Assembly: GCA_001724245.1 (NCBI GenBank)
Contig: MEDX01000009.1
Location: 1 to 64,000 of the forward strand
DNA: 64,000 nt
DNA from: Fonticula-like sp. SCN 57-25
Taxonomy: Eukaryota
Direction: 5' to 3'
The translations under genes were made by a program, and so were the position numbers. The notes under the pieces are model-generated. The model saw only the letters and a list, made by a program, of their open reading frames with translations, did no database searches and was not told the origin of the DNA. This document shows, in pieces, positions 1 to 64,000 of this stretch. Numbering within the stretch: the stretch's first letter is position 1; every line of letters starts with the position of its first letter.

Positions 1-2
1 AC

Positions 3-128
3 GTCGAGGAGGACAGCATTCATGTCGAGTTCCAGGCTATCATGCAGTCCGCCTTCTCGCCGGACGTCGAGCGTCGCCCGAACATGGCCCTCATCAGCAG
101 CAAGATCGCCGCTCGTCTTATCTCTTAA
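3..128 (+). CDS. 3' end of a probable protein kinase (partial, begins before the window)
   Basis: Frame reads VEEDSIHVEFQAIMQSAFSPDVERRPNMALISSKIAARLIS*. DxxRRP resembles kinase subdomain XI. An AT-rich 3' UTR follows. Confidence 0.5.
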   Translation, partial: VEEDSIHVEFQAIMQSAFSPDVERRPNMALISSKIAARLIS

Positions 129-485
129 TGAGACTTTGCCTTGAAGCATTCGTTATTTTTTTGGTTTTATTTTTGCGCAAGTGCATTCATGTGGTGTGCT
201 TGTTGCTAGCAGATTTCTAGTTTAAAGGCGTTGGCTTTGGACGCGCTGTTCGATTCCCGCCCCCATCCCTGCCCATGTTCCATCAGTTGTTATCAATAAA
301 AGTTGCTTTGCTTTTCGCTAATCGTCAATTGACAACGGGCGAGGAATCCCTACAACGGTGGTATATCGAGAAGAATGACAAAGATATATCGAGTACAATG
401 ATGAGAACGATGCAGATTTGTGGTTGTAATGCGAGCTATAAACGATAAAAGAAGAATGCAAACTTGGCCTACTATCGACGGTGTG

Positions 486-2447
486 TCACTCGGTGTGTTG
501 ATTCTCCAGCAGAGATTCGTCCTTTGTTGCGAGCATGATACCCGGCCAGGCGCCAGGTTCGTACCAGTAAGCCGGTACCGGCAACTGTACCGCGTGGATA
601 GCGGGGGCCTTGAGAGCACGATCGTGATAATTGGGTGAGATGACGGGCTGGGCAGCTTCCTGCTCCCTTTGGCGGCGGCGGCTTGTGAGCGAGAACCAAG
701 AGCCTCTCGACGGTGTGCTTTCCGTCGGCTGCTCGTTTACTCGCTCGTCGGCGTTCTCGCCGTGGTCTTCTTGGTGGTAGGATTGCCTCCGGAATATCAA
801 AAAGACTGCAAAGTAGAATAGAGCCGTGAAGGACTCGACGAGCGCGTTCTCGAGCCAGTCTTGTCCGACGACAAAGAAGCGCATGCCGAGGACGCACAAC
901 AACAAAAATATAAAATAAAAGCCAAAAGCTCGTTGGAAAAGTAGCAGCGCTCTGATTTTTAGCGCCAAAGGCTCACCCGGTGTTATCCGGCGCTCGCTCC
1001 GGATGTAGTGCACGATGATGGCAATATTCAGGTACACGAACCGCGTCGCCAGAATGTCCATCACAATCACGGCAATCTGCGCATCGGGCGTTAGCCTCGC
1101 CTAGACTTGAATCATCCAGCAAATGCCGTGGCGTACCAGAAAATATGAGCTTGCGAGGTCGACGATGAGGCTAGCCGCGACGACGCCCAGCGCCGTTACT
1201 GTTCATCGCGCAAGTAGAAAAACAAAGGAGCGGTGTGAGGCCACGCGGCAAGCAAGGAGCACTCGTGCGTACCAATAAGGTGAACCCACTCGCTGCGCGC
1301 AACGGTCGACACAAGGATGCCCCAACCCTTGGCGATGAGGAACGACACCATCATCAACCCAAACTGAAAGACAAAGTACAGCGTGTAATACGAAATGAAC
1401 AGCGAATTCGGTTTGAAGCCTGCCGGAACAAAGCGGAGCGCGTTAATGACCATCAGAATCAAACAATATGGCCTGGTCAATATGGCCAGGAAACACAACA
1501 AAAAAGTGCGCTTTCCCTTGGTTTTCCTCCTTTAATATGTCAGACTTCGCACCTTGCTCGTTCGCGGCGACCCACATAAACCGCCCGATGATGACAGCTG
1601 CGAGCTTGATAGAGGGCAGGAGGGTGAGAACCACGTGCAGGGCGATGAAGGGCTGCCGCCAGTTCCACGCCCAGTTTGTCAGCCAGAGAAAGTTGATGAC
1701 GCCCCATATCACGCATAAGGCAAAGTACACGTCGGGCAGCGGGGCCTCAGAGGTGCTCAGGTGGCCAGTAGGATTTTTGGCCATAAAGCTAAAGTCGATC
1801 TCAAAGGACGTCGTCGAGCAGGAGAACAGCCACAAGGAAAAAATGTCTGCGTGAATGATGGTATCCGACACGTCCAGCTCATCGCTGTCCATCATCCACT
1901 GGAACGTGCACGACGGTGGGACAGTCCAGTTTGCAAAGCACTTGGGATCGGGGAACGGACGAAGCTGCCCCATAGATGAGCAAGAAAAGAAAAAGAAAAG
2001 CAAGATTGAAGCAATAGATAATGAGCAAGGTTGTGAAAGATAAGACAATTGATAAAAATGTAGGACGCCAATAAAGAAAAGAGGAGCCAAAAGGCGGCCA
2101 AGGCGCAGTCAACGAGCACAAGGAGGGAAAGAGCATTGGTGGCGGAGAGAAAAAATAAAAATGAAAAAAAGACAAGGTATGGGAATAAATGCAAAAAAAC
2201 GTACATCACGCTCGTCCGCTGGGGTGCAGTAGAGGAGCACGAGCGGCTGGTCCGGCGTCACGACGTTTGGGGCGACGGTCGAGAGAGTGATGCGAAAGGA
2301 GCTCCCAGGCGCATAGCCATACGGCTGATCAGATGAAGTGTATATAGAAAACCCGGTTCCAACCTGAAGGACGGCGCTCTCCTTCAGCGCAGACGTGCAC
2401 GCCACGAGCGACACCAAAAAAATTGCCACATTTAGTTCTATTCGCAT
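486..2447 (-). CDS. GOST-family seven-transmembrane protein (GPR107/GPR108/TMEM87-like), multi-exon
   Basis: Signal peptide MRIELNVAIFLVSLVACTSA, luminal domain ending KNPTGHLSTSEAPLPDVY, then TM helices including LIAKGWGI. Interrupted by GT-AG introns. Confidence 0.8.
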
Positions 2448-2600
2448 GGCGGCGGATGCTGCCCTCCCCGCAATCACGATTGTTGTCACTATCGGGTCAC
2501 TATCAGCTGAGTTGGGAGCGATTTTGTATGAGCAGTCAGCATTGTGGATAAGACCATTCGTTGAAGACCATCATTGCGTCACGCTTGCCGGCCAAAGTAC

Positions 2601-4691
2601 ATGGCGTCAAAGTCGGTTCGGCAAGGGCGCGTGAGCCTCGGGTCGCTGGACGCGTCGCTGGCGCGGGCGGTTACCCTCTACGTTGGTATGGCCGCTATTC
2701 GTGTTCTGATGGAAACGCGTTCTGAACTTGCATCGGATAGGCGGCGGGGAACCCTTGACCGAGTCGGCGCTTCGTCGGCTAGAGGATCTGTCGCTAGAGG
2801 AGCGCGGCGTACCGGTCCATGGAGACGGTCTTACGTGTCGTGCGTGCCAAGCAAAGTTTGACACGGCGGATCTCCAGCGGAACCATTTTAGGGAAGACTG
2901 GCATCGGCTGAATGCCAAGCGCGCCATCAGCGGCGAGGCGCCGCTTTCGCAGGCGCAGTATGAGGAGCTTGCCGACGAGCTCTCCAGTCTCTCTGCATCG
3001 GCGTGCAGTTCTATGGGCAGCGACGATGGCGACAGGCAGAGGCGACAGCACGTGGAGGAAGAGGAGGAGGAAGGACCGTCGTGGGCGTCGCAAATGGACC
3101 GCTCGCCGCACGTAGAGTTTTCAATGAAAAACGCGCCAGACGACGGCCTGCTTGTATGGAAACCAATGTTACTCGCGGGAAAAGTGAGCGCCATGAACAT
3201 GGGTGCGGTCCTTTCCTCGCTCTCGCAGTGCGTATTCCGCTCACCAGTGTGTCGTTTCCTGCCTGCCTTTCCCTCTGCCCTCTGTCTTCTTGGGCATCAG
3301 ATCTCCAGGGCGTATCGGACGCTGTGTTGAACCAACTGCGCGCGCTCCTTTCCGGGCAGTTTGCGTGGACAATTCTCATGTGCAGCGGTGGTCACTTTGC
3401 TGGTGCGTGTCTCCGCGGGAATCAAATTCTTGAATCCAAAACGTTTCACCGCTACACGACGCGGCGCAAGCAGGGCGGCAGCCAGGCGGCTAGCGACGCG
3501 TCGGGCCGCAAGGCGCAGTCTGCGGGCGCCTCGCTCCGCCGCAGCCAGGAGATGATGCTGCAGCAGGAAATTCGGCAGCTGCTCGCGTCATGGAAAAAGC
3601 ATATTGACGCGTCGACCCTCGTGTTTCTAAGCGCGCACGGCACCAGCCGCGACATTTTCCTCTCGTACGACCAATCGCCCTTTGCAAAGCGTACGCCCGC
3701 CTCCACCATTTCGGTGCCACTACTCCCTTTTGCTTACTAACAGCCGGTATGTAGAGGACCAGCGGCTCCGCAAGATTCCTTTTACCGTCCGTCGGCCGAC
3801 CAAGAGCGAGATTGAGCGGGTGCGTGACGAGCTGTGCACCGTCCAGTTCTTCAAGCGGGACAAGGTGGAGGCCGCCCCGGCGAAGCCTGCGGCGCCCGCG
3901 GCGGGCAAAGTAGAGGAGCGCGCTGCGCCGGTGCGCGCTGAGCCGCTCTCCAAGCAGGACCGGCTGCGCCTCCGCGTCTTCTTGGCAATTGACAAGGACC
4001 GCGTACGGCTGCTCTGCGCACCTGTCGAGAAGCGCACATGCTAACCCACGTCATAGGCCGATGTCCTGACCGACATCCTGCGCGATAACCCAGGTGGGGA
4101 GGTACTCCAATGGCGCGATGCGCAGGGAAATGTACGCACTCGCTCGCGCGCCCATGCCGCCTCTTACCCGACGCCCACAGACGCCCTTGCATGCCGCCGC
4201 GCGGCTCAACAACCATGCCATGATTACGCTGCTGCTGGAAGCCGGCGCGAACCCAACGCTCCTTTCGTCAAGCAACGACAAGGCACGCTCGCGCGCATTG
4301 TGTTATTTTGTTAACGTCTTTTGCGATGTAGCCGTTCAATCTGGTGACGAATAAGCGTGCGCGTGGTGCCTTTCTGCGCTTCCGCTCGGCGCACCCGACC
4401 AAGTGGGACTATGTGTCCGCCGGCCTGCCTGACCCGCCGGCCGCGCGCTCGGAGCCTCCCGCTGCGGAGCCGTCGCCCGCGCCCGCGCCGGCCGTGGGCC
4501 TCAAGACTCTGAGCCTCGCGGGTATCACGCCGGTGACGTCGGGCGCGACGGCGGCGGCGTCAAAGCTGCCCGCCAACTCAAAGCTGGCGGCCGCAAAGAG
4601 GATATCGGCCGACACGCAGAGCACGGTCGAGCGGGAGAAGCGTGCGGCGGCAGCCGAGCGACGTCTGAAGATGCTCGCGGGCCAACAGTAA
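2601..4691 (+). CDS. ANKZF1: ANKZF1/Vms1 ribosome quality control tRNA endonuclease
   Basis: C2H2 finger CRAC...HFREDWH, VLRF1 domain SGGHFAGA...KTFHRYTTRRKQGGSQ...SAGASLRR, ankyrin repeat TPLHAAA, and C-terminal VCP-interacting motif REKRAAAAERR. Confidence 0.95.
4283..4331 (+). other. GC-AG intron in ANKZF1
   Basis: AAG|GCACGC...TTAAC...TGTAG|CCG. Splicing gives NPTLLSSSNDK-PFNLV, restoring the frame and the ankyrin spacing. Confidence 0.75.
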
Positions 4692-4841
4692 TTGGGGGTA
4701 AAGTGGACGAAAATGGGTATGTCGGGAACGATACTGTATCCATATCATAGTGTACAGGAATAGTAAATGAAAGGAACTGAGAAAAATACAACTGAAAATA
4801 CGAGAGGGGAAAGGGAAGGCCAGACGAAAAAGAAAGATGCG

Positions 4842-5739
4842 CTAAGAGCTGTTCCAGTCCTGCCAGTTGAACTTTAGATTCGTCATGGTCTGTACCTTGC
4901 CGGAGAATGCGGTGAGTGGGTTGTGACTGAGGTCAAGCTCGCGTAGCATGAAGAGCTCCGTGAGCTCGGGCGGGATGGTTTTAATGCGGTTGTAGCTCAA
5001 GTTGAGTACGCGGAGCGACTTGCTGGTTGCCATCTCGAGCACCACTTCCCTTTGAACGTCCGTGATCTTGCCCTCGTGAAGGTCAATTTCCTCGAGGTGC
5101 TGCATGCGCGCGAGTACCGGCGGGATGCTTGTGAAAGCGTTGTGGAACACCTTTAGGTTGGTGATCTGCAGCTCGCTCAGCGTGCTCGGCAACGAATCAA
5201 GCTCATTGTCATTGAGCGTCAGTGTTGCGAGACGACGAAGACGCGAAATTTGGGGCGAAAGGGTCGTCAGCGAGTTGTTTGATAGCATGAGTGACGTCAG
5301 CGAGTTGCCAATGTTGAACACGGCGTCCGGGACGGTGCGGAAATTGTTGAAGCTGAGGTTTAGCGTCTGGAGCGACTTAAGCTCGGCAATCGTCTCTGGG
5401 AGCGTCGAAAGGCGGTTTCCTTTCAATCCAAAAGCGTGTAAGTAACAATTTTGAGTGAAATTACGCAGCAAATACCGTCCAGGTGCAGCGCGGTAAGGTT
5501 CTGCAGCTGGCTGATGCGCGGAGGGATCGACGTGATTTGGTTGCCCGCCAATGTCAGCTCCGTCAGCGACTTGACGTCAAAGGAGCCCGACGGAACCGAC
5601 TTTAGCTCATTGTACCTGTCACAAGAGTATGCACTTAGCATTCGTGCCAAAAAAGAGCGCAGCGGAGGCAGACGCACCCCAAGTCGAGCGAGTTGGTCTG
5701 CTCGGCCCGCTTCAACTCCTTACTGAACTGCCCGCCCAT
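4842..5739 (-). CDS. Small, probably N-myristoylated leucine-rich repeat protein (LRRC57-like), 3 exons
   Basis: Starts MGGQFSKELKRAEQTNSLDLG (MGxxxS motif), followed by typical LxxLxLxxN repeats. Confidence 0.8.
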
Positions 5740-6154
5740 GGTGGCCACGTGGATGAGATCGGTAAACCAACAAAACGTCGTACACAAAACACATGCCCGC
5801 GTATTACAACGCCGCGCAGTGAAACTATGTGGCCCCTTTAAAGGCAGAATATGGACGGAAACTGTGGGGCAAGCGCCCCGTGCTTCAAAAAAACATTCTC
5901 TCGGACGAGTATGAAGAAATGTGTATATTTCTCATTTAAAAATCTGCCGCACAGGACTCGAGAGGAACTGCTCAAAGCACCAATGGCGGAAATGTACGCA
6001 AGCGTCACCAAAAACGAACAGAAAGGAAATTTTAAACTACAAAGCAAGACAATGGAGATGAAGAGAGAGTGAGAGAGAGAGAAAAATAAAAACAGAATAC
6101 GACAAAGTGCCTGTTCTACATTGTCAATGAACGAAACACTGCACGGGCGAGCGG

Positions 6155-7204
6155 CTATTCGGCGCCGGGCCCCGAGGAAGGCGCGTGCCGCTGCTGGGCA
6201 AACTGGCCGAGCGACGGCGAGGCAAACTGGTGGAGGTACTGCGGCTGCTGCGGAGCCTGGTTAAGATGGAACGGATACATTGGCTAGAGGAATCGCGTGA
6301 GCTGCAGTGGCAAGGGCGACGACTGAACGCACCGCCTGCATGCCGTGCGCGTCATGGGACGATCCCGCCATCTGCGCGTGCGAGATGCTGCCGGGCAGGC
6401 CAGGGGCAACGTGCTGCGCCTGCTGCTGCGCCTGCTGCTGCTGCTGCTGCTGGAGAAGCTGCTGCTGCACCATCTGCTGGCGGAGCATCATCTGCTGCTG
6501 CATCTGCACAACGACATCAGTACACACAATAAAAAGTCGTCAATGCCGGCGGCGGCGGCGTACAAATGGCGTCATCGGCGGGTAGTAGTAGTTCTATATA
6601 AGGACAGCGTTGTTAGCTACACGCGTAAAGTGCAACTCGAAGGGCGTACGCTCATGCCCATTTCAATCTTCTTGGCGGCGGGCTTGATGTCGTCACGCGG
6701 CACAATGTCAATCAAAAAGTCGAAAATGTCCGTCTTGGTGATGGCCATGGCAATGTCGTTGCGCTGGAGCGTGCGGCGCTTGTTCTCCTCGGTGTGAACC
6801 CAGGCGCGCATCGTGAGCTCGAGCACAAACATCTCGCAGGCGCGAGCGAACAAAACCGGCGCCTCAGCAGAAATCATCTAGCACGAAAATGCGTTAGACG
6901 GGCATCGAAAGGCGACCGTCGAAAACAGCGCACCATCGTCTTGACATCCTCGTCCGTCTTCATGACCTTCTTTATCCGGGCAAGGGGAAGCTCATGGTTC
7001 TTAAAGTCATGCTCCTTGGACGACTCGGCCTAAAGGGCAGAAGCACATAAACGGTCAGCACACCCAAGCCTCGCCACCCAAACCGCGATGCAACCGTTTT
7101 TCCTTCCTCGATCCCGCGCGCCCTCACCCGCGCGCACAACCCCTACTACCCCCATCCCCGCCGACGTCATACCTGACTGATCTGCTGCTGCCAGAACAGC
7201 TGGA

Positions 7205-7235
<31 letters not shown>

Positions 7236-7286
7236 ATGGTACTGCGCGTCGTGCCCATGACCCTGAATATGCCCGTCGTCGCCCAT
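6155..7286 (-). CDS. NFYC: CCAAT-binding factor subunit C (NF-YC/Hap5) with Gln-rich tails
   Basis: FWQQQ...[46 protein letters not shown]...[10 protein letters not shown]...[10 protein letters not shown]. Confidence 0.97.
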
Positions 7287-7460
7287 GATCGCTCACTATT
7301 TCCCGCGCTTGACAGGTGAAAGGTAGGACGAAAACGACTGGTCGGCTAGCGCGCCAGTGACCGTTGGTTTCGCTCAAAAGAAGCGCGAAAAACAATGACC
7401 GGGGGTACCACCCAACGCCTACCTCGAATCCAGAGAGGTGGGCCCCCATCAAACGCACAT

Positions 7461-7477
7461 CACGTGATAGTCACGTG
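7461..7477. promoter_or_regulatory. Tandem TCACGTGA E-boxes in the NFYC/ALG11 bidirectional promoter
   Basis: CACGTG at 7461-7466 and 7472-7477, 5 nt before the ALG11 ATG. Confidence 0.65.
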
Positions 7478-7482
7478 ATATT

Positions 7483-9162
7483 ATGGCCTGGCTGCAGCTG
7501 GCGGGGATGGCGGTGCTGCTGGCGGTCGTCTGCTTGGCGTGGTGCGATCTACATGGTGTGGACTGCAAAGATCGCTGACCGTGAGTTTAGGCTGTATATA
7601 TTATGGAGGAGGGGGAGGCAGAGACGGGCGGCTCTTGGAGATGGAAAGGTTGTCGCTTTCTTCCACCCATACTGGTGCGCGCGCGTAGCCCAACACCGCA
7701 CGGTTAACGTCAGATGCGTAGTAATGCGGGTGGAGGCGGCGAGCGCGTTTTGTGGACGGCGGTAGAGGCGCTGCAGGTCATGTATCCTGATGTGCGCTGC
7801 GCCATCTTCACGGGCGACTCGGCTTCCGACGCGGACATCATTGCGAATGTTGGCGATCGGTTCGGGATCCGCCTGCGGCAGGCGGCAGGCGGTGATGCGC
7901 CCAGTTCGCTGCTCTTTGTTCGCTTGAAGCGTCGCAAGTGGCTTGAGGATAAGAGCTACCCTCGCTTTACACTATTGCTCCAGTCACTGGGCTCTGTCTT
8001 TGTGGCGCTGGAAGCGCTCTCCCTCCTCGTCCCTGACGTCTTTATCGGTACGGTTCAGAATGAAATTTCAGTGTACTTGTTGTTTTGTTGAAGTTTTTTT
8101 AATATTTTCATGTTGTCTATTGCTATTTTTCCTTGTTTTGTTGGGTTGTTTTTTATTAGCTGCTAAACATGTTGCCCTGCAGACTCGACGGGCTTTGCGT
8201 TCACGCTGCCCGTGTTCAAGCTTGCCGGCAGCCGCACTGCGGCGTATGTGCACTACCCGACCATCAGCGTTGACATGCTGAGCAAGGTGGCTTCGCGGCG
8301 CGCCGACTATAACAACGCGTCGAGTGTTGCATCGTCGCGGGTGCGCAGCACCGCCAAGCTGGTGTACTACCGCCTGTTCGCCGCTCTGTACGGCCTTGTT
8401 GGACGCTGCGCAGACCGCGTGATGGCCAACTCGACGTGGACGCGCGGCCACATTGAGAGCTTGTGGCGCATCCCAGTCAGGACGTCAACTCTGTACCCTC
8501 CGTGCGGCGGCCGCGCGCTCCTCGCTCTCCCCTTGGGCGGCCGCGATGCGCGCATCCTCTCCATTGGCCAGTTCCGCCCGGAAAAGAACCACGCGCTGCA
8601 GCTCTCCTCCTTTGCGCGGCTTGTTGAGCGGCGGTCACGCGCGTCGCTGCCTGCCCCCACGCTCGTCCTCCTGGGTGGCTGCCGCAACGCCGAGGACCAG
8701 GCGCGCGTTGAGGCGCTCCGGCAGCTCGCCACCACGCTGAGCGTTGACAGTCACGTGGAGTGGCGCATCAATGTGTCGTATAGCGCGCTCGTGGAAGAGT
8801 GCGGGCGCGCGCTTGTCGGACTGCATACGATGGAGGATGAGCACTTTGGCATCGGCGTCGTCGAGTACATGGCCGCGGGCCTCGTGGCCATCGCGCACGA
8901 GAGCGCCGGCCCGCTAATGGATATTGTCGTGCCGCTTGAGGGCGCGCAGACGGGCTTCTTGGCCAAGGACGAGCAGCAGTACGCCGACGCCATGGAGCAG
9001 GCGTTTGCCTTGACAGAGGAGAGGCGCGTCCGGATGACCACAGCGGCGCGCATGGCCGTGAAGCAGCGCTTCATCGGGGACGACAAGGAGACAAGATTCT
9101 CAGAGCCGATTTTTGCACTCGGCTTCCTCGGTGCGATCGGGCCGCTCCTGGACAACAACTGA
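7483..9162 (+). CDS. ALG11: GDP-Man:Man3GlcNAc2-PP-Dol alpha-1,2-mannosyltransferase
   Basis: N-terminal TM, AFFHPYCNAGGGGERVLW, YVHYPTIS, NSTWT, GQFRPEKNH, EHFGIGVVEYMAAG. Confidence 0.97.
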
Positions 9163-9349
9163 ACCATACCATTGTACAAACCACACTATGTTTATCCTTG
9201 TATTATGAAGGCTTGAAGAGTGAGACGCTCGATACACATGAGACACAAAAAGTACTAGGTGTGTATTGATACAGTAAAGTATGTACAAAATGGCGTGAAT
9301 GTAAATCGTGTGAATTGTAAAGGGGGGAATTGAAGGCGAGCAGCGCTCC

Positions 9350-10093
9350 TCACGCGGCCGTCTGCGCAGCGGCCGGCGCTGCGGGCGGCGCGTGTGCCGC
9401 TGGTGGCGAAGCGACGGCCTGCTGCAAGATGCGCTCACCGGCCGACGCCTCAAAGAAGGTGTACGATAGCGTGATAGAGTCAACGTCAAGCATAAGCAAA
9501 TCATTCTCAAACTCTGGGTCGATGTAGAAGAAGACCGGCATATCGACGGTCTCGTGGGCGCGCAGCCGCTGGTACTCAAAGCAGAAGCACTGGATCTTGT
9601 TAAAGTACGCGCCGGCCTTGTTTGGCGTCACATTGTACGTCGCAATGCCCGTGATATCACGGTCGCTCAGGTTCTCCGCCGTATAGAAAGCAAGCGCAGT
9701 CTCGCCCACGCGCACCTGCAGCTCCGTCTGCTGCGGCCTAAACTTCCAACGCAGCCGCTGGCTGGCATCGGCATTGAACCTGATCTTGATCACTCGCGCG
9801 TCAGGCGAAGGCCCCGCAGGAATCGCCCCGGACGTATTTCCGTGAGCGGAGCGCGGCGTCCCGCCGAACCCGGTCGTCTGGCAGAAGAGCCGATACAGCG
9901 GGACCGCCGCGTACGACAGGCCGACCACGGTGATGGCGCCCGCGCAAACATACATGACAAGCGTCTTGTTGCGCTCCGCATAGGGGTTGGGTCGGGGAGG
10001 AGGGGAAGTAAATGGCTTCGCAGACGACGCAAAGCGACGACACGACGCCGAGTACGAAAAGGCGGACGACGCCTGCCGGATGCCACGGAACAT
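9350..10093 (-). CDS. COX11: Cytochrome c oxidase copper chaperone Cox11 (intronless)
   Basis: Mitochondrial presequence, SYAAVPLYRLFCQTTG, YFNKIQCFCF, DMPVFFYIDPEF, ITLSYTFF. Confidence 0.98.
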   Translation of the reverse strand: MFRGIRQASSAFSYSASCRRFASSAKPFTSPPPRPNPYAERNKTLVMYVCAGAITVVGLSYAAVPLYRLFCQTTGFGGTPRSAHGNTSGAIPAGPSPDARVIKIRFNADASQRLRWKFRPQQTELQVRVGETALAFYTAENLSDRDITGIATYNVTPNKAGAYFNKIQCFCFEYQRLRAHETVDMPVFFYIDPEFENDLLMLDVDSITLSYTFFEASAGERILQQAVASPPAAHAPPAAPAAAQTAA

Positions 10094-10210
10094 CTTGGGC
10101 GCCTCGGGTGGTATCACGTGATTTGACGGCCGATTTTGAAAGTCTGCGCCTGGTCTGCGCGGGAAGACGTTTTGCCGGATTTTGCACTTGACACAGCACG
10201 GAACAAGGAA

Positions 10211-12561
10211 ATGTCAGGAACACTAGTGAGGAAATTGGCGACGTTCAAGCCGCACAATTCGGCGGTATGTGCCTTTTCACGATCTATGCAGTAAACGCAC
10301 TTCTAACAGCGCCTCCTTCATGGTAGGTTTGGGGGTGTGCAATCTCTGACGACGGCAAGTGGCTGGCGACGGGGAGCGATGACGGAAAGCTCTGCGTCAG
10401 CAATATGTCCACGCAAGAGCTCGTCTATTCCACCCAGAGCAGCGATAGTGTACGATTTGCTTCTATTTGTGGGTGCTTTTTTGTATTGAAAAAGGAGCGT
10501 AGATTTGCGATGTTGCTTGGTCCAACGGAGGGCTTTTGGCCGCAGTCACCAGCGGCGGTGAGGTTATCAAAGTAGTCGAAAACAGCGCGTCCTCTGTTGT
10601 TCATAAGAACAAGGCCGGGGTATGCGGGCGTGGCTGCTGCATCCTTTTATGGTCGCTCGTGCTAATAATGTATTCTCATAGCTTGGCGGATGCGCATTCG
10701 GTAACGAAGATTTGCTGACGGTAGTAGGCCTTGGGAAGGAACTTACGATGATACAACTTTCCCAGCGTAATTATCCGACAGAAGTTTCGCAGGAAATGCC
10801 GACACCTTGGGTACCATCAAAGTCGCCTATTAATGGGTTGCTCTGACGATTTCCTTTTACAGTTGTGGAGAACGGTGATTTCATTTTCGGGTTTCGCATT
10901 TGCAGTCGGGTGCGAAAAGGGCCTGGTCCTTGTTATGCGAGGAGGAGTGGACGAAAATAGCTCGAGGTGTTTAGCGCTTGAGTGCGGCAATCGTTTGGTG
11001 CGATATGAACCTTGCAAGTGACCATGCGTCTGACAAATTCCCGGAATCAGGTTCGGTCGCTTTGCTTCAGCCGATGTGAGCGATATCTTCTGGTCACCCT
11101 CGACGATTGGACGGCCGCAATTCATGACGTTCAGTCTGGCTTTGCTGGTCAGAAGATCAGCCCAGTGGTTCTAAAGGGACATGATGGTAAAGTCGTTGGC
11201 GGGGCCTTCCTCGACTACGCCGCGACGACCGTCATTACTGGCTCGATGGACGGCACGCTTCGCGTCTGGAACGCTTCCGACGGTACCCAGATTGCCCGCT
11301 ATTTTTGTGGCGAGGTGCGCCGATATTTTTTGCTATGTTGTGTGTGTACAAGGGGCTGACTTGCTTTTCAAGTTGACCTCTCTGTCGTACTGTATCTCCA
11401 CGAGGATTCTGGCCGCGGGCCTTACCAATGGCGCGATCGAAATATGGCAGACGGACGCCACGGGTACGTCTGAGCAAGACGCATTAAGTGAGCAAGAGGG
11501 AGCTGCGCGCGAGAAGCCCCCGCCTTCCGGTAGCCTTGCCCACGCGGTTTGGAGCCAACGAGGGCCGGATACTCCGCTCGAGCGGCTTTATGTCTCATTA
11601 AACTGCCGGGTTATTATGTCTACCCCCATACTGAGAAGAAGTAAAGAGATACCACGTGGCCCTGTCATCCCGGGCGCTTCAGACCCCCTTCCTTCGTCCC
11701 CTTGCGTCCGCAAGCGGCTCCAGGAAGCGCAGGCGCAGGTTGACGCAATCAGCAAGCATGAAGAAAACAAAATCGGTCTTTGTGAAAAGATGGCGCGCGA
11801 GCGGGAATTGACGCAATCCATCCGTGACCTCGAGAGCAAGCGTGCGTACTTTTGTTGATTCTTCCGCGTGAAACTAACTTGGCACTGGTGCAGTGGCGAG
11901 CGAGAAGGCGGCGCTTGAGGAACTGCGAACCGCAGAGTATGTTTCAGAATCGCAGGACCTTTCCGCGCTGATTGAGCGCCGCGAGTCGCTGCGAGCGATG
12001 GTCCATCAGTGCAATCAGACGCTGGATAGCCTGGCCGACTGCCTGGCCACGACCGGGCTTGAGCAGCTGGTTGGCCCGCGCTTTAGCGAGTGGCTCTGCG
12101 ACGTTGGGCTTTGGCACCTGCACGATGCGCTCAAGGACGTTGACGGGGAGTCACTCACAATGTTTACGATTGACAATGTCATAGAGTGCGGCGTGTCGTT
12201 CAGCGACGCGGCCGCTCTGCAACTGCGCGCGTACATTGCGCATTGCCAGCTGGGTGAGGATCGTGCGTGCGAGCCTCCGGAAGACACGGTGCTTAGTTGG
12301 ACGGATGAGGAAACGGCAGACTGGATTGGGTCGCTGGACCCTTCCTACGCTTGCCTTGCATCAGCAAACTGGCACGGAGCCGCGCTGTGCTCACTGTCGC
12401 CACTTCGTGTTATGGAGGCGAGCAAGGGCACGCTCAAGTCGACAGACGCTGTCAAGTTTCTCTCGCTGGTCAGGGCAAAGAGAAGAGAAGAGGACGGAGA
12501 CCGGGACTCGTGGGTTGTGCGGTGGACAGGTGCTAATACCATCGAGTCGCAAGTGCCCTAG
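10211..12561 (+). CDS. WD40-repeat protein with a coiled coil and two C-terminal SAM-like domains (exon structure partly uncertain)
   Basis: PHNSAVWGCAISDDGKWLATGSDDG and LKGHDGKV...ITGSMDGTLRVWN repeats. C-terminal FSEWLCDVGL...VDGESL and WTDEETADWI...WHGAALCSL are SAM-like. Confidence 0.7.
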
Positions 12562-12876
12562 CCAGCAAGGAAAAGTCGCGAAACTGTAAGTTTGGAATAT
12601 ATACGTGCAAATGGCAATATTTTCATTCAGACGAGCGGTGGCAAATATAGATGTGTTCACTATGCGCGGATTATCCCAGGCCTACGTGCGTGTGTATTTC
12701 CCGCTATGTGCCGCTCCCTATCGCCAACCCCCATTGACCCCATCTCATGTGTGCAGATGGTGACTGTGCATGTCAACCATGATCCGATCGGGATCCGACT
12801 GAATCCGGATAAACGAGTTTGGTGGGTGCCTTGGCTTCTTTGTTCCTCCCCTCCTGCGGTCGTGTTGGTGCAAGTC

Positions 12877-14989
12877 ATGGCAACCGCGGCGGACAAGAAG
12901 CGCCTTGAGCAGAAGCAGGCGGCGATCCTTAATGATCTGCTCGCCCGCCCCGAGAACAAGGTCTGCGCCGACTGCGGCGAAAAGGGTATGTTTTTCTTGT
13001 TTCACTTGTTTTGGGGAAAGATTCCATTTCAGGTCCCTTACGAATCGTCGCTCTTTCCGTCCCCTTTCTTCACCAGGTCCTCGCTGGGCGTCATGGAACA
13101 TTGGTTGCTTCCTGTGCCTTCGCTGCGCCGGTGTTCACCGTCGCATGGGTGTGCACATCTCAAAGGTCAAGTCGGTCACGCTCGACACCTGGACCGAGGA
13201 GCAGCTCGAGGTACGCGCCAATGCGTGACGGCAGGGGTTGTAAAAGACCCTGCGCCGCCTCTGCACTCCCCTGTGTCACGCATGCCTTGCTCATATATTG
13301 ACTCGTTTTTTGCGTGTAGTCTATTCGTACGAAGGGCAACAGCATTGTGAACAACATGTACAACCCTGGCGATCGCCACGCCATGTCGTCCAAGACGGAC
13401 GAAAAGTATGATTTCCCCCTGACACTTTGGCGCATGCTGACCTGCTCGCAATAGTATTGTAGAGCTCTGGATTCGCGACAAGTATGAGCACAAGCGCTTT
13501 ATGAACTCTGGCGACCGCCTCGGCGTTCCCTCTGGCGCCACCGAGTCGCGGTCCCGCGGCAACTCGTTCAACCGCAACGACAACGCTGGTCAGATTAGCC
13601 GCCTGATTGATATGGGCTTCACCAACCGCGACCTGAACGCGGAGGCGCTCCGCCGCTCCAACGGCGACCTCAATGGCGCCGTGAGCTACCTCGTTCGCCA
13701 CCAGTCTGGTGCCGCGGCGCCCGCGGCCGCCGGCCCTGCCGCCGACCCTGCCGCCGTCACTGCGATCATGGGAATGGGCTTCAAGGACGAGGCTCGCGTC
13801 CGCAACGCCCTCAAGGAAACGCACGGCGACGTCCCCAAGGCCATCCAGCTCCTCAGCCAGCCCGCTGTTGCCGCCGCGGCCCCCAAGCCGGCTCAGAATA
13901 ACAACCTCTTTGGCGGCGACGACTTGTTCGGCTCCGCCCCGGCCCCGGCTGCCTCCAAGCCGCAAGCGCAGGCTTCGTCGGGCGCCGACTTTTTCGGTGC
14001 CGCCACTGCTCCGGCCGCCGCTAACGCCGGCTGGGGAGACGATCCGTTTGGCATGGCCCCCGCCGCCGCCAAGCCCGCCGCTGCGAACCAGACGTCGGCC
14101 GATCTCTTCCAGGGTGCGCCGCCTTAACTAAACGTGTTCATTGGTTGCTGATTGGGATTGCCTTTTGCGTATTCAGAGTTTGCCGCTGCCTCGGCCGCCC
14201 CGCCGCCCAAGGCCTCCAAGAACGACATCATGAACCTCTTTGGATCGGCCCCGGCCCCCGCCGCCGCCGCTCCCGTACGCCACTCTCTGTCTCTTTGCCG
14301 CGCGGTCTGCTGACTTCCCCGTTTTGCAGCCGAGCATGTTTGGTGCCCCGCCGCAGCAGAACGCCTTTGGCGCGTCGCCGTTTGGCGCCGCCCCGCCGCA
14401 GCAGGACGCGATCGGCGATGCCTTTGCCCAGCAGAACGCCTTTGGCCAGCCCGCCCAGGGCCCCTATGGCCAGCAGAACGCCTTTGGTCAGGCCCCCGCC
14501 GGCAACTTTGGCCAGCCTGCCCCCGGTGCTTACGGCGCCAACCCCTTTGGCGGCGCCCCTCAGCAGCAGCAGCCCGCCGGTTTCGGTGCCAGCCCGTTCG
14601 GCGCCGCTCCCCAGCAGCAGCAGCAGCCCGCCGGGTACGGCGCCAGCCCGTTCGGTGCCGCTCCCCAGCAGCAGCCCGGCTATGGTGCCAGCCCGTTCGG
14701 CCAGGCCCCCCAGCAGCAGCAGCAGCCCGGATACGGCGCCAGCCCGTTCGGCCAGGCCCCCGCTGCCAATGTACGTTGCAGTCATTGAGGCTCTGTTTTT
14801 CGTGTCGCTGACGCAGTTTCGTCTCTCCTGTAGCCTTTCGGCGGAGCTCCCGCTGGCTACCCTGCGCAGAACAGCAATCCGTTCGGCGCTGCCCCCGCTC
14901 CTCAGGCGGCGCCCGCGGCGGGAAACCCCTTTGGCTCGCCCGCGGCTCCCGCTGGCAATGATCCTTTTGGAACTCTCATGTGGAAGTAG
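12877..14989 (+). CDS. ArfGAP with two UBA domains and an NPF/FG-rich tail (SMAP/Gts1/Ucp3-like)
   Basis: [36 protein letters not shown] motifs LIDMGF and MGMGF. Tail has [11 protein letters not shown] and repeated ASPFG/NPF units. Confidence 0.92.
14340..14770 (+). repeat. Coding tandem repeats ([17 protein letters not shown]) in the ArfGAP tail
   Basis: Repeated GGCGCCAGCCCGTTCGG...CAGCAGCAG units. Confidence 0.85.
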
Positions 14990-15388
14990 AACGGACGCCC
15001 TGCTTTGCAAGTATCCGACCCTAAAATTAGCCCATGCTGAGTGAATCGCTGTTCTTTCTCTTTCGTTCAATATTATATCCCTTGTAGTTTGTTTGTTGTT
15101 GCGTTCATGGTCTTTTTTCTTCCTTGTTCCATGGTCTTTGTGACTTGCCGGGACAAGGGGGCTGCCGCGCCCCGGCGTGTGCGCGCGCCTCGATCTCAGC
15201 AACGTTGATAGTTTTCCTTTTACCCACACGCCTGTGCCACAAAGAGCCGCACTCGGGTTTTTGACCGTGTGAGGCCGCGCTGAATAACAATGCTTGTCCA
15301 TTTACATTCTTGTGTACAATTCAACTCGTGTGGGATAGTATGGCATATGAGTACAAGGAGCACTCGCTGTGGCTGCGTTGATAGTTTG

Positions 15389-16168
15389 TTACCTTGCGGT
15401 CCAGCCTCCGTCCACCGGGAGGCTGACGCCAGTCATGTTGGAGGCGGCGTCGGTCATGAGGAACACGGCCAGCGCGCCGATCTGATCCGCCTCGACGAAC
15501 CTCTTTGTCGGCTGCTTGTCGGCAAGTAGGTCCTCGGAGGCATCATGAATAGACATGCTCTTTGCCGCCGCGCGCGCCTCGATCTGCTTCTCCACGAGCG
15601 GGGTGCGGACCCACCCGGGGCAGATCGCGTTGCATGTAATGTTGAAGGCGGCCAGGTCCAGAGCGGTCGCCTTTGTCAGACCGATGACGCCGTGCTTCGC
15701 CGCCACGTACGCTGACTTGTGGTCCGACGCAACAAGGCCGTGGACCGACGCGACGTTGACGATGCGGCCAAAATTGCGGCTCTTCATGCCGGGAAGAACG
15801 GCCTTGGTCGCGTGAAACACGGCGCTCAAATTGATGCGGATGATGCGATCCCACTGGTCGTCCGGGAACTCGGAGATGTCGGACACAAACTGCACGCCGG
15901 CATTGTTGACAAGCGCATCAACAGAACCAAAGCGCTCCTCCGCAGTACGGATCAGGTCGCGAATCTCGCTCGGAGCCTCCATGTTGGCCGGGTGGTAGGC
16001 GACCTGCGTCCCCTCGCGACCGACAACCTCCAGTGAGGACGCGATTTGCTCCTCTGTACCAAAGCCGTTGAGCATGACATTCGCGCCCGCGCGAGCATAC
16101 TGCGTCGCAATAGCGAGACCAATGCCGCTCGTGCTTCCGGTAATGACAGCGGTGCGACCTGCCAACAT
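15389..16168 (-). CDS. bdhA: D-3-hydroxybutyrate dehydrogenase, bacterial type (SDR), intronless
   Basis: TGSTSGIG, VMLNGFG, NNAGVQ, SVHGLVAS..KSAYVAAKHG, ICPGWVRTPLVEKQI, KQP, VDGGWTA. Confidence 0.93.
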   Translation of the reverse strand: MLAGRTAVITGSTSGIGLAIATQYARAGANVMLNGFGTEEQIASSLEVVGREGTQVAYHPANMEAPSEIRDLIRTAEERFGSVDALVNNAGVQFVSDISEFPDDQWDRIIRINLSAVFHATKAVLPGMKSRNFGRIVNVASVHGLVASDHKSAYVAAKHGVIGLTKATALDLAAFNITCNAICPGWVRTPLVEKQIEARAAAKSMSIHDASEDLLADKQPTKRFVEADQIGALAVFLMTDAASNMTGVSLPVDGGWTAR

Positions 16169-16751
16169 CTTTGTCAGATCTTTGTTTGGCTCGGGTGATG
16201 ATCGACTGACCACGTGGCCAAGATTACACAGTGCATTTGTTTGAATAAAGTACAACCAACCCCGGCGACCGCAACGGCAATCAAAATATGGCATATCCAT
16301 ATATATCCTACTCTAGGTTATAAAGCAAACACATGTCATAAGAGTTTGCGGCTGGAATACTCTCTGGTTTACCACAAACGAGCCTCAAAGTCGGACGCAT
16401 TTTGATGTTTGAGGTCGATATACTAGGTGAAATGGCTTGACGCCCAATACATGAGCCTAAGGGAGGCATATCTGCCTCATACAGATGGGTAGGTTCAAGT
16501 GCTACCAAAAACACGCAAAAACACCTCTACAAATATAAAAATGAAAAGAACTTCCATGGCAGGATCAAAGTCACCATATGTGATATAGTGAAAAGTAGCT
16601 ATACTAATTTTCGCGTTTTCGGCCTTCTACGTCAAACACCTAAATACAATATTGTGATAGATATATTTTTTTCCTACTCGGTGCATTAATGCGCATTGCT
16701 TCACGTATCCTATTCACCGAGTAATAGCGGCCCGAAGGAAAAAAAGCCACA

Positions 16752-16799
16752 AAAATCAACGCAAATCAGTCAGCAAATCAGCAAAATCAGCAAAATCAG
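16752..16799 (+). repeat. Short tandem repeat of (C)AAA(A)TCAG-like units, about 5 copies, upstream of RIOK3
   Basis: aaaatcaac gcaaatcagt cagcaaatca gcaaaatcag caaaatcag. Confidence 0.7.
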
Positions 16800-16862
16800 T
16801 GTTGGTGTTGCGTCACCGTCAACTTTTTGCTGACACAGTTCTCTGCGCACACGGCCGACATC

Positions 16863-19053
16863 ATGGCGACGCCCCCGACCACCGAAGAGCCCATTTCTGC
16901 CGCGGAGACACCGCCCATTTCCACCCCCGCTGCTCCCAAGCAGTGGTCCAAGCGCGAGTGGGCCAAGCCTTCCTTTGCTGACATCATGGTAGAGCAGCAG
17001 GCTAGTCGGCGGGACGCGCAGCAGCACGTGCGCCATCCTCGGCCATCACATATGCCTGTCACGTACTCATGTTGTCTTTGCAGGCCACTATTTCTGATGG
17101 CGCGGAAGATGACCCTGATCTTGCCCTGGCGCTTCGACTGTCACTGGCCGAGGCCGAGTCGTTGGCCGCAGAGAGCACCGCCTTCGCCGAGAGCAATGCT
17201 GTCGCCGAGAGCTCTGCATCCGCCGCTGCGACCGAAGAAGATGCCGATCTTGAGCTCGCTCGCCGTCTACAAGCGGAGTGGAATAGTGAGGACCAGGGTG
17301 CTTTAGATGGCGGTGCGGTGGTGATCCCCCCGGAAGAGGACACGACGAACGACGACTTTGTCGCCGCGCTCAAGCTGCAGGCAGAGTTTGACGAGGAGCT
17401 GAGGCGGTACGAGGCCCGAATCCACGGCAATCAGAGAGGTGCGCGGTGGCCAAAAAGGAAAAATGCAATGAAAAAACCTACTTTATGCTCATCTTTTGCT
17501 TTTAGTCAATTTGACTTCTCAGCGGCTTCGCGAGTCGCTTAGCGGCATCCGGGACGACCCCGACGACCTGAGCGAGCAGCTTCGGCGCATTGACGATGCC
17601 ACATTTGCGCGCGTGCTCAAGACCATTGGGGACAGCGTGGGCGTCACCGAGCAGGGCGAAGAGGAAGCGGAAGAGGAGGAGGAGGAGGACGGCGAGGGGG
17701 GCGAGGCGGCGCCTGCCGCAGCCCAGCGGCGACTCAAAAAGAACATCACTACCAAGCATGATATCCCCATAACGACACGGCGAAACGCCAAAAAGCTTGA
17801 AAATGTGCGCTTTATAAAGAGTATCGTCGTGGCTAACGTGTTTCGTAGCTGAATATGTTTTCGGGCAACACTGTGGACGAGAAAGAGCTCCGCGTGAGCA
17901 ATCGGATTTACAACACGCTTCGCGAGCATTCTCAAAAGTCTGCCCCCAAGAATTCGGCCAAGATGCACGGCAAGGAAGACGTGGCGACGCACCAGCGCGT
18001 GCTTGACCCGCGCACGCGTCTCATTGTGCGCACCGCGTGCTTGTTTGCGTCCCTCTAACGTGATGCGCAGCTTCTTAAAATGTTCAATGCTGGGACGCTT
18101 CTCGACCTGGAGGGCATTGTGAGCACTGGCAAAGAGTCGAACGTGTATGGCGCAATTGCCGGAATGTGCGTCACTTTAAAAGCTTTTCTTCTGCTGACGC
18201 ACTTTGCGCACTTTTCAGCGACGAGAGCGAGGAGCAGGACGGCTCGATTGTGCGCGAAGTGCCCGCCGTGATCAAGGTTTTCAAGACGACGCTTGACGAT
18301 TTTCGGAATCGCTCCGAGTACATCCGTGACGACCCGCGCTTTGCGAACCGCCTGAGCAAGCACAACGCGGGTAAGCTGGTGAAGCTGTGGGCCGAGAAGG
18401 AGATGTACAACCTGAACCGCATGCAGCGCGCCGGCATCCCGTGCCCGCACGTGCTGGCGTACCGCAAGCACGTCCTCGTGCTCTCGCTGATCGGCACGGA
18501 CGGCCAGCCCGCGCCAAAGCTGCGCGACGCAGTTGACGCGCTCTCGGCGGCCGCCGTGACGCGCCTCTACCGCGAGTGCATGCTGCTCGTCAGGAGTCTT
18601 TACCAGGACGCGCGGCTTGTTCACGCCGACCTCAGCGAGTACAACATTCTTTACCACGAAGGGCGGCTTGTCTTTATCGACGTGTCGCAGGCGGTCGACA
18701 TTACGCACCCTCGCTCGCTCGTCTTTCTGCACCGCGACCTCACTATCATGCGCACCTTTTTCGCCAACCGCAACGCGAGCGGAGTGCTCTCGCCGCTCCA
18801 GATGATTGCTTTTGTCACGGATATGCGCGAGGACGCCGACAAGCTTGACGACTATGACGCGCTCGCCGAAGAGGCGCGCCAGCGCGTCAGCAGGTCGGGA
18901 CTCGCCGTCGATGTGGACGAGCGGCTCACAGAGAACCGCTCTACGGACGCCGAGGAGCTCGTGCGCGTCATGGAGGTACTTTTGCCAAACTACTGGCCGC
19001 CGCGGCTCGTCGACGAGCACGAGCACGTGGACGAGGGCACTGTAATTGTGTAA
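16863..19053 (+). CDS. RIOK3: RIO kinase 3-like atypical kinase
   Basis: RIO domain (STGKESNVY, LWAEKEMYNL, LVHADLSEYN, IDVSQ). RIO3-type N-terminus with SFADIM, LQAEFD, TTKHD...RRNAKKLE, NRIYNTL. Confidence 0.88.
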
Positions 19054-19129
19054 GAGAATGGGAATTCATGTCTATACAATACAATACATTTTATTAGACT
19101 ATACATGGTGGGATAATGTGATACACTGG

Positions 19130-20736
19130 CTACGCTGCGCTGCGAGCGCGCCGCTTTACAAAGTCGACCACCTTTTCGTGCCCCGCAGCGGACACGACGA
19201 GCATCCCGTTGCCGTTGTGGAGCGCCGAGTAGAGCAGCACGTCGAGGTCGTTCGCGTACGCGCGCGTGGCCTCGTACTCTGAGAGGCTCGAGAAAGAGTC
19301 GTACAGCACGCCCGCCTGCGGGTTGATGCGGTCGCGCTCCGACTGCCACAGGCGGATCTGGTCGGCGACCGTCGGCGGGATCCAGTGGGCGCGCGTGCGC
19401 GCCTGCGGGTGGCTGTTGGTCCGCAGGTAGCCGAGGATCTGCTCGGCCGTGATGCCCTTGAGCAGCGCCGCGCGGATGCTCTCGCGGCGAATGGTGAGCA
19501 CGGCCATGTTGGCGAAGCGGTAAATCAGGTGGCAAAAGTGCTGCAGGATGGCGATTTGGAGAGGCGAGTCTATCAAAACAAGTTAAAAAGGGCGGCGCGG
19601 CGGCTGTGGCGTACCAGTGTACGCATAAACGCGATAGTTTGTCTCGACCACAATGAAGCCTTCCTCCTCTTGCGAAGGCGCGTTCGTCACGCCTGATATC
19701 AAAGTCGTCGCAAGGCGCGTCGGGTAGTACGACCGCGAGTCGGGCTGCGCGGGCGTCAACTAAAACCATAAAGAGAATATAAATGTGCGCACCTTTCGCC
19801 GGTAGATAAGCCCAAAGTCCTTGAGGTCCTCCAGCAATGTCAGCTGCACGTCATTGAGGCCCCGCACGTCATACTGTCGCCCGAATGTCATGCTGCCCAG
19901 CTGCAGCAGAAAATTAACCACGTCCGTTCGATCCATATTTAAATCCTAAAAAAAGGTCAGCAAAAGGACCGCGGTCATCTTTGAGGGCAACTCGTACCTT
20001 GGCCATGTCGACGTATTGCAAAAGAAAGGCCCACACCTGCTCGTTGACGCTCTGCAGGAGGAATTGAAACCCTTTGGTGGTGATCTCTAGCTTGCCATGG
20101 CTACCACTGCCGCCCACAATTAGCACGGTGGGGTATCGCGAGTGCGGGGATGCGGGATCGTACGTGTCCGTCATCAAATTTGATCTTGTCAGGAGGCTGC
20201 GGACGCCGTCCGAAGGGTTGACGACGGCCGGGATGCCGACCATAAAGTACAAAATGCTTTCCCACCGGTCCTTTGCTGTCTTCTCCAGGATGGCTTCTAT
20301 TGACGCGCCCGACGACGACTCCCTTTCCTCCCCGCCGTACGCCACGCCAAAGCTCTCTGCCGGCCCTGAGCCGAGCAGCGCCGCCTCAAAGTGCCGCCGA
20401 AAGGTCGGCGAGAGGGATACCGTGTCATTACTCATCACGCAGACGCGCAAAGAAACAAGGCGTGAGAGAGCGGCCTCTGCCACAGAAAGCGACTGGGGCT
20501 GGCACCATGCCAGCACCGACGCCTTTGGGATCGCGCCGAGCGTCAGCATGCGGTAGACAAACATCTGACCGAGGCCGGGGAGCGCCCGAAACACAGCCAG
20601 GCATGTCGCCGGCTGCACAAAGAGCCGCTCAACAGTGCTGCCATTGAGCCCTTCCAGGAACTAGACCAGTGTCAGCGTGCGTGAGGATCAAGGCGGGGTG
20701 GTAGCGCACCTGGAACACGGGCGCCACCGTCGACAT
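19130..20736 (-). CDS. GTF2H4: TFIIH subunit p52/Tfb2
   Basis: [52 protein letters not shown]. Confidence 0.97.
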
Positions 20737-20953
20737 GCTCGGCCAGCTTGCCGCGCTCGGCAAATTGGATGGCCTAGTCAAATCACTGCGAATCAACAGT
20801 TCATTCGTTGATTGCTTGTCTACAAATCAGACGTGTTGCAGGGCGGTGCCAGCATAAACATCAACCGGTCGATCTTTACAGCGACGCGCTTCGCCTGCAT
20901 TCCTGATCTTTAGGCATAGTAGATAGTTGCCGCGAGGAGGGGGCTCGAGCGGG

Positions 20954-23900
20954 ATGGTGCGCAGGCGTACTCGAAGCACAATCTTTTCGCTAAGCGCGCT
21001 GGTGCCCATTTCTAGTCGTTTGCGGCGTATTCGTTCGATGTTTTGCAGGACGGCCGCGATCTGCGCGGCAAAACCGCCTTTGAGTCTTGCGTGACGGTCG
21101 ACAACAGCTTTTATCTTGGAACGTCGGACGGGCAGATATTCTTTTATGGCATCGAGCGCGTGACAACAAACGGACGGGTATGACATGACGTGCTCGAGGT
21201 GAGGTCGCGTGCTAACCGTGCGGTCCCTGATAGAATCACTTTGAGACCAAGCTAGTAAAAAAGGTGCAGCTTTCCGCAAAGAAGCCCGTCACATGGCTCG
21301 GCGTAGTTAATACCTCGACGCGGAAGCTGCTGGCGCTATGCGGTTCGTCGGTCTCTGTGTCACTTGAACGAATCCTCACACGATTGCCTAGACGGTTCGC
21401 TCCACTTTCTGCATCCGGCCTCGCTGGCGCCTATGCCCAACCTCAAGCCCCTGAGCAATGTGTCGTGTGTGTGTTTCAATGAGAGGGACAAGCAGTTTGG
21501 CCAAGTCGTGATTGCGAGGAAGAAGACGATACAAGTGTGCGAGGTGGCCGAGCGCCTCAACGTCGAGCATGTACGCTGCCTTTCCCTTGCGCTGCCTTTA
21601 CTCATCCCTGTATGCAGGAGGTGAATATCGCCCGCGCGCCAATAGCCATCTGCGCGTACGGCGACACGGTTATTTATAGCGACGGCGTAAACTACTACTC
21701 GGTTGACCTCGACTCGTCCGAGGAGACGGAGATTGCGCCCTTCTCATCTTTCGTGGACCCCGCTGCTACCGCCGCTGGCTCTGCGCAGACGCCGCAGCAC
21801 CGCCCGCAGCTCAAAATCATCCTTGGCGCAGAGGCGCTGGTCGCCTCCGTTTCGAATGGTACGCGCTCCCTTTTTCGCATTGCCTCGCCAACCTTTTTTT
21901 TTTCAGAGGTCGGCCTTGGGATATTCGTCTCGTTTGACGGCAACCCGACGCGGTCCACGCTGACGTGGGAGGACTACCCGCGCGCCGTCGGGATGCGATT
22001 TCCGTACGTTCTTGGCGTACTACCCAACTGCGTACAGGTGCACTCGCTCGTGTTCCGTGGCGAGAACAAGGTGCAGCAGACGATCCCGCTGCCGACCGAC
22101 TCGGAGGGCGTCTCGCTGACCGAGTACAAGGGCCGCGTCCTCGTCGTGTCCACCAAGGCGATATTCATGCTCACGCCGGTGCCGTTCGATACCCAGATCG
22201 ACACGCTGCTGCGCGTGAAGCAGCTGGACGACGCGCTGTCGCTCGCCGAAAAGGTGCCTCGCGCCGAGGATGCGGGCGACAACGGCGAGCGGCGGAGGCA
22301 GCGCATCCGTCTCGTCTGTCAAAAGGCGGGCTTTATTGCGTTTGGCGACGCGCAGTTTGCCGACGCCCTAAAGTACTTTAGCGCCGGCGGCGTCGATGTC
22401 CGCAACCTACTGTGCCTCTTCCCGCGCGTGTACCCGGTGCAAGAGGACGAAACTCGCGTGCGCTTCCGCGAGACGTACGCGTACGACGACGTCAACGATG
22501 TTGGTACGTGCGCGGTATAAAGTTCACCCGCGCTAACCACTGATTGGTCAGTTGCCCGCGCGGCGCAACACACGGACGACACGGAAGGGGTGCTGGAGCG
22601 CGCCTACTCGACTCTGGAAAAGTATCTCTTGTCGCTGCGGGGGACCGAGCAGGGCGCCTCGCTGGCAGAGACGATCGACACGAGCATTGCAAAGGTGTAC
22701 GCCGAGGTGCAGTCGCCATCACTCTACACCTTTTTGGAGCAGCCGGCGGCGCTCTCGCTCGCTGACCTGGAGCCGTACTTTAGCGCGCGTGGGGTGCGTT
22801 TTGCTGACATGTATTTTGTTTTTTGCTCACACACACGCAGCTTCACTATGCGCTGTCGCTGCTGTACCGCCGCTTCTCGCAGGCGGAGCGCGCGCTTGAC
22901 ATCTGGACGCGGCTCGCAAGCGGCGAGATCAGGGACGCCGCCTTCCCCGGCGTCGGCGTCATCGTGGCGTACCTGCAGACGCTGCGGCAGCGCGACATTG
23001 TATTCAAGTACGCAAAGTGGCTGCTGGCGAGCAGCAATCCCGCGACCGCGCTGCTCGGCGCCGACGTGTTTATTGGCGAGAACGCCGCACTGTTCAACCC
23101 GCTGGAGATTCACGAGCTCATCAGGGCGTACGGTGTCGGCCCGGAGAAGCGCTACCTATCGTACCAGATCAATGAGCTGAGCTCAATGGAGGAGACTTTC
23201 CACACGCGATACGCAACAATTCTTGTGAACGCGCTGCGCGTGGACGCCACCGGCGCTGACGAGCCGCGTACGAATTGTTTTTTTTTCTTTTTGTGTGATT
23301 GGCTGACAATTCTTCTTTGCCAGGCGACTTTAATATCAAGGCCTTTAAGGAGATGGGTACGAAAGGGAATGTCTGTTCTTTCTGTGTCTAACCATGCCCT
23401 TCATAGATAATGCCTTTGCTGTGCGCGGCGACGCGACGCAGTCTTTTGAGGGGATGCTGGAGGAGCGCCGCGACGCCTTTAGCCGCGCTCGCCTTGAGCT
23501 TATCGGCTTTCTGAGGGTGCGCACGGTTCTCTCGCCTCTCTTTCGAATCTCATCTCCATTACGCAGTCATCGCACCGGTATCGCGCTGCGACGCTGTGGG
23601 AGCTCATCGCCGACGTTGAGGAGATGCGCCTTGAGCAGGCACTTTTGCACTCGCGCATGAACCAGCACGAAAAGGCGCTTGACCTTCTCGTGCTCAAGCT
23701 GCACGACCACACGGGCGCGCTGCGGTACTGCCACGGCGACGGCGACAACTACCTTGACCCAGCGGCGCGCCGCGCGTACCGCCGCCAAGTGTACCTCGCG
23801 CTGCTCAAGGTGTACCTGTCTTCACCAAAGTGCGTTTTTAAGGATTATTTTTTTTAAAGATTTGGCGTGCTTACATCGTTTCGCAGGTCGTCAGAGGACT

Positions 23901-24313
23901 ATACTGAGCATGTGATGCGGCTGCTGGACGAGCACCTTACCGAGCTGGACCCCGCCAAGGTGCTCGAGCTGCTGCCCGACAGCTGGCACCTGCAGGCGCT
24001 GCGCACCTTTCTGCTGCGGTCGGTGCACCGCTCGCACCACGAGCTGCGCGACGCACAGATCCTGCGCGGTGTCGAGCGCTCGCTCAACATCCAGACGCGG
24101 ACCGAGCTCGCCGAGCTGCAGCGCACGAGCTTTGTGGTGACTGAGCTGACGGGGTGCGGCGTCTGCCACCAGTCGCTCGCGGGCGTCGTCATGGTGCGGT
24201 ACCCGAACGGGCTGCTCGCGCATATGCACTGCGCGCGCGACAAGTCGGTCTGCCCGGCGACGGGGGTCGACTTTAAGAAGCGGCCATGGCGCGCGCCTCA
24301 CGAGCAGCAGTAG
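20954..24313 (+). CDS. TGFBRAP1: CORVET subunit TGFBRAP1/Vps3 (Vps39 family: CNH domain, clathrin-like repeat, C-terminal Zn finger)
   Basis: FYLGTSDG CNH start, GLGIFVS...FPYV, KAGFIAF...F..GGVDVRNLLCLFP, and C-terminal CGVC...RYPNG..HMHC. Confidence 0.82.
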
Positions 24314-24393
24314 AGTTGGAGTGGGGCGGGATAGAGAGGCGATTTGTGTGTATATATAGCATAATATTACATGAACAACAACAACAACATTGC

Positions 24394-26050
24394 TTAAATG
24401 GGGGCGCGCTTCCACAATATGACGGCGCCGTGCTCGTCGCCCGACGCGAGCAGAGTCTCATTGTAGTTCCAGTCGGCGCAGATGACGGGCGCCGAGTGGC
24501 CGTGCAGCTGATTGAGCTGCGGCTTTTGCAGCTCCAAAATATTGTACAGCGTCACCGCCATGTCCTCCCCACCAGCAACTAGGATTCATATTAGCAAAAG
24601 GCATAATAAGACGCGTATCAATGTACCCATGCACGCGCCGCCCTCAAAGATTGTGTTGCTGATCATGCAGTGCACATTGCTCTTTTTGATCTTTGCCGAC
24701 AGTCGATTGAACACAACGATTTGCCGATCGGCCTGCACCCTAAACACGCACGCATGAGCAACAACAATTCAATACCAGCATCTCGTACTTTAAGAGGCGA
24801 ATGGCGCCGTCCTTGCTCGCCACGGCCAGCAGCGGCGCGGCGTTGCTCTGCATGCTCCACGCCGAGTGCGAGAGCCCCGTGATCGGCGACGCCGACACGA
24901 CGGCGCGCATGATGCGCTGCAGGCGGCCCGTGCTGGCGGCAAAAGTAACCACATGGACCTCGCCGCGGTCGCTGGCGATGAAGAGGAGGTGGCCGAGAGT
25001 GTCGAAGGCCATCGCCGTGGCCCCGCCGCTGATGCTGAGGCTCCCGGCGGCGCTCACGGCCTTGCCGGTCGACATATTGTACGCCTTGACCTCGCCCTTG
25101 CTCGTCCCGACCGCGTAAAAGTTGTTGTTGGCGGGGTGAAAGTGGCAGCAAAGCACCTCGGCGGCCTCCGTGACGGTGCGGATGCACGCGCCGGTCCGCG
25201 TGTTCCATAGGCGGTGCGTCCGGTCGAGCGAGGCACTCAAAAGGTACTCATTCGCCTGCGCAAAGCGCACATCTGATGCGGGAAAAAGGTCAGAAAAGGG
25301 GCAAAATAGCGCTTGGACGTGCCTGTCGCCCCCCGCTGGTGGCCCTTGAGCTCGTAGAGGATGTACACCTCGGGCTCGGTGCGCGCGAGCGTGATGACGC
25401 CGTCCATGCACGCAAAGGCGAGGAGCGTCTCGTCACTCGTACCAAACTGCAGAGCGGTGACTGCGGAAAAGACGGTCAGGAACCGGGGCAAATGGACAAG
25501 GGCACGAGCAGGACGTACTGGCCTGCTTGCGCTGATCAAAAATGTGGTGCATCCCCGAGAAAGTGTACGCCTCCTGCAGCGTCTTTGCAGTGTTTTGCCG
25601 CGCCGAATTGAACGTGCCTCGCCCGGATGCCGCCAGGTGGCCCTGCCCCGACGCAGCCTGCTGCTCTTCCTCCTCGCTGAAGCCGACGGCCGGACGCCTC
25701 GCCGGCGCCCCGCGCAACGAAGCCGCCGATGCCGATGCAGATGGCCTATCATCCCGCACATCCGCCGTTAGATTCACAGGCACAAAAAGGAGCGGCAGCA
25801 CTGCTGCTTTGGCGTACGGCGGCCGCTGGGGATACCTGGCATGAAGTAGGCTCTGGCGGACCTTGTTGTAGTTCAGGGGGAGATCGGATCTCGCCTGGTC
25901 GCTCTGGCGGCTCACGCTCCCCGTTGCAGCAGAGTACTTGTTGAAAAAGAGCTGGCGGCGGCGCGGCAGGTAGAATGACGGGCAGCCGCCCTGCCGCCGC
26001 GACGACAGAAAGTTGCCGTCGAGGCCCAGCAGGTCATCCAGCGCTCCCAT
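24394..26050 (-). CDS. WDR13: WD repeat protein 13
   Basis: YLPRRRQL, EAYTFSGMHHIFDQ, CCHFHPANNN, and C-terminal WD repeats ending GAVILWKRAPI*. Confidence 0.88.
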
Positions 26051-26372
26051 CGTGACAACACAAACACCGGTTTGACCACGTGGCCATCGCCTGATTTGTG
26101 GCCAAAATTTCCGTGCTCTGAATGGACCATACTGGTACTCGGAGGAAATGCCATAGGAATTAAACAATTGCTTATTATTTGCAAAGAAATGGAGGTGAAT
26201 GTCTTACATAATCTGTACTAAAACACAATACTACAGCATCATGAAACACGTATATGGAGCACGGTCGAGCAAAACATATAGAAAAACGATTGACCACTTT
26301 ATGGACTACTAAACTACGTACATGCCATATGTATAATGCACCGCCTTTTCCAAATTTCCCTGGCCGAGCCAG

Positions 26373-29300
26373 CTAGGCCAAGTTACTTCTTGATGAAGAT
26401 TGTGTGGCCGGCACGGCAAACCGCTCCCTCATGTCGTCCAGTTCGCTGATCGCGACCGCGAGGCACCTTCCCGCGTGCTGGTATACGGGGTCGCTGCTGG
26501 CCTCGAGCAGCGCGAGCAAGTCGCTCTTCTTGACCGACACGTGGTAGTAGAGCCGTGACAGCTCGAGGTCGACGTCGACGTTTGACTTTTTCGCGTACTC
26601 TGTGCGGTCCGTCGCGCCTGAATTCATCTGGTCGACGATGCGGCGCAGCGTGTCAAACTCCTTGCGCAAGTCGCTGATCTTGTCGCTCGCGTCGGCGTGC
26701 TGCTTGCGGACCTGGTCGCGGCCCTTCTTGTCCACGTGGGCGCTCTTCTGCGCCTTGCTGAGGTTCTCCATGCCCTCGATGATGCGCGTTTCCACCTTGA
26801 TGCGCTCCTCTACTTCGCGCAGCCGCTGCATGGTGCCTTCCAAATTGTTGGACAGCGCGTCAATAAATTGCTGTTGAATTGAATAAAAAGAAGCGTTAGA
26901 TTCACGCCACTTTTATCTGCGTTTGCGCGCACCATCATGGCGGGCTTTTTCTCCTCGATGAACGGGTTGAGGTCGATCATGTACGGCTCCTTTTGGCCAA
27001 ACTCGCACAGGCTCGCCACATTCTAGTCACCGGGTATTTAGCACAAAGGCCAATGGCATAGCAGAAGGCGGTACGCACCATGATGACCTTGGCCACGAGC
27101 GTCAGCGTGCGGCCCACGAGGACGTCCGGCAGCTCGTCGCGCAGGCCAAACAGCTTCGGGCCGAGGATCGCCGGGTTGAAGAACCGCAGAAAGATAAAGC
27201 CGCTGACGACTATGTAGCGGATGAGCGGCTCAGTGGGGAATCTGGGGCCAACTAGTGAGCTTTAATTTTCGGGGGCGGTCAGAGGTGCGCACTTGCGGAT
27301 GACCTCGGCCTGCATGTGCGCAAAGATGTCGCGGAGCGGCTGCGGGCAGCGGTCGAGCGACGTGAAAATAGAGTCCAGCGTGCGCTTGACATATGCTGCA
27401 AGCATCTATGGTCAAAACAAAGTGAAGCGGCATGGCACGTACTGAGGAGATTGCGGCGATTGGCCAGCACGTCCACCGAGCCGCGGCGCGTTGCCTCGAT
27501 CTTTGACATGTCCTGCTCGCACAGCTTGTGCTCTGTGTAAATATCGGCGATGATTTTTTTCAGGACGGACGCGAGGTAGTCGGACCCGATGAGGCGCATG
27601 TAATAGTCGATGGCCTTGCTGGCGAGCGAGTTGCCGCGAAATATATTGTTGGGGTCTTTGGTCGCGTTCACTTCCTCCGTAATGACCTGGCAAATGAAGC
27701 GCGTGGCAGAGCCCTGCGAGTGGAAAATGTTGACTGCGCTCCGCGAAAAGTCATTCAAGCGATCGGCATCGCTGATGGTCGCCAGCGACACGAGAATGGC
27801 CGTGCGGTCGTCCGACAGCTGCCGCGCGGGTGAGCAAAGCAATATAACAAAAAATGCGGCGTACAATATGGAGAAGGTTGTTGTAGGCGCCGTACGGAAG
27901 GAGGTACTCTTGCGTGTACTTGAATGAAAGGCGGATCGACCCCGCGGCGGTGCATTCATTACTGAGGAACGGCAGGCACGCCTCGTGGCTCACCAGGCCG
28001 CACGATTTGCACTAGACATGGCGGTTAGCGCCGGTAGACCTTTAACGAAAGCGCGTACGCGGCTGTACACGGCGCCCAGCTTGCTGCTGCATTGGTCGCA
28101 GTCGACAGAGTCCTCGAGAAGCTTGACCGACGAAAATTCGTGCGAGCTATTGCCGCTGCCCGGCTCGCTGAGCGACATGGCCTTGACAAGGGACGCCGGC
28201 GACCACTTTGACCGCGTCAGTTCGCCCTTGTCCAGCAGCCGCATCGAGCTCGTTGCGCGCTTGATCATGCGTGCGCCGTGCGCCAGCCTGCTGGACGCCG
28301 ACGGGGACGCGGATTCGTTGATCTTGCTGCTGAGCGCGTACCATTGCTCGGCGGAATCCGCTGCCTGGCTAATGATGACCAGCGGGATGCCGACGTGGCC
28401 AATAAACTCGGGCTCCTTGTTGCTCTTACGGGTCATCGCGTCCCATACGCCAATGTGAAGCCGCCCGTCGGCCACCTGCTGCGGCGTCACGGTAAAGTAA
28501 AAGGTCTCATTGAACGAGGGGCTGTTCGAGTCGGCGAGAACCCGCGTCTTTTGCTGCGTCGCACCCTCCTCATCGGGCAAGATATGCATCACCTGCATAA
28601 TTGCAATTAGAAATTGCTGTTAGATATAGCGTGTGCGCACCACAAAAGATTCACACGGCGAGGCTGCGTCGTCGTCGCTCAGATGGCCGAGATTGCGCGC
28701 CGAGAGCACGCGGACGGTGACGAGCACAGAGCTGGTCGGATCGGCGCCCGGCGTGACCGACAGCGCGAGCTGCACGGCGCCGCTCTATATCCCAGGTGAG
28801 CAAGGAAGGCAGTGATGCTGGTCAGGCGCGTACGCTTTCCTGCTCGACGCGGCGCGGCCGAAAGAGCGGCCACCAGTCCTCGTGCTTGAGCCCGTCCTTG
28901 GTGATGGTTTCCTTCCTGAGCGTCAGCTGAGCAAGGACGTCGTCCTTGAACATGGCCTTGACGGTGCCCTTGATGCACACGCTGATCGTCAGCTTTTCAA
29001 ATGTCACGGGGAGGTCCAGCGTAAAGTCCTCGTTCCAAAGGTTCTATGCCGAGCAGTGAGACGAGCGCGCGAGGCAAAGAGGGAAAGAAACGCACGAGTT
29101 TAGTGGACACTTTCTTGGTGCGCGCCACCTCCTCATTGTCCATCGCAATGATACAATACACGCTTTGCGATTCCCAGAGCTCCGAAAGGCCTGCACAACA
29201 CGTCAGTATGCCAACTCTAAAAAGGTGTAAAATGGCGCGCCTCCTTTCTGTTTCAAAAGATCCTTGACCTCTGACACTTTCAGGGCAATAAAGCGATTCT

Positions 29301-29788
29301 TGCGCACAATGTCTGACCACCGCGGCTTGAACAAGCTAGAGGTTGAGCTCAGAGCGCGCTCATCGTAGATGCCGTCGTCCACAAAGTCGCTCGACGAGCG
29401 AGCGCCCCCTGACTGGAGGCCCGAAAGGCTGTTGGAGCTAGCGGACTTTACCAAGTCGCCACCCGTAACAATGTTCAAGCGGCGCTTTACGCGCAAAAGT
29501 TGAGCCGCCGAGCTTCCCAACTCCTCCTTTAGGCTCTCGATCTCTTGCGTGCGTTCGCGCAGCTGCTCCTCGAGTGCGCTCACGCGATCCGCGTGCTCCG
29601 CTCTCTCGGTCTACGGCGCATTAGCATCAACAAAACCGTCGTGTGTCAAAAGTCAATCGCACCTCGAGCAGCGCCTCGGCTTTCAGCGCGCGGGTTGAAT
29701 ACTCTTCCAGGAGATCCTGCGTTGCGCGGCTCACCTTCTCGCCCACCGACGGGACCGCCGCCTTGTCGTCGGGCGTCCCGGGCTCCAT
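26373..29788 (-). CDS. Ras GTPase-activating protein: coiled coil-C2-C2(C1 insert)-RasGAP-HR1
   Basis: C2 motifs (VRVLSARNL, SPSFNETFYF), C1 domain (HEF..CDQC..CKSC..H..C..C), RasGAP (FRGNSLASK, FLRFFNPAILGP), and HR1-like RIKVETRIIEGMENL. Confidence 0.88.
29191..29240 (-). other. GC-AG intron in the RasGAP gene
   Basis: Minus strand GGAG|GCGCGC...CTGAC...TGCAG|GC. This junction keeps the C2 frame KDLLKQKG-GLSELWESQSVYC. Confidence 0.7.
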
Positions 29789-30047
29789 GAATCTCGCGGT
29801 TTTTTCTTAAGCCCTTATCTTCTCCTCTCTTTCGCGAATGGTTCTCGCACGGGGGCGCCTTGATTACAACGATGCGGCGCACCTGTCCCTGCCAAGTGCG
29901 AGATCTCCTTTTGTCTGCAGCAAAACCCCAAACAAAAAGTTGTTTCGTCCGTGATACTCGATAATCGAGTTGGCGTCAGCCAATCACGCCACTCCGATTC
30001 GATAGTTTCATCTGAGTTTCAGGGAGGCTTGGGCGAGCTGGACAACC

Positions 30048-30991
30048 ATGAGCGAGCGGCCAGCGGATCGGGTACGCAAGGACGCTTTTCTGCTGTGCGG
30101 CGGCTGACAGGGCGGCATCCGCTGCGTTCGGCGCGTAGTTACGAGAGGCTGTGCTAAACGGGGAAGTGATGCGGGTGGAAAAGCTGAGTCAGCGGCCACG
30201 GTACTCGCTCATCAATTACGACTCGGTGAATGGGTGGTCGTCGCTCCACTACGCCGCTCGCTTCAATTTAATAGAAATGGTCGACACGCTACTCGAGCTC
30301 GGGCACGATGACCGCGTCATTTCGCGCGATCTCGAGTCGAACACGCCAATGATGCTCGCCTGCCAATACGGCCACACAGAGGTGTTCATGCGCATCGCCA
30401 AAAAGTACCCCAACTCGCTCGACAGCAGAAACAAAAAGGGCTGGACGTGTCTCTTTTTCGCGGCGCGGTATTTGCGAACGGATATGCTAACAGTGCGAGG
30501 CTCCTGTGGTAAAGTATTGTTTCGCTGACATCATGATGGCCAGTATCTGTTGGAGGCGGGAGTCGACGTCAATCACAAGGACAAGTCAGGCAGCACAGCG
30601 CTTCACTACGCTTCGGCATATGGCTTCCAGCGGGTATGATAACTTTGTATCCCCCGCGCGGCATGTCTAACGCTGTGCAGGGTATTGAATTGCTGCTCGA
30701 AGCCGGCGCCAAACCCGCCGTACGAAACCTGGCTGGCTGGACGGCGGCCGACTGGGCGTACTCGGCCAAACTTTACGAAATTCTTACTAGTGGTACGTAT
30801 ACAAGACAAAAAAGACTCAACTCTTTCTGACATATTCAATTCGCGTAGGTTCTGCTAAGGCGGCGACCGCGGATTCACTGCCAACTGTAGTAGTGTCCGC
30901 CGAGGCAGCCAAAGACCAGTCATCTTCTTTGAAAACATCCAATTCAATTCTCGGGCGGCACCGGCGCGACTCTACGGCCCAGCGGCGCTAA
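30048..30991 (+). CDS. AVO2: Ankyrin repeat protein resembling the TORC2 subunit Avo2
   Basis: Spliced N-terminus PADRLREAVLNG...NYDSVNGWSSLHYAA...LLELGHD parallels yeast Avo2 PSVRLREAIIEG...NIDSENGWSSLHYAS...LIQLGHD (recalled). Confidence 0.7.
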
Positions 30992-31166
30992 TATATATGC
31001 TTGTACATTTCATTATTTATGCATGATTGTCATACCATACCCATACGCTCTCGTGCCGGGACTCATACCAGCTATGATGATTGGCTCGCGTCATATTCAT
31101 TGACCAATCCGGATCGATCACACACACACTGCGCGGCGGCCCTGGTTTGGTGTTGATCCAACAGCC

Positions 31167-33097
31167 ATGGCGGCCATGCGGGCAGGTGTGGCGCAGCTGC
31201 ACGACATGTTTCCGAACGAGGACGTTGGTCGGTTACAGTCTCTTTTACGGGAACACCACGGGCACGTCGGAATGGCGGTGGATGTTCTCTTGTCCGACGA
31301 GGCCGATCTGAAATTAGGATCCCTGCCTCAGCCTCATCCCCAGCACCTCGACGCCGACGATGGCGCCGAAGAAAAGGGCAGCGCCTCGGCGCTTGACATT
31401 ACGAGCCCGCTTGCGGACGACTTTTCCTCTTGCGCGTTTTATGTCGATCGCGATCGCGCCGCCTCTGTTAGGCAGGAGCGGCCGTCGTATGAAAGCAGCG
31501 AGTCGCTTTCGCGGACGTCGTCCTTTAGCGGCGTCGCGTCGAGAGACTCTTCTGATTCGGACAGCCAGGCGGGAGCCAGCGGTGCGTTGAGCGAGCGCAA
31601 GAGCGAGTCAAAGCGGAGCCGCACGCTGCGGTTCTTCCAAGAGACCTTTTCGCGGAAGCATCAGCCGATGGCGACCTTTCAGACGTCGGATGGCGGCGAG
31701 TCGTCGCTCAAGCGCACAGACACGGGCGCGCTACAGCAGTCAATTGACGCATCCGTGGACAAGGCCAAGCAGATAATAGGAAAGTCGTTTTCGTCGGAAG
31801 GAAAGAGCGCGGACGAGGAGTCGACGCGCCGGAAAGGGCGCAGCCGTCTCAACCTCGCGAGCATCATCCAGGCCAAGGTGTCCAAGGACCGCAACCGCTT
31901 TGTAAACGACCAGTTTGACCTGGACTTGACGTATATCACCCCGAGGATAATTGCCATGGCGTTCCCCGCCGAGGGCCTCGAGTCTGCATACCGCAACAGC
32001 CTTGCTGACGTGGCAGACCTCCTTGAGGTCGAGCACGGGAGAAACTACATGGTCTACAACCTGTCGGAGCGCAGCTACGACGTCTCAAAGTTGAATCACC
32101 AGGTTATCGAGATGGGCTGGCCGGACCACCAGTCGCCGCCGCTCAAGCTCCTCTTTATCCTCGTCATGTCCATCCACTCGTGGCTCATCGGCGACCCGGA
32201 GCACGTCGTGTGCATCCACTGCAAGGTACGCCTGCCCCCATTTTCATGGCTCTGTGCTCAATATGTATGATTTCGCAGGGAGGAAAGGGGCGCACCGGCA
32301 CCGTGATCTCGTCCTACTTTCTGTACAGCGGCCTGTGCAGTGACGTCAGCGAGGCCATTTCCATTTTTGGCGGGCGGCGCATGGCGGAGAAGCAGGGCGT
32401 AACACAGCCTTCCCAAATTAGGTATGATTACTCGATTGATATCCAGCATTTTATCTAATCATGTTGGCACGATGCAGGTACATTACATATTTCAATCAAA
32501 TTATCCGTCGGCAAATCAAGCTTCACACTAATCGCCTCGTGCTGTACCGCATCAACCTGAGTGGCGTTCCGTACCCCGAACGCAAGGGCGGCTGCAAGCT
32601 CTTTTTCCATGTCTTCCAAGGCGCGCACCTCGCTTTCCAAACAGCGAGCAGAAGCACCAAGGATGCCATTGCGTACGCTCTCTTTCGTGATACGTTGCTT
32701 TCTGCCTTGCTGACGGGGCCGCAGGGCATACACCGCCTCTGATGGGCAGCTCTCCTTTGCGACGGACGTGCTGCTAAAGGAGGACACGATGATAAAGTGT
32801 CACATGTACACGTCTTCCGGCGTGTCGCGCGTGTTCCGCTGCCAGTTCTTTGTGGGCTGCATCGACAGCCTCGTGCTGCGGTTCCGAAAGGCCGACCTTG
32901 ATGATGCGTGCCTCGACAAGCGCATTTCAAGCGATTTTTACGTCGACTTGATGTTTCGAATTGTGGACGACAGCGACGCTTCGCCGCCGTCGCACATTCT
33001 GCACAAGTACATCCCGGAAGAGTTCCAGGACGGCGAAACATGTTACTTTGCTGACACTGCCCGCAATAGCCGGTACATGCAGCAGACTTCGACGTAG
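31167..33097 (+). CDS. PTEN/TPTE-family lipid phosphatase with C2 domain and N-terminal CUE domain
   Basis: LHDMFP...AVDVLL (CUE), VSKDRNRF..DLDLTYITPRIIAMAFP, WPDH, spliced active site HCKGGKGRTG, GVTQPSQIRY. Confidence 0.9.
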
Positions 33098-33177
33098 CAA
33101 GTTATTGAGAACCATTTGTTGTTTCATATCATCCAATGCATAATATAATACTTTCTTATTTAGCACTGATGCGAGCA

Positions 33178-34121
33178 TTACAATTCAGCATGCTCAGTGG
33201 ACGAAGCGGTGCAATGCTTGTCAAAGATGGCGGCCGCTTCGCGCCAGTTGACGACGGACCACCATTCAGAGATGTACGAGCGGCGGTCGCTTTGGTACCT
33301 ACAACGCGCATAAGTATACTTTTTCCCACGACAAAAATTCGCACTTCAAGTAGTAGGCGTGCTCCCACACGTCGAGGCCGATGATCGGGATCAGGCCAAG
33401 CATGTACGGCGACTCTTGATTCTGCGTAGAACGCAAGCCAATAGCGCGCTAAAACAAGCGAAAAGCATACTACTGTGAGCATATCTCCTTGAAAAGACGG
33501 TAAAGAGAGCGCACCGTCGCGGGGTCGCAAACGAGCCACGCCCACCCGCTGCCGAAAACACTGAGGGCCTGCGTTTCAAACTGCTGCTTGAAGAGCTCAA
33601 ACTTGGCGTACTTTTCCTTGATGGCGAGCATGAGGTTGTCCGTGGTGGTCAACCCCAAGCCTTCAGGCGTCATGATATTCCAGAAAAAGTTGTGGTTCAC
33701 GTAGCCACCCGCTGTTACATTCAGGTCAGTGGAATGTAGCATAAACAAACGCATGCATACCAGCATTGATCCACCGCATACGGTACTTTTGGGGAATCAA
33801 ATCGTACACCTTGACCATCACGTCCTCAAGGTCCATGTCGGCCACAGCGTCCAGCCCGTCCTCGCGCATCTCCTTCAGCACGGCGTTGAGGTTGTTCGTG
33901 TAAGTCTGGTGGTGCTTTTGATGGTGGACGCGCATCGTCTGCTCGTCAATGTGCGGCTCAAGCGCATCATAGGCATACGGCTATGATCACGTACGTTAGA
34001 AACGACGCTCTACAGGCCTGCAACGCACCAACGGAAGAAGCGCATAGTCGGCCTTGGCCGCACCGACCGCCGCAGCCGCGGAGGCCGCCAGGAGCAGGGT
34101 GACGACAGCACCGCGCATCAT
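33178..34121 (-). CDS. Mn-type superoxide dismutase with N-terminal signal peptide and C-terminal HAEL
   Basis: [48 protein letters not shown]. Five exons. Ends STEHAEL*. Confidence 0.93.
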
Positions 34122-34329
34122 GATGCAAACTGCAAACTGTCACCAATCAGGCGGCGTCATTTGGTGCCAGGGCGCGCGATCTGGCGGGAAGGCATTGCTG
34201 CAGCGTCACGCCTTTTGCCGGCGTCTGCGTGACAGCGGCTCCTACGATCTAATTTATTGTTAAGTATTGATACTATTCTTGCCGCTTTCGCTTGATCGGT
34301 GTGCCGAGAGTTTGTAGAGACGGAGGAGG

Positions 34330-37300
34330 ATGTTGGAGGCCGTCGTTGCCGAGGTGCTCAACCGGTTTGTGGGCACGTACGTGCACAACATCCAGACCGA
34401 GCAGCTCAAAGTGGCCGTATGGTCGGGCAATGTCAACCTGAGCAACCTTGAGGTGCGGCCTGACGCGCTGCGCCACCTGGATCTTCCAATTACCGTCGTG
34501 AAGGGTGCGTGTCTCTAGCGTTGATCGCGCGGCAACTCACGCTTGCGCCACTAGGCGTCGTCTCCAACTTGACACTCACGGTCCCTTGGGCAAACTTGAA
34601 AAGCAAACCCATTGTGCTTGTGCTTGATGGCATTCATATCCTTGCGCGTCCCACGAAAGACGCGCAGGACGCTGCCGAGGAGAGTGCGCGTCGGACAGCT
34701 GCCAAGCAGCAGCGCGTACGCGACATGGAGCGCTTTCTGAGCGAGTCTGCATCGGCCTCGTCGGCCTCAAAAACAGACACCTTGGATACGCCCCTCGTGG
34801 GTAAGCTGGTGGAGAATATTCAGGTAATATTCACTAATATTCACATCCGGATGGAGGACTCGACCTCTGTTGCCCGGCATGACGTCGCGCTCGGCTTTAC
34901 CGTGCAGAGGCTTTCTGCCGAGTCGGCGAACGAGCAGTGGGTTCCGGTCTTTTCCTCGGCATCCGATGGCATTGTGCGCAAGCTGGCGAGCCTGGAGCAC
35001 CTGTCGGCCTACGTGGGGTACGGCATGCCGCAGGTGGACGTCACCCAGTCCAACGCCGCCTTTGTTGCCGAGATGCAGCGGCTGGTGAAGGACCTCGACG
35101 ATGGCTATGAGCGCCTCATTCAGCCCGTGAACGGATCCGCAAAGATGACGTTTCACCGCACGTGCCGCGACGCCAATGTCCCGCGGCGGATGTTTGAGCT
35201 GGCATTTGAGCACGTCAGCCTCAACATTGGCGACGATCACATCTCTACCTTTGAATCAATGGCCGTGGCCTTTCGCTTGTTCCAGCGCAGGCAGATATTC
35301 CGCCACAATCGGCCAAAGAATCCGATCAAGGGACACGCCTCGGAATGGTGGCGGTTCCTCCGCGAATGGTACGCGATCTCGCGCCCGATTGCTAGAATGC
35401 TGACGTCTGCGCTAGCATTGTTGGTCGCATACATCAGAGGGAGCTGCAATGGACCTGGCAGAGCCTCAAGAAGCACGGGAAAGCCCGCCGCGAGTACATG
35501 ACGCTCTATCGCACGTACAAGGAGGCCAAGGACGCGCCCGCCAAGGCGGCGGCCAAGTCGAAATGCGAGGCTGCCGAAGAGTCGCTCACTTTCGAGTCCA
35601 TCCGAAACTTTCGCTACGTGGTCGACAAGCGCATGGCCGCCGAGTTGGCCGCGACGCAAGCGGCGATTGCGGCATCTCCGAGCACAGGTGCGCTGCAGAG
35701 CCCGTCAAAGGCCGCCGTCGCCGCCGGCTGGGTGTCGTCGCTGCGCGCCTGGGGCCGCGGGGCGCCGACCGCCGCGATGACGCTGAACAAGGAGGATGTG
35801 GACCGCCTCTACGACCTGCTTGACGACCAGACTAGCGCCGACGACAGTAGCCTACCCGAGGATGACGTGCGTTTTCTCATTGGCTGGGCGAGTACTGACG
35901 CGCCCAATAGAAATTTGAATCGTTGCGTATATCGTTCAAGCTGGGCCTCTTTTCGCTTCAGCTTGCGGGCTCGGGCGGCGACCCGCTCGCCACCCTGGTG
36001 GCCGAGTCGTTCATGCTAGAGATGAAGCAGTTTCCAAACACGGGCGGCGTGCGGGTCTCGGGTGCATTGCAGCGCATCCTGCTCTTGGACCCTCTGCCCA
36101 CGCACCGCTCCTCCTTTACCAAGGAGATCGTCCGAGGAGAAAGCGCAAAGGATTCGGTACATTTCCTCCTTTTTTGCTTGGTGTTTGGCTAACGTGGTAC
36201 AACAGAATCTGCTCCAGTTTGTGTTTGCGTCCAAGCCGACCGACGTGGACGCCGACGTGCAGGTTGATTTGACGCTTCGCGCGGTGCAGATCGTTTACGA
36301 CCATCGGTTCATGGCGGCAATCGTGCGCCTCGAGCACGCTGTTTCATTTTTTTCTAACGTTTTCCTCCTTTAGGGTCGCTTTGTCGAGAGGCGATCGCGA
36401 TCTTTCCGCTCAAATCTCCAAGCGCTCACGCTAGACAAGCTTGACGACATTCGCAAGCAGACCACGGCGCGTATTCAGCTGGCCATCTCGGAGCGCCTGC
36501 CAGTCCGCGTGTACATTTCGGTGGAGCCCTCGGTGCTGTTCATCATGAGCGACTCTTTTGACGAAGCCGCGTCCGCCATTGAGCTGCGCCTGGGCCACAT
36601 CATGCTTTGCTCGACGGCCACGACGAGTGCGGCACAGTTCGCCACCGATTCAGCCCTTTTTAACTCATTTTCTTTTAGATATCGCAGAGAATGTTGCGGC
36701 CGTTGTTGGCCCGGATGCCGCCTGCTTTGCCGGGTCGCTTGACAAGACCACGTGCCGATTTGTAACGACGGCGGACATTTCAAAGTCGAGCCCCGACGAG
36801 GCGGCATTCAAGCTGCTTTCCACCGAGCCATCAGCTGTGCGGTTGTGGTTCCCCGCCGACACCGATTCGGCTCCTGAATCGGTTCCTCACCTGTACTCTG
36901 AGGTTGATTTCGGGGACATGGCCGTCAATCTATCGCGGCAGCATCTCGGCATATTACTTCATGTGCTGGACGTTGCATTCCCCGACGCCGACCAAGTGCG
37001 GCCGGCAATCGACAGCGCAAACGACTATGACTTGGACGTCTCTGTGCTCGATGACTTGTCCAGCAGCGAAGGCTTTGTAGACGGCGAGGCGGCGGACGCC
37101 ACAGCTGTTTCTGAAGTTCATCCTGAATCGGCGTCCTCGCTTCAGCTGCGCAACCAAGATCGCCCGTCGCTCATCCTGGTGTGCCTACTGCAGCGCCTCG
37201 AGCTTCATTTCTATCGCGACGCCGTTGCGGATCCGTTTGTGACGCTCATCCTCACGTCGGGGCTCGCGCGCGCACGCATGGCCCCTCTCGGCTGGACGGT

Positions 37301-40300
37301 GCGGGTGAGCACGGGGCGCGTGCGCGCCACCGACTGGACGCAGAGCGACCCGCGCTTCCAGCTTCTTCTCGACGGCCACGGCGGCGACGCGCTGTTTGCG
37401 CCAAGCGACGCGGGCGAGGCCGTCGTGCTTACGCTTACAAAGACCAAGACTGTCGGCGACGCGCCGGATTCGTTTGCCGTTGATCTGAGCGTGAGCGTCG
37501 TCGCGGCGGTCGCCAACAGGGAAACGCTCGCAAACTTGTTGCACATCTTTGACCAGTCTTCGGGCACTGCATCGTGCGATTTACCTCTTTTGCTTGGAAT
37601 TTCCTGACATGGCTTGATAGGGCTGCGACCTCGCCGTCCAAGCGCACGCCGAGTTCGCTCATGCGCTCCTCGCTTCTCCAGTCATTCAGGTCGCCCGAGG
37701 AGCCCGGGTCGACAGTGACAGTGGCCGTTTCGGCGAAGCGCGCCCATATCACCTTGAACAATGCAAACATTGCCCTGGCGTCGATGGGTACGGTCTGGAA
37801 TTCACTTAGAAAGGAAGTCTAACAAAGTGGATAGAACTCGAGCAAGTGTCGTTTGAATTTGTGAGCCGAGAGCTGCCCGTCGGCGTCACCACGATGACGC
37901 TGGCTTTGGGTGGCGCGCGTTTGCGCGACCTTCGTTCAGCGGAGGAGGACGGGCAGCTGGCACTCTGGAGCTCGCCTGCAGAGAGTGTGGTTCGTCTCGA
38001 AAGTGGTTTAAATTTCGATACTAAGAATGTTTTTAGATTCATCTTGTGCTCACGCAGTACGACAAGGCCGCCGCGGACAAGCCGTCGCACGACATTCATC
38101 TGGAGGCGCGCATCAGCAGCGTTCATGTTCTTTATTGCCACCGGTTTTTCCTTCCCTTTGTCGACTTTGCGATGGATTTCCTAAACGTCATCACGCTTGT
38201 CAACAACAAGCAGTACGCCCAAAACTGATTGTTTTCCTTTCTTCTGACTGTGTTTGCAGGACGTCGCAGGACACGGAGGATTTCCTCGAGCACGAGCAGC
38301 CGTCCATCATCTTTTACGACGTTTCTCTTTCCTCCCCTGTGATCAACGTGCCGCTCAGCGCCAGCGACAAGAGCGCCATGTTTGTGTTCCAAGTAGGCGA
38401 TGTTGCAGCCACGTCGCGCCTGCTGCCGAGCGGCGAAGTCGGCCCCGTAGCCATCAAGTGCGCCCTCGCCTCTATTTACCGCCAAATCTAACTTGGCACC
38501 TTGCAGGGTCGATCATGTGTGCCTCTTTGTGCAGCGCGGGCAGCGTGACCCGCATAGAACGGCCATCCTTGATGAACACGACTGGGTCGCCGAAGGTGAC
38601 AGCACGCTCGACGAGAGCCGCCGGCGCCACTACACGCTGGACGCGTCGACGGCCAGCCTGCGTCTCAGGCTGAGCAACGCCACATATGTGCTTTTCAACA
38701 ACGTCCTGCGGCACAATATCGGCGGGTCGTATCCAGCCGAGCTGACGACGGCGGCGGTCGGAAAGGGCAGCGCGCTTGAGGAGGCCGTTGCGACGTACCG
38801 GTTCGCCATCAAGTTTGTCTTTTTATTTGTTCTCACCGTGGCCGTAGTGTCAAGGTATCGACAGAGCGCATTTCTACCTTTACGATCCGCGCCAAAACCG
38901 AGTCCACCGAGATTGTCTTGGAGGATGTCGAGGGCGGCCAAACGGCGCTTGCGCGCTTCCCCGCCGTGTCCGCGCGCTACTTTATGGAGGGGCAGACGAC
39001 CAACTGGCAGCTGCAGCTCCCGTCCTTTATTCTGACCAGTCCCGACAATCAGACGCTCGCCATCTCGGACGTCGGGCACGCCCCGTCCCAGCTCACGCAG
39101 GGCGCAGAAGACGAGGCGTTTGTCAGAGTCGAGTTGAACAACGTTGGCGGGAATGGAGACACGCTGCCATCGACCGCCGGCAAAGTGGACATGTCGGCCT
39201 TGCGAGTGCGTGTTTCGCACCGTATCTTGATGATGCTGACACTTTAAAAGGTTTTCATGGATGGCGCGGCGTTGACGCGGGTGTGGGCGGTGTTTGCCAC
39301 CGACTCGGACGACGACGATGATGAAGATGGTGCCGCTTTGCTGACGGCCAAGGAACATTCGCCGCAGTCGCGCATAGAGTACAAGTTCAATATTGGCACG
39401 GTTCGGATGGACATCCCCCATTCGCCCGCATCGCTCTGGGCGCATGACGCACGCGCCTGCTTGCGGTGGTCGTCGGACGGCTCGTCGTCGGCGACATTTG
39501 ACATCGTCTCGATGTTGCTCTTTGCGGGCGACTTTGCCGCGCCTCCCGGTACGCATTTCGCGCTCAGCTCCCTATCGCGCTCACACTTTCATGTCCAGTC
39601 ATCAGCGTCGTCGGCAGCGAAAAGCTCTTGTCGATCCGCTACGTCGATCGCTCGGCGTCGCCCTCGGCCGCGGCTCCTGAGTGGGCGCGTGGCTTTGACG
39701 AGCGCGCCGTCAATTGCCGGTGGACGTCGGCCGCCACCGTGTTTATGGGCGCGCTGCAGTGCAATGTGCGTGACAATACGGTCGCGGCGGTCGTGGCCGC
39801 GCTGGGTACCTTTGGCAAGGACGATGCGGCGCCCGCGGGCTCTTCGCCATTGAGTGCACTGTCGCCGACCCCGACGCTCCTGTACCACATTGCCATATCG
39901 AACCCGTCCATTCGCCTCCACGATGCCGACGCGGCCGAGCGCCGCCACATGGCCCTCTGGCTCGGCAGCTTCTTGGCGCAAAACTCTATCTCGGTCGAAG
40001 CGGACCAGGTAACGGAGCGCATCGAGCTGTCGCTGGAACACACCGCCGCCCAAATCCACAACCCCGATCAGCAGGCGGTGCCTGAGGTACTCTTTGCCGA
40101 GACACAGATTGACATGAATGTGAAGCGCGTGTCGGCCCGCAAGGGGGTCCTCTTGAGCACCGAAGTGGGCGTCCTCGTGCACGACATTGCCATTGTCGTG
40201 TCGCCCGACCACCTGGCGTACCTCAAGCGGCTGCCTGTGCTGCTGGACGGCATCTTGCAGGCGCCGACACCGCCGCCGACTTCAGCGAGGCGCGCTTCGC

Positions 40301-43300
40301 TCGCTCCCGTGACACCCGCGCGGCGGTCTCGTGTCCACGCGGCCACGACTGCGATGCAGCCGGCCTCATTTGCGGTTTCGGCGCTCTTTGGCAACCTGAC
40401 GGCATCACTGCTCTATGCGGACGGGGAAAAGCTGTGCGATGTTGTCTTGGAGACGCCAGAGGTGACGTACAAGGATGACAGCCTGAAAGGGCTCCACTTT
40501 GGGTGCAATGTGCGCAATATTCATTCTTGGTACTTGATTTCTCACACAGATACCTCGATAGGCAAAGTCGCTGGTCATCCAGGACAACCGAGACGGTGCG
40601 GCGCAGAGGCTAACGAGGCTGATTGGCCCGTGCGAGGACGCCGAGCAGGAGGCGGCCCACCTGTTTATGCTGACGTACACGCGCCGCAAGACGGGTGCCG
40701 TGAACGTACGCGCACAATCTATTTGTACATCTTATAGTAACACCTCTTCTAGGTTCAATTGTCGCTTGACCGCCCGCGCATTACTATTTTGACGCCGTTT
40801 ATCCAGGCTCTTTACGATTTTGCCATGCCGCTTATGGCGCTGAGCGACGACCTGCCGGCGCATTCTTCATCAACAAACTTGACCGGAAGCTACTTGTCGT
40901 CATTTGACCCCACGACCGTACGCGAAATTGGCACCTTTTTCATTACTCAATGTTCCATATAGCCAATTCGGGTCCCGACGCTATCGGTCGCCGTATCAAT
41001 TTCGCGACCCGAGCTTGTGCTTGTTGGCGTACGCACGCATATTTTTCGCCGTCTTGTCTCACGCTGCCTCACAGAGCCACGACGACCTGCACACCCCGGC
41101 GATTGTGCACAGCTTTGGCCTCGCCGGCAACTTTGACCGCACCTCTGAGGGCGAAAAGTTTGCCGGTTCCATGCAGGACCTGCAGATCTACTCGTGCCGC
41201 CTTGGCCGCGTCGAGGCGACCCGCCTGTTCATGGTGGACCCGTTCTCCATGAGCGTCGACGTGCTCCTCGGCGTGTCGGGCATGGAGTCCGCCGCGCCGA
41301 CGTCATATGGCTCAGTCGACGTGACGCAGGTGCTGTGCCGCGTGACGATGCTTGACCTGGCGTTGATCCAGTCGATCACCACGTACCTCTACCCGGTGGG
41401 GTCGCCGCTGCTAAAGCCGACAGACAAACAGCTTGACCTGGCCGACATTGAGGTGCCGTTGGGGGCTCTTTCGCGCAGGCCCAGCGACGACGATATGACG
41501 GACACGCAGTCGACGAGATCGTCTGTGACGGCAGGGGCACAGCCGAGCCGCGTCTCCTTTACGGTGAACGCGTCGCGAATTGATCTGTTGCTGCTCGATG
41601 ACGTGGCGGGGCACATTGTCCCGTTGATGATGCTGCGTCTCGCACCATTCGAGGCTGAAATTGTGTCGTCGGCCGTGGCGCGCTCTGCCACGCTGTCGCA
41701 GACGGTGCGTCATATTTATATTATTTATAGTACTGACACACGATTCGCAGCTGAGCGTTCAGTATTTCAATATCTATCGCTCTGCGTGGGAGACGTGCCT
41801 CGAGCCGTGGCCAATGTACCTACAGCTGCGCCAGAAGCACCTCGACCGCCCCGCGCCCGAGTGGAACGTGTCGCTCACGGGGCAGAACACACAGGCAGAC
41901 GTGACCGTGAGCAGGACGCTTATCGACATGCTTTCCAGCATCAAGTGGTACGCGCCGCTTTTTGTCGTGGATTTCGACTCACAGGGGCATGGTAGGTCAA
42001 GCAACAGTCTTGATTATGGGGTCTTTGACCGGCGAGAGACGTTCCCGTTTGTCCTCTCCAACGCGACCGGTGCGCCAATTTCCTTTGCGCGCGCGGGTGA
42101 CTCTTCCTCGGTCGTTGTCGAGCCAGGCGAGTCGCACCACTTTCGGTTTGCGCAGGACTTTTTGCAGACATTTGTCCGCGATCAGCTGAGCACGCACAAG
42201 CGCGGCATGGACGACCGGCGCACCATCCGCGTGTCGCTCACGGACCGCGTGGCGCCCACGGGGCCCATCTCGGTGACGAGGATGGGTGTCTACGGGTACC
42301 CTCTGACGCACGCGACGGGCGCCAAGGAGATCCTCATTGTGACCATTGCGCTGAACGCGCAGCGCTGCACCGAGATCACGCTCGAGTCGCAGTACGCCAT
42401 CGTCAATTGCAGCGACAAGCCAGCAGAAGTGCAGCTGGACGGCGTCACGCTCGGGCAAGTCGGTGCGCACTTCATATTTTTATTTTCTTTTTGCTGATTC
42501 AACTTCTATAGATGTCAATGCGCGCCTTCCCATCCCGATCAACGCGCTGCACCCCGAACTGGCCTGTCGCCTGCGGCCGGTCATGGGACGGGATCACGTG
42601 GTAAAATGGTCGAATGCTCTAGTGGTATGCCCATTTAGGTCATTTTTGCTTGATGCCCATATTAATCCATTGTGCAGGTTGGCAGCTTGAAGGGCCAGCG
42701 GCAGACGATCCTGTCGAGTACATCTGACCAGCAGCCCAAGTTTATGTACCGCTACTCGATGCAGCTTGAGCGCCGCTACACGACCGATGGGCGCCACAGC
42801 TACTACGACATCCGCGCTCGCCAGACCATCTGGCTCGCCAACAGCACGCCGTGCGACTTTGATTTTAAGCTGATCGTCGCCAGCGAATCGCGCCTTGCGT
42901 CGGGTCTGCTGCGCGGCCAGCAATGTACGTCACGAACGGCTTTTTCTGTGGGCTAACGTATTGCCTTTTAGCGATGGCGGTGGCCGGCATGCTCGGGACG
43001 TCGCAGGCGGTGTGCGAGCTCGAGGTGCGCCTGCGGTGCCCCGGCCGCTTTGAGTGGTCGTCGAGGGCGATCGTAGCGCCGGTTTCGCGCCGTCAGGCGT
43101 ACATTCCAGTCGCGCTTAACAAAAAGTATCAGCTCAACCTCGAGGTACGCTAACGAGCCCATCACTGCTTGCACCAACACTTTACTTCTAGCTTCAGTAC
43201 GATGATGACACGCCCGACTATGAGCTGCGGATCCGCGTGGTCGCGCCGTACGCGATCCTCAACCTGAGCGGTCACCCTCTGCAGTTTTACACGTCGGCGA

Positions 43301-46300
43301 TCCCCAATGAGCACTTTAGCCTCGACAGCGCGCTGCGCGTGTGGGAGCCGGCGTCGGCGCCGGCGAGCCACCTTGACACGGTGCTGCAAACCATGGAAAA
43401 GGGCGTCGAGGTCGTGCTCGCGCAGTTTCCAGAAGCGAACCGGCGCGACGTGATGTACGATATCCGCGTTACAAAGTCGATTGAGACGACGCTCGTGCAC
43501 GCCGCCGAGAAAAAGTACGGGAAAAAGGGCACAATAATCTTGTTCTGATACTGAATGCGGTGCTGTACAGGCTGTCGCGGTGCCCGCTGTCGCCGCTCGA
43601 GGACGAGCTCTTCCCCGGTGTGTACCTCTTTAGCATCCCGCCGACGGTGACCACCAAGGACGCGCGGCTTTCCTTTTGGACGCGCAACGTCATCCGCCCG
43701 CAAAGCGTAAGTCTCTTTTCCGCGTCGGCGGGCGTCGTCTCGCTGCAGGCGGGCAACCCTGTGCGGGAGCAGCTCGATTTCGCGGTCGAGCTGCGCCGGG
43801 GAACGGCCCTGCTCGACCAAACCATGTTTTTGACCATCCGCCCCTTCTTTGTCATCATCAACCAAACAGGCTCTGACCTTCAGTTTAGCCTGAGCAGCAA
43901 CGATTGTACGTGCCTTTAGCTTAATATTCATATACTTAGCGGCCATGCAGATATTGCGACGGTGAACAAGGGCCAGCGGTGGATGTTTTACTGGCCGGCG
44001 GGGATGCTGCCAAGATGGACTGATGAGGGCGACGAGTCGGACGAGAAGCGGCTCCTCACCGCGCGCGAGCCGTCGAGCGAGATCGACGTCCCGTGGTCGC
44101 AGCCGTTCCGCATCTTGTACGTGATTTAAAATTACTTTGCCGAGACACTAACGCTCGAGCGGCCACAGCACGCCCGACACGCAGCATGTGCGCCTCTTGG
44201 CGTACCTGCCGGAGCAGCGCGACATTGGCCTCAAGTTCATCAGTATTATGACGTACCTCGAAAACGGCGCGCTCGTGAGCACGGTGCAGGACTGCCCGCC
44301 GCCTTTTGTCATCTACAACAAGTCGCAGCACGTGGTCGCGGTCAGGCAAAAGGGGAGCAGCGCGTTCTACACGGTAGCGAGCGGCGACCACCTTGAGTAC
44401 TCGTGGGACTCGACGCAGCAGACAAAGCTGCTCCAGATATGCCCGATGTCGGGCAACAGTCTGGACTCGGCCAGGCGCAACTCGCGCACATACGACATTC
44501 GCAAGGTGCGCTTTATATTGGTGCGTACGTTGTATGCTGACGATATCCGCCAGCTTGGGCTCAAGGTTGGGCTGCTGCTGCCGCGCGTCGAGGGCGACCT
44601 AGAGTTTGTGGACCTCATCAGCGTATACGTGGCCGCCCAGGGCGCGTCGCGCGTCGTCGTCCTTTCGGACAGCTCCAATAAGCAGTGCGTTCTTTTTGCT
44701 TCTTTTCCCTTGATTGCTAATATGTTTTTCGTTTAGGACTGCCGAGCAGACCGACGAGGACTGGGAAGTGACGTCGAGCGTGGTTGGCCGCGCGTCCATC
44801 TGGCTGCCTGCGATGCTCATCTCGGTCGTCGACCAGGAGCCCTGGGAGCTCGCACTGATATCGCTGGAAAAGGTCCGGCTCGCCGTGATCCGCACGAGCC
44901 GCTACGCGCACGTCGACGCGGCCATCCAGGAGCTGCAGGTCGACAACCAGCTGCCGGGCACGCCGTTCCGCGAGCTGGTGCGCCGCGCTGTAGTCGGCAA
45001 GAAGCAGCAGGCGTCTTCGTCGTCAGGGTCGTCTGGTCAGCTGGTGCGCCAGCGCAACGAGAGCGACACGCCGTTCATGTCACTGGAGCTTGTCGTGTCG
45101 GCCGACGGGTCGCGAACGCGCGTCCGCCTGCTGCCGCGCTGTCACCTCGCGCTGTGCGACATGAACATCCGCATCGACGAGGTGCGACTTTTTTTCTTTT
45201 GTGCCTTGCATTCTCACGTGGCTTTCTAGGTGTCGGTGCTTCGCTGGCTGCACTTTTTGTCGCCGTGGGTGTCGATCGCCGGTCGCGAGGAGGCGAACCC
45301 GCTGCATGTGGCCTTTTCCACGACGCGGCTTCACGTGCGCGAGCAGCTCTACATTGGCGTGCTGGCTGCCTCGCCGCTGCGCATTACATTTAGCTTTGCG
45401 CGGTCCAAGCAGGCGATGCTCATATTTTCGCCGTCGTTTGGCGAGACCGTGTCCGAGTGGGAGCAGGGCCCCGGTCGCTTCCTTCGCAAGGGCCTAGGCG
45501 TACTGGTGACCAACGTGGACGAGGCGCCGTTCAAGTTTGCTCCGATCGGCCTTCAGCACACGGTCCTCTCGGTCGAGCTGCTCAAGCAGATGCTCGTCAC
45601 CAACTATGAGGAGCAGCTACGCTCGCAGGCGTTCCGCGTCATCTTTTCCGTCGACGCGCTCGGCAGCCCGTCGACCATGTTCCGCAGCGTCCGCCGCGGA
45701 GTCGACGGTGCGCTTTTTAATTTGTTATTTCTGATGCTGACACTGCGGCAGAATTTATATCTGGTTCGTCGCGCGGCGACATTTCGCACGGGACGGCGGG
45801 CCTCCTGAAGCACTCTGCGTACGGCTTTTTGAACCTGTCGAGCAACATTAGCAATGCAGTTGGCCAGGGGCTGAGCCAGCTCTCCTTTGACAAGGACTTT
45901 GCGGCGAACCGCGCGCAGCGCAAGGCGGACCAGCCCAAGTCGGCGTCGGCGGGCTTTGCGCAAGGCTCCAAGGGCCTCGCCGTGGGCGTGCTCGAGGGCC
46001 TTAGCGGCACGGTCGAGCAGCCGATGCTCGGCTTTAAAAAGAGCGGCTTCAAAGGTCTCGCGGAGGGCCTTGGCCGCGGCCTCGTCGGGCTCGTCACCAA
46101 GCCGTCCGCCGGCTTTTTCGACCTGGTCAGCTCGGTGTCGGCGGGCGTCGGCAGCCACGTCAAGGAGCGCGAGAAGGACCGCAGGAGGTTCCCGCGCCAG
46201 ATCACCGGCGACGGCATCCTCAGGACGTACAACCAGAACGAGGCGCTCGCGTCGCTCGTCGTCGCGTCGTGCGCGCGCGCAGTGCTGCAGAGGACCGCAA

Positions 46301-46687
46301 GGGGAGGCAGGAGGGACGCGGCCCAGAGGGACCACTACGTCGGGCACGTCGTTTCAATGGACATCCAGGCGGGGCACCCGCTCCTATGCATAGTCACGCA
46401 GCACGTCTTTTTGCTCGTGCGTCCCTCTTTTTATGTCCCCGTTTGTACTCACAGTAAATGTCTAGGTAAACCCCGCCCTCTTTGCCGAGAGCGCCGAGCC
46501 GGCCTCGTATGTGCTTGTCGAGGCACAGCTCGAGGGCATGACTGTCAAGATCAAGCGGTCAGTGAGCCTCGTTGCGCTCGCCAGCGGCGCGCAGCGCGTC
46601 GTGCTACGCTTTAAAGACTTTGACGCGGATCTCGCTGCGCTACTGGCGCTCCTCAACAACCCGCCAGTATCGGAGGTGACCGACTAG
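34330..46687 (+). CDS. VPS13: VPS13-family bridge-like lipid transfer protein (many introns)
   Basis: Chorein_N MLEAVVAEVLNRFVGTYV...GNVNLSNL, WETCLEPW, VAB repeats (APYAILNLSG, PPFVIYNKS), QVDNQL, and ATG2_C-like GLGRGLVGLVTKP. Confidence 0.95.
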
Positions 46688-46929
46688 CACTTATTTATCT
46701 TCTATCCATCTACCTATATCAATTTTGCTGTACATATCTACGTATAATGTTCGTATTATGCTTCGAAACCGGATATTTTTAAGCTGTTTTTATTTTTCAA
46801 CAAAAGATTATGACAAAGTAAATGAACGTATTATCTACAACTGTGAAAACACGTGCACTGCTACAGTCAAGGGGAGACCAAACACAAATCCGACCGTTTG
46901 GTTATTCGCCAATAGAGATATGCTTGTGC

Positions 46930-48225
46930 TCACTTGAGCGACGGGAACGCCGACTGGTCGTTGACGTTCGGGACGGCAGCGTTGTTGGAACGCGGGCGCG
47001 GCGTCGAGTTGGCGGGGGCAGCACCAGGGGTGCGGCCACCACGACCGCGGCCGGCGAAGCCACCACGGCCCTCAGAGCGAGGGGCCTCGGAGCGCCGCGA
47101 GTCAAGCAGGGGCTTGAACTCTACGTTGATGGTCTGGACAACCTTGCGGTCCTTGGCGACGGCAGCCTTCTTGGCGGTCTCCTTCTTGGCGAAGAGGGCC
47201 TCCTCCTCGACGCGGGTAACAAGAACCTGGTTCTTGAACGAGTCCTGGCCCTCGTTGGCAACGCGGGCAGCGGGAAGCTCATAGGCGGGCTTCTGGACAA
47301 GGAGCGACTGCTTGTACTGCTCAAGGGTCTTGAACTTGGCATCCTCGTCGTCCTCGACCTTGGCGGGGGCCTCGACCTCCTCGACGGCCTCAGTCTTCTC
47401 CTGGGTGAGCTCGGCAACGGTGGCCGGCTCAGCATCGTCGGTCTTCTCGGCCTTGCCGAGGGTCATGTTGCTGGCCTTCTCCGACGTCTTGTGGGTGGCG
47501 CTGTGGCGATCGTACTCGCGCTTGCCACGGGCAGCCTGGTTGGCAGCACGGCCGCCGCGGCCGCCGTTCTTGTTGCCGCGGAACTCGCCACGGGCTCCAG
47601 GCTTGGAGTCGGGGAGATCGGCGCCCTCAGTGACGGCGACGGTGCCCTCCGTGCGGCGGGGGGGACGCTCCGAGCGCGGGCGGTCTAGATCGCGTCAAGA
47701 AAAAGGAGGGAAAAAGGTTGACGAGGTTAGACATCGAAACAAATGAGCGGAAACAACATGAAAACAAAAGAGATTGCGGAGGGCAGAAACATCACAAGAA
47801 TAATGCCTCAGGGTCAAAAAAGGTGTTTTCATCAATATTCAACAACTTAGTACGAATAGACAAAGCATCAGTGGCACCAGGGGGTGTTCCTGGCTGTGTC
47901 ATCGCCATGGCGGCGACGCAACCAATCCATCCGCGCCTGTGAAGTGGCATCCGCGCCGCATCCAGCATCCCCAGTCATCCAAAACGCCCGCATCCATCCT
48001 CAAACGTCACGTACCGGTGCGGGGGGGGCGCTCAGAGCGCTGGGTCTGACCCTGCTGGCGGAAGCCAGCCTCGGCATCAGCCTTGGTCATCTTGGGAGCA
48101 CGCTGGACCTTGGGGGCAGCAGGCTGGGCAGCCGGCGCCGCCTTGGGGGCGGCAGCCTGGACGGCCGGAGCCGCAGCCACCTCGTCATCGCCCTCAATGA
48201 GAAGCCCCACGAAGCGATTCGCCAT
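46930..48225 (-). CDS. SERBP1/Stm1/HABP4-family ribosome-associated RNA-binding protein (2 exons)
   Basis: MANRFVGL start, KREYDRHSAT, KTLEQY, RGG boxes, and C-terminal PNVNDQSAFPSL. Confidence 0.9.
47801..47879 (-). ncRNA. Putative intronic box C/D snoRNA
   Basis: Minus strand TGGTGCC-A-CTGATGC(C)-...CTAA(D')...TGATGA(C')...CTGA(D)-GGCATTA, with a 7-bp terminal stem. It lies in an unusually long (~330 nt) intron. Confidence 0.7.
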
Positions 48226-48394
48226 GGTGGTGGATGCTTCCAACTACCGTACTACGCGGATGGCTGGGATGACGCAGAGGACGAGCCCGGAACGAGGATG
48301 CCCCTGCAATGTCACCCCTCGCATGCGATTTTTGATCACGTGATTTATTCACCGTCAGCATTGTGGTTGCGCAAGTGCAAGTGTCACGTCGATC

Positions 48395-50844
48395 ATGGCA
48401 GGGCGGGCGCAGAGACGCGTAGCGCAGCGACAGGAGCAGCTGCGAATGGCTGCCGTTACCCAGCCGGAGAGCAAGGGGTCGGATGAGGATGAGGATGAGG
48501 ATGAGCAGGAGGACATTCGCCCGGTTCGCAAGGCGCAGCCCAGCGCGTTCGCCATGGTGCGATTCCACATTGCTGGATGTGGATGTTTAAACGATGACTA
48601 GCTCGAGGTAGAGGAGGCCGAGTCTGAGGATGAGCAGGAGGAAGAGGTCGCGCAGACACGCCCACCCGCGCCGAAACCGGTCCAGGCGCCGTCCAGCAGC
48701 AAGCAAAAGAAGAAGAAGAAAAAGGGCGGCAAGGCACCGCCTCCCGCCGAAGACGATGACGAGTTTGGGGATCTGGCACTCCAGCCCGAGGCCACCTCCG
48801 AAACGTCGGACCAGAGCAAAGCGTTGCCGAGCCTTTCTGTTCTTCAGGACGCGTACCGCTTGTTGTTCAAGGTGGACACTCGGCACCTCAACTCCAACGC
48901 CGAGCTGCGCCGCCTATTCGGCTCGCGAATTGTCAACACTCCGCAAGCGACAGGCAGCCCTCGCCGGTGCGCCTTATTATTAATATTTTTGTGTGTTTAA
49001 CGCGCGCCTTTGCTTAGAGGTGCGCCTATTCGCCGCGCAAAGTCGATCCTCGTCGAGCCGTCCCCCGACTGGGGCATCATCGAGTCGGCGGGCATCAACA
49101 TGGAATTCCTCGGAACCCATCTAGGTTCGCCGCCTCAATCGACGTTTTATGCTTTGCTAATACAAATTAAATAGGCGCCTCGCAGTTTGGCTATGTCTAC
49201 TCGAACGCGTACCGCGACGTCCAGCTCCAATTCCTCAATCTTGTCGAGACGCTCGACCCCAACTCTATCATGCAGCTGCACCGCCTGTACCCCTTCCACG
49301 TCGAGTCGCTTCTGGTGCTCTCGGACGTGTGCCGGCACTCGGGCGACCACGCGATGGCGACGGACCTCGTTGGTGCGCCTTTTTTGGTTGCCATACCTTG
49401 CCACTGACCCGCATTTAGAGCGCGCGCTGTTTGTCCTGGAGCGCGGCTTCCACCCCCTGTTCAATGTCGCCAATGGCCTTTCCCGCCTGCCCTACGCGCG
49501 GGTCGAGAACCGCTCCCTGTACCTCGCGCTCTTCCGCCAAATCCTCAGCCTCGGCAACCGCGGCTGCTGGCGGACGGGCCTCGAGTTTTGCAAGCTGCTC
49601 ATGTCGTACGTCGCCATGTGCAGCAAGCGCGCTCGTGCTTACCGACGAGCTTAGGCTTGACCCGACAACCGACCCGCTCGGTGTTTTGCTTGCAATTGAC
49701 TTTTACGCGCTCCGCGCTGGCGAGCACGAGTACTTTTTGGTGCGCTCTTTTGATACATTTTCAAAGCAACTAAACTAGCCTTGTCTCTATCCAGTCGCTG
49801 TACGAGACGCTTGTAGTGGCCAAAGAGCTCTTCTTTTTGCCGAATCTCCGGTACAGCTATGCGCTGGCCACGTTCCGCCGCGAGGCCGCCGCCGGCGACG
49901 ACGAGCACGCGGTCTCGTCGGTGCTGTTGCTCGAAGCCATGACGGCGTTCCCCAGCGTTGTGCCGCTGCTCGTCGAGGCGTGCGGCGCCGCAGCGCTCCC
50001 GCGGTCCTTTAACAGCATGGTCCAGGCAGCGACATGGTGCGCCACATGGCCTATTGGTAGCTCTGACTGACACTTGCCGCCCTTTTCTCATCATTTTTTC
50101 TTCTTTCAAAGCCCGCCGAGCCTGCACATGCTTTGCGTGGTGATGGTCGAGCGCGGCTCGTCGCTCTGGAAGGAGCCCGAGGTCCTCGAGTGGTGGCGCG
50201 GCGTTGCCCTGGGCCTCCTCGAGCGCCCCGACGGCGTCGCTGAGATGGACGACTTTCGCAGGACGTCTTTCCGCGGCACGCCACTCAGCATCTACCGCCA
50301 CGTGGTTATTTCAGGTTCGCCGCCGCCGCCGCCCTTTTCTGTAGCTAACATTGCTATGATAGACTATAAAAAGTCGTCCACGCTGGTGCCGCCCGAAGTG
50401 GCGAGCTCGGGATTCCGCTCGTACGACCCTTTCCCGCCGGCCGACTCGTACACGCACTACCAGGTCCCCCTCAACTGTACGTGTGAAGCACATAATATGT
50501 ATATCTGATTCCTGACGCTCTGGTTGCTAGATCAAGGGATGGGAAGCCGGCCGCAGTTTGAGGAAGAGTCGGTTGCGTCGGTCGTGCAGTCGTTCCTGAT
50601 GAGCTTTTTGCCCGTCCCGGCGGACCAAGCCGCTCGCGGGATGGTACGCTTTGCCATAAAAGGTGATTCATGACTCACCCTTTTTTAACAGCAACAGGTC
50701 GCGCAGATGCCCGTGCAGCTGCTGGACGCGCTCCGGAACATGCGGCTGCCGGCGGGGAACGCGGCAGAGAACAATGACGAGGTCGAGTTTGCCGACCAGG
50801 ATAACGGCGATAATGACTGGGAGGAGGAAGAGGGCGCTGAATGA
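48395..50844 (+). CDS. TCF25: Ribosome quality control factor TCF25/Rqc1
   Basis: YPFHVESLL, ERALF..FHPLF, ENRSLYLALF, RGCWRTGLEFCKLL, LDPTTDPLG..ID, LPNLRYS. Confidence 0.95.
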
Positions 50845-51105
50845 GGCATAAAAGTGTGATTTCTGTTAGAGGGGCGAATGTACGGTAGAATTTGTAGGCA
50901 TATAAAGATTGATAAAGCCAATGGTGATGGTGATTGTGGCCAGGCCATGCGTCCTTCGACCTTACCAAAGCGACTCAAAAATTAAACTAAAATAGGGGTA
51001 ATGATCTGCTCAAAAGTCCAATAGAAAGTACGTTTATGTATAGGGGCAATGAGGGCATTTTGAATGTATACACAAATAGCAAAACACAGAATCACGATCA
51101 GATAA

Positions 51106-53830
51106 TTACATGTCTCTTTCGTTGTGGCGGCGGCCAAACTCGGGGCGACGCGCGCCCGGCGCCTTCCAATCGCGGCGGGTCTCATTCAGGTCCTGCCCGA
51201 AGGGCGTGCGCGGCCGCTCCGAGCGTTCAAACGCGGGGCGATCATACCCGCCACGGCGCTCACCGTCAAAGCCGCCACGGCGCTCACCACGGCGGTCTCC
51301 GCCAAAGCCGCCACGACGCTCGCCATCGCCGCGGCGTTCACCGCCAAAGCCGCCACGACGCTCACCATCGCCACGGCGTTCACCACCAAAGCCGCCGCGC
51401 CTCTCACCATCGAAACCGCCGCGGCGCTCAGTATCAAATCCACCGCGACGCTCACCGCCTCGGCGCTCACCATCAAATGGGCGATCACCGCCACGACGCT
51501 CACCATCGAATCCTCCACGGCGCTCACCACCAAATCCGCCCCGGCGCTCTCCACCGAAGCCACCGCTGCGCTCACCATTGAAGCCACCACGGCGCTCTCC
51601 ATCGAATCCACCACGGCGCTCGCCATCAAAGCCGCCACGGCGTTCACCACCACGACGCTCGCCATCGAATCCGCGCTCGCCACCAAACCCGCCGCGCCTC
51701 TCGCCATCACCACGGCGCTCACCGCCACGGCGTTCACCGTCAAATCCGCCGCGATTCTCACCACCAAATCCACCGCGGCGCTCACCGCCAAAGCCGCCAC
51801 GGCGATCTCCGCCGCTGCGACGTTCGCGGTCACCGTCGTCCCTGCGCGGGCGGTCAAAGCGCGGGCGCTCATCGCCGTACCCGCGGCGCCCACCGCGGCT
51901 CGACCTCGCCGGCGCGCCAGAGTCAAAGCGCGCACGCGGCCTCTCCTTCTTCACCCTCTTTTCATCTTCGTCATCATCGTCGTCCTCGTCCTCGTCGGCC
52001 GCCGCGCGCCTCGGCCGCTGCCCGGCCGCGTACCGCTCCTCGATGCCAATCTCCATGTCGCGCTTGAGGCGCTCGACGGTGGGCCGCGTGGCCTCATCTG
52101 CAATCATGACGGCCGTGCCCGCCTCGTGCGCGCGCCTCGCGAGTCGCCCCGCAATGTGGACGTACGACGCCTGCGCGCCGTCGAGGCGGTCAATGACAAA
52201 GACGTGCGAGAGGCCCGTCGTGTCGATGCCGCGGATTGTGCTCTCCGACGACAGCCAGAGGCCCGGGCCGGGGAAGGCGTCCGAGCGAGCGGGGCTGCGG
52301 AAGGCCGACGTCAGGCGCGCCTTGAGGTCAATGCCGCGCGTGTCTGTCGGGCCAATCACGCGAGAAGTGACGGCAGAATCCTGGCTGGCGTCATTTGTGG
52401 CGTCATGGTCCCGGTCAATCTTGATATCATCCTGCTGCTGCTGCTGCTGCTGGGTAGGGTCCTGCTTGGCACCCGGCGCGCGCAGGAGAGAGTCGAGGAG
52501 GCGCACTTCGAGGCCGTGCGCGCGAAGGCGCTTGGCGGTCGACTGAAGGCCGGCCATGTCGTTGCGGAAGATGATGGCTGACGTCGGCTGCATCTCCTTG
52601 ACAACGTCCACGAGGGCGGCCGTCTTAGCCTCCTCGCCCTCGGCGTACACGCAGAGGTGCTTCACAGAGGGGGCGCTCGCAATGTTGCTCCCGAGAGTGA
52701 TGTGCTTGGTGACACCGCCGGCGGGAAGCCATCCAGCGCGCCTGCGACGAAAAGCAGGTCAGAAAAAGGAGACTAAGAACCAATAAGCGCACTTTAGCTC
52801 GCTGCGCGTCGGCGAGTTGAGCGTCGCTGAGCTTACCGCAACGAGGCAGTCCTTGCTAACGACGTCGCGCACCTGCTTGAGGAAAGCAGAGCCGGCGGGC
52901 GGGTGCTCGGTGCGGTTCTTGCGGGCGCGCAGCGTTGCATACCTACTATTCGGCTACGGAAAAGGCAAACACGGTGAGCGACAGGCACAGCACACGCACA
53001 AGCGCACCTTGAGCACGGCATCGCCCTCGTCCACAATAACAAGCTCGACCTGCGACAGGTCGATGCGCTTCGCCTGCAAGAGATCGGTCAGGCGCGTGGC
53101 CGTTCCGATCAGCGTGTGGGGTGCGTGCGCCTTTAGATCATTCTAGACAAGGATCAGCGGACGCAGCAAAGAGATCACGCAACGTACGTCCTGGTCAATA
53201 AGCTCGGCGGGCGAGCCGCGGTACGCCACCTGGACGTACGGCTTGAGGCGATCCAACAGGCCGGCGGGATCCGATCCCCCGAGGTTGTCCGCGTGGGCGT
53301 CGGCGAGCATGTGCGCCGTCCAGCTGTGAAGCTGCCACGAGAGCTCGCGCGTCGGGACGACAATGAGCGTCTTAATAGCGCCGCGGCCGCTGATGCCGCC
53401 GTTGGGCTGCTGCTGGGTCGCGAGAAGAAGGCGCTGCGCAGCGACGACCATCAGGCCGAGCGACTTGCCCGTACCAGTGTCAGCACGGAGAGCAACATTC
53501 TGGCCACTACAAGCATCATGGTCAATACAAAGAGAAAGGCTGCTAAATTAAATGAGCGCACGCAAGCAGGCGGGGGATGGTCTTGGCCTGCGCCGGCGTG
53601 GGGCTGATCACGCCGAGGCGACCAAGCGAGCTCACCAGCGACGGCATGACACCGAGCTGGCTAAACGAAGAGGGAACGGCATCGGAATCGGGGCTCTGCT
53701 GCGATTCCGTCTCAGTGCTCAGCTCGGCAAGGGCGGCGCGCGCGTCTGCGGCTGCCGACGCCCCGGCGGAGAGCGCGCGGCGCTGATGCATTAGCACGGC
53801 CGACCGCCATGCGCCCGTGAGACGCAGCAT
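51106..53830 (-). CDS. Probable mitochondrial DExD-box RNA helicase (DEGD) with long GGFxGERR tail
   Basis: Presequence MLRLTGAWRS, Q motif, ADTGTGKS, PTREL, DEGD, SAT, RGID, YVHIAGRLAR. Confidence 0.88.
51240..51830 (-). repeat. Coding tandem repeat of 15-24 nt units encoding GG(F)(D/G)GERR
   Basis: More than 20 imperfect units (e.g. CCGCCACGGCGCTCACC on +). Confidence 0.9.
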
Positions 53831-54004
53831 GGTGGTGATCACGTGTAGTATGCTGACGCACGATTTCGTGTGGAGTTGAAGAAGAGGAGAGTTGGTAGGG
53901 TATATACCAAGGCAGACTCAAAGTATATTAAAATGAAATGATGTACAAACACTTAACAAAAACATAACACTTAACTAGCGCGTCACTCGCAGACCTTTTC
54001 GCTC

Positions 54005-56368
54005 CTACAAAAAGTTTGTCAATCTTGGCGATTTTGTCGGGTCGAGGAACGGCCCCGGGGACACTGTCCTCCGAATAGACTCGAATGCCGGCGGCGCCGG
54101 CGACGCCGACTGCGACCTGTTTATACCCGAAATGCCCGGTAGCGGCGATGGTCCCGATGACCTTGGCGACGGCGATGGCCCCGCCGACCTTGGTGACGGC
54201 GACGGCGACATCGAGTGCGGGTGCCTCGTCGGCGTGATCTCAATGGCGCACGGCGGCGGCGGCTCTGCGACGCCAAAGCGCGCGGCCTCCTCATCGATCC
54301 TGACGAGCTCCGCCTCGAGCCCCTGGCCGACGGCGCGCTCGAGCGTGCTGTCGAGCGCGTGGTCGATCAGGGCGCGGTAGACAAACTCGAGGTCGATGAC
54401 GCTCTTGAGGGTGTCGGGGAGCGGCCCGACGTGCTCGGCAAGCGTGGCGGCGTCCTGGTGGAACATGCTCACGTATTTTGGCCCGAGAAGCTTCTTGTAG
54501 ACGCGCGTCACGTCGGTGCCCACGACAATGCGCATGTCATGGTAGAGGCGGTAGAGCGCGTCCTTGGTGGCGCGGTCGGGGTTGTCGCCGCGCAGGATGA
54601 GCAGCGAAGCAGAGTAGATGCACTCGCGGCCGAGCGTGTAAAGGGACTGCTCGAGAAAGTCGGGGTAGACGCTCACGATACTCGAGCGGACATCGGTGGC
54701 GGCGCGGGCGCGGAGCTCGGCGAGAAAAGTTGGGTTGCACGCGCCCTCAAGGGAGCCAACAACCTCAAGCACTTTGTGCATCTGGGCGAAAATGGGTAAG
54801 ATATGGAACAGAAAACACCACAAAATGGCCATAATTTGCGTACCGTATCGTGCCACTCGCTCAGTCTGCGCGACGGCCAATTCAGCAGCGCATCTCTAAA
54901 TGACACATCCTGCTCAATTCGAGCAAACTCGTGCGCGCGGTCCCTCTCAACGAGCAGCGCATCTTTAATGGCGTCGTGCACGATGGCAAAGAGCGCCACG
55001 TGGGACTCTACGAGCTGCGCGTACAAGATCGACGCCGACCTCGTGACGAACGGCGCAATGATGCTGTCAAGCAGCGGGCGCACCTGCGGCTCGATAAACA
55101 CTTCCCTAAAAAGGTTTTCAATTGACCCGACCGTGTTGATGAAAAGTTCCTTGTTGGTCATGATGACTTCCTCGAGCTCGTCGCGGTCGCGCTGGCACTT
55201 GTCGCTAATCTCGCTCCACATGTCGTGCGCGGAAAGAAGTGCAATTTGCTCAACGTACGCATCAACAACAAGCGCCTTTTCGTCGCTCAGCTCAACATGA
55301 AGCCGCGCAAGAACCGTCGTCCGCAGCCTGCCCAAAGGGAAATATGAGAACATAATTAACATAAAGGCACGGCATACCGCTCAACGACGACAAAGGCCAG
55401 TGCTTCGTGTTCCACAATGTCAGAGTCGACGACGCGCATGCCGTAGGCGGCGAGAAGCTCGCGGTACGCCTTGGCAAACTCGCTCGCCACAAGGGCATCC
55501 GCATTCTTGTAGCCTGTCAACATGATCAGCACGACCAAGAAACAGGGGGTAAAGCTCTCCACCACCAACCCAATCTTCCATAATTCCCCTAGCCACGCCT
55601 CTCAATGACGCGTACCATGCGCCTTGCCGCAAATCTCCTCAAAGGCCTCGAGCCACTGGTCGCGCTCCTCGGCCGTGTCGGCGGAAATGTACCACGTCCG
55701 CATCGTTGACGTGCTCGGGATCAGCGCAAAGCCCAGAGGGCGGTCCTTGATAGGCGAGTGGTCCACGCGGTAGCCTATTTAAACGCACGCAATTTAATTA
55801 AAAAGGCGGTTCGCAGCGGGCGGCGCGCACCCTTGAGCGACATGAAGCCCTTGGGATGCCGCGACGATGGGCGGTCATAGTACTCGACCATGTAATCGGC
55901 CCGCACGACGAGCCATCGCCGACGCCACTGCCGGAACGACCCGCTCTGCTTGGTGATCCAGCCAGACCGAATGATCTCGTGCGTGCTCCCGGAAGCAGGG
56001 CGATGGTCCAGCAGAAAGGTCGCATGGGTCGCACCCTGCGATGCCACGTTAACCGTCAGAAGAGCGGGAGGAGGGAGCGGGCAAGGGAAAAGATGCCGTA
56101 CTTTTAACTCTTCGTCAAGGTGAGCAATAACCGCGTTCCTGTAGTGAGGGACATAGAGCTGCGCGCAGGCATGGTCAGCATCACACGGCGAACCAAGGCC
56201 AGGGCCAACTGGTCGCACCTCCTTGAACTTGTTGAGTACTTCATGAGCGTCAGAGTGGATCTGCTGCGTGTCTTCCACGGTAAGCGGGTTGTCCATCATA
56301 GGCGACGCATAGTCCGCGAGCGTGTCCGACGACGCGCTCATGGAGAGCTGCCGCACGAGCCGCTTCAT
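54005..56368 (-). CDS. Niban/FAM129-like PH-domain protein
   Basis: N-terminal LTVEDTQQIH..VLNKFKELY..HY resembles the Niban N-helix, followed by a PH domain (GWITKQSG..WRRRW..EERDQW) and a helical C-terminal domain. Confidence 0.7.
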
Positions 56369-56510
56369 GGTGCGTAGGGGGCGCGCTCGGTCCGCTCAAT
56401 GCCGCCTTGCACCTTCTTGTTTGGTAAAGATGACGTGTAAAGCGCAGTCATCATTTCAACGGCTTTGAGGCAGCTTTGAGGCATCGAGGGATCGACCGAG
56501 TGACCGGACA

Positions 56511-57496
56511 ATGGCGCCTGCGGAGCGACTGGAGACGTGGGGCAACCCGACGACGATGAACATGAACCAAATTCTCTACCAGAACATCATGAACTCGTCG
56601 TATTTCAAGTCGCTTTAGTACGTACCGCGCGCATGCTCGACCGTGACATGACCGTTTGCTGACTGCGTTGTCAGCGCCCTCAAGACGGTCGACGAGGTTG
56701 TCAACGACATTGTAGACAATGTGACGCATTTGGGTACGGCTGCGACTATTTAAACACTTTCTTTGGCCACCAACGCGCGCGTCTGTTTCAGAGCCCTTTC
56801 TTGCACGCAGCTCGACGGTCTCGTCCGGCATGTGCCTCCTGTTCAAGCTGTGGACACTCAAGGTGACGGTGAATCAGATGACGCGCATGCTCGAGTTTGA
56901 GGGATCCCCCTTTGTCCGCCTCATGGGCTTTTTGTACCTTCGCTACACTTACCCGACCGACAAGCTGCTCGACTGGTTCGCCGATTTTATCGACGACAAC
57001 GAGGAGGTCAAGGTCGACGAGTCGCCTTCAGCCCGCCCCACGTACGCCGCTTTCGTGTGCCAGTTGGCTTGCTACTGACGCCGTGCTCACTTGCAGAACG
57101 GTCGGTGCCGTTGTGCGTCGGCTCCTGACCGAGAAAAAATACTTTACGACGATGCTGCCGACGATCCCCGTCAAGGCCGCCAAGGCCATCGAAGAGTTCC
57201 TCAAGGAGCACCCGCCGCAGGGCGCCGCCGAAAAGGCCGCCGTTTCGAAGGGCCAGGACCGCCGCCGGAGCCGAAGCCGCTCACGGGACCGCCGTCGTAG
57301 TCGCAGCCGCTCAAGAGACCGTCGTCGTAGCCGCAGTCGCTCGAGAGACCGTCGCCGCAGCCGCAGTCGGTCAAGGGACCGCCGCCGCAGTCGTTCAAGG
57401 GATCGCCGCCGCAGCCGAAGCCGCTCGAGGGACCGCCGGAGAAGCCGCTCGGGAGACCGGCGGCGCGACCGGTCCCGCAGCCGCGATCGCCGTTGA
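56511..57496 (+). CDS. PRPF38B: Splicing factor Prp38B with RS tail
   Basis: WGNPTTMNMN..LYQNI..S.YFK, VTHLEP, CLLFKLWTLK, SPFVRLMGFLYLRY, and C-terminal (RSRSRDRR)n. Confidence 0.95.
57257..57493 (+). repeat. Coding RS repeat (about 30-nt units, DRRRSRSRSR)
   Basis: Repeated GACCGCCGnCGnAGCCGnAGnCGnTCnnGn units. Confidence 0.9.
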
Positions 57497-57695
57497 GTGT
57501 TGCCCTTGTAGGCGTTGAGCATAACAATTGTTTAATAAATACTGCATAATATCCATGAAGGAATATTGTGATGTAAACTCATGACATCATCATAAAAAAG
57601 GAATCCACATGTGAGCCTGAATGTATTGCGAATATGAATAACTTTATTTACGAAACATCAACAACGTAATAATACAAATAATACACGTCGGCCCC

Positions 57696-59418
57696 TCACG
57701 CCTTTTTCGCCTCTGCCAACTTTGTCTTTAACCTCGCCGTCTCCATATCGAGATCGAGCAGCGACTGCCTCAAGCTCTCGACCACGTCCGCGCGTCCCTC
57801 CTTCTTGTGCTCTGCAATGTACCGCACGACCTGCGCGCGCTGCACCTTGACAACGTCCATCTGATCAAGGATGGCGTCCACTTCCTTATTGCTGCTCCCT
57901 TGGGCAGCGCGCGCGGGCAGCTCGGGCGGCGTGGCGTGCGTGTTGGCAATCCAACTGAACAGGTTGCTCCACCGGCGGGTGTCGCCCGACTCGGAAGAAG
58001 CCTGCATGACCGGCGACGCGGCGGAAGTGGCGGGAGATGAGGCGGACACGGCAGGGGACGGCGGCGCCTTGAGGTCCTCCTTGGTGAGGAGCGGGAGGGC
58101 AAGCATGTGCGTCTGAAGGTAGTCATTCGCGGCGGCATTCATCGTCCTAAAGTGGAAAATCAGTATCAGAAAGGTACAAAAAGTGCCACAAATACACAGG
58201 AAAAAGTCAAAAATACACAAAAGGCATAAAAAACCCCCTAAAAGAGTCAACGTACTGGTGCAGTCTTCTCTGTGTATGGTCGTCGTCCGCCAATGGTATC
58301 GCATCAATTCGCCGCGCAACGGCGTCGTACGCGTGATAAATATCCATTATCTCCTTGCGCATCCGCTGCCCCTCGGCAAACAGCCGCAGCCGCTCCTTCT
58401 CCCCTGTCGTCGACCTGCACAATGTCAGTCAAAAATCAAGGGCAGAGTCAGGGGCATACTCGAGGGCGCGCAGGTGCGCCTCGTATGGCCCGCAGCGCAG
58501 GGCGGCCTGGCGCTGGAGCTTTTTCATGGCCTCGTAGATGAGCACGATGGGCGGCCGCGGCGGGTCGGCGTTGCGCTCCTGCTTGTGGCGGAGAAGGCCC
58601 CAACAGGCGGCACAGGCGCGCACGTGGGGGATGGAAGGGGCGGGGCTCTCGGGAACAACTACAAAGGAGTTTAGATATCCGGAATTAATTGTCAACGATG
58701 AACATCAATGCAGGCAAGTATCATCATCATCAGCATCATCATCAAGACCAGCGCAACATCGACAAGTTAAGCGACTATAGCCAAAACAAAGGCGCACCTC
58801 GTAGAAGCGGGCGCTGGTCCAAAGCGATGAGAATGGTGCACTTTGGCTTATTGCAGGTGACCGCCCCGCAGAGGCGGCAGTTGTGCTTGCGGCCGATCCC
58901 GCACGGGTCGTCGCAGACGCTGCACTTGCTGCCGTCCTGCCACTTGACTACCGACTGCTCCTTCTCATCTACATCAAACGAATAAGCAAGCCAATGAAAA
59001 GGTAAAGGTAAAGGAAAGGAAAGAAAAGCGTACGTCGCTTGAGGGGGAGCGTGATCGTGCGGTCCTCCTGGATCTTTAGCAGCTAAGGATCGCAGGTTAG
59101 AAAAGGAATCAGCAGAAAGGAAAAAGCGCGCCTACCTTATCAATTCGCAATTCGAGTCGCGACACTTCCAGCTCGGCCCTCTCAAGCAGCGGCTTCCGCG
59201 CCCGCCGGAACGCCTTCCAATGGCTCCGGGTGATCCCCACTGTTCCCCGCAACCGTCGTCAGCACCAGACACACACACATGATCATCGCGTACGGTATGG
59301 ATCGGACTCGATCTCCTCCCTATGCAAAGACGGCACAAAATTAAGTTCAAAGGGCGCTACGCGAGTGGAAAGGGCAGGAGGGGGCGTACGGCGGCCGTCG
59401 CTCGTCCGGGCTCGCCAT
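57696..59418 (-). CDS. RBSN: Rabenosyn-5/Vac1(Pep7)-like FYVE protein
   Basis: GITRSHWKAFRRAR...RIDKL, EQSVVKWQD, RKHNCRLCG, RACAAC, and a C-terminal Rab-binding helix pair. Confidence 0.82.
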
Positions 59419-59495
59419 CGAAATCGCTGATGCCGTGTCGCTCGTCAGTCGAATCACGTGACAATTGCGTTTGCGTCAACAGGCGAGAGGTAAAC

Positions 59496-60461
59496 ATGGA
59501 GGGACGCCTGCGCGACAAGGTGATCATCGTGACTGCGTCGACGGACGGCATTGGTACGCGCTCTTACGGTACTATCATGTGTTTATTTATGCCCGTGAAT
59601 AGGCCGCGCGATTGTTGAGCGTCTCTGCCAGGAGGGCGCGCGTGTGGTTGTGAGCTCGCGCAAGGCCGCCAATGTGACTCGCACGGTGAGCGATCTACAG
59701 GCGAAGGGGTACCGCGTCATTGGCCTTCCCTGCCACGTAAGGTGCGCTTTTCCTCTTTTTTCTCTCTTTACTGGAATGCTGATCCCACCGCAGCAATGCC
59801 GAACAGCGCAAGGCGCTTGTCGAGATGACGGTTCGCGAGTGGGGCGGGATCGACGGTCTCGTGTCGAATGCGGCCGTGTCGACGAGCATGGGCGCGATGC
59901 TCGACTTTTCCGAAAAGGAGTGGGACAAGATCTTTGATGTCAATGTCCGCGCTGCCTTTCTGCTTGCCAAGGAGGCCGTCCCGCACATGCGCCCCGGATC
60001 GTCCATCGTCTTTGTGTCGTCGATCGCCGGCTTCAACCCGAGCCCCTTCCTCGGCATCTACTCTGTGCGCCCTTTTTGATGACCTTTGCGCTCTATTGGG
60101 CCTTGCTGACGCATGCGGGTGTGCACAGGTGAGCAAGACGGCGCTGCTCGGTCTGACGCACGCCCTCGCCATGGAGCTCGCGCCGCAGGGGATCCGCGTC
60201 AACTGCCTCGCGCCGGGGATCGTCAAGACGCGCTTCAGCGAGGGGCTCTGGAGCGACGAGCAGGGCGCATCGGAGCGCGTGCCGATGGGGCGGCTTGCTA
60301 CAAGCGACGAGATGGGCGGTGCGATGCCGATCTTTGGCAGTTTACAGTGAACTGATGTTGGCGCGCTGATAGGAACCGTGGCGTACCTGCTGTCGTCCGA
60401 CGCGTCGTATGTCACGGCAGAGACGATTGTCGTCGCCGGCGGCATGCCCTCGCGCCTCTAA
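59496..60461 (+). CDS. DHRS4: Probable peroxisomal short-chain reductase, DHRS4-like
   Basis: VTASTDGIG, VSSRKAANV, WDKIFDVNV, YSVSKTALLGL, NCLAPG, and C-terminal PTS1 SRL*. Confidence 0.92.
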
Positions 60462-60532
60462 GCGCCCGTTCAGTAAAGGCTTTTTTGTACAATAAACTGA
60501 TGCCGCGTCAAACCGCTATCACAGATTGACAT

Positions 60533-60552
60533 TTCCACGTGGCCACGTGGAA
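60533..60552. promoter_or_regulatory. Perfect 20-bp palindrome containing two E-boxes, upstream of MYG1
   Basis: TTCCACGTGGCCACGTGGAA. Confidence 0.65.
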
Positions 60553-60604
60553 GGGGATCGCAGGCAGGACGCTCCGCGCACTTTCGAGGCCGTTTTCTCA
60601 GAGG

Positions 60605-61907
60605 ATGGCGACAATCGTGACGCACGACGGCAGGTGCGTGTTGCCGTATTGGTACATGAACGCATGGCGCTGACGTCATGTTGATGCCGGTAGCTTCCAT
60701 GCCGATGAGGCGCTCGCGTGCTTCATGCTCGGTCGCACCGCCGCCTTCCGCGATGCCAGTGCGTTGGTGGCGATCGGCCGTCCCTTGTGCGCACGCGACT
60801 CACCCATTCAATTTGTATAGGCATTACGCGCACGCGCAACCCTGACGTGATCAATGCCGGCAGCATCGTCGTCGATGTCGGCGGCGAGTACGATGCCGCG
60901 CGGAACCGCTTTGATCACCACCAGCGCGGGTTTGCCGAGACCTTTTCGCCTGACTACAAGACCAAGCTGAGCAGCGCTGGTCTGATCTACAAGTGCGCCT
61001 CGATCTTTCGCGGCATCCCTGCTTGCTCACACGATCACCCATAGGCACTTTGGCCGCGAGGCCGTCGCTTCGGTCCTCGAGTGGCCCGTGACGGACGAGC
61101 GCATCGAGCGCGTGTACCAAAAGGTGTACCGCGATTTTATCGAGTCCATGGACGGCGTCGACAACGGCGTCAACGCCGTGGAAGGTGGCAAGCAAAACTA
61201 CGAGAGCAGGACGTCGCTGTCGCACCGCGTCGGCCGCCTCAACCCGTACTGGAACGAGACCGTCGACATCATGGTGCGTGGCCGGACGGCCTATTTTTCG
61301 CTTTCTTTCGGACTCACATATTTTGCGCGGTTGCATAGGAGCGCTTCCAGCGCGCGGTCGCGATCACGGGCGAAGAGTTTGTGTCGATCGTCCGCTCCGT
61401 CGGCCTCAGCTGGCTCCCGGCGCGCGCGATCGTCGAGCGCGCCATGGACGAGCGCGACGACACGCCGCCGTCGAGCGGCCGCATCATTGTCCTCCCGCAG
61501 TACTGCCCCTGGACGGTGCGCTACCACCTTTGTCACCGTGCGCGGCTAACCCCGCGAGCAGGAGCACCTCTTTGAGCTCGAGGCCGAGCGCAACCTGCCC
61601 GAGGACCGTCGCATTGTGTACGTCCTGTACGAGGACCAGAGCAAGTCGTGGCGTGTTCAGGCCGTGCCCGTCAAGGCGGGCGCCTTTGAGAACCGCAAGG
61701 CGCTCCCGGAGCCGTGGCGGGGGCTCCGCGACGACGAGCTCGCAAAGTGCTCGGGCATCGAGGGCACCGTCTTTACCCGTGCGCTTTTATATTTATTATT
61801 TGTGTGACGCTGACGAAAGGGGCGGCGCAGATGCGGCGGGCTTTATTGGCGGCAACAAGACGCGCGAGGGCGCCATGCTCATGGCCCAAAAGGCGCTCCT
61901 GTTTTGA
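60605..61907 (+). CDS. MYG1: MYG1 exonuclease (DHH family)
   Basis: THDGSFHADEALA, VVDVGG, FDHHQRGF, KLSSAGLIYKHFG, WRGLRD, GFIGGNKT. Confidence 0.97.
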
Positions 61908-62173
61908 GGTGGTGTTTGAAAGTGTGTGCTGGTTTCGCTTGTACTCTTATAGTGCCGGGAAAGAATACTCTTAATGTATGTAGCAATTCCACTCTTTTAG
62001 AACGTTCTTTGCAAAGGAAATGTGCCACTTTTCGTGCTCCTTGGCACGGGATCAGCTAAATTACCCGGGTTTGAAGCGTAAAGATCCGACGATTGATTTG
62101 CCGAGCTTTGACCACGTGGCCCGATTGTGTGTTTGTCGGTGTTTGTCAGACCGACCCAAAACGGCCGACCAGG

Positions 62174-63112
62174 ATGGAGGAGGGCGACGTCTGGATCTTT
62201 GGATGTGCGCAGCGGCGCGCGGTCAGTTGTGATTCTCGGCGCTCACATTGTGGTTTTAGACGGTTCCCTTGTATGGCGCGCGGGTTTCGACTTTGCCGAG
62301 AGGTACGCGGCGTCCCCGAATCGCGATTGCTGACACTGAACGACCGCAGCCATGTCGCCTACATTGAGGGATACCAGCGGCGCTTTTGGCAGGTACGTTC
62401 TTAATCCCTCATTGCGCTCTGTTCCTGACGACCGCGCACAGTCGAGCACGGACCACCGCGGCACGGAAGAGTACCCCGGCCGCGTGGCAACCCTTGTTCA
62501 GACCAAGTCGCCGTCGGTACGTTTGGCTCGCCTACTTTGCGGTTGCTGACAGCATCGCCGCAGGATCGCACGTGGGGCAGGGCGTACAAAGTGCTGGCGG
62601 AGAACTGGCCCGACGTCCGTAACTACCTGGACTACCGGGAAAAGGTGCGCTAGGCGGTCGCTCACGTCTAGCTTGGCCTTAACCGACATTTAGGGCGGCT
62701 ATTCGATTCACCGGGTGGCGGTCTTCCACTCGAACGAAAGCGAAATTGCCCAGGTGCGCTGCTCTGCTTCCCTTAGCAAATAATATCTTATTTTGGAACG
62801 TCGCGACTGACTGTGCTGCGCCAGGCGCTCGTCTACATGGGCACGTCGGACAACCCGCACTTTGTCGGCCCCGAGCCGCTCGACCAGCTCGCGCACCGCA
62901 TCTCTGTCAGCCGCGGTACGCCTTTTCTCCCTGTTTTGCTCTCTTCTCACGCGCACTGAGCAGGGCCGTCGGGTGTCAACTCCGAGTACCTTTTTGAGTT
63001 GTACGAGTGGATGCGGCAGCACGTCCCGCACGACAAGGACGACCACCTGGCTGAGCTATATGAGGCAGTGCGCGCTAAGCAACGCGTAGGCCACTCAGGG
63101 GAGCCCAATTAG
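62174..63112 (+). CDS. CHAC: Glutathione-specific gamma-glutamylcyclotransferase (ChaC family)
   Basis: WIFGYGSLVW, RRFWQSSTDHRGT..PGRVATL, YLDYREKGGY, GPSGVNSEYL. Confidence 0.96.
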
Positions 63113-63231
63113 TCAAGTTGTGCTTTTCTCAGGAACAATTTTGAGGCGTTTGTACTATAGGTAGGGAGCACGTTTACTGTGCCCGGAAATGGAAACTGTG
63201 TGCGATGCTAAAAAACGTCGATCCTCTGAGT

Positions 63232-63445
63232 CACGTGACAAACAACCGAATTGGGCAATAATCGACATCGATCAACCAATCCCGCTCTCTCGTTACCCTC
63301 GTCCCTATTTGGAAGACGGGGCAAGCTGCGACTTTCCAAATTAGGCGATCCATCGGTACAACTGGTAATTGCCAATTAGAACCCCTGCAACGACTGGTGC
63401 ATCTCAATTGGAATGCAGCCGGGAATAGCAACAGTGGCCAATCGA
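63232..63445. promoter_or_regulatory. Extended promoter region with an E-box and several CCAAT/ATTGG boxes
   Basis: GTCACGTGAC at 63230, and ATTGG/CCAAT near 63250, 63276, 63372, 63407 and 63438. Confidence 0.5.
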
Positions 63446-63530
63446 CGATTCGGAGGAGCGCGACCGCGATAAAATTCCAGTGAAGGAAAAGCCGTCCAGA
63501 GCACGCTCGACGCCCCCCCAACGAGGACCC

Positions 63531-63592
63531 GTGTGTGTGAGAGAGAGCGAGTGTTAGAGCGCGCGCGTGTGTGTGAAAGAGTGAGAAAGAGA
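63531..63592. repeat. Compound GT/GA/GC dinucleotide microsatellite
   Basis: gtgtgtgtgagagagagcgagtgttagagcgcgcgcgtgtgtgtgaaagagtgagaaagaga. Confidence 0.7.
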
Positions 63593-63791
63593 GGACAGAA
63601 TATCCCTCTGTTCGCCTTCCTCCGAGACGCCGGATTTACCCGAGAACCGACTGCCGCTCGTGGTCGCCCCTGCCCTTCCTGCCAATTGTTGTGCCAAACC
63701 TTCTTCTGCTCGTCGCCCGCTGTCCGAGCCCCCACCCTATTCAAACATTCCCTAGCCCTCTGTGAGCTTTTTCGTGACCAACTACGACAAG

Positions 63792-63934
63792 ATGCCCCCC
63801 CGCCATACCGAGGAAGCCCCGGCGCCGCTCGAGAAGGAAGTCATCGCGGACACCCCTCCGGCTTCACCGATCTCAATCGCCTCGACCGAGACCGCCGCAC
63901 TGCCTAGCGCGAAGGCGTGCCTCTTTGTGGCTGG
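63792..63934 (+). CDS. First exon of a probable RRM protein (possibly Rim4-like), continues beyond the window
   Basis: MPPRHTEE...LPSAKACLFVAG then a GTACGG donor. CLFVA is an RNP2-like motif. Confidence 0.5.
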
Positions 63935-64000
63935 GTACGGCACCGGTTTCCACTTTCCTGTTTTAGATTCTCACGATCCGTGGCGCGGTTTTTCCCCTGC

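Follow-up and report, generated by a model that had tools for sequence, protein, structure and literature searches.

Donor sites in intron-dense eukaryotic DNA follow GTRCGY, a code that a U1 snRNA carrying G5 could read

In the 64-kb stretch of DNA analysed here (hereafter, the window), 5′ splice sites are nearly all GT-R-C-G, in contrast to GTAAGT, with which the textbook intron starts. These are almost certainly U2-type GT-AG introns of the usual kind, from a lineage whose donor code has moved away from GTRAGT and now reads GTRCGY; GTATG is a minor variant. The +4C donor code is real, but it is a kind of lineage-wide splice-signal change that has already been described. As to its origin, we assign a probability of about 0.45 to the reading that the window comes from an intron-rich, uncultured, fungus-related (Holomycota-like) eukaryote in which the 5′ end of U1 has changed to ACGUAC, perhaps GCGUAC, and donors and snRNA have co-evolved.

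Introns and Donor Sites of the Window

The window consists of eukaryotic DNA rich in introns (58% GC, more than 1.5 introns per kb). Introns were called from reading-frame breaks in the DNA, with a codon model trained on the window. Out of 103 pairs of adjacent coding cores located on the same strand, 101 are separated by at least one phase-compatible GT/GC..AG intron. A model that includes a donor matrix picked 99 GT and 2 GC donors, and removal of the chosen introns restores an open frame. A blind choice was made from the coding score, an acceptor matrix and length, with donor positions +3 to +8 ignored; the two procedures selected the identical donor in 77 of 101 cases. A secure set of 66 introns was defined by agreement of two procedures on both ends and a length of 35–120 nt. 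The intron region as a whole is described as follows:

1..64000, no strand assigned, intron region: 101 short introns (median 54 nt, 73 of 101 no longer than 70 nt) with donor GT-R-C-G-Y, branch CTNAY near the 3′ end and acceptor YAG

At +4, the donor-matrix caller, which is circular for this position, gave C 89, T 11, G 1 and A 0 (n = 101). The blind caller gave C 77, T 14, A 5 and G 5, and choice by coding score alone gave C 65, T 19, A 11 and G 6 (n = 101 in both); the 66 most secure introns have C 61 and T 5, with neither A nor G. As the preliminary description had stated, C dominates throughout the window, in 77–89 of 101 introns and 61 of the 66 secure ones, and T is a minority base (11–14 of 101). 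C occupies the corresponding position at 29.8% of 6919 other GT sites and at 25.1% of the 255 phase-compatible GT candidates that were not chosen; the donor-blind excess over background has a binomial p of 8e-22. The donor-blind share also lies well above the C content of intron interiors (25.8%), a comparison that the same description had proposed. At other positions, the donor-matrix set (n = 101) has A 45 and G 49 at +3, where the two purines are about equally common, G 93 at +5 and C 53 and T 32 at +6, and +7 is without signal.

Between positions 1000 and 14,800, where about 33 donors had been placed by eye, the proportions of C and T and the absence of GTRAG held, but the number of donors was not reproduced: 17 donors were called (C 14, T 3; blind C 12, T 4, G 1), to which three placed by eye can be added. 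The +4A donors among the blind picks, five in number, were all rejected. Every one of the 10 blind picks with A or G at +4 has an adjacent GTRCG or GTATG alternative or belongs to a mis-joined gap of more than 180 nt. The introns with T at +4 include:

12986..13076, plus strand, donor GTATGT, from the intron caller
13406..13454, plus strand, donor GTATGA, the same choice in all three procedures
21178..21233, plus strand, donor GTATGA, placed by eye, with the frame open across the join
33712..33760, minus strand, donor GTATGC, from the intron caller
55328..55377, minus strand, donor GTATGC, from the intron caller
58415..58459, minus strand, donor GTATGC, from the intron caller

The sole GTRAG site that first looked intron-like, GTGAGG at 21199, was rejected as a donor; it is a decoy inside the GTATGA intron at 21178..21233. 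Further introns placed by eye, candidate GC-AG introns and a rare +3T donor are:

4003..4057, plus strand, donor GTACGG, placed by eye with the phase kept; the caller used a later acceptor at 4093
4133..4180, plus strand, donor GTACGC, placed by eye, supported by the same ankyrin join as the intron at 4003..4057
4283..4331, plus strand, candidate GC-AG intron, donor GCACGC, picked by both procedures; the eight best of 19 phase-compatible candidates all start with GC
25273..25322, minus strand, candidate GC-AG intron, donor GCACGT, less secure, as a 35-nt GTGCGC..GAG alternative exists
49125..49174, plus strand, donor GTTCGC, rare +3T with +4C and +5G kept, from the intron caller

When the exon at 4058–4132 is joined to the following exon, an ankyrin-type sequence results (GN, then TPLHAAAR).

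Introns Confirmed by Protein Profiles

For five introns, continuity of Pfam profiles across the join confirmed the borders at residue level, and all five have C at +4:

3691..3754, plus strand, donor GTACGC, Vms1/ANKZF1-like gene; the bVLRF1 profile stops at 110 and resumes at 112, the split codon being 111
8048..8182, plus strand, donor GTACGG, ALG11 gene; the ALG11_N profile covers 16–113, then 115–209, the split codon being 114
19946..19997, minus strand, donor GTACGA, TFIIH p52/Tfb2 gene; the Tfb2 profile stops at 206 (residue 220 of 221) and resumes at 209 (residue 2)
34505..34554, plus strand, donor GTGCGT, VPS13 gene; the VPS13_N profile runs to 56 and resumes at 61, four residues filling four positions
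35369..35415, plus strand, donor GTACGC, VPS13 gene; the VPS13_N profile runs to 336 and resumes at 344, seven residues filling seven positions

At two further junctions (Tfb2 255/315 and RasGAP), profiles were not continuous; an overlooked exon or divergent sequence is the likely reason.

Pentamers That Precede Intron Architecture

A second test made no use of a donor matrix. GT dinucleotides were scored for the presence, at intron distance downstream, of CTNAY followed after 4–22 nucleotides by YAG; most introns in the caller's list show a branch signal CTNAY shortly upstream of the YAG acceptor. This architecture lies downstream of 126 of 508 GTRCG, 27 of 161 GTRTG and 8 of 150 GTRAG sites, compared with 737 of all 7029 GT sites. 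Among the 16 GTNNG pentamers, only GTACG (57 of 219), GTGCG (69 of 289) and GTATG (16 of 67) are enriched over the 10.5% baseline. GTGTG (11 of 94) is not enriched, nor are GTAAG (3 of 32) and GTGAG (5 of 118), which are at or below baseline. A donor class shifted by one position, GTTGCG, was rejected, as the architecture follows 4 of 42 such sites, which is the baseline level. The three enriched pentamers are those that pair with C8-A7-U6-G5-C4 of a U1 with the 5′ end ACGUAC, with at most one wobble.

Possible Pairing of Donors with a Variant U1

We consider it an even chance that the +4 base is read through pairing with a G, most likely that of a U1 snRNA with the 5′ end AUACGUACCUG, in which U5 is replaced by G. 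A U1 of this kind has been reported for Mastigamoeba balamuthi and also turned up in another environmental eukaryote (locus L129, see below), next to genes with the same donor code. With such a U1, pairing at +4 would be Watson-Crick for C and wobble for U, A and G would be mismatched, and A or G at +3 would pair with the uridine at position 6 of U1. The order observed at +4 (C > U >> A, G) is as expected for pairing with a G.

Two dependences between donor positions, both based on small counts with p values of 0.02–0.05, bear on this proposal. First, +4T is accompanied by +3A in seven of eight donors, while +4C is found with A in 38 and with G in 48 (p 0.026 in Fisher's test, 0.017 for the secure introns). 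Since standard U1 mismatches both +4C and +4U, it does not predict a dependence between +3 and +4. Second, −1G is present in 29 of 46 GTGCG donors versus 14 of 35 GTACG donors (p 0.046), a compensation expected for a helix. In duplex-energy calculations for the 66 secure donors, the standard 5′ end gave a median of −3.9 kcal/mol and separated donors from 1500 other GT sites with an AUC of 0.68; the corresponding values for the G5 form were −9.3 kcal/mol and 0.93. All evidence for a G5 U1 in the window organism is indirect and in part a consequence of the donor consensus itself. Three mechanisms had been proposed in the preliminary description, namely an altered U6 box, a variant U1 5′ end and loss of METTL16/SNRNP27K; the indirect evidence favours the variant U1 5′ end.

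Other Explanations and Known +4C Lineages

A lineage-wide +4C has been published for Ostreococcus, Micromonas, Thecamonas and Mastigamoeba (in the available text of bioRxiv 10.1101/2022.06.08.495308 and PMC2483917). Among the closest known systems is Mastigamoeba balamuthi, for which the available text of Roy and Bowser (bioRxiv 10.1101/2022.06.08.495308) gives GUGCGC donors and a U1 reading ACGUAC. As described there, it shares with the window an intron-rich genome, G/A at +3, C at +4, G at +5 and an unexplained C at +6; in Mastigamoeba the ACGUAC U1 itself has been identified.

The alternative that survives best, to which we give somewhat poorer than even odds, is that U1 and U6 are standard and GTRCGY is imposed elsewhere: by U1C, Prp8 or other proteins, by snRNA modification or at a later proofreading step. 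This has been inferred for Mamiellales and Thecamonas. According to the available text of the same preprint, five Mamiellales and Thecamonas trahens have +4C donors, yet the one strong U1 candidate found in each keeps the standard pairing region. Of the three +4C lineages whose U1 has been studied in the literature, two (Mamiellales and Thecamonas) therefore have a standard U1. The suggestion that +4C points to a rewired spliceosome is partly supported for the window; since +4C has been published twice with a standard U1, +4C by itself does not imply that an snRNA has been rewired. Donors of the form GTGCGTG have been known from Ostreococcus since 2008 (PMC2483917, available text). In the window, +6C (53 of 101) pairs with neither the standard nor the G5 U1 and is left unexplained by U1 pairing, and a scan of metagenomes for a G5 U1 (see below) gave none attributable to the window organism. 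Against standard snRNAs stand GTAAG and GTGAG, the best partners of standard U1, which are at or below baseline, and the tolerance of +4U only together with +3A, for which they offer no account. They would also have to explain how donors with a median duplex energy of −3.9 kcal/mol to standard U1 (AUC 0.68) are told from decoys at the intron density of the window. A U1 5′ end of AUACGUACCUG or AUGCGUACCUG would support co-evolution of donors and snRNA; AUACUUACCUG alone would support standard snRNAs.

The available descriptions of the published lineages with standard U1 also allow a comparison of donor codes. Mamiellales (Ostreococcus GTGCGTG, PMC2483917; Micromonas GYGCGY, bioRxiv 10.1101/2022.06.08.495308) resemble the window in having +4C and +5G in most introns, GC-rich DNA and a CTGAC-type branch. 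They differ from it in a fixed G at +3, a signal that extends to +7 and intron-poor genomes; the window has A or G equally at +3, lacks a signal at +7 and contains more than 1.5 introns per kb. The apusomonad Thecamonas trahens, a relative of opisthokonts, is described as having a "preference for C" at +4; the shares in the window are C 88% and A 0%.

Loss of METTL16 and/or SNRNP27K as the sole driver of the +4C shift appears improbable. The link of the +4 A/U switch to these two proteins, cited in the preliminary description, agrees with the available text of Parker et al. 2023 (PMC10581693), where such loss alters +4 preference in Saccharomycotina. Their GUAUGU donors have, like those of the window, lost +4A lineage-wide, with U1 and U6 unchanged; however, the published shift is from A to U, while in the window the replacement is C and U is minor (11 of 101). 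An unmethylated A, moreover, does not pair with C. Still less probable is an altered ACAGAGA box of U6 with a G facing +4. It would also be expected to give C > U >> A, G at +4, but the dependence between +3 and +4 would be unexplained, as +3 is no pairing partner of U6; furthermore, all ACAGA-box positions are 100% conserved in 240 species, in which U1 ACUUACC is invariant as well (PMC10581693, available text). Finally, an artefact of intron calling or of GC-rich composition can practically be dismissed: although introns were called from DNA alone and the donor matrix is circular for +4, the excess of +4C persists in the donor-blind (77 of 101) and coding-only (65 of 101) choices against a background of 29.8% and intron interiors with 25.8% C, and both profile continuity at five introns and the matrix-free test agree with it.

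Affiliation of the Window and Significance

The window encodes COX11, and a search with this protein retrieved, besides the protein of the window itself (on 6 contigs), opisthokont sequences with 47–63% identity; among 13 matches to Tfb2, 11 carry fungal names. To our knowledge, archamoebae are without cytochrome oxidase. The presence of COX11 and the fungal matches of Tfb2 thus make it probable, as judged from these protein comparisons, that the window organism is not an archamoeba, and they weakly suggest a Holomycota-like placement. In the literature searched, no description of donor motifs of Fonticula or nucleariids was found; in the available text of PMC8476143, Fonticula serves as an outgroup only.

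A splice-site consensus may change across a whole genome in two ways: an snRNA may move together with thousands of introns, or proteins may shift the preference, and published +4C lineages are split between snRNA change and standard snRNA. If U1 has changed in the window organism, tens of thousands of donors and an snRNA would have co-evolved, and there would be an example from the opisthokont side in an intron-dense genome, where a switch of U1 is hardest to explain. With many introns, no use of GTAAG or GTGAG, and allowed donors that are the partners of a G5 U1, the lineage makes a sharp prediction for the U1 gene. In practical terms, gene prediction trained on GTRAGT will set exon limits wrongly here and in relatives.

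snRNA Genes in the Window and in Metagenomes

A search of the 64-kb window for snRNA genes gave no Rfam matches either at gathering thresholds or at E values up to 1. The U1 pattern gave no matches in viral_contigs, and the G5 U1 pattern matched seven stretches in genome_contigs, none of which is a U1. The scan of metagenomes, with a pattern that covers U1 with G at position 5 and standard loops only, retrieved 15 stretches. A genuine U1 is present in four of them, which come from two organisms, whereas the remaining 11 match by chance within coding DNA; no locus has the composition and intron style of the window. One locus, L137, contains a cluster of three U1 paralogs that differ from one another at position 5.

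At locus L129 (with L133 and L141), the U1 scores 70 bits on RF00003 (gathering score 69.5) and has the 5′ end AUACGUACCUG, aligned to the consensus AUACUUACCUG. The two genes beside it contain 9 introns, with +4C in 7, GTATGT in 2 and neither A nor G at +4; the frames are open and the TatD and DNA_alkylation profiles continuous across the intron joins. Should the changed U1 of the window organism be real, then together with L129 and the three-variant cluster at L137 it would suggest that evolution has repeatedly used position 5 of U1 to set the +4 base. The eukaryote of L129, L133 and L141 is a different environmental organism from that of the window: all 9 of its introns follow the donor code of the window (GTACGY/A, GTGCGY, GTATGT), but it has a GC3 of about 0.63–0.70 versus 0.81, introns of 59–312 nt and a poor fit to the codon model of the window.

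The window and its genes

The 64 kb window has a GC content of 55-62%, and its reading frames are interrupted every few hundred bases. Pieces of it match the eukaryotic families Vms1/ANKZF1-type bVLRF1, ALG11, COX11, TFIIH p52, Vps39, RasGAP with C2 and VPS13, while the Rfam search of the window returned no RNA genes, either at gathering thresholds or at E values up to 1. The COX11 protein is recorded on six contigs, the remaining best matches being opisthokonts (47-63% identity), and 11 of the 13 Tfb2 matches are named chytrid or zoopagalean fungi (34-38% identity). A deep fungus-side (Holomycota-like) placement of the organism is compatible with the COX11 and Tfb2 searches, which agree with it and do not prove it. 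Long CAG/CTG runs of the poly-glutamine type (6400-6520 and 7180-7240) lie in coding exons of a minus-strand gene at ~6190-7290.

Donor sites of the window

Among raw hexamers of the window, GTACGC (97 vs 33 expected on dinucleotide content) and GTACGT (47 vs 17) are in excess, while GTAAGT (6 vs 12) and GTGAGT (10 vs 24) are depleted; both the excess and the deficit point in the same direction as donors with C at intron position +4, counted from the GT. Introns were called using a codon model trained on the window itself (GC3 0.81), which gave 177 coding cores. For each of the 103 adjacent same-strand core pairs, all phase-compatible GT/GC..AG candidates between 30 and 400 nt long and free of in-frame stops were listed, and 101 pairs had at least one.

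Chosen by coding score only, the introns had C65, T19, A11 and G6 at +4. When the acceptor matrix and length were added and donor positions +3 to +8 were ignored (the blind choice), the counts became C77, T14, A5 and G5 (binomial p for +4C, 8e-22), and with the donor matrix added (the full choice) C89, T11, G1 and A0. In the full choice, 99 donors are GT and two GC, with A45, G49, C2 and T5 at +3, G93 at +5 and C53, T32, A10 and G6 at +6. In 77 of 101 cases the donor is the same in the blind and the full choice. A secure set of 66 introns, of 35-120 nt and with both ends common to the two choices, has C61 and T5 at +4; its commonest hexamers are GTGCGC (22), GTACGC (13), GTGCGT (9) and GTACGT (7). 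The blind picks that have +4A or +4G all either adjoin a GTRCG or GTATG alternative or lie in a gap of >180 nt with internal GTRCG donors. The introns are very short and uniform (median 54 nt; 5th to 75th percentile 45-91 nt).

The preliminary description had placed about 33 donors by eye between 1000 and 14800, with +4C dominating over +4T and GTRAG absent. The caller's 17 donors in that region bear out these proportions (C14, T3); the count itself was not reproduced, even with three more donors placed by eye. A +4C level equal to base composition is ruled out, since C stands at +4 in 77 of 101 blind introns vs 29.8% of 6919 other GT sites, 25.1% of 255 losing candidates from the same gaps and 25.8% C in intron interiors (T, 36.8%). 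Thus, the +4C donor pattern is real, strong and far beyond composition.

The donor classes were also compared without any matrix, by scoring every GT for a CTNAY branch word followed after 4-22 nt by YAG at intron distance. This architecture lies downstream of 737 of 7029 GT sites (10.5%). By class it was found for 126/508 GTRCG, 27/161 GTRTG, 8/150 GTRAG and 10/131 GTRGG sites, and of the 16 GTNNG pentamers only GTACG (57/219), GTGCG (69/289) and GTATG (16/67) are enriched; GTGTG (11/94), GTAAG (3/32) and GTGAG (5/118) are level with the baseline or lower. The sole intron-like GTRAG site (21199, GTGAGG) falls within an intron beginning GTATGA at 21178. A shifted GTTGCG donor class was rejected (4/42). 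The lineage is intron-dense, with an unusually clean donor rule: GTACG, GTGCG and GTATG only.

Confirmation of single introns

Exon pieces on both sides of an intron were run against Pfam profiles, continuity at the join being taken as confirmation. Five junctions are continuous exactly to the residue:

3691-3754, donor GTACGC, bVLRF1 profile positions 110 and 112
8048-8182, donor GTACGG, ALG11_N 113 and 115
19946-19997, minus strand, donor GTACGA, Tfb2 206 and 209
34505-34554, donor GTGCGT, VPS13_N 56 and 61
35369-35415, donor GTACGC, VPS13_N 336 and 344

Two junctions are discontinuous: the Tfb2 profile jumps from 255 to 315 over a called 252-nt intron (19541-19792, minus strand), and the RasGAP profile is gapped. 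At both, an exon was probably overlooked in the calling or a border set wrongly; the Tfb2 intron may hide a small exon, or the domain may be shortened in this lineage. By eye, a single called intron at 4003-4093 was replaced by two; once both are taken out, an ankyrin repeat reads across the join as GN|TPLHAAAR. These two and the rare donor types are as follows:

4003-4057, donor GTACGG, placed by eye
4133-4180, donor GTACGC, placed by eye
4283-4331, plus strand, candidate GC-AG intron, GCACG donor
25273-25322, minus strand, candidate GC-AG intron, GCACG donor
49125-49174, plus strand, +3T donor GTTCGC, +4C and +5G kept
about 21343, plus strand, +3T donor GTTCGT, placed by eye, +4C and +5G kept

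The two GC candidates follow AAG/CAG and keep the full local consensus except at +2; as a class, GC pentamers show no enrichment of intron architecture (GCACG, 24/258).

Search for U1 variants in metagenomes

Metagenomes were scanned with a pattern of short motifs for U1 with G instead of U at position 5 (ACGUAC; G5 U1) and standard loop motifs. Of 15 stretches retrieved, four hold real U1 genes and eleven are chance matches within coding DNA; the same pattern retrieved seven stretches from prokaryote genome contigs, with U1 in none. Three metagenome loci (L129, L133 and L141) share one U1 gene, which matches the full RF00003 model at 70 bits (gathering score 69.5) and in which AUACGUACCUG aligns to the consensus AUACUUACCUG:

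L129:1638-1803, U1 gene beginning AUACGUACCUG, uncultured eukaryote, RF00003

The gene is flanked by tRNA genes within GCAAGAGA/GCAAGGGA and CAAT-type microsatellite arrays; microsatellites also fill introns of the genes adjoining the L129 copy.

Two genes with nine introns altogether adjoin U1 in L129. The donors of the TatD-like gene are GTATGT, GTACGT, GTACGC, GTACGT, GTATGT and GTACGC, with consistent exon frames and a continuous TatD profile at two joins. Those of the AlkD-like gene are GTACGA, GTGCGC and GTGCGT, with the frame kept and none of the three joins breaking the DNA_alkylation profile by more than two residues. Seven of the nine have +4C, two (both GTATGT) +4T and none A or G. 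Thus, the donor code of the window is found in L129 beside a G5 U1. L129 does not belong to the window's organism: it fits the window codon model poorly, has a lower GC3 and has introns of 59-312 nt.

Interpretation of the donor code

Lineage-wide +4C is already known; what is new is another lineage with it. Passages of Roy and Bowser (bioRxiv 10.1101/2022.06.08.495308) describe GUGCGC donors with a U1 reading ACGUAC in Mastigamoeba balamuthi, and GTGCGTG donors are given for Ostreococcus in part of Irimia and Roy 2008 (PMC2483917). In the main text of Parker et al. 2023 (PMC10581693) the terms SS+4C, cytosine, Fonticula, Micromonas and Thecamonas do not occur, and these lineages are absent from a 2025 review (PMC11732430) too.

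The order of preference at +4 is C, then U, with almost no A or G. It would match pairing with a G, to which C forms a Watson-Crick pair, U a wobble and A or G a mismatch; A or G at +3 would fit a U opposite. T at +4 goes with A at +3 in 7 of 8 donors, while +4C goes with A in 38 and G in 48 (Fisher p 0.026; secure set, 0.017); this near-confinement suggests that two adjacent wobbles are avoided. The last exon base is G in 29 of 46 GTGCG donors vs 14 of 35 GTACG donors (p 0.046), which looks like helix compensation. When paired with a standard U1 5' end, the donors of the secure set (66) reach a median of -3.9 kcal/mol in duplex energy and separate poorly from 1500 other GT sites (AUC 0.68); with G at position 5 the median is -9.3 kcal/mol (AUC 0.93), a gain that partly restates the consensus. 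What informs on U1 is rather that GTAAG and GTGAG are absent and that +3 and +4 depend on each other, because both +4C and +4U are mismatches to a standard U1. A G5 U1 is the reading favoured by this fine structure together with the L129 case, and we assign it a probability of about one half.

The main rival, standard snRNAs with the donor preference set elsewhere, is given a somewhat lower probability; passages of Roy and Bowser report GYGCGY donors in Micromonas and four other Mamiellales and a +4C preference in Thecamonas trahens, all with standard U1, while the +3/+4 dependence speaks for the G5 form. The frequent +6C (53/101), paired by neither U1 form, is shared with Mastigamoeba as described there and is unexplained in both. 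A preference set by an altered U6 box is unlikely; the ACAGA box, like U1 ACUUACC, is invariant in the species studied by Parker et al. Methyltransferase loss alone is also unlikely, the switch tied there to METTL16 and SNRNP27K being between A and U at +4.

The fourth metagenome locus with real U1 genes, L137, is a 1.9 kb contig (44% GC) that also carries two U5 genes and a tRNA but no neighbouring genes whose donors could be read:

L137:224-1683, tight cluster of three U1 paralogs, 5' recognition sequences ACGUAC, ACAUAC and ACUUAC, these differing only at position 5

An organism in which different U1 forms match +4C, +4U and +4A would merit separate study.
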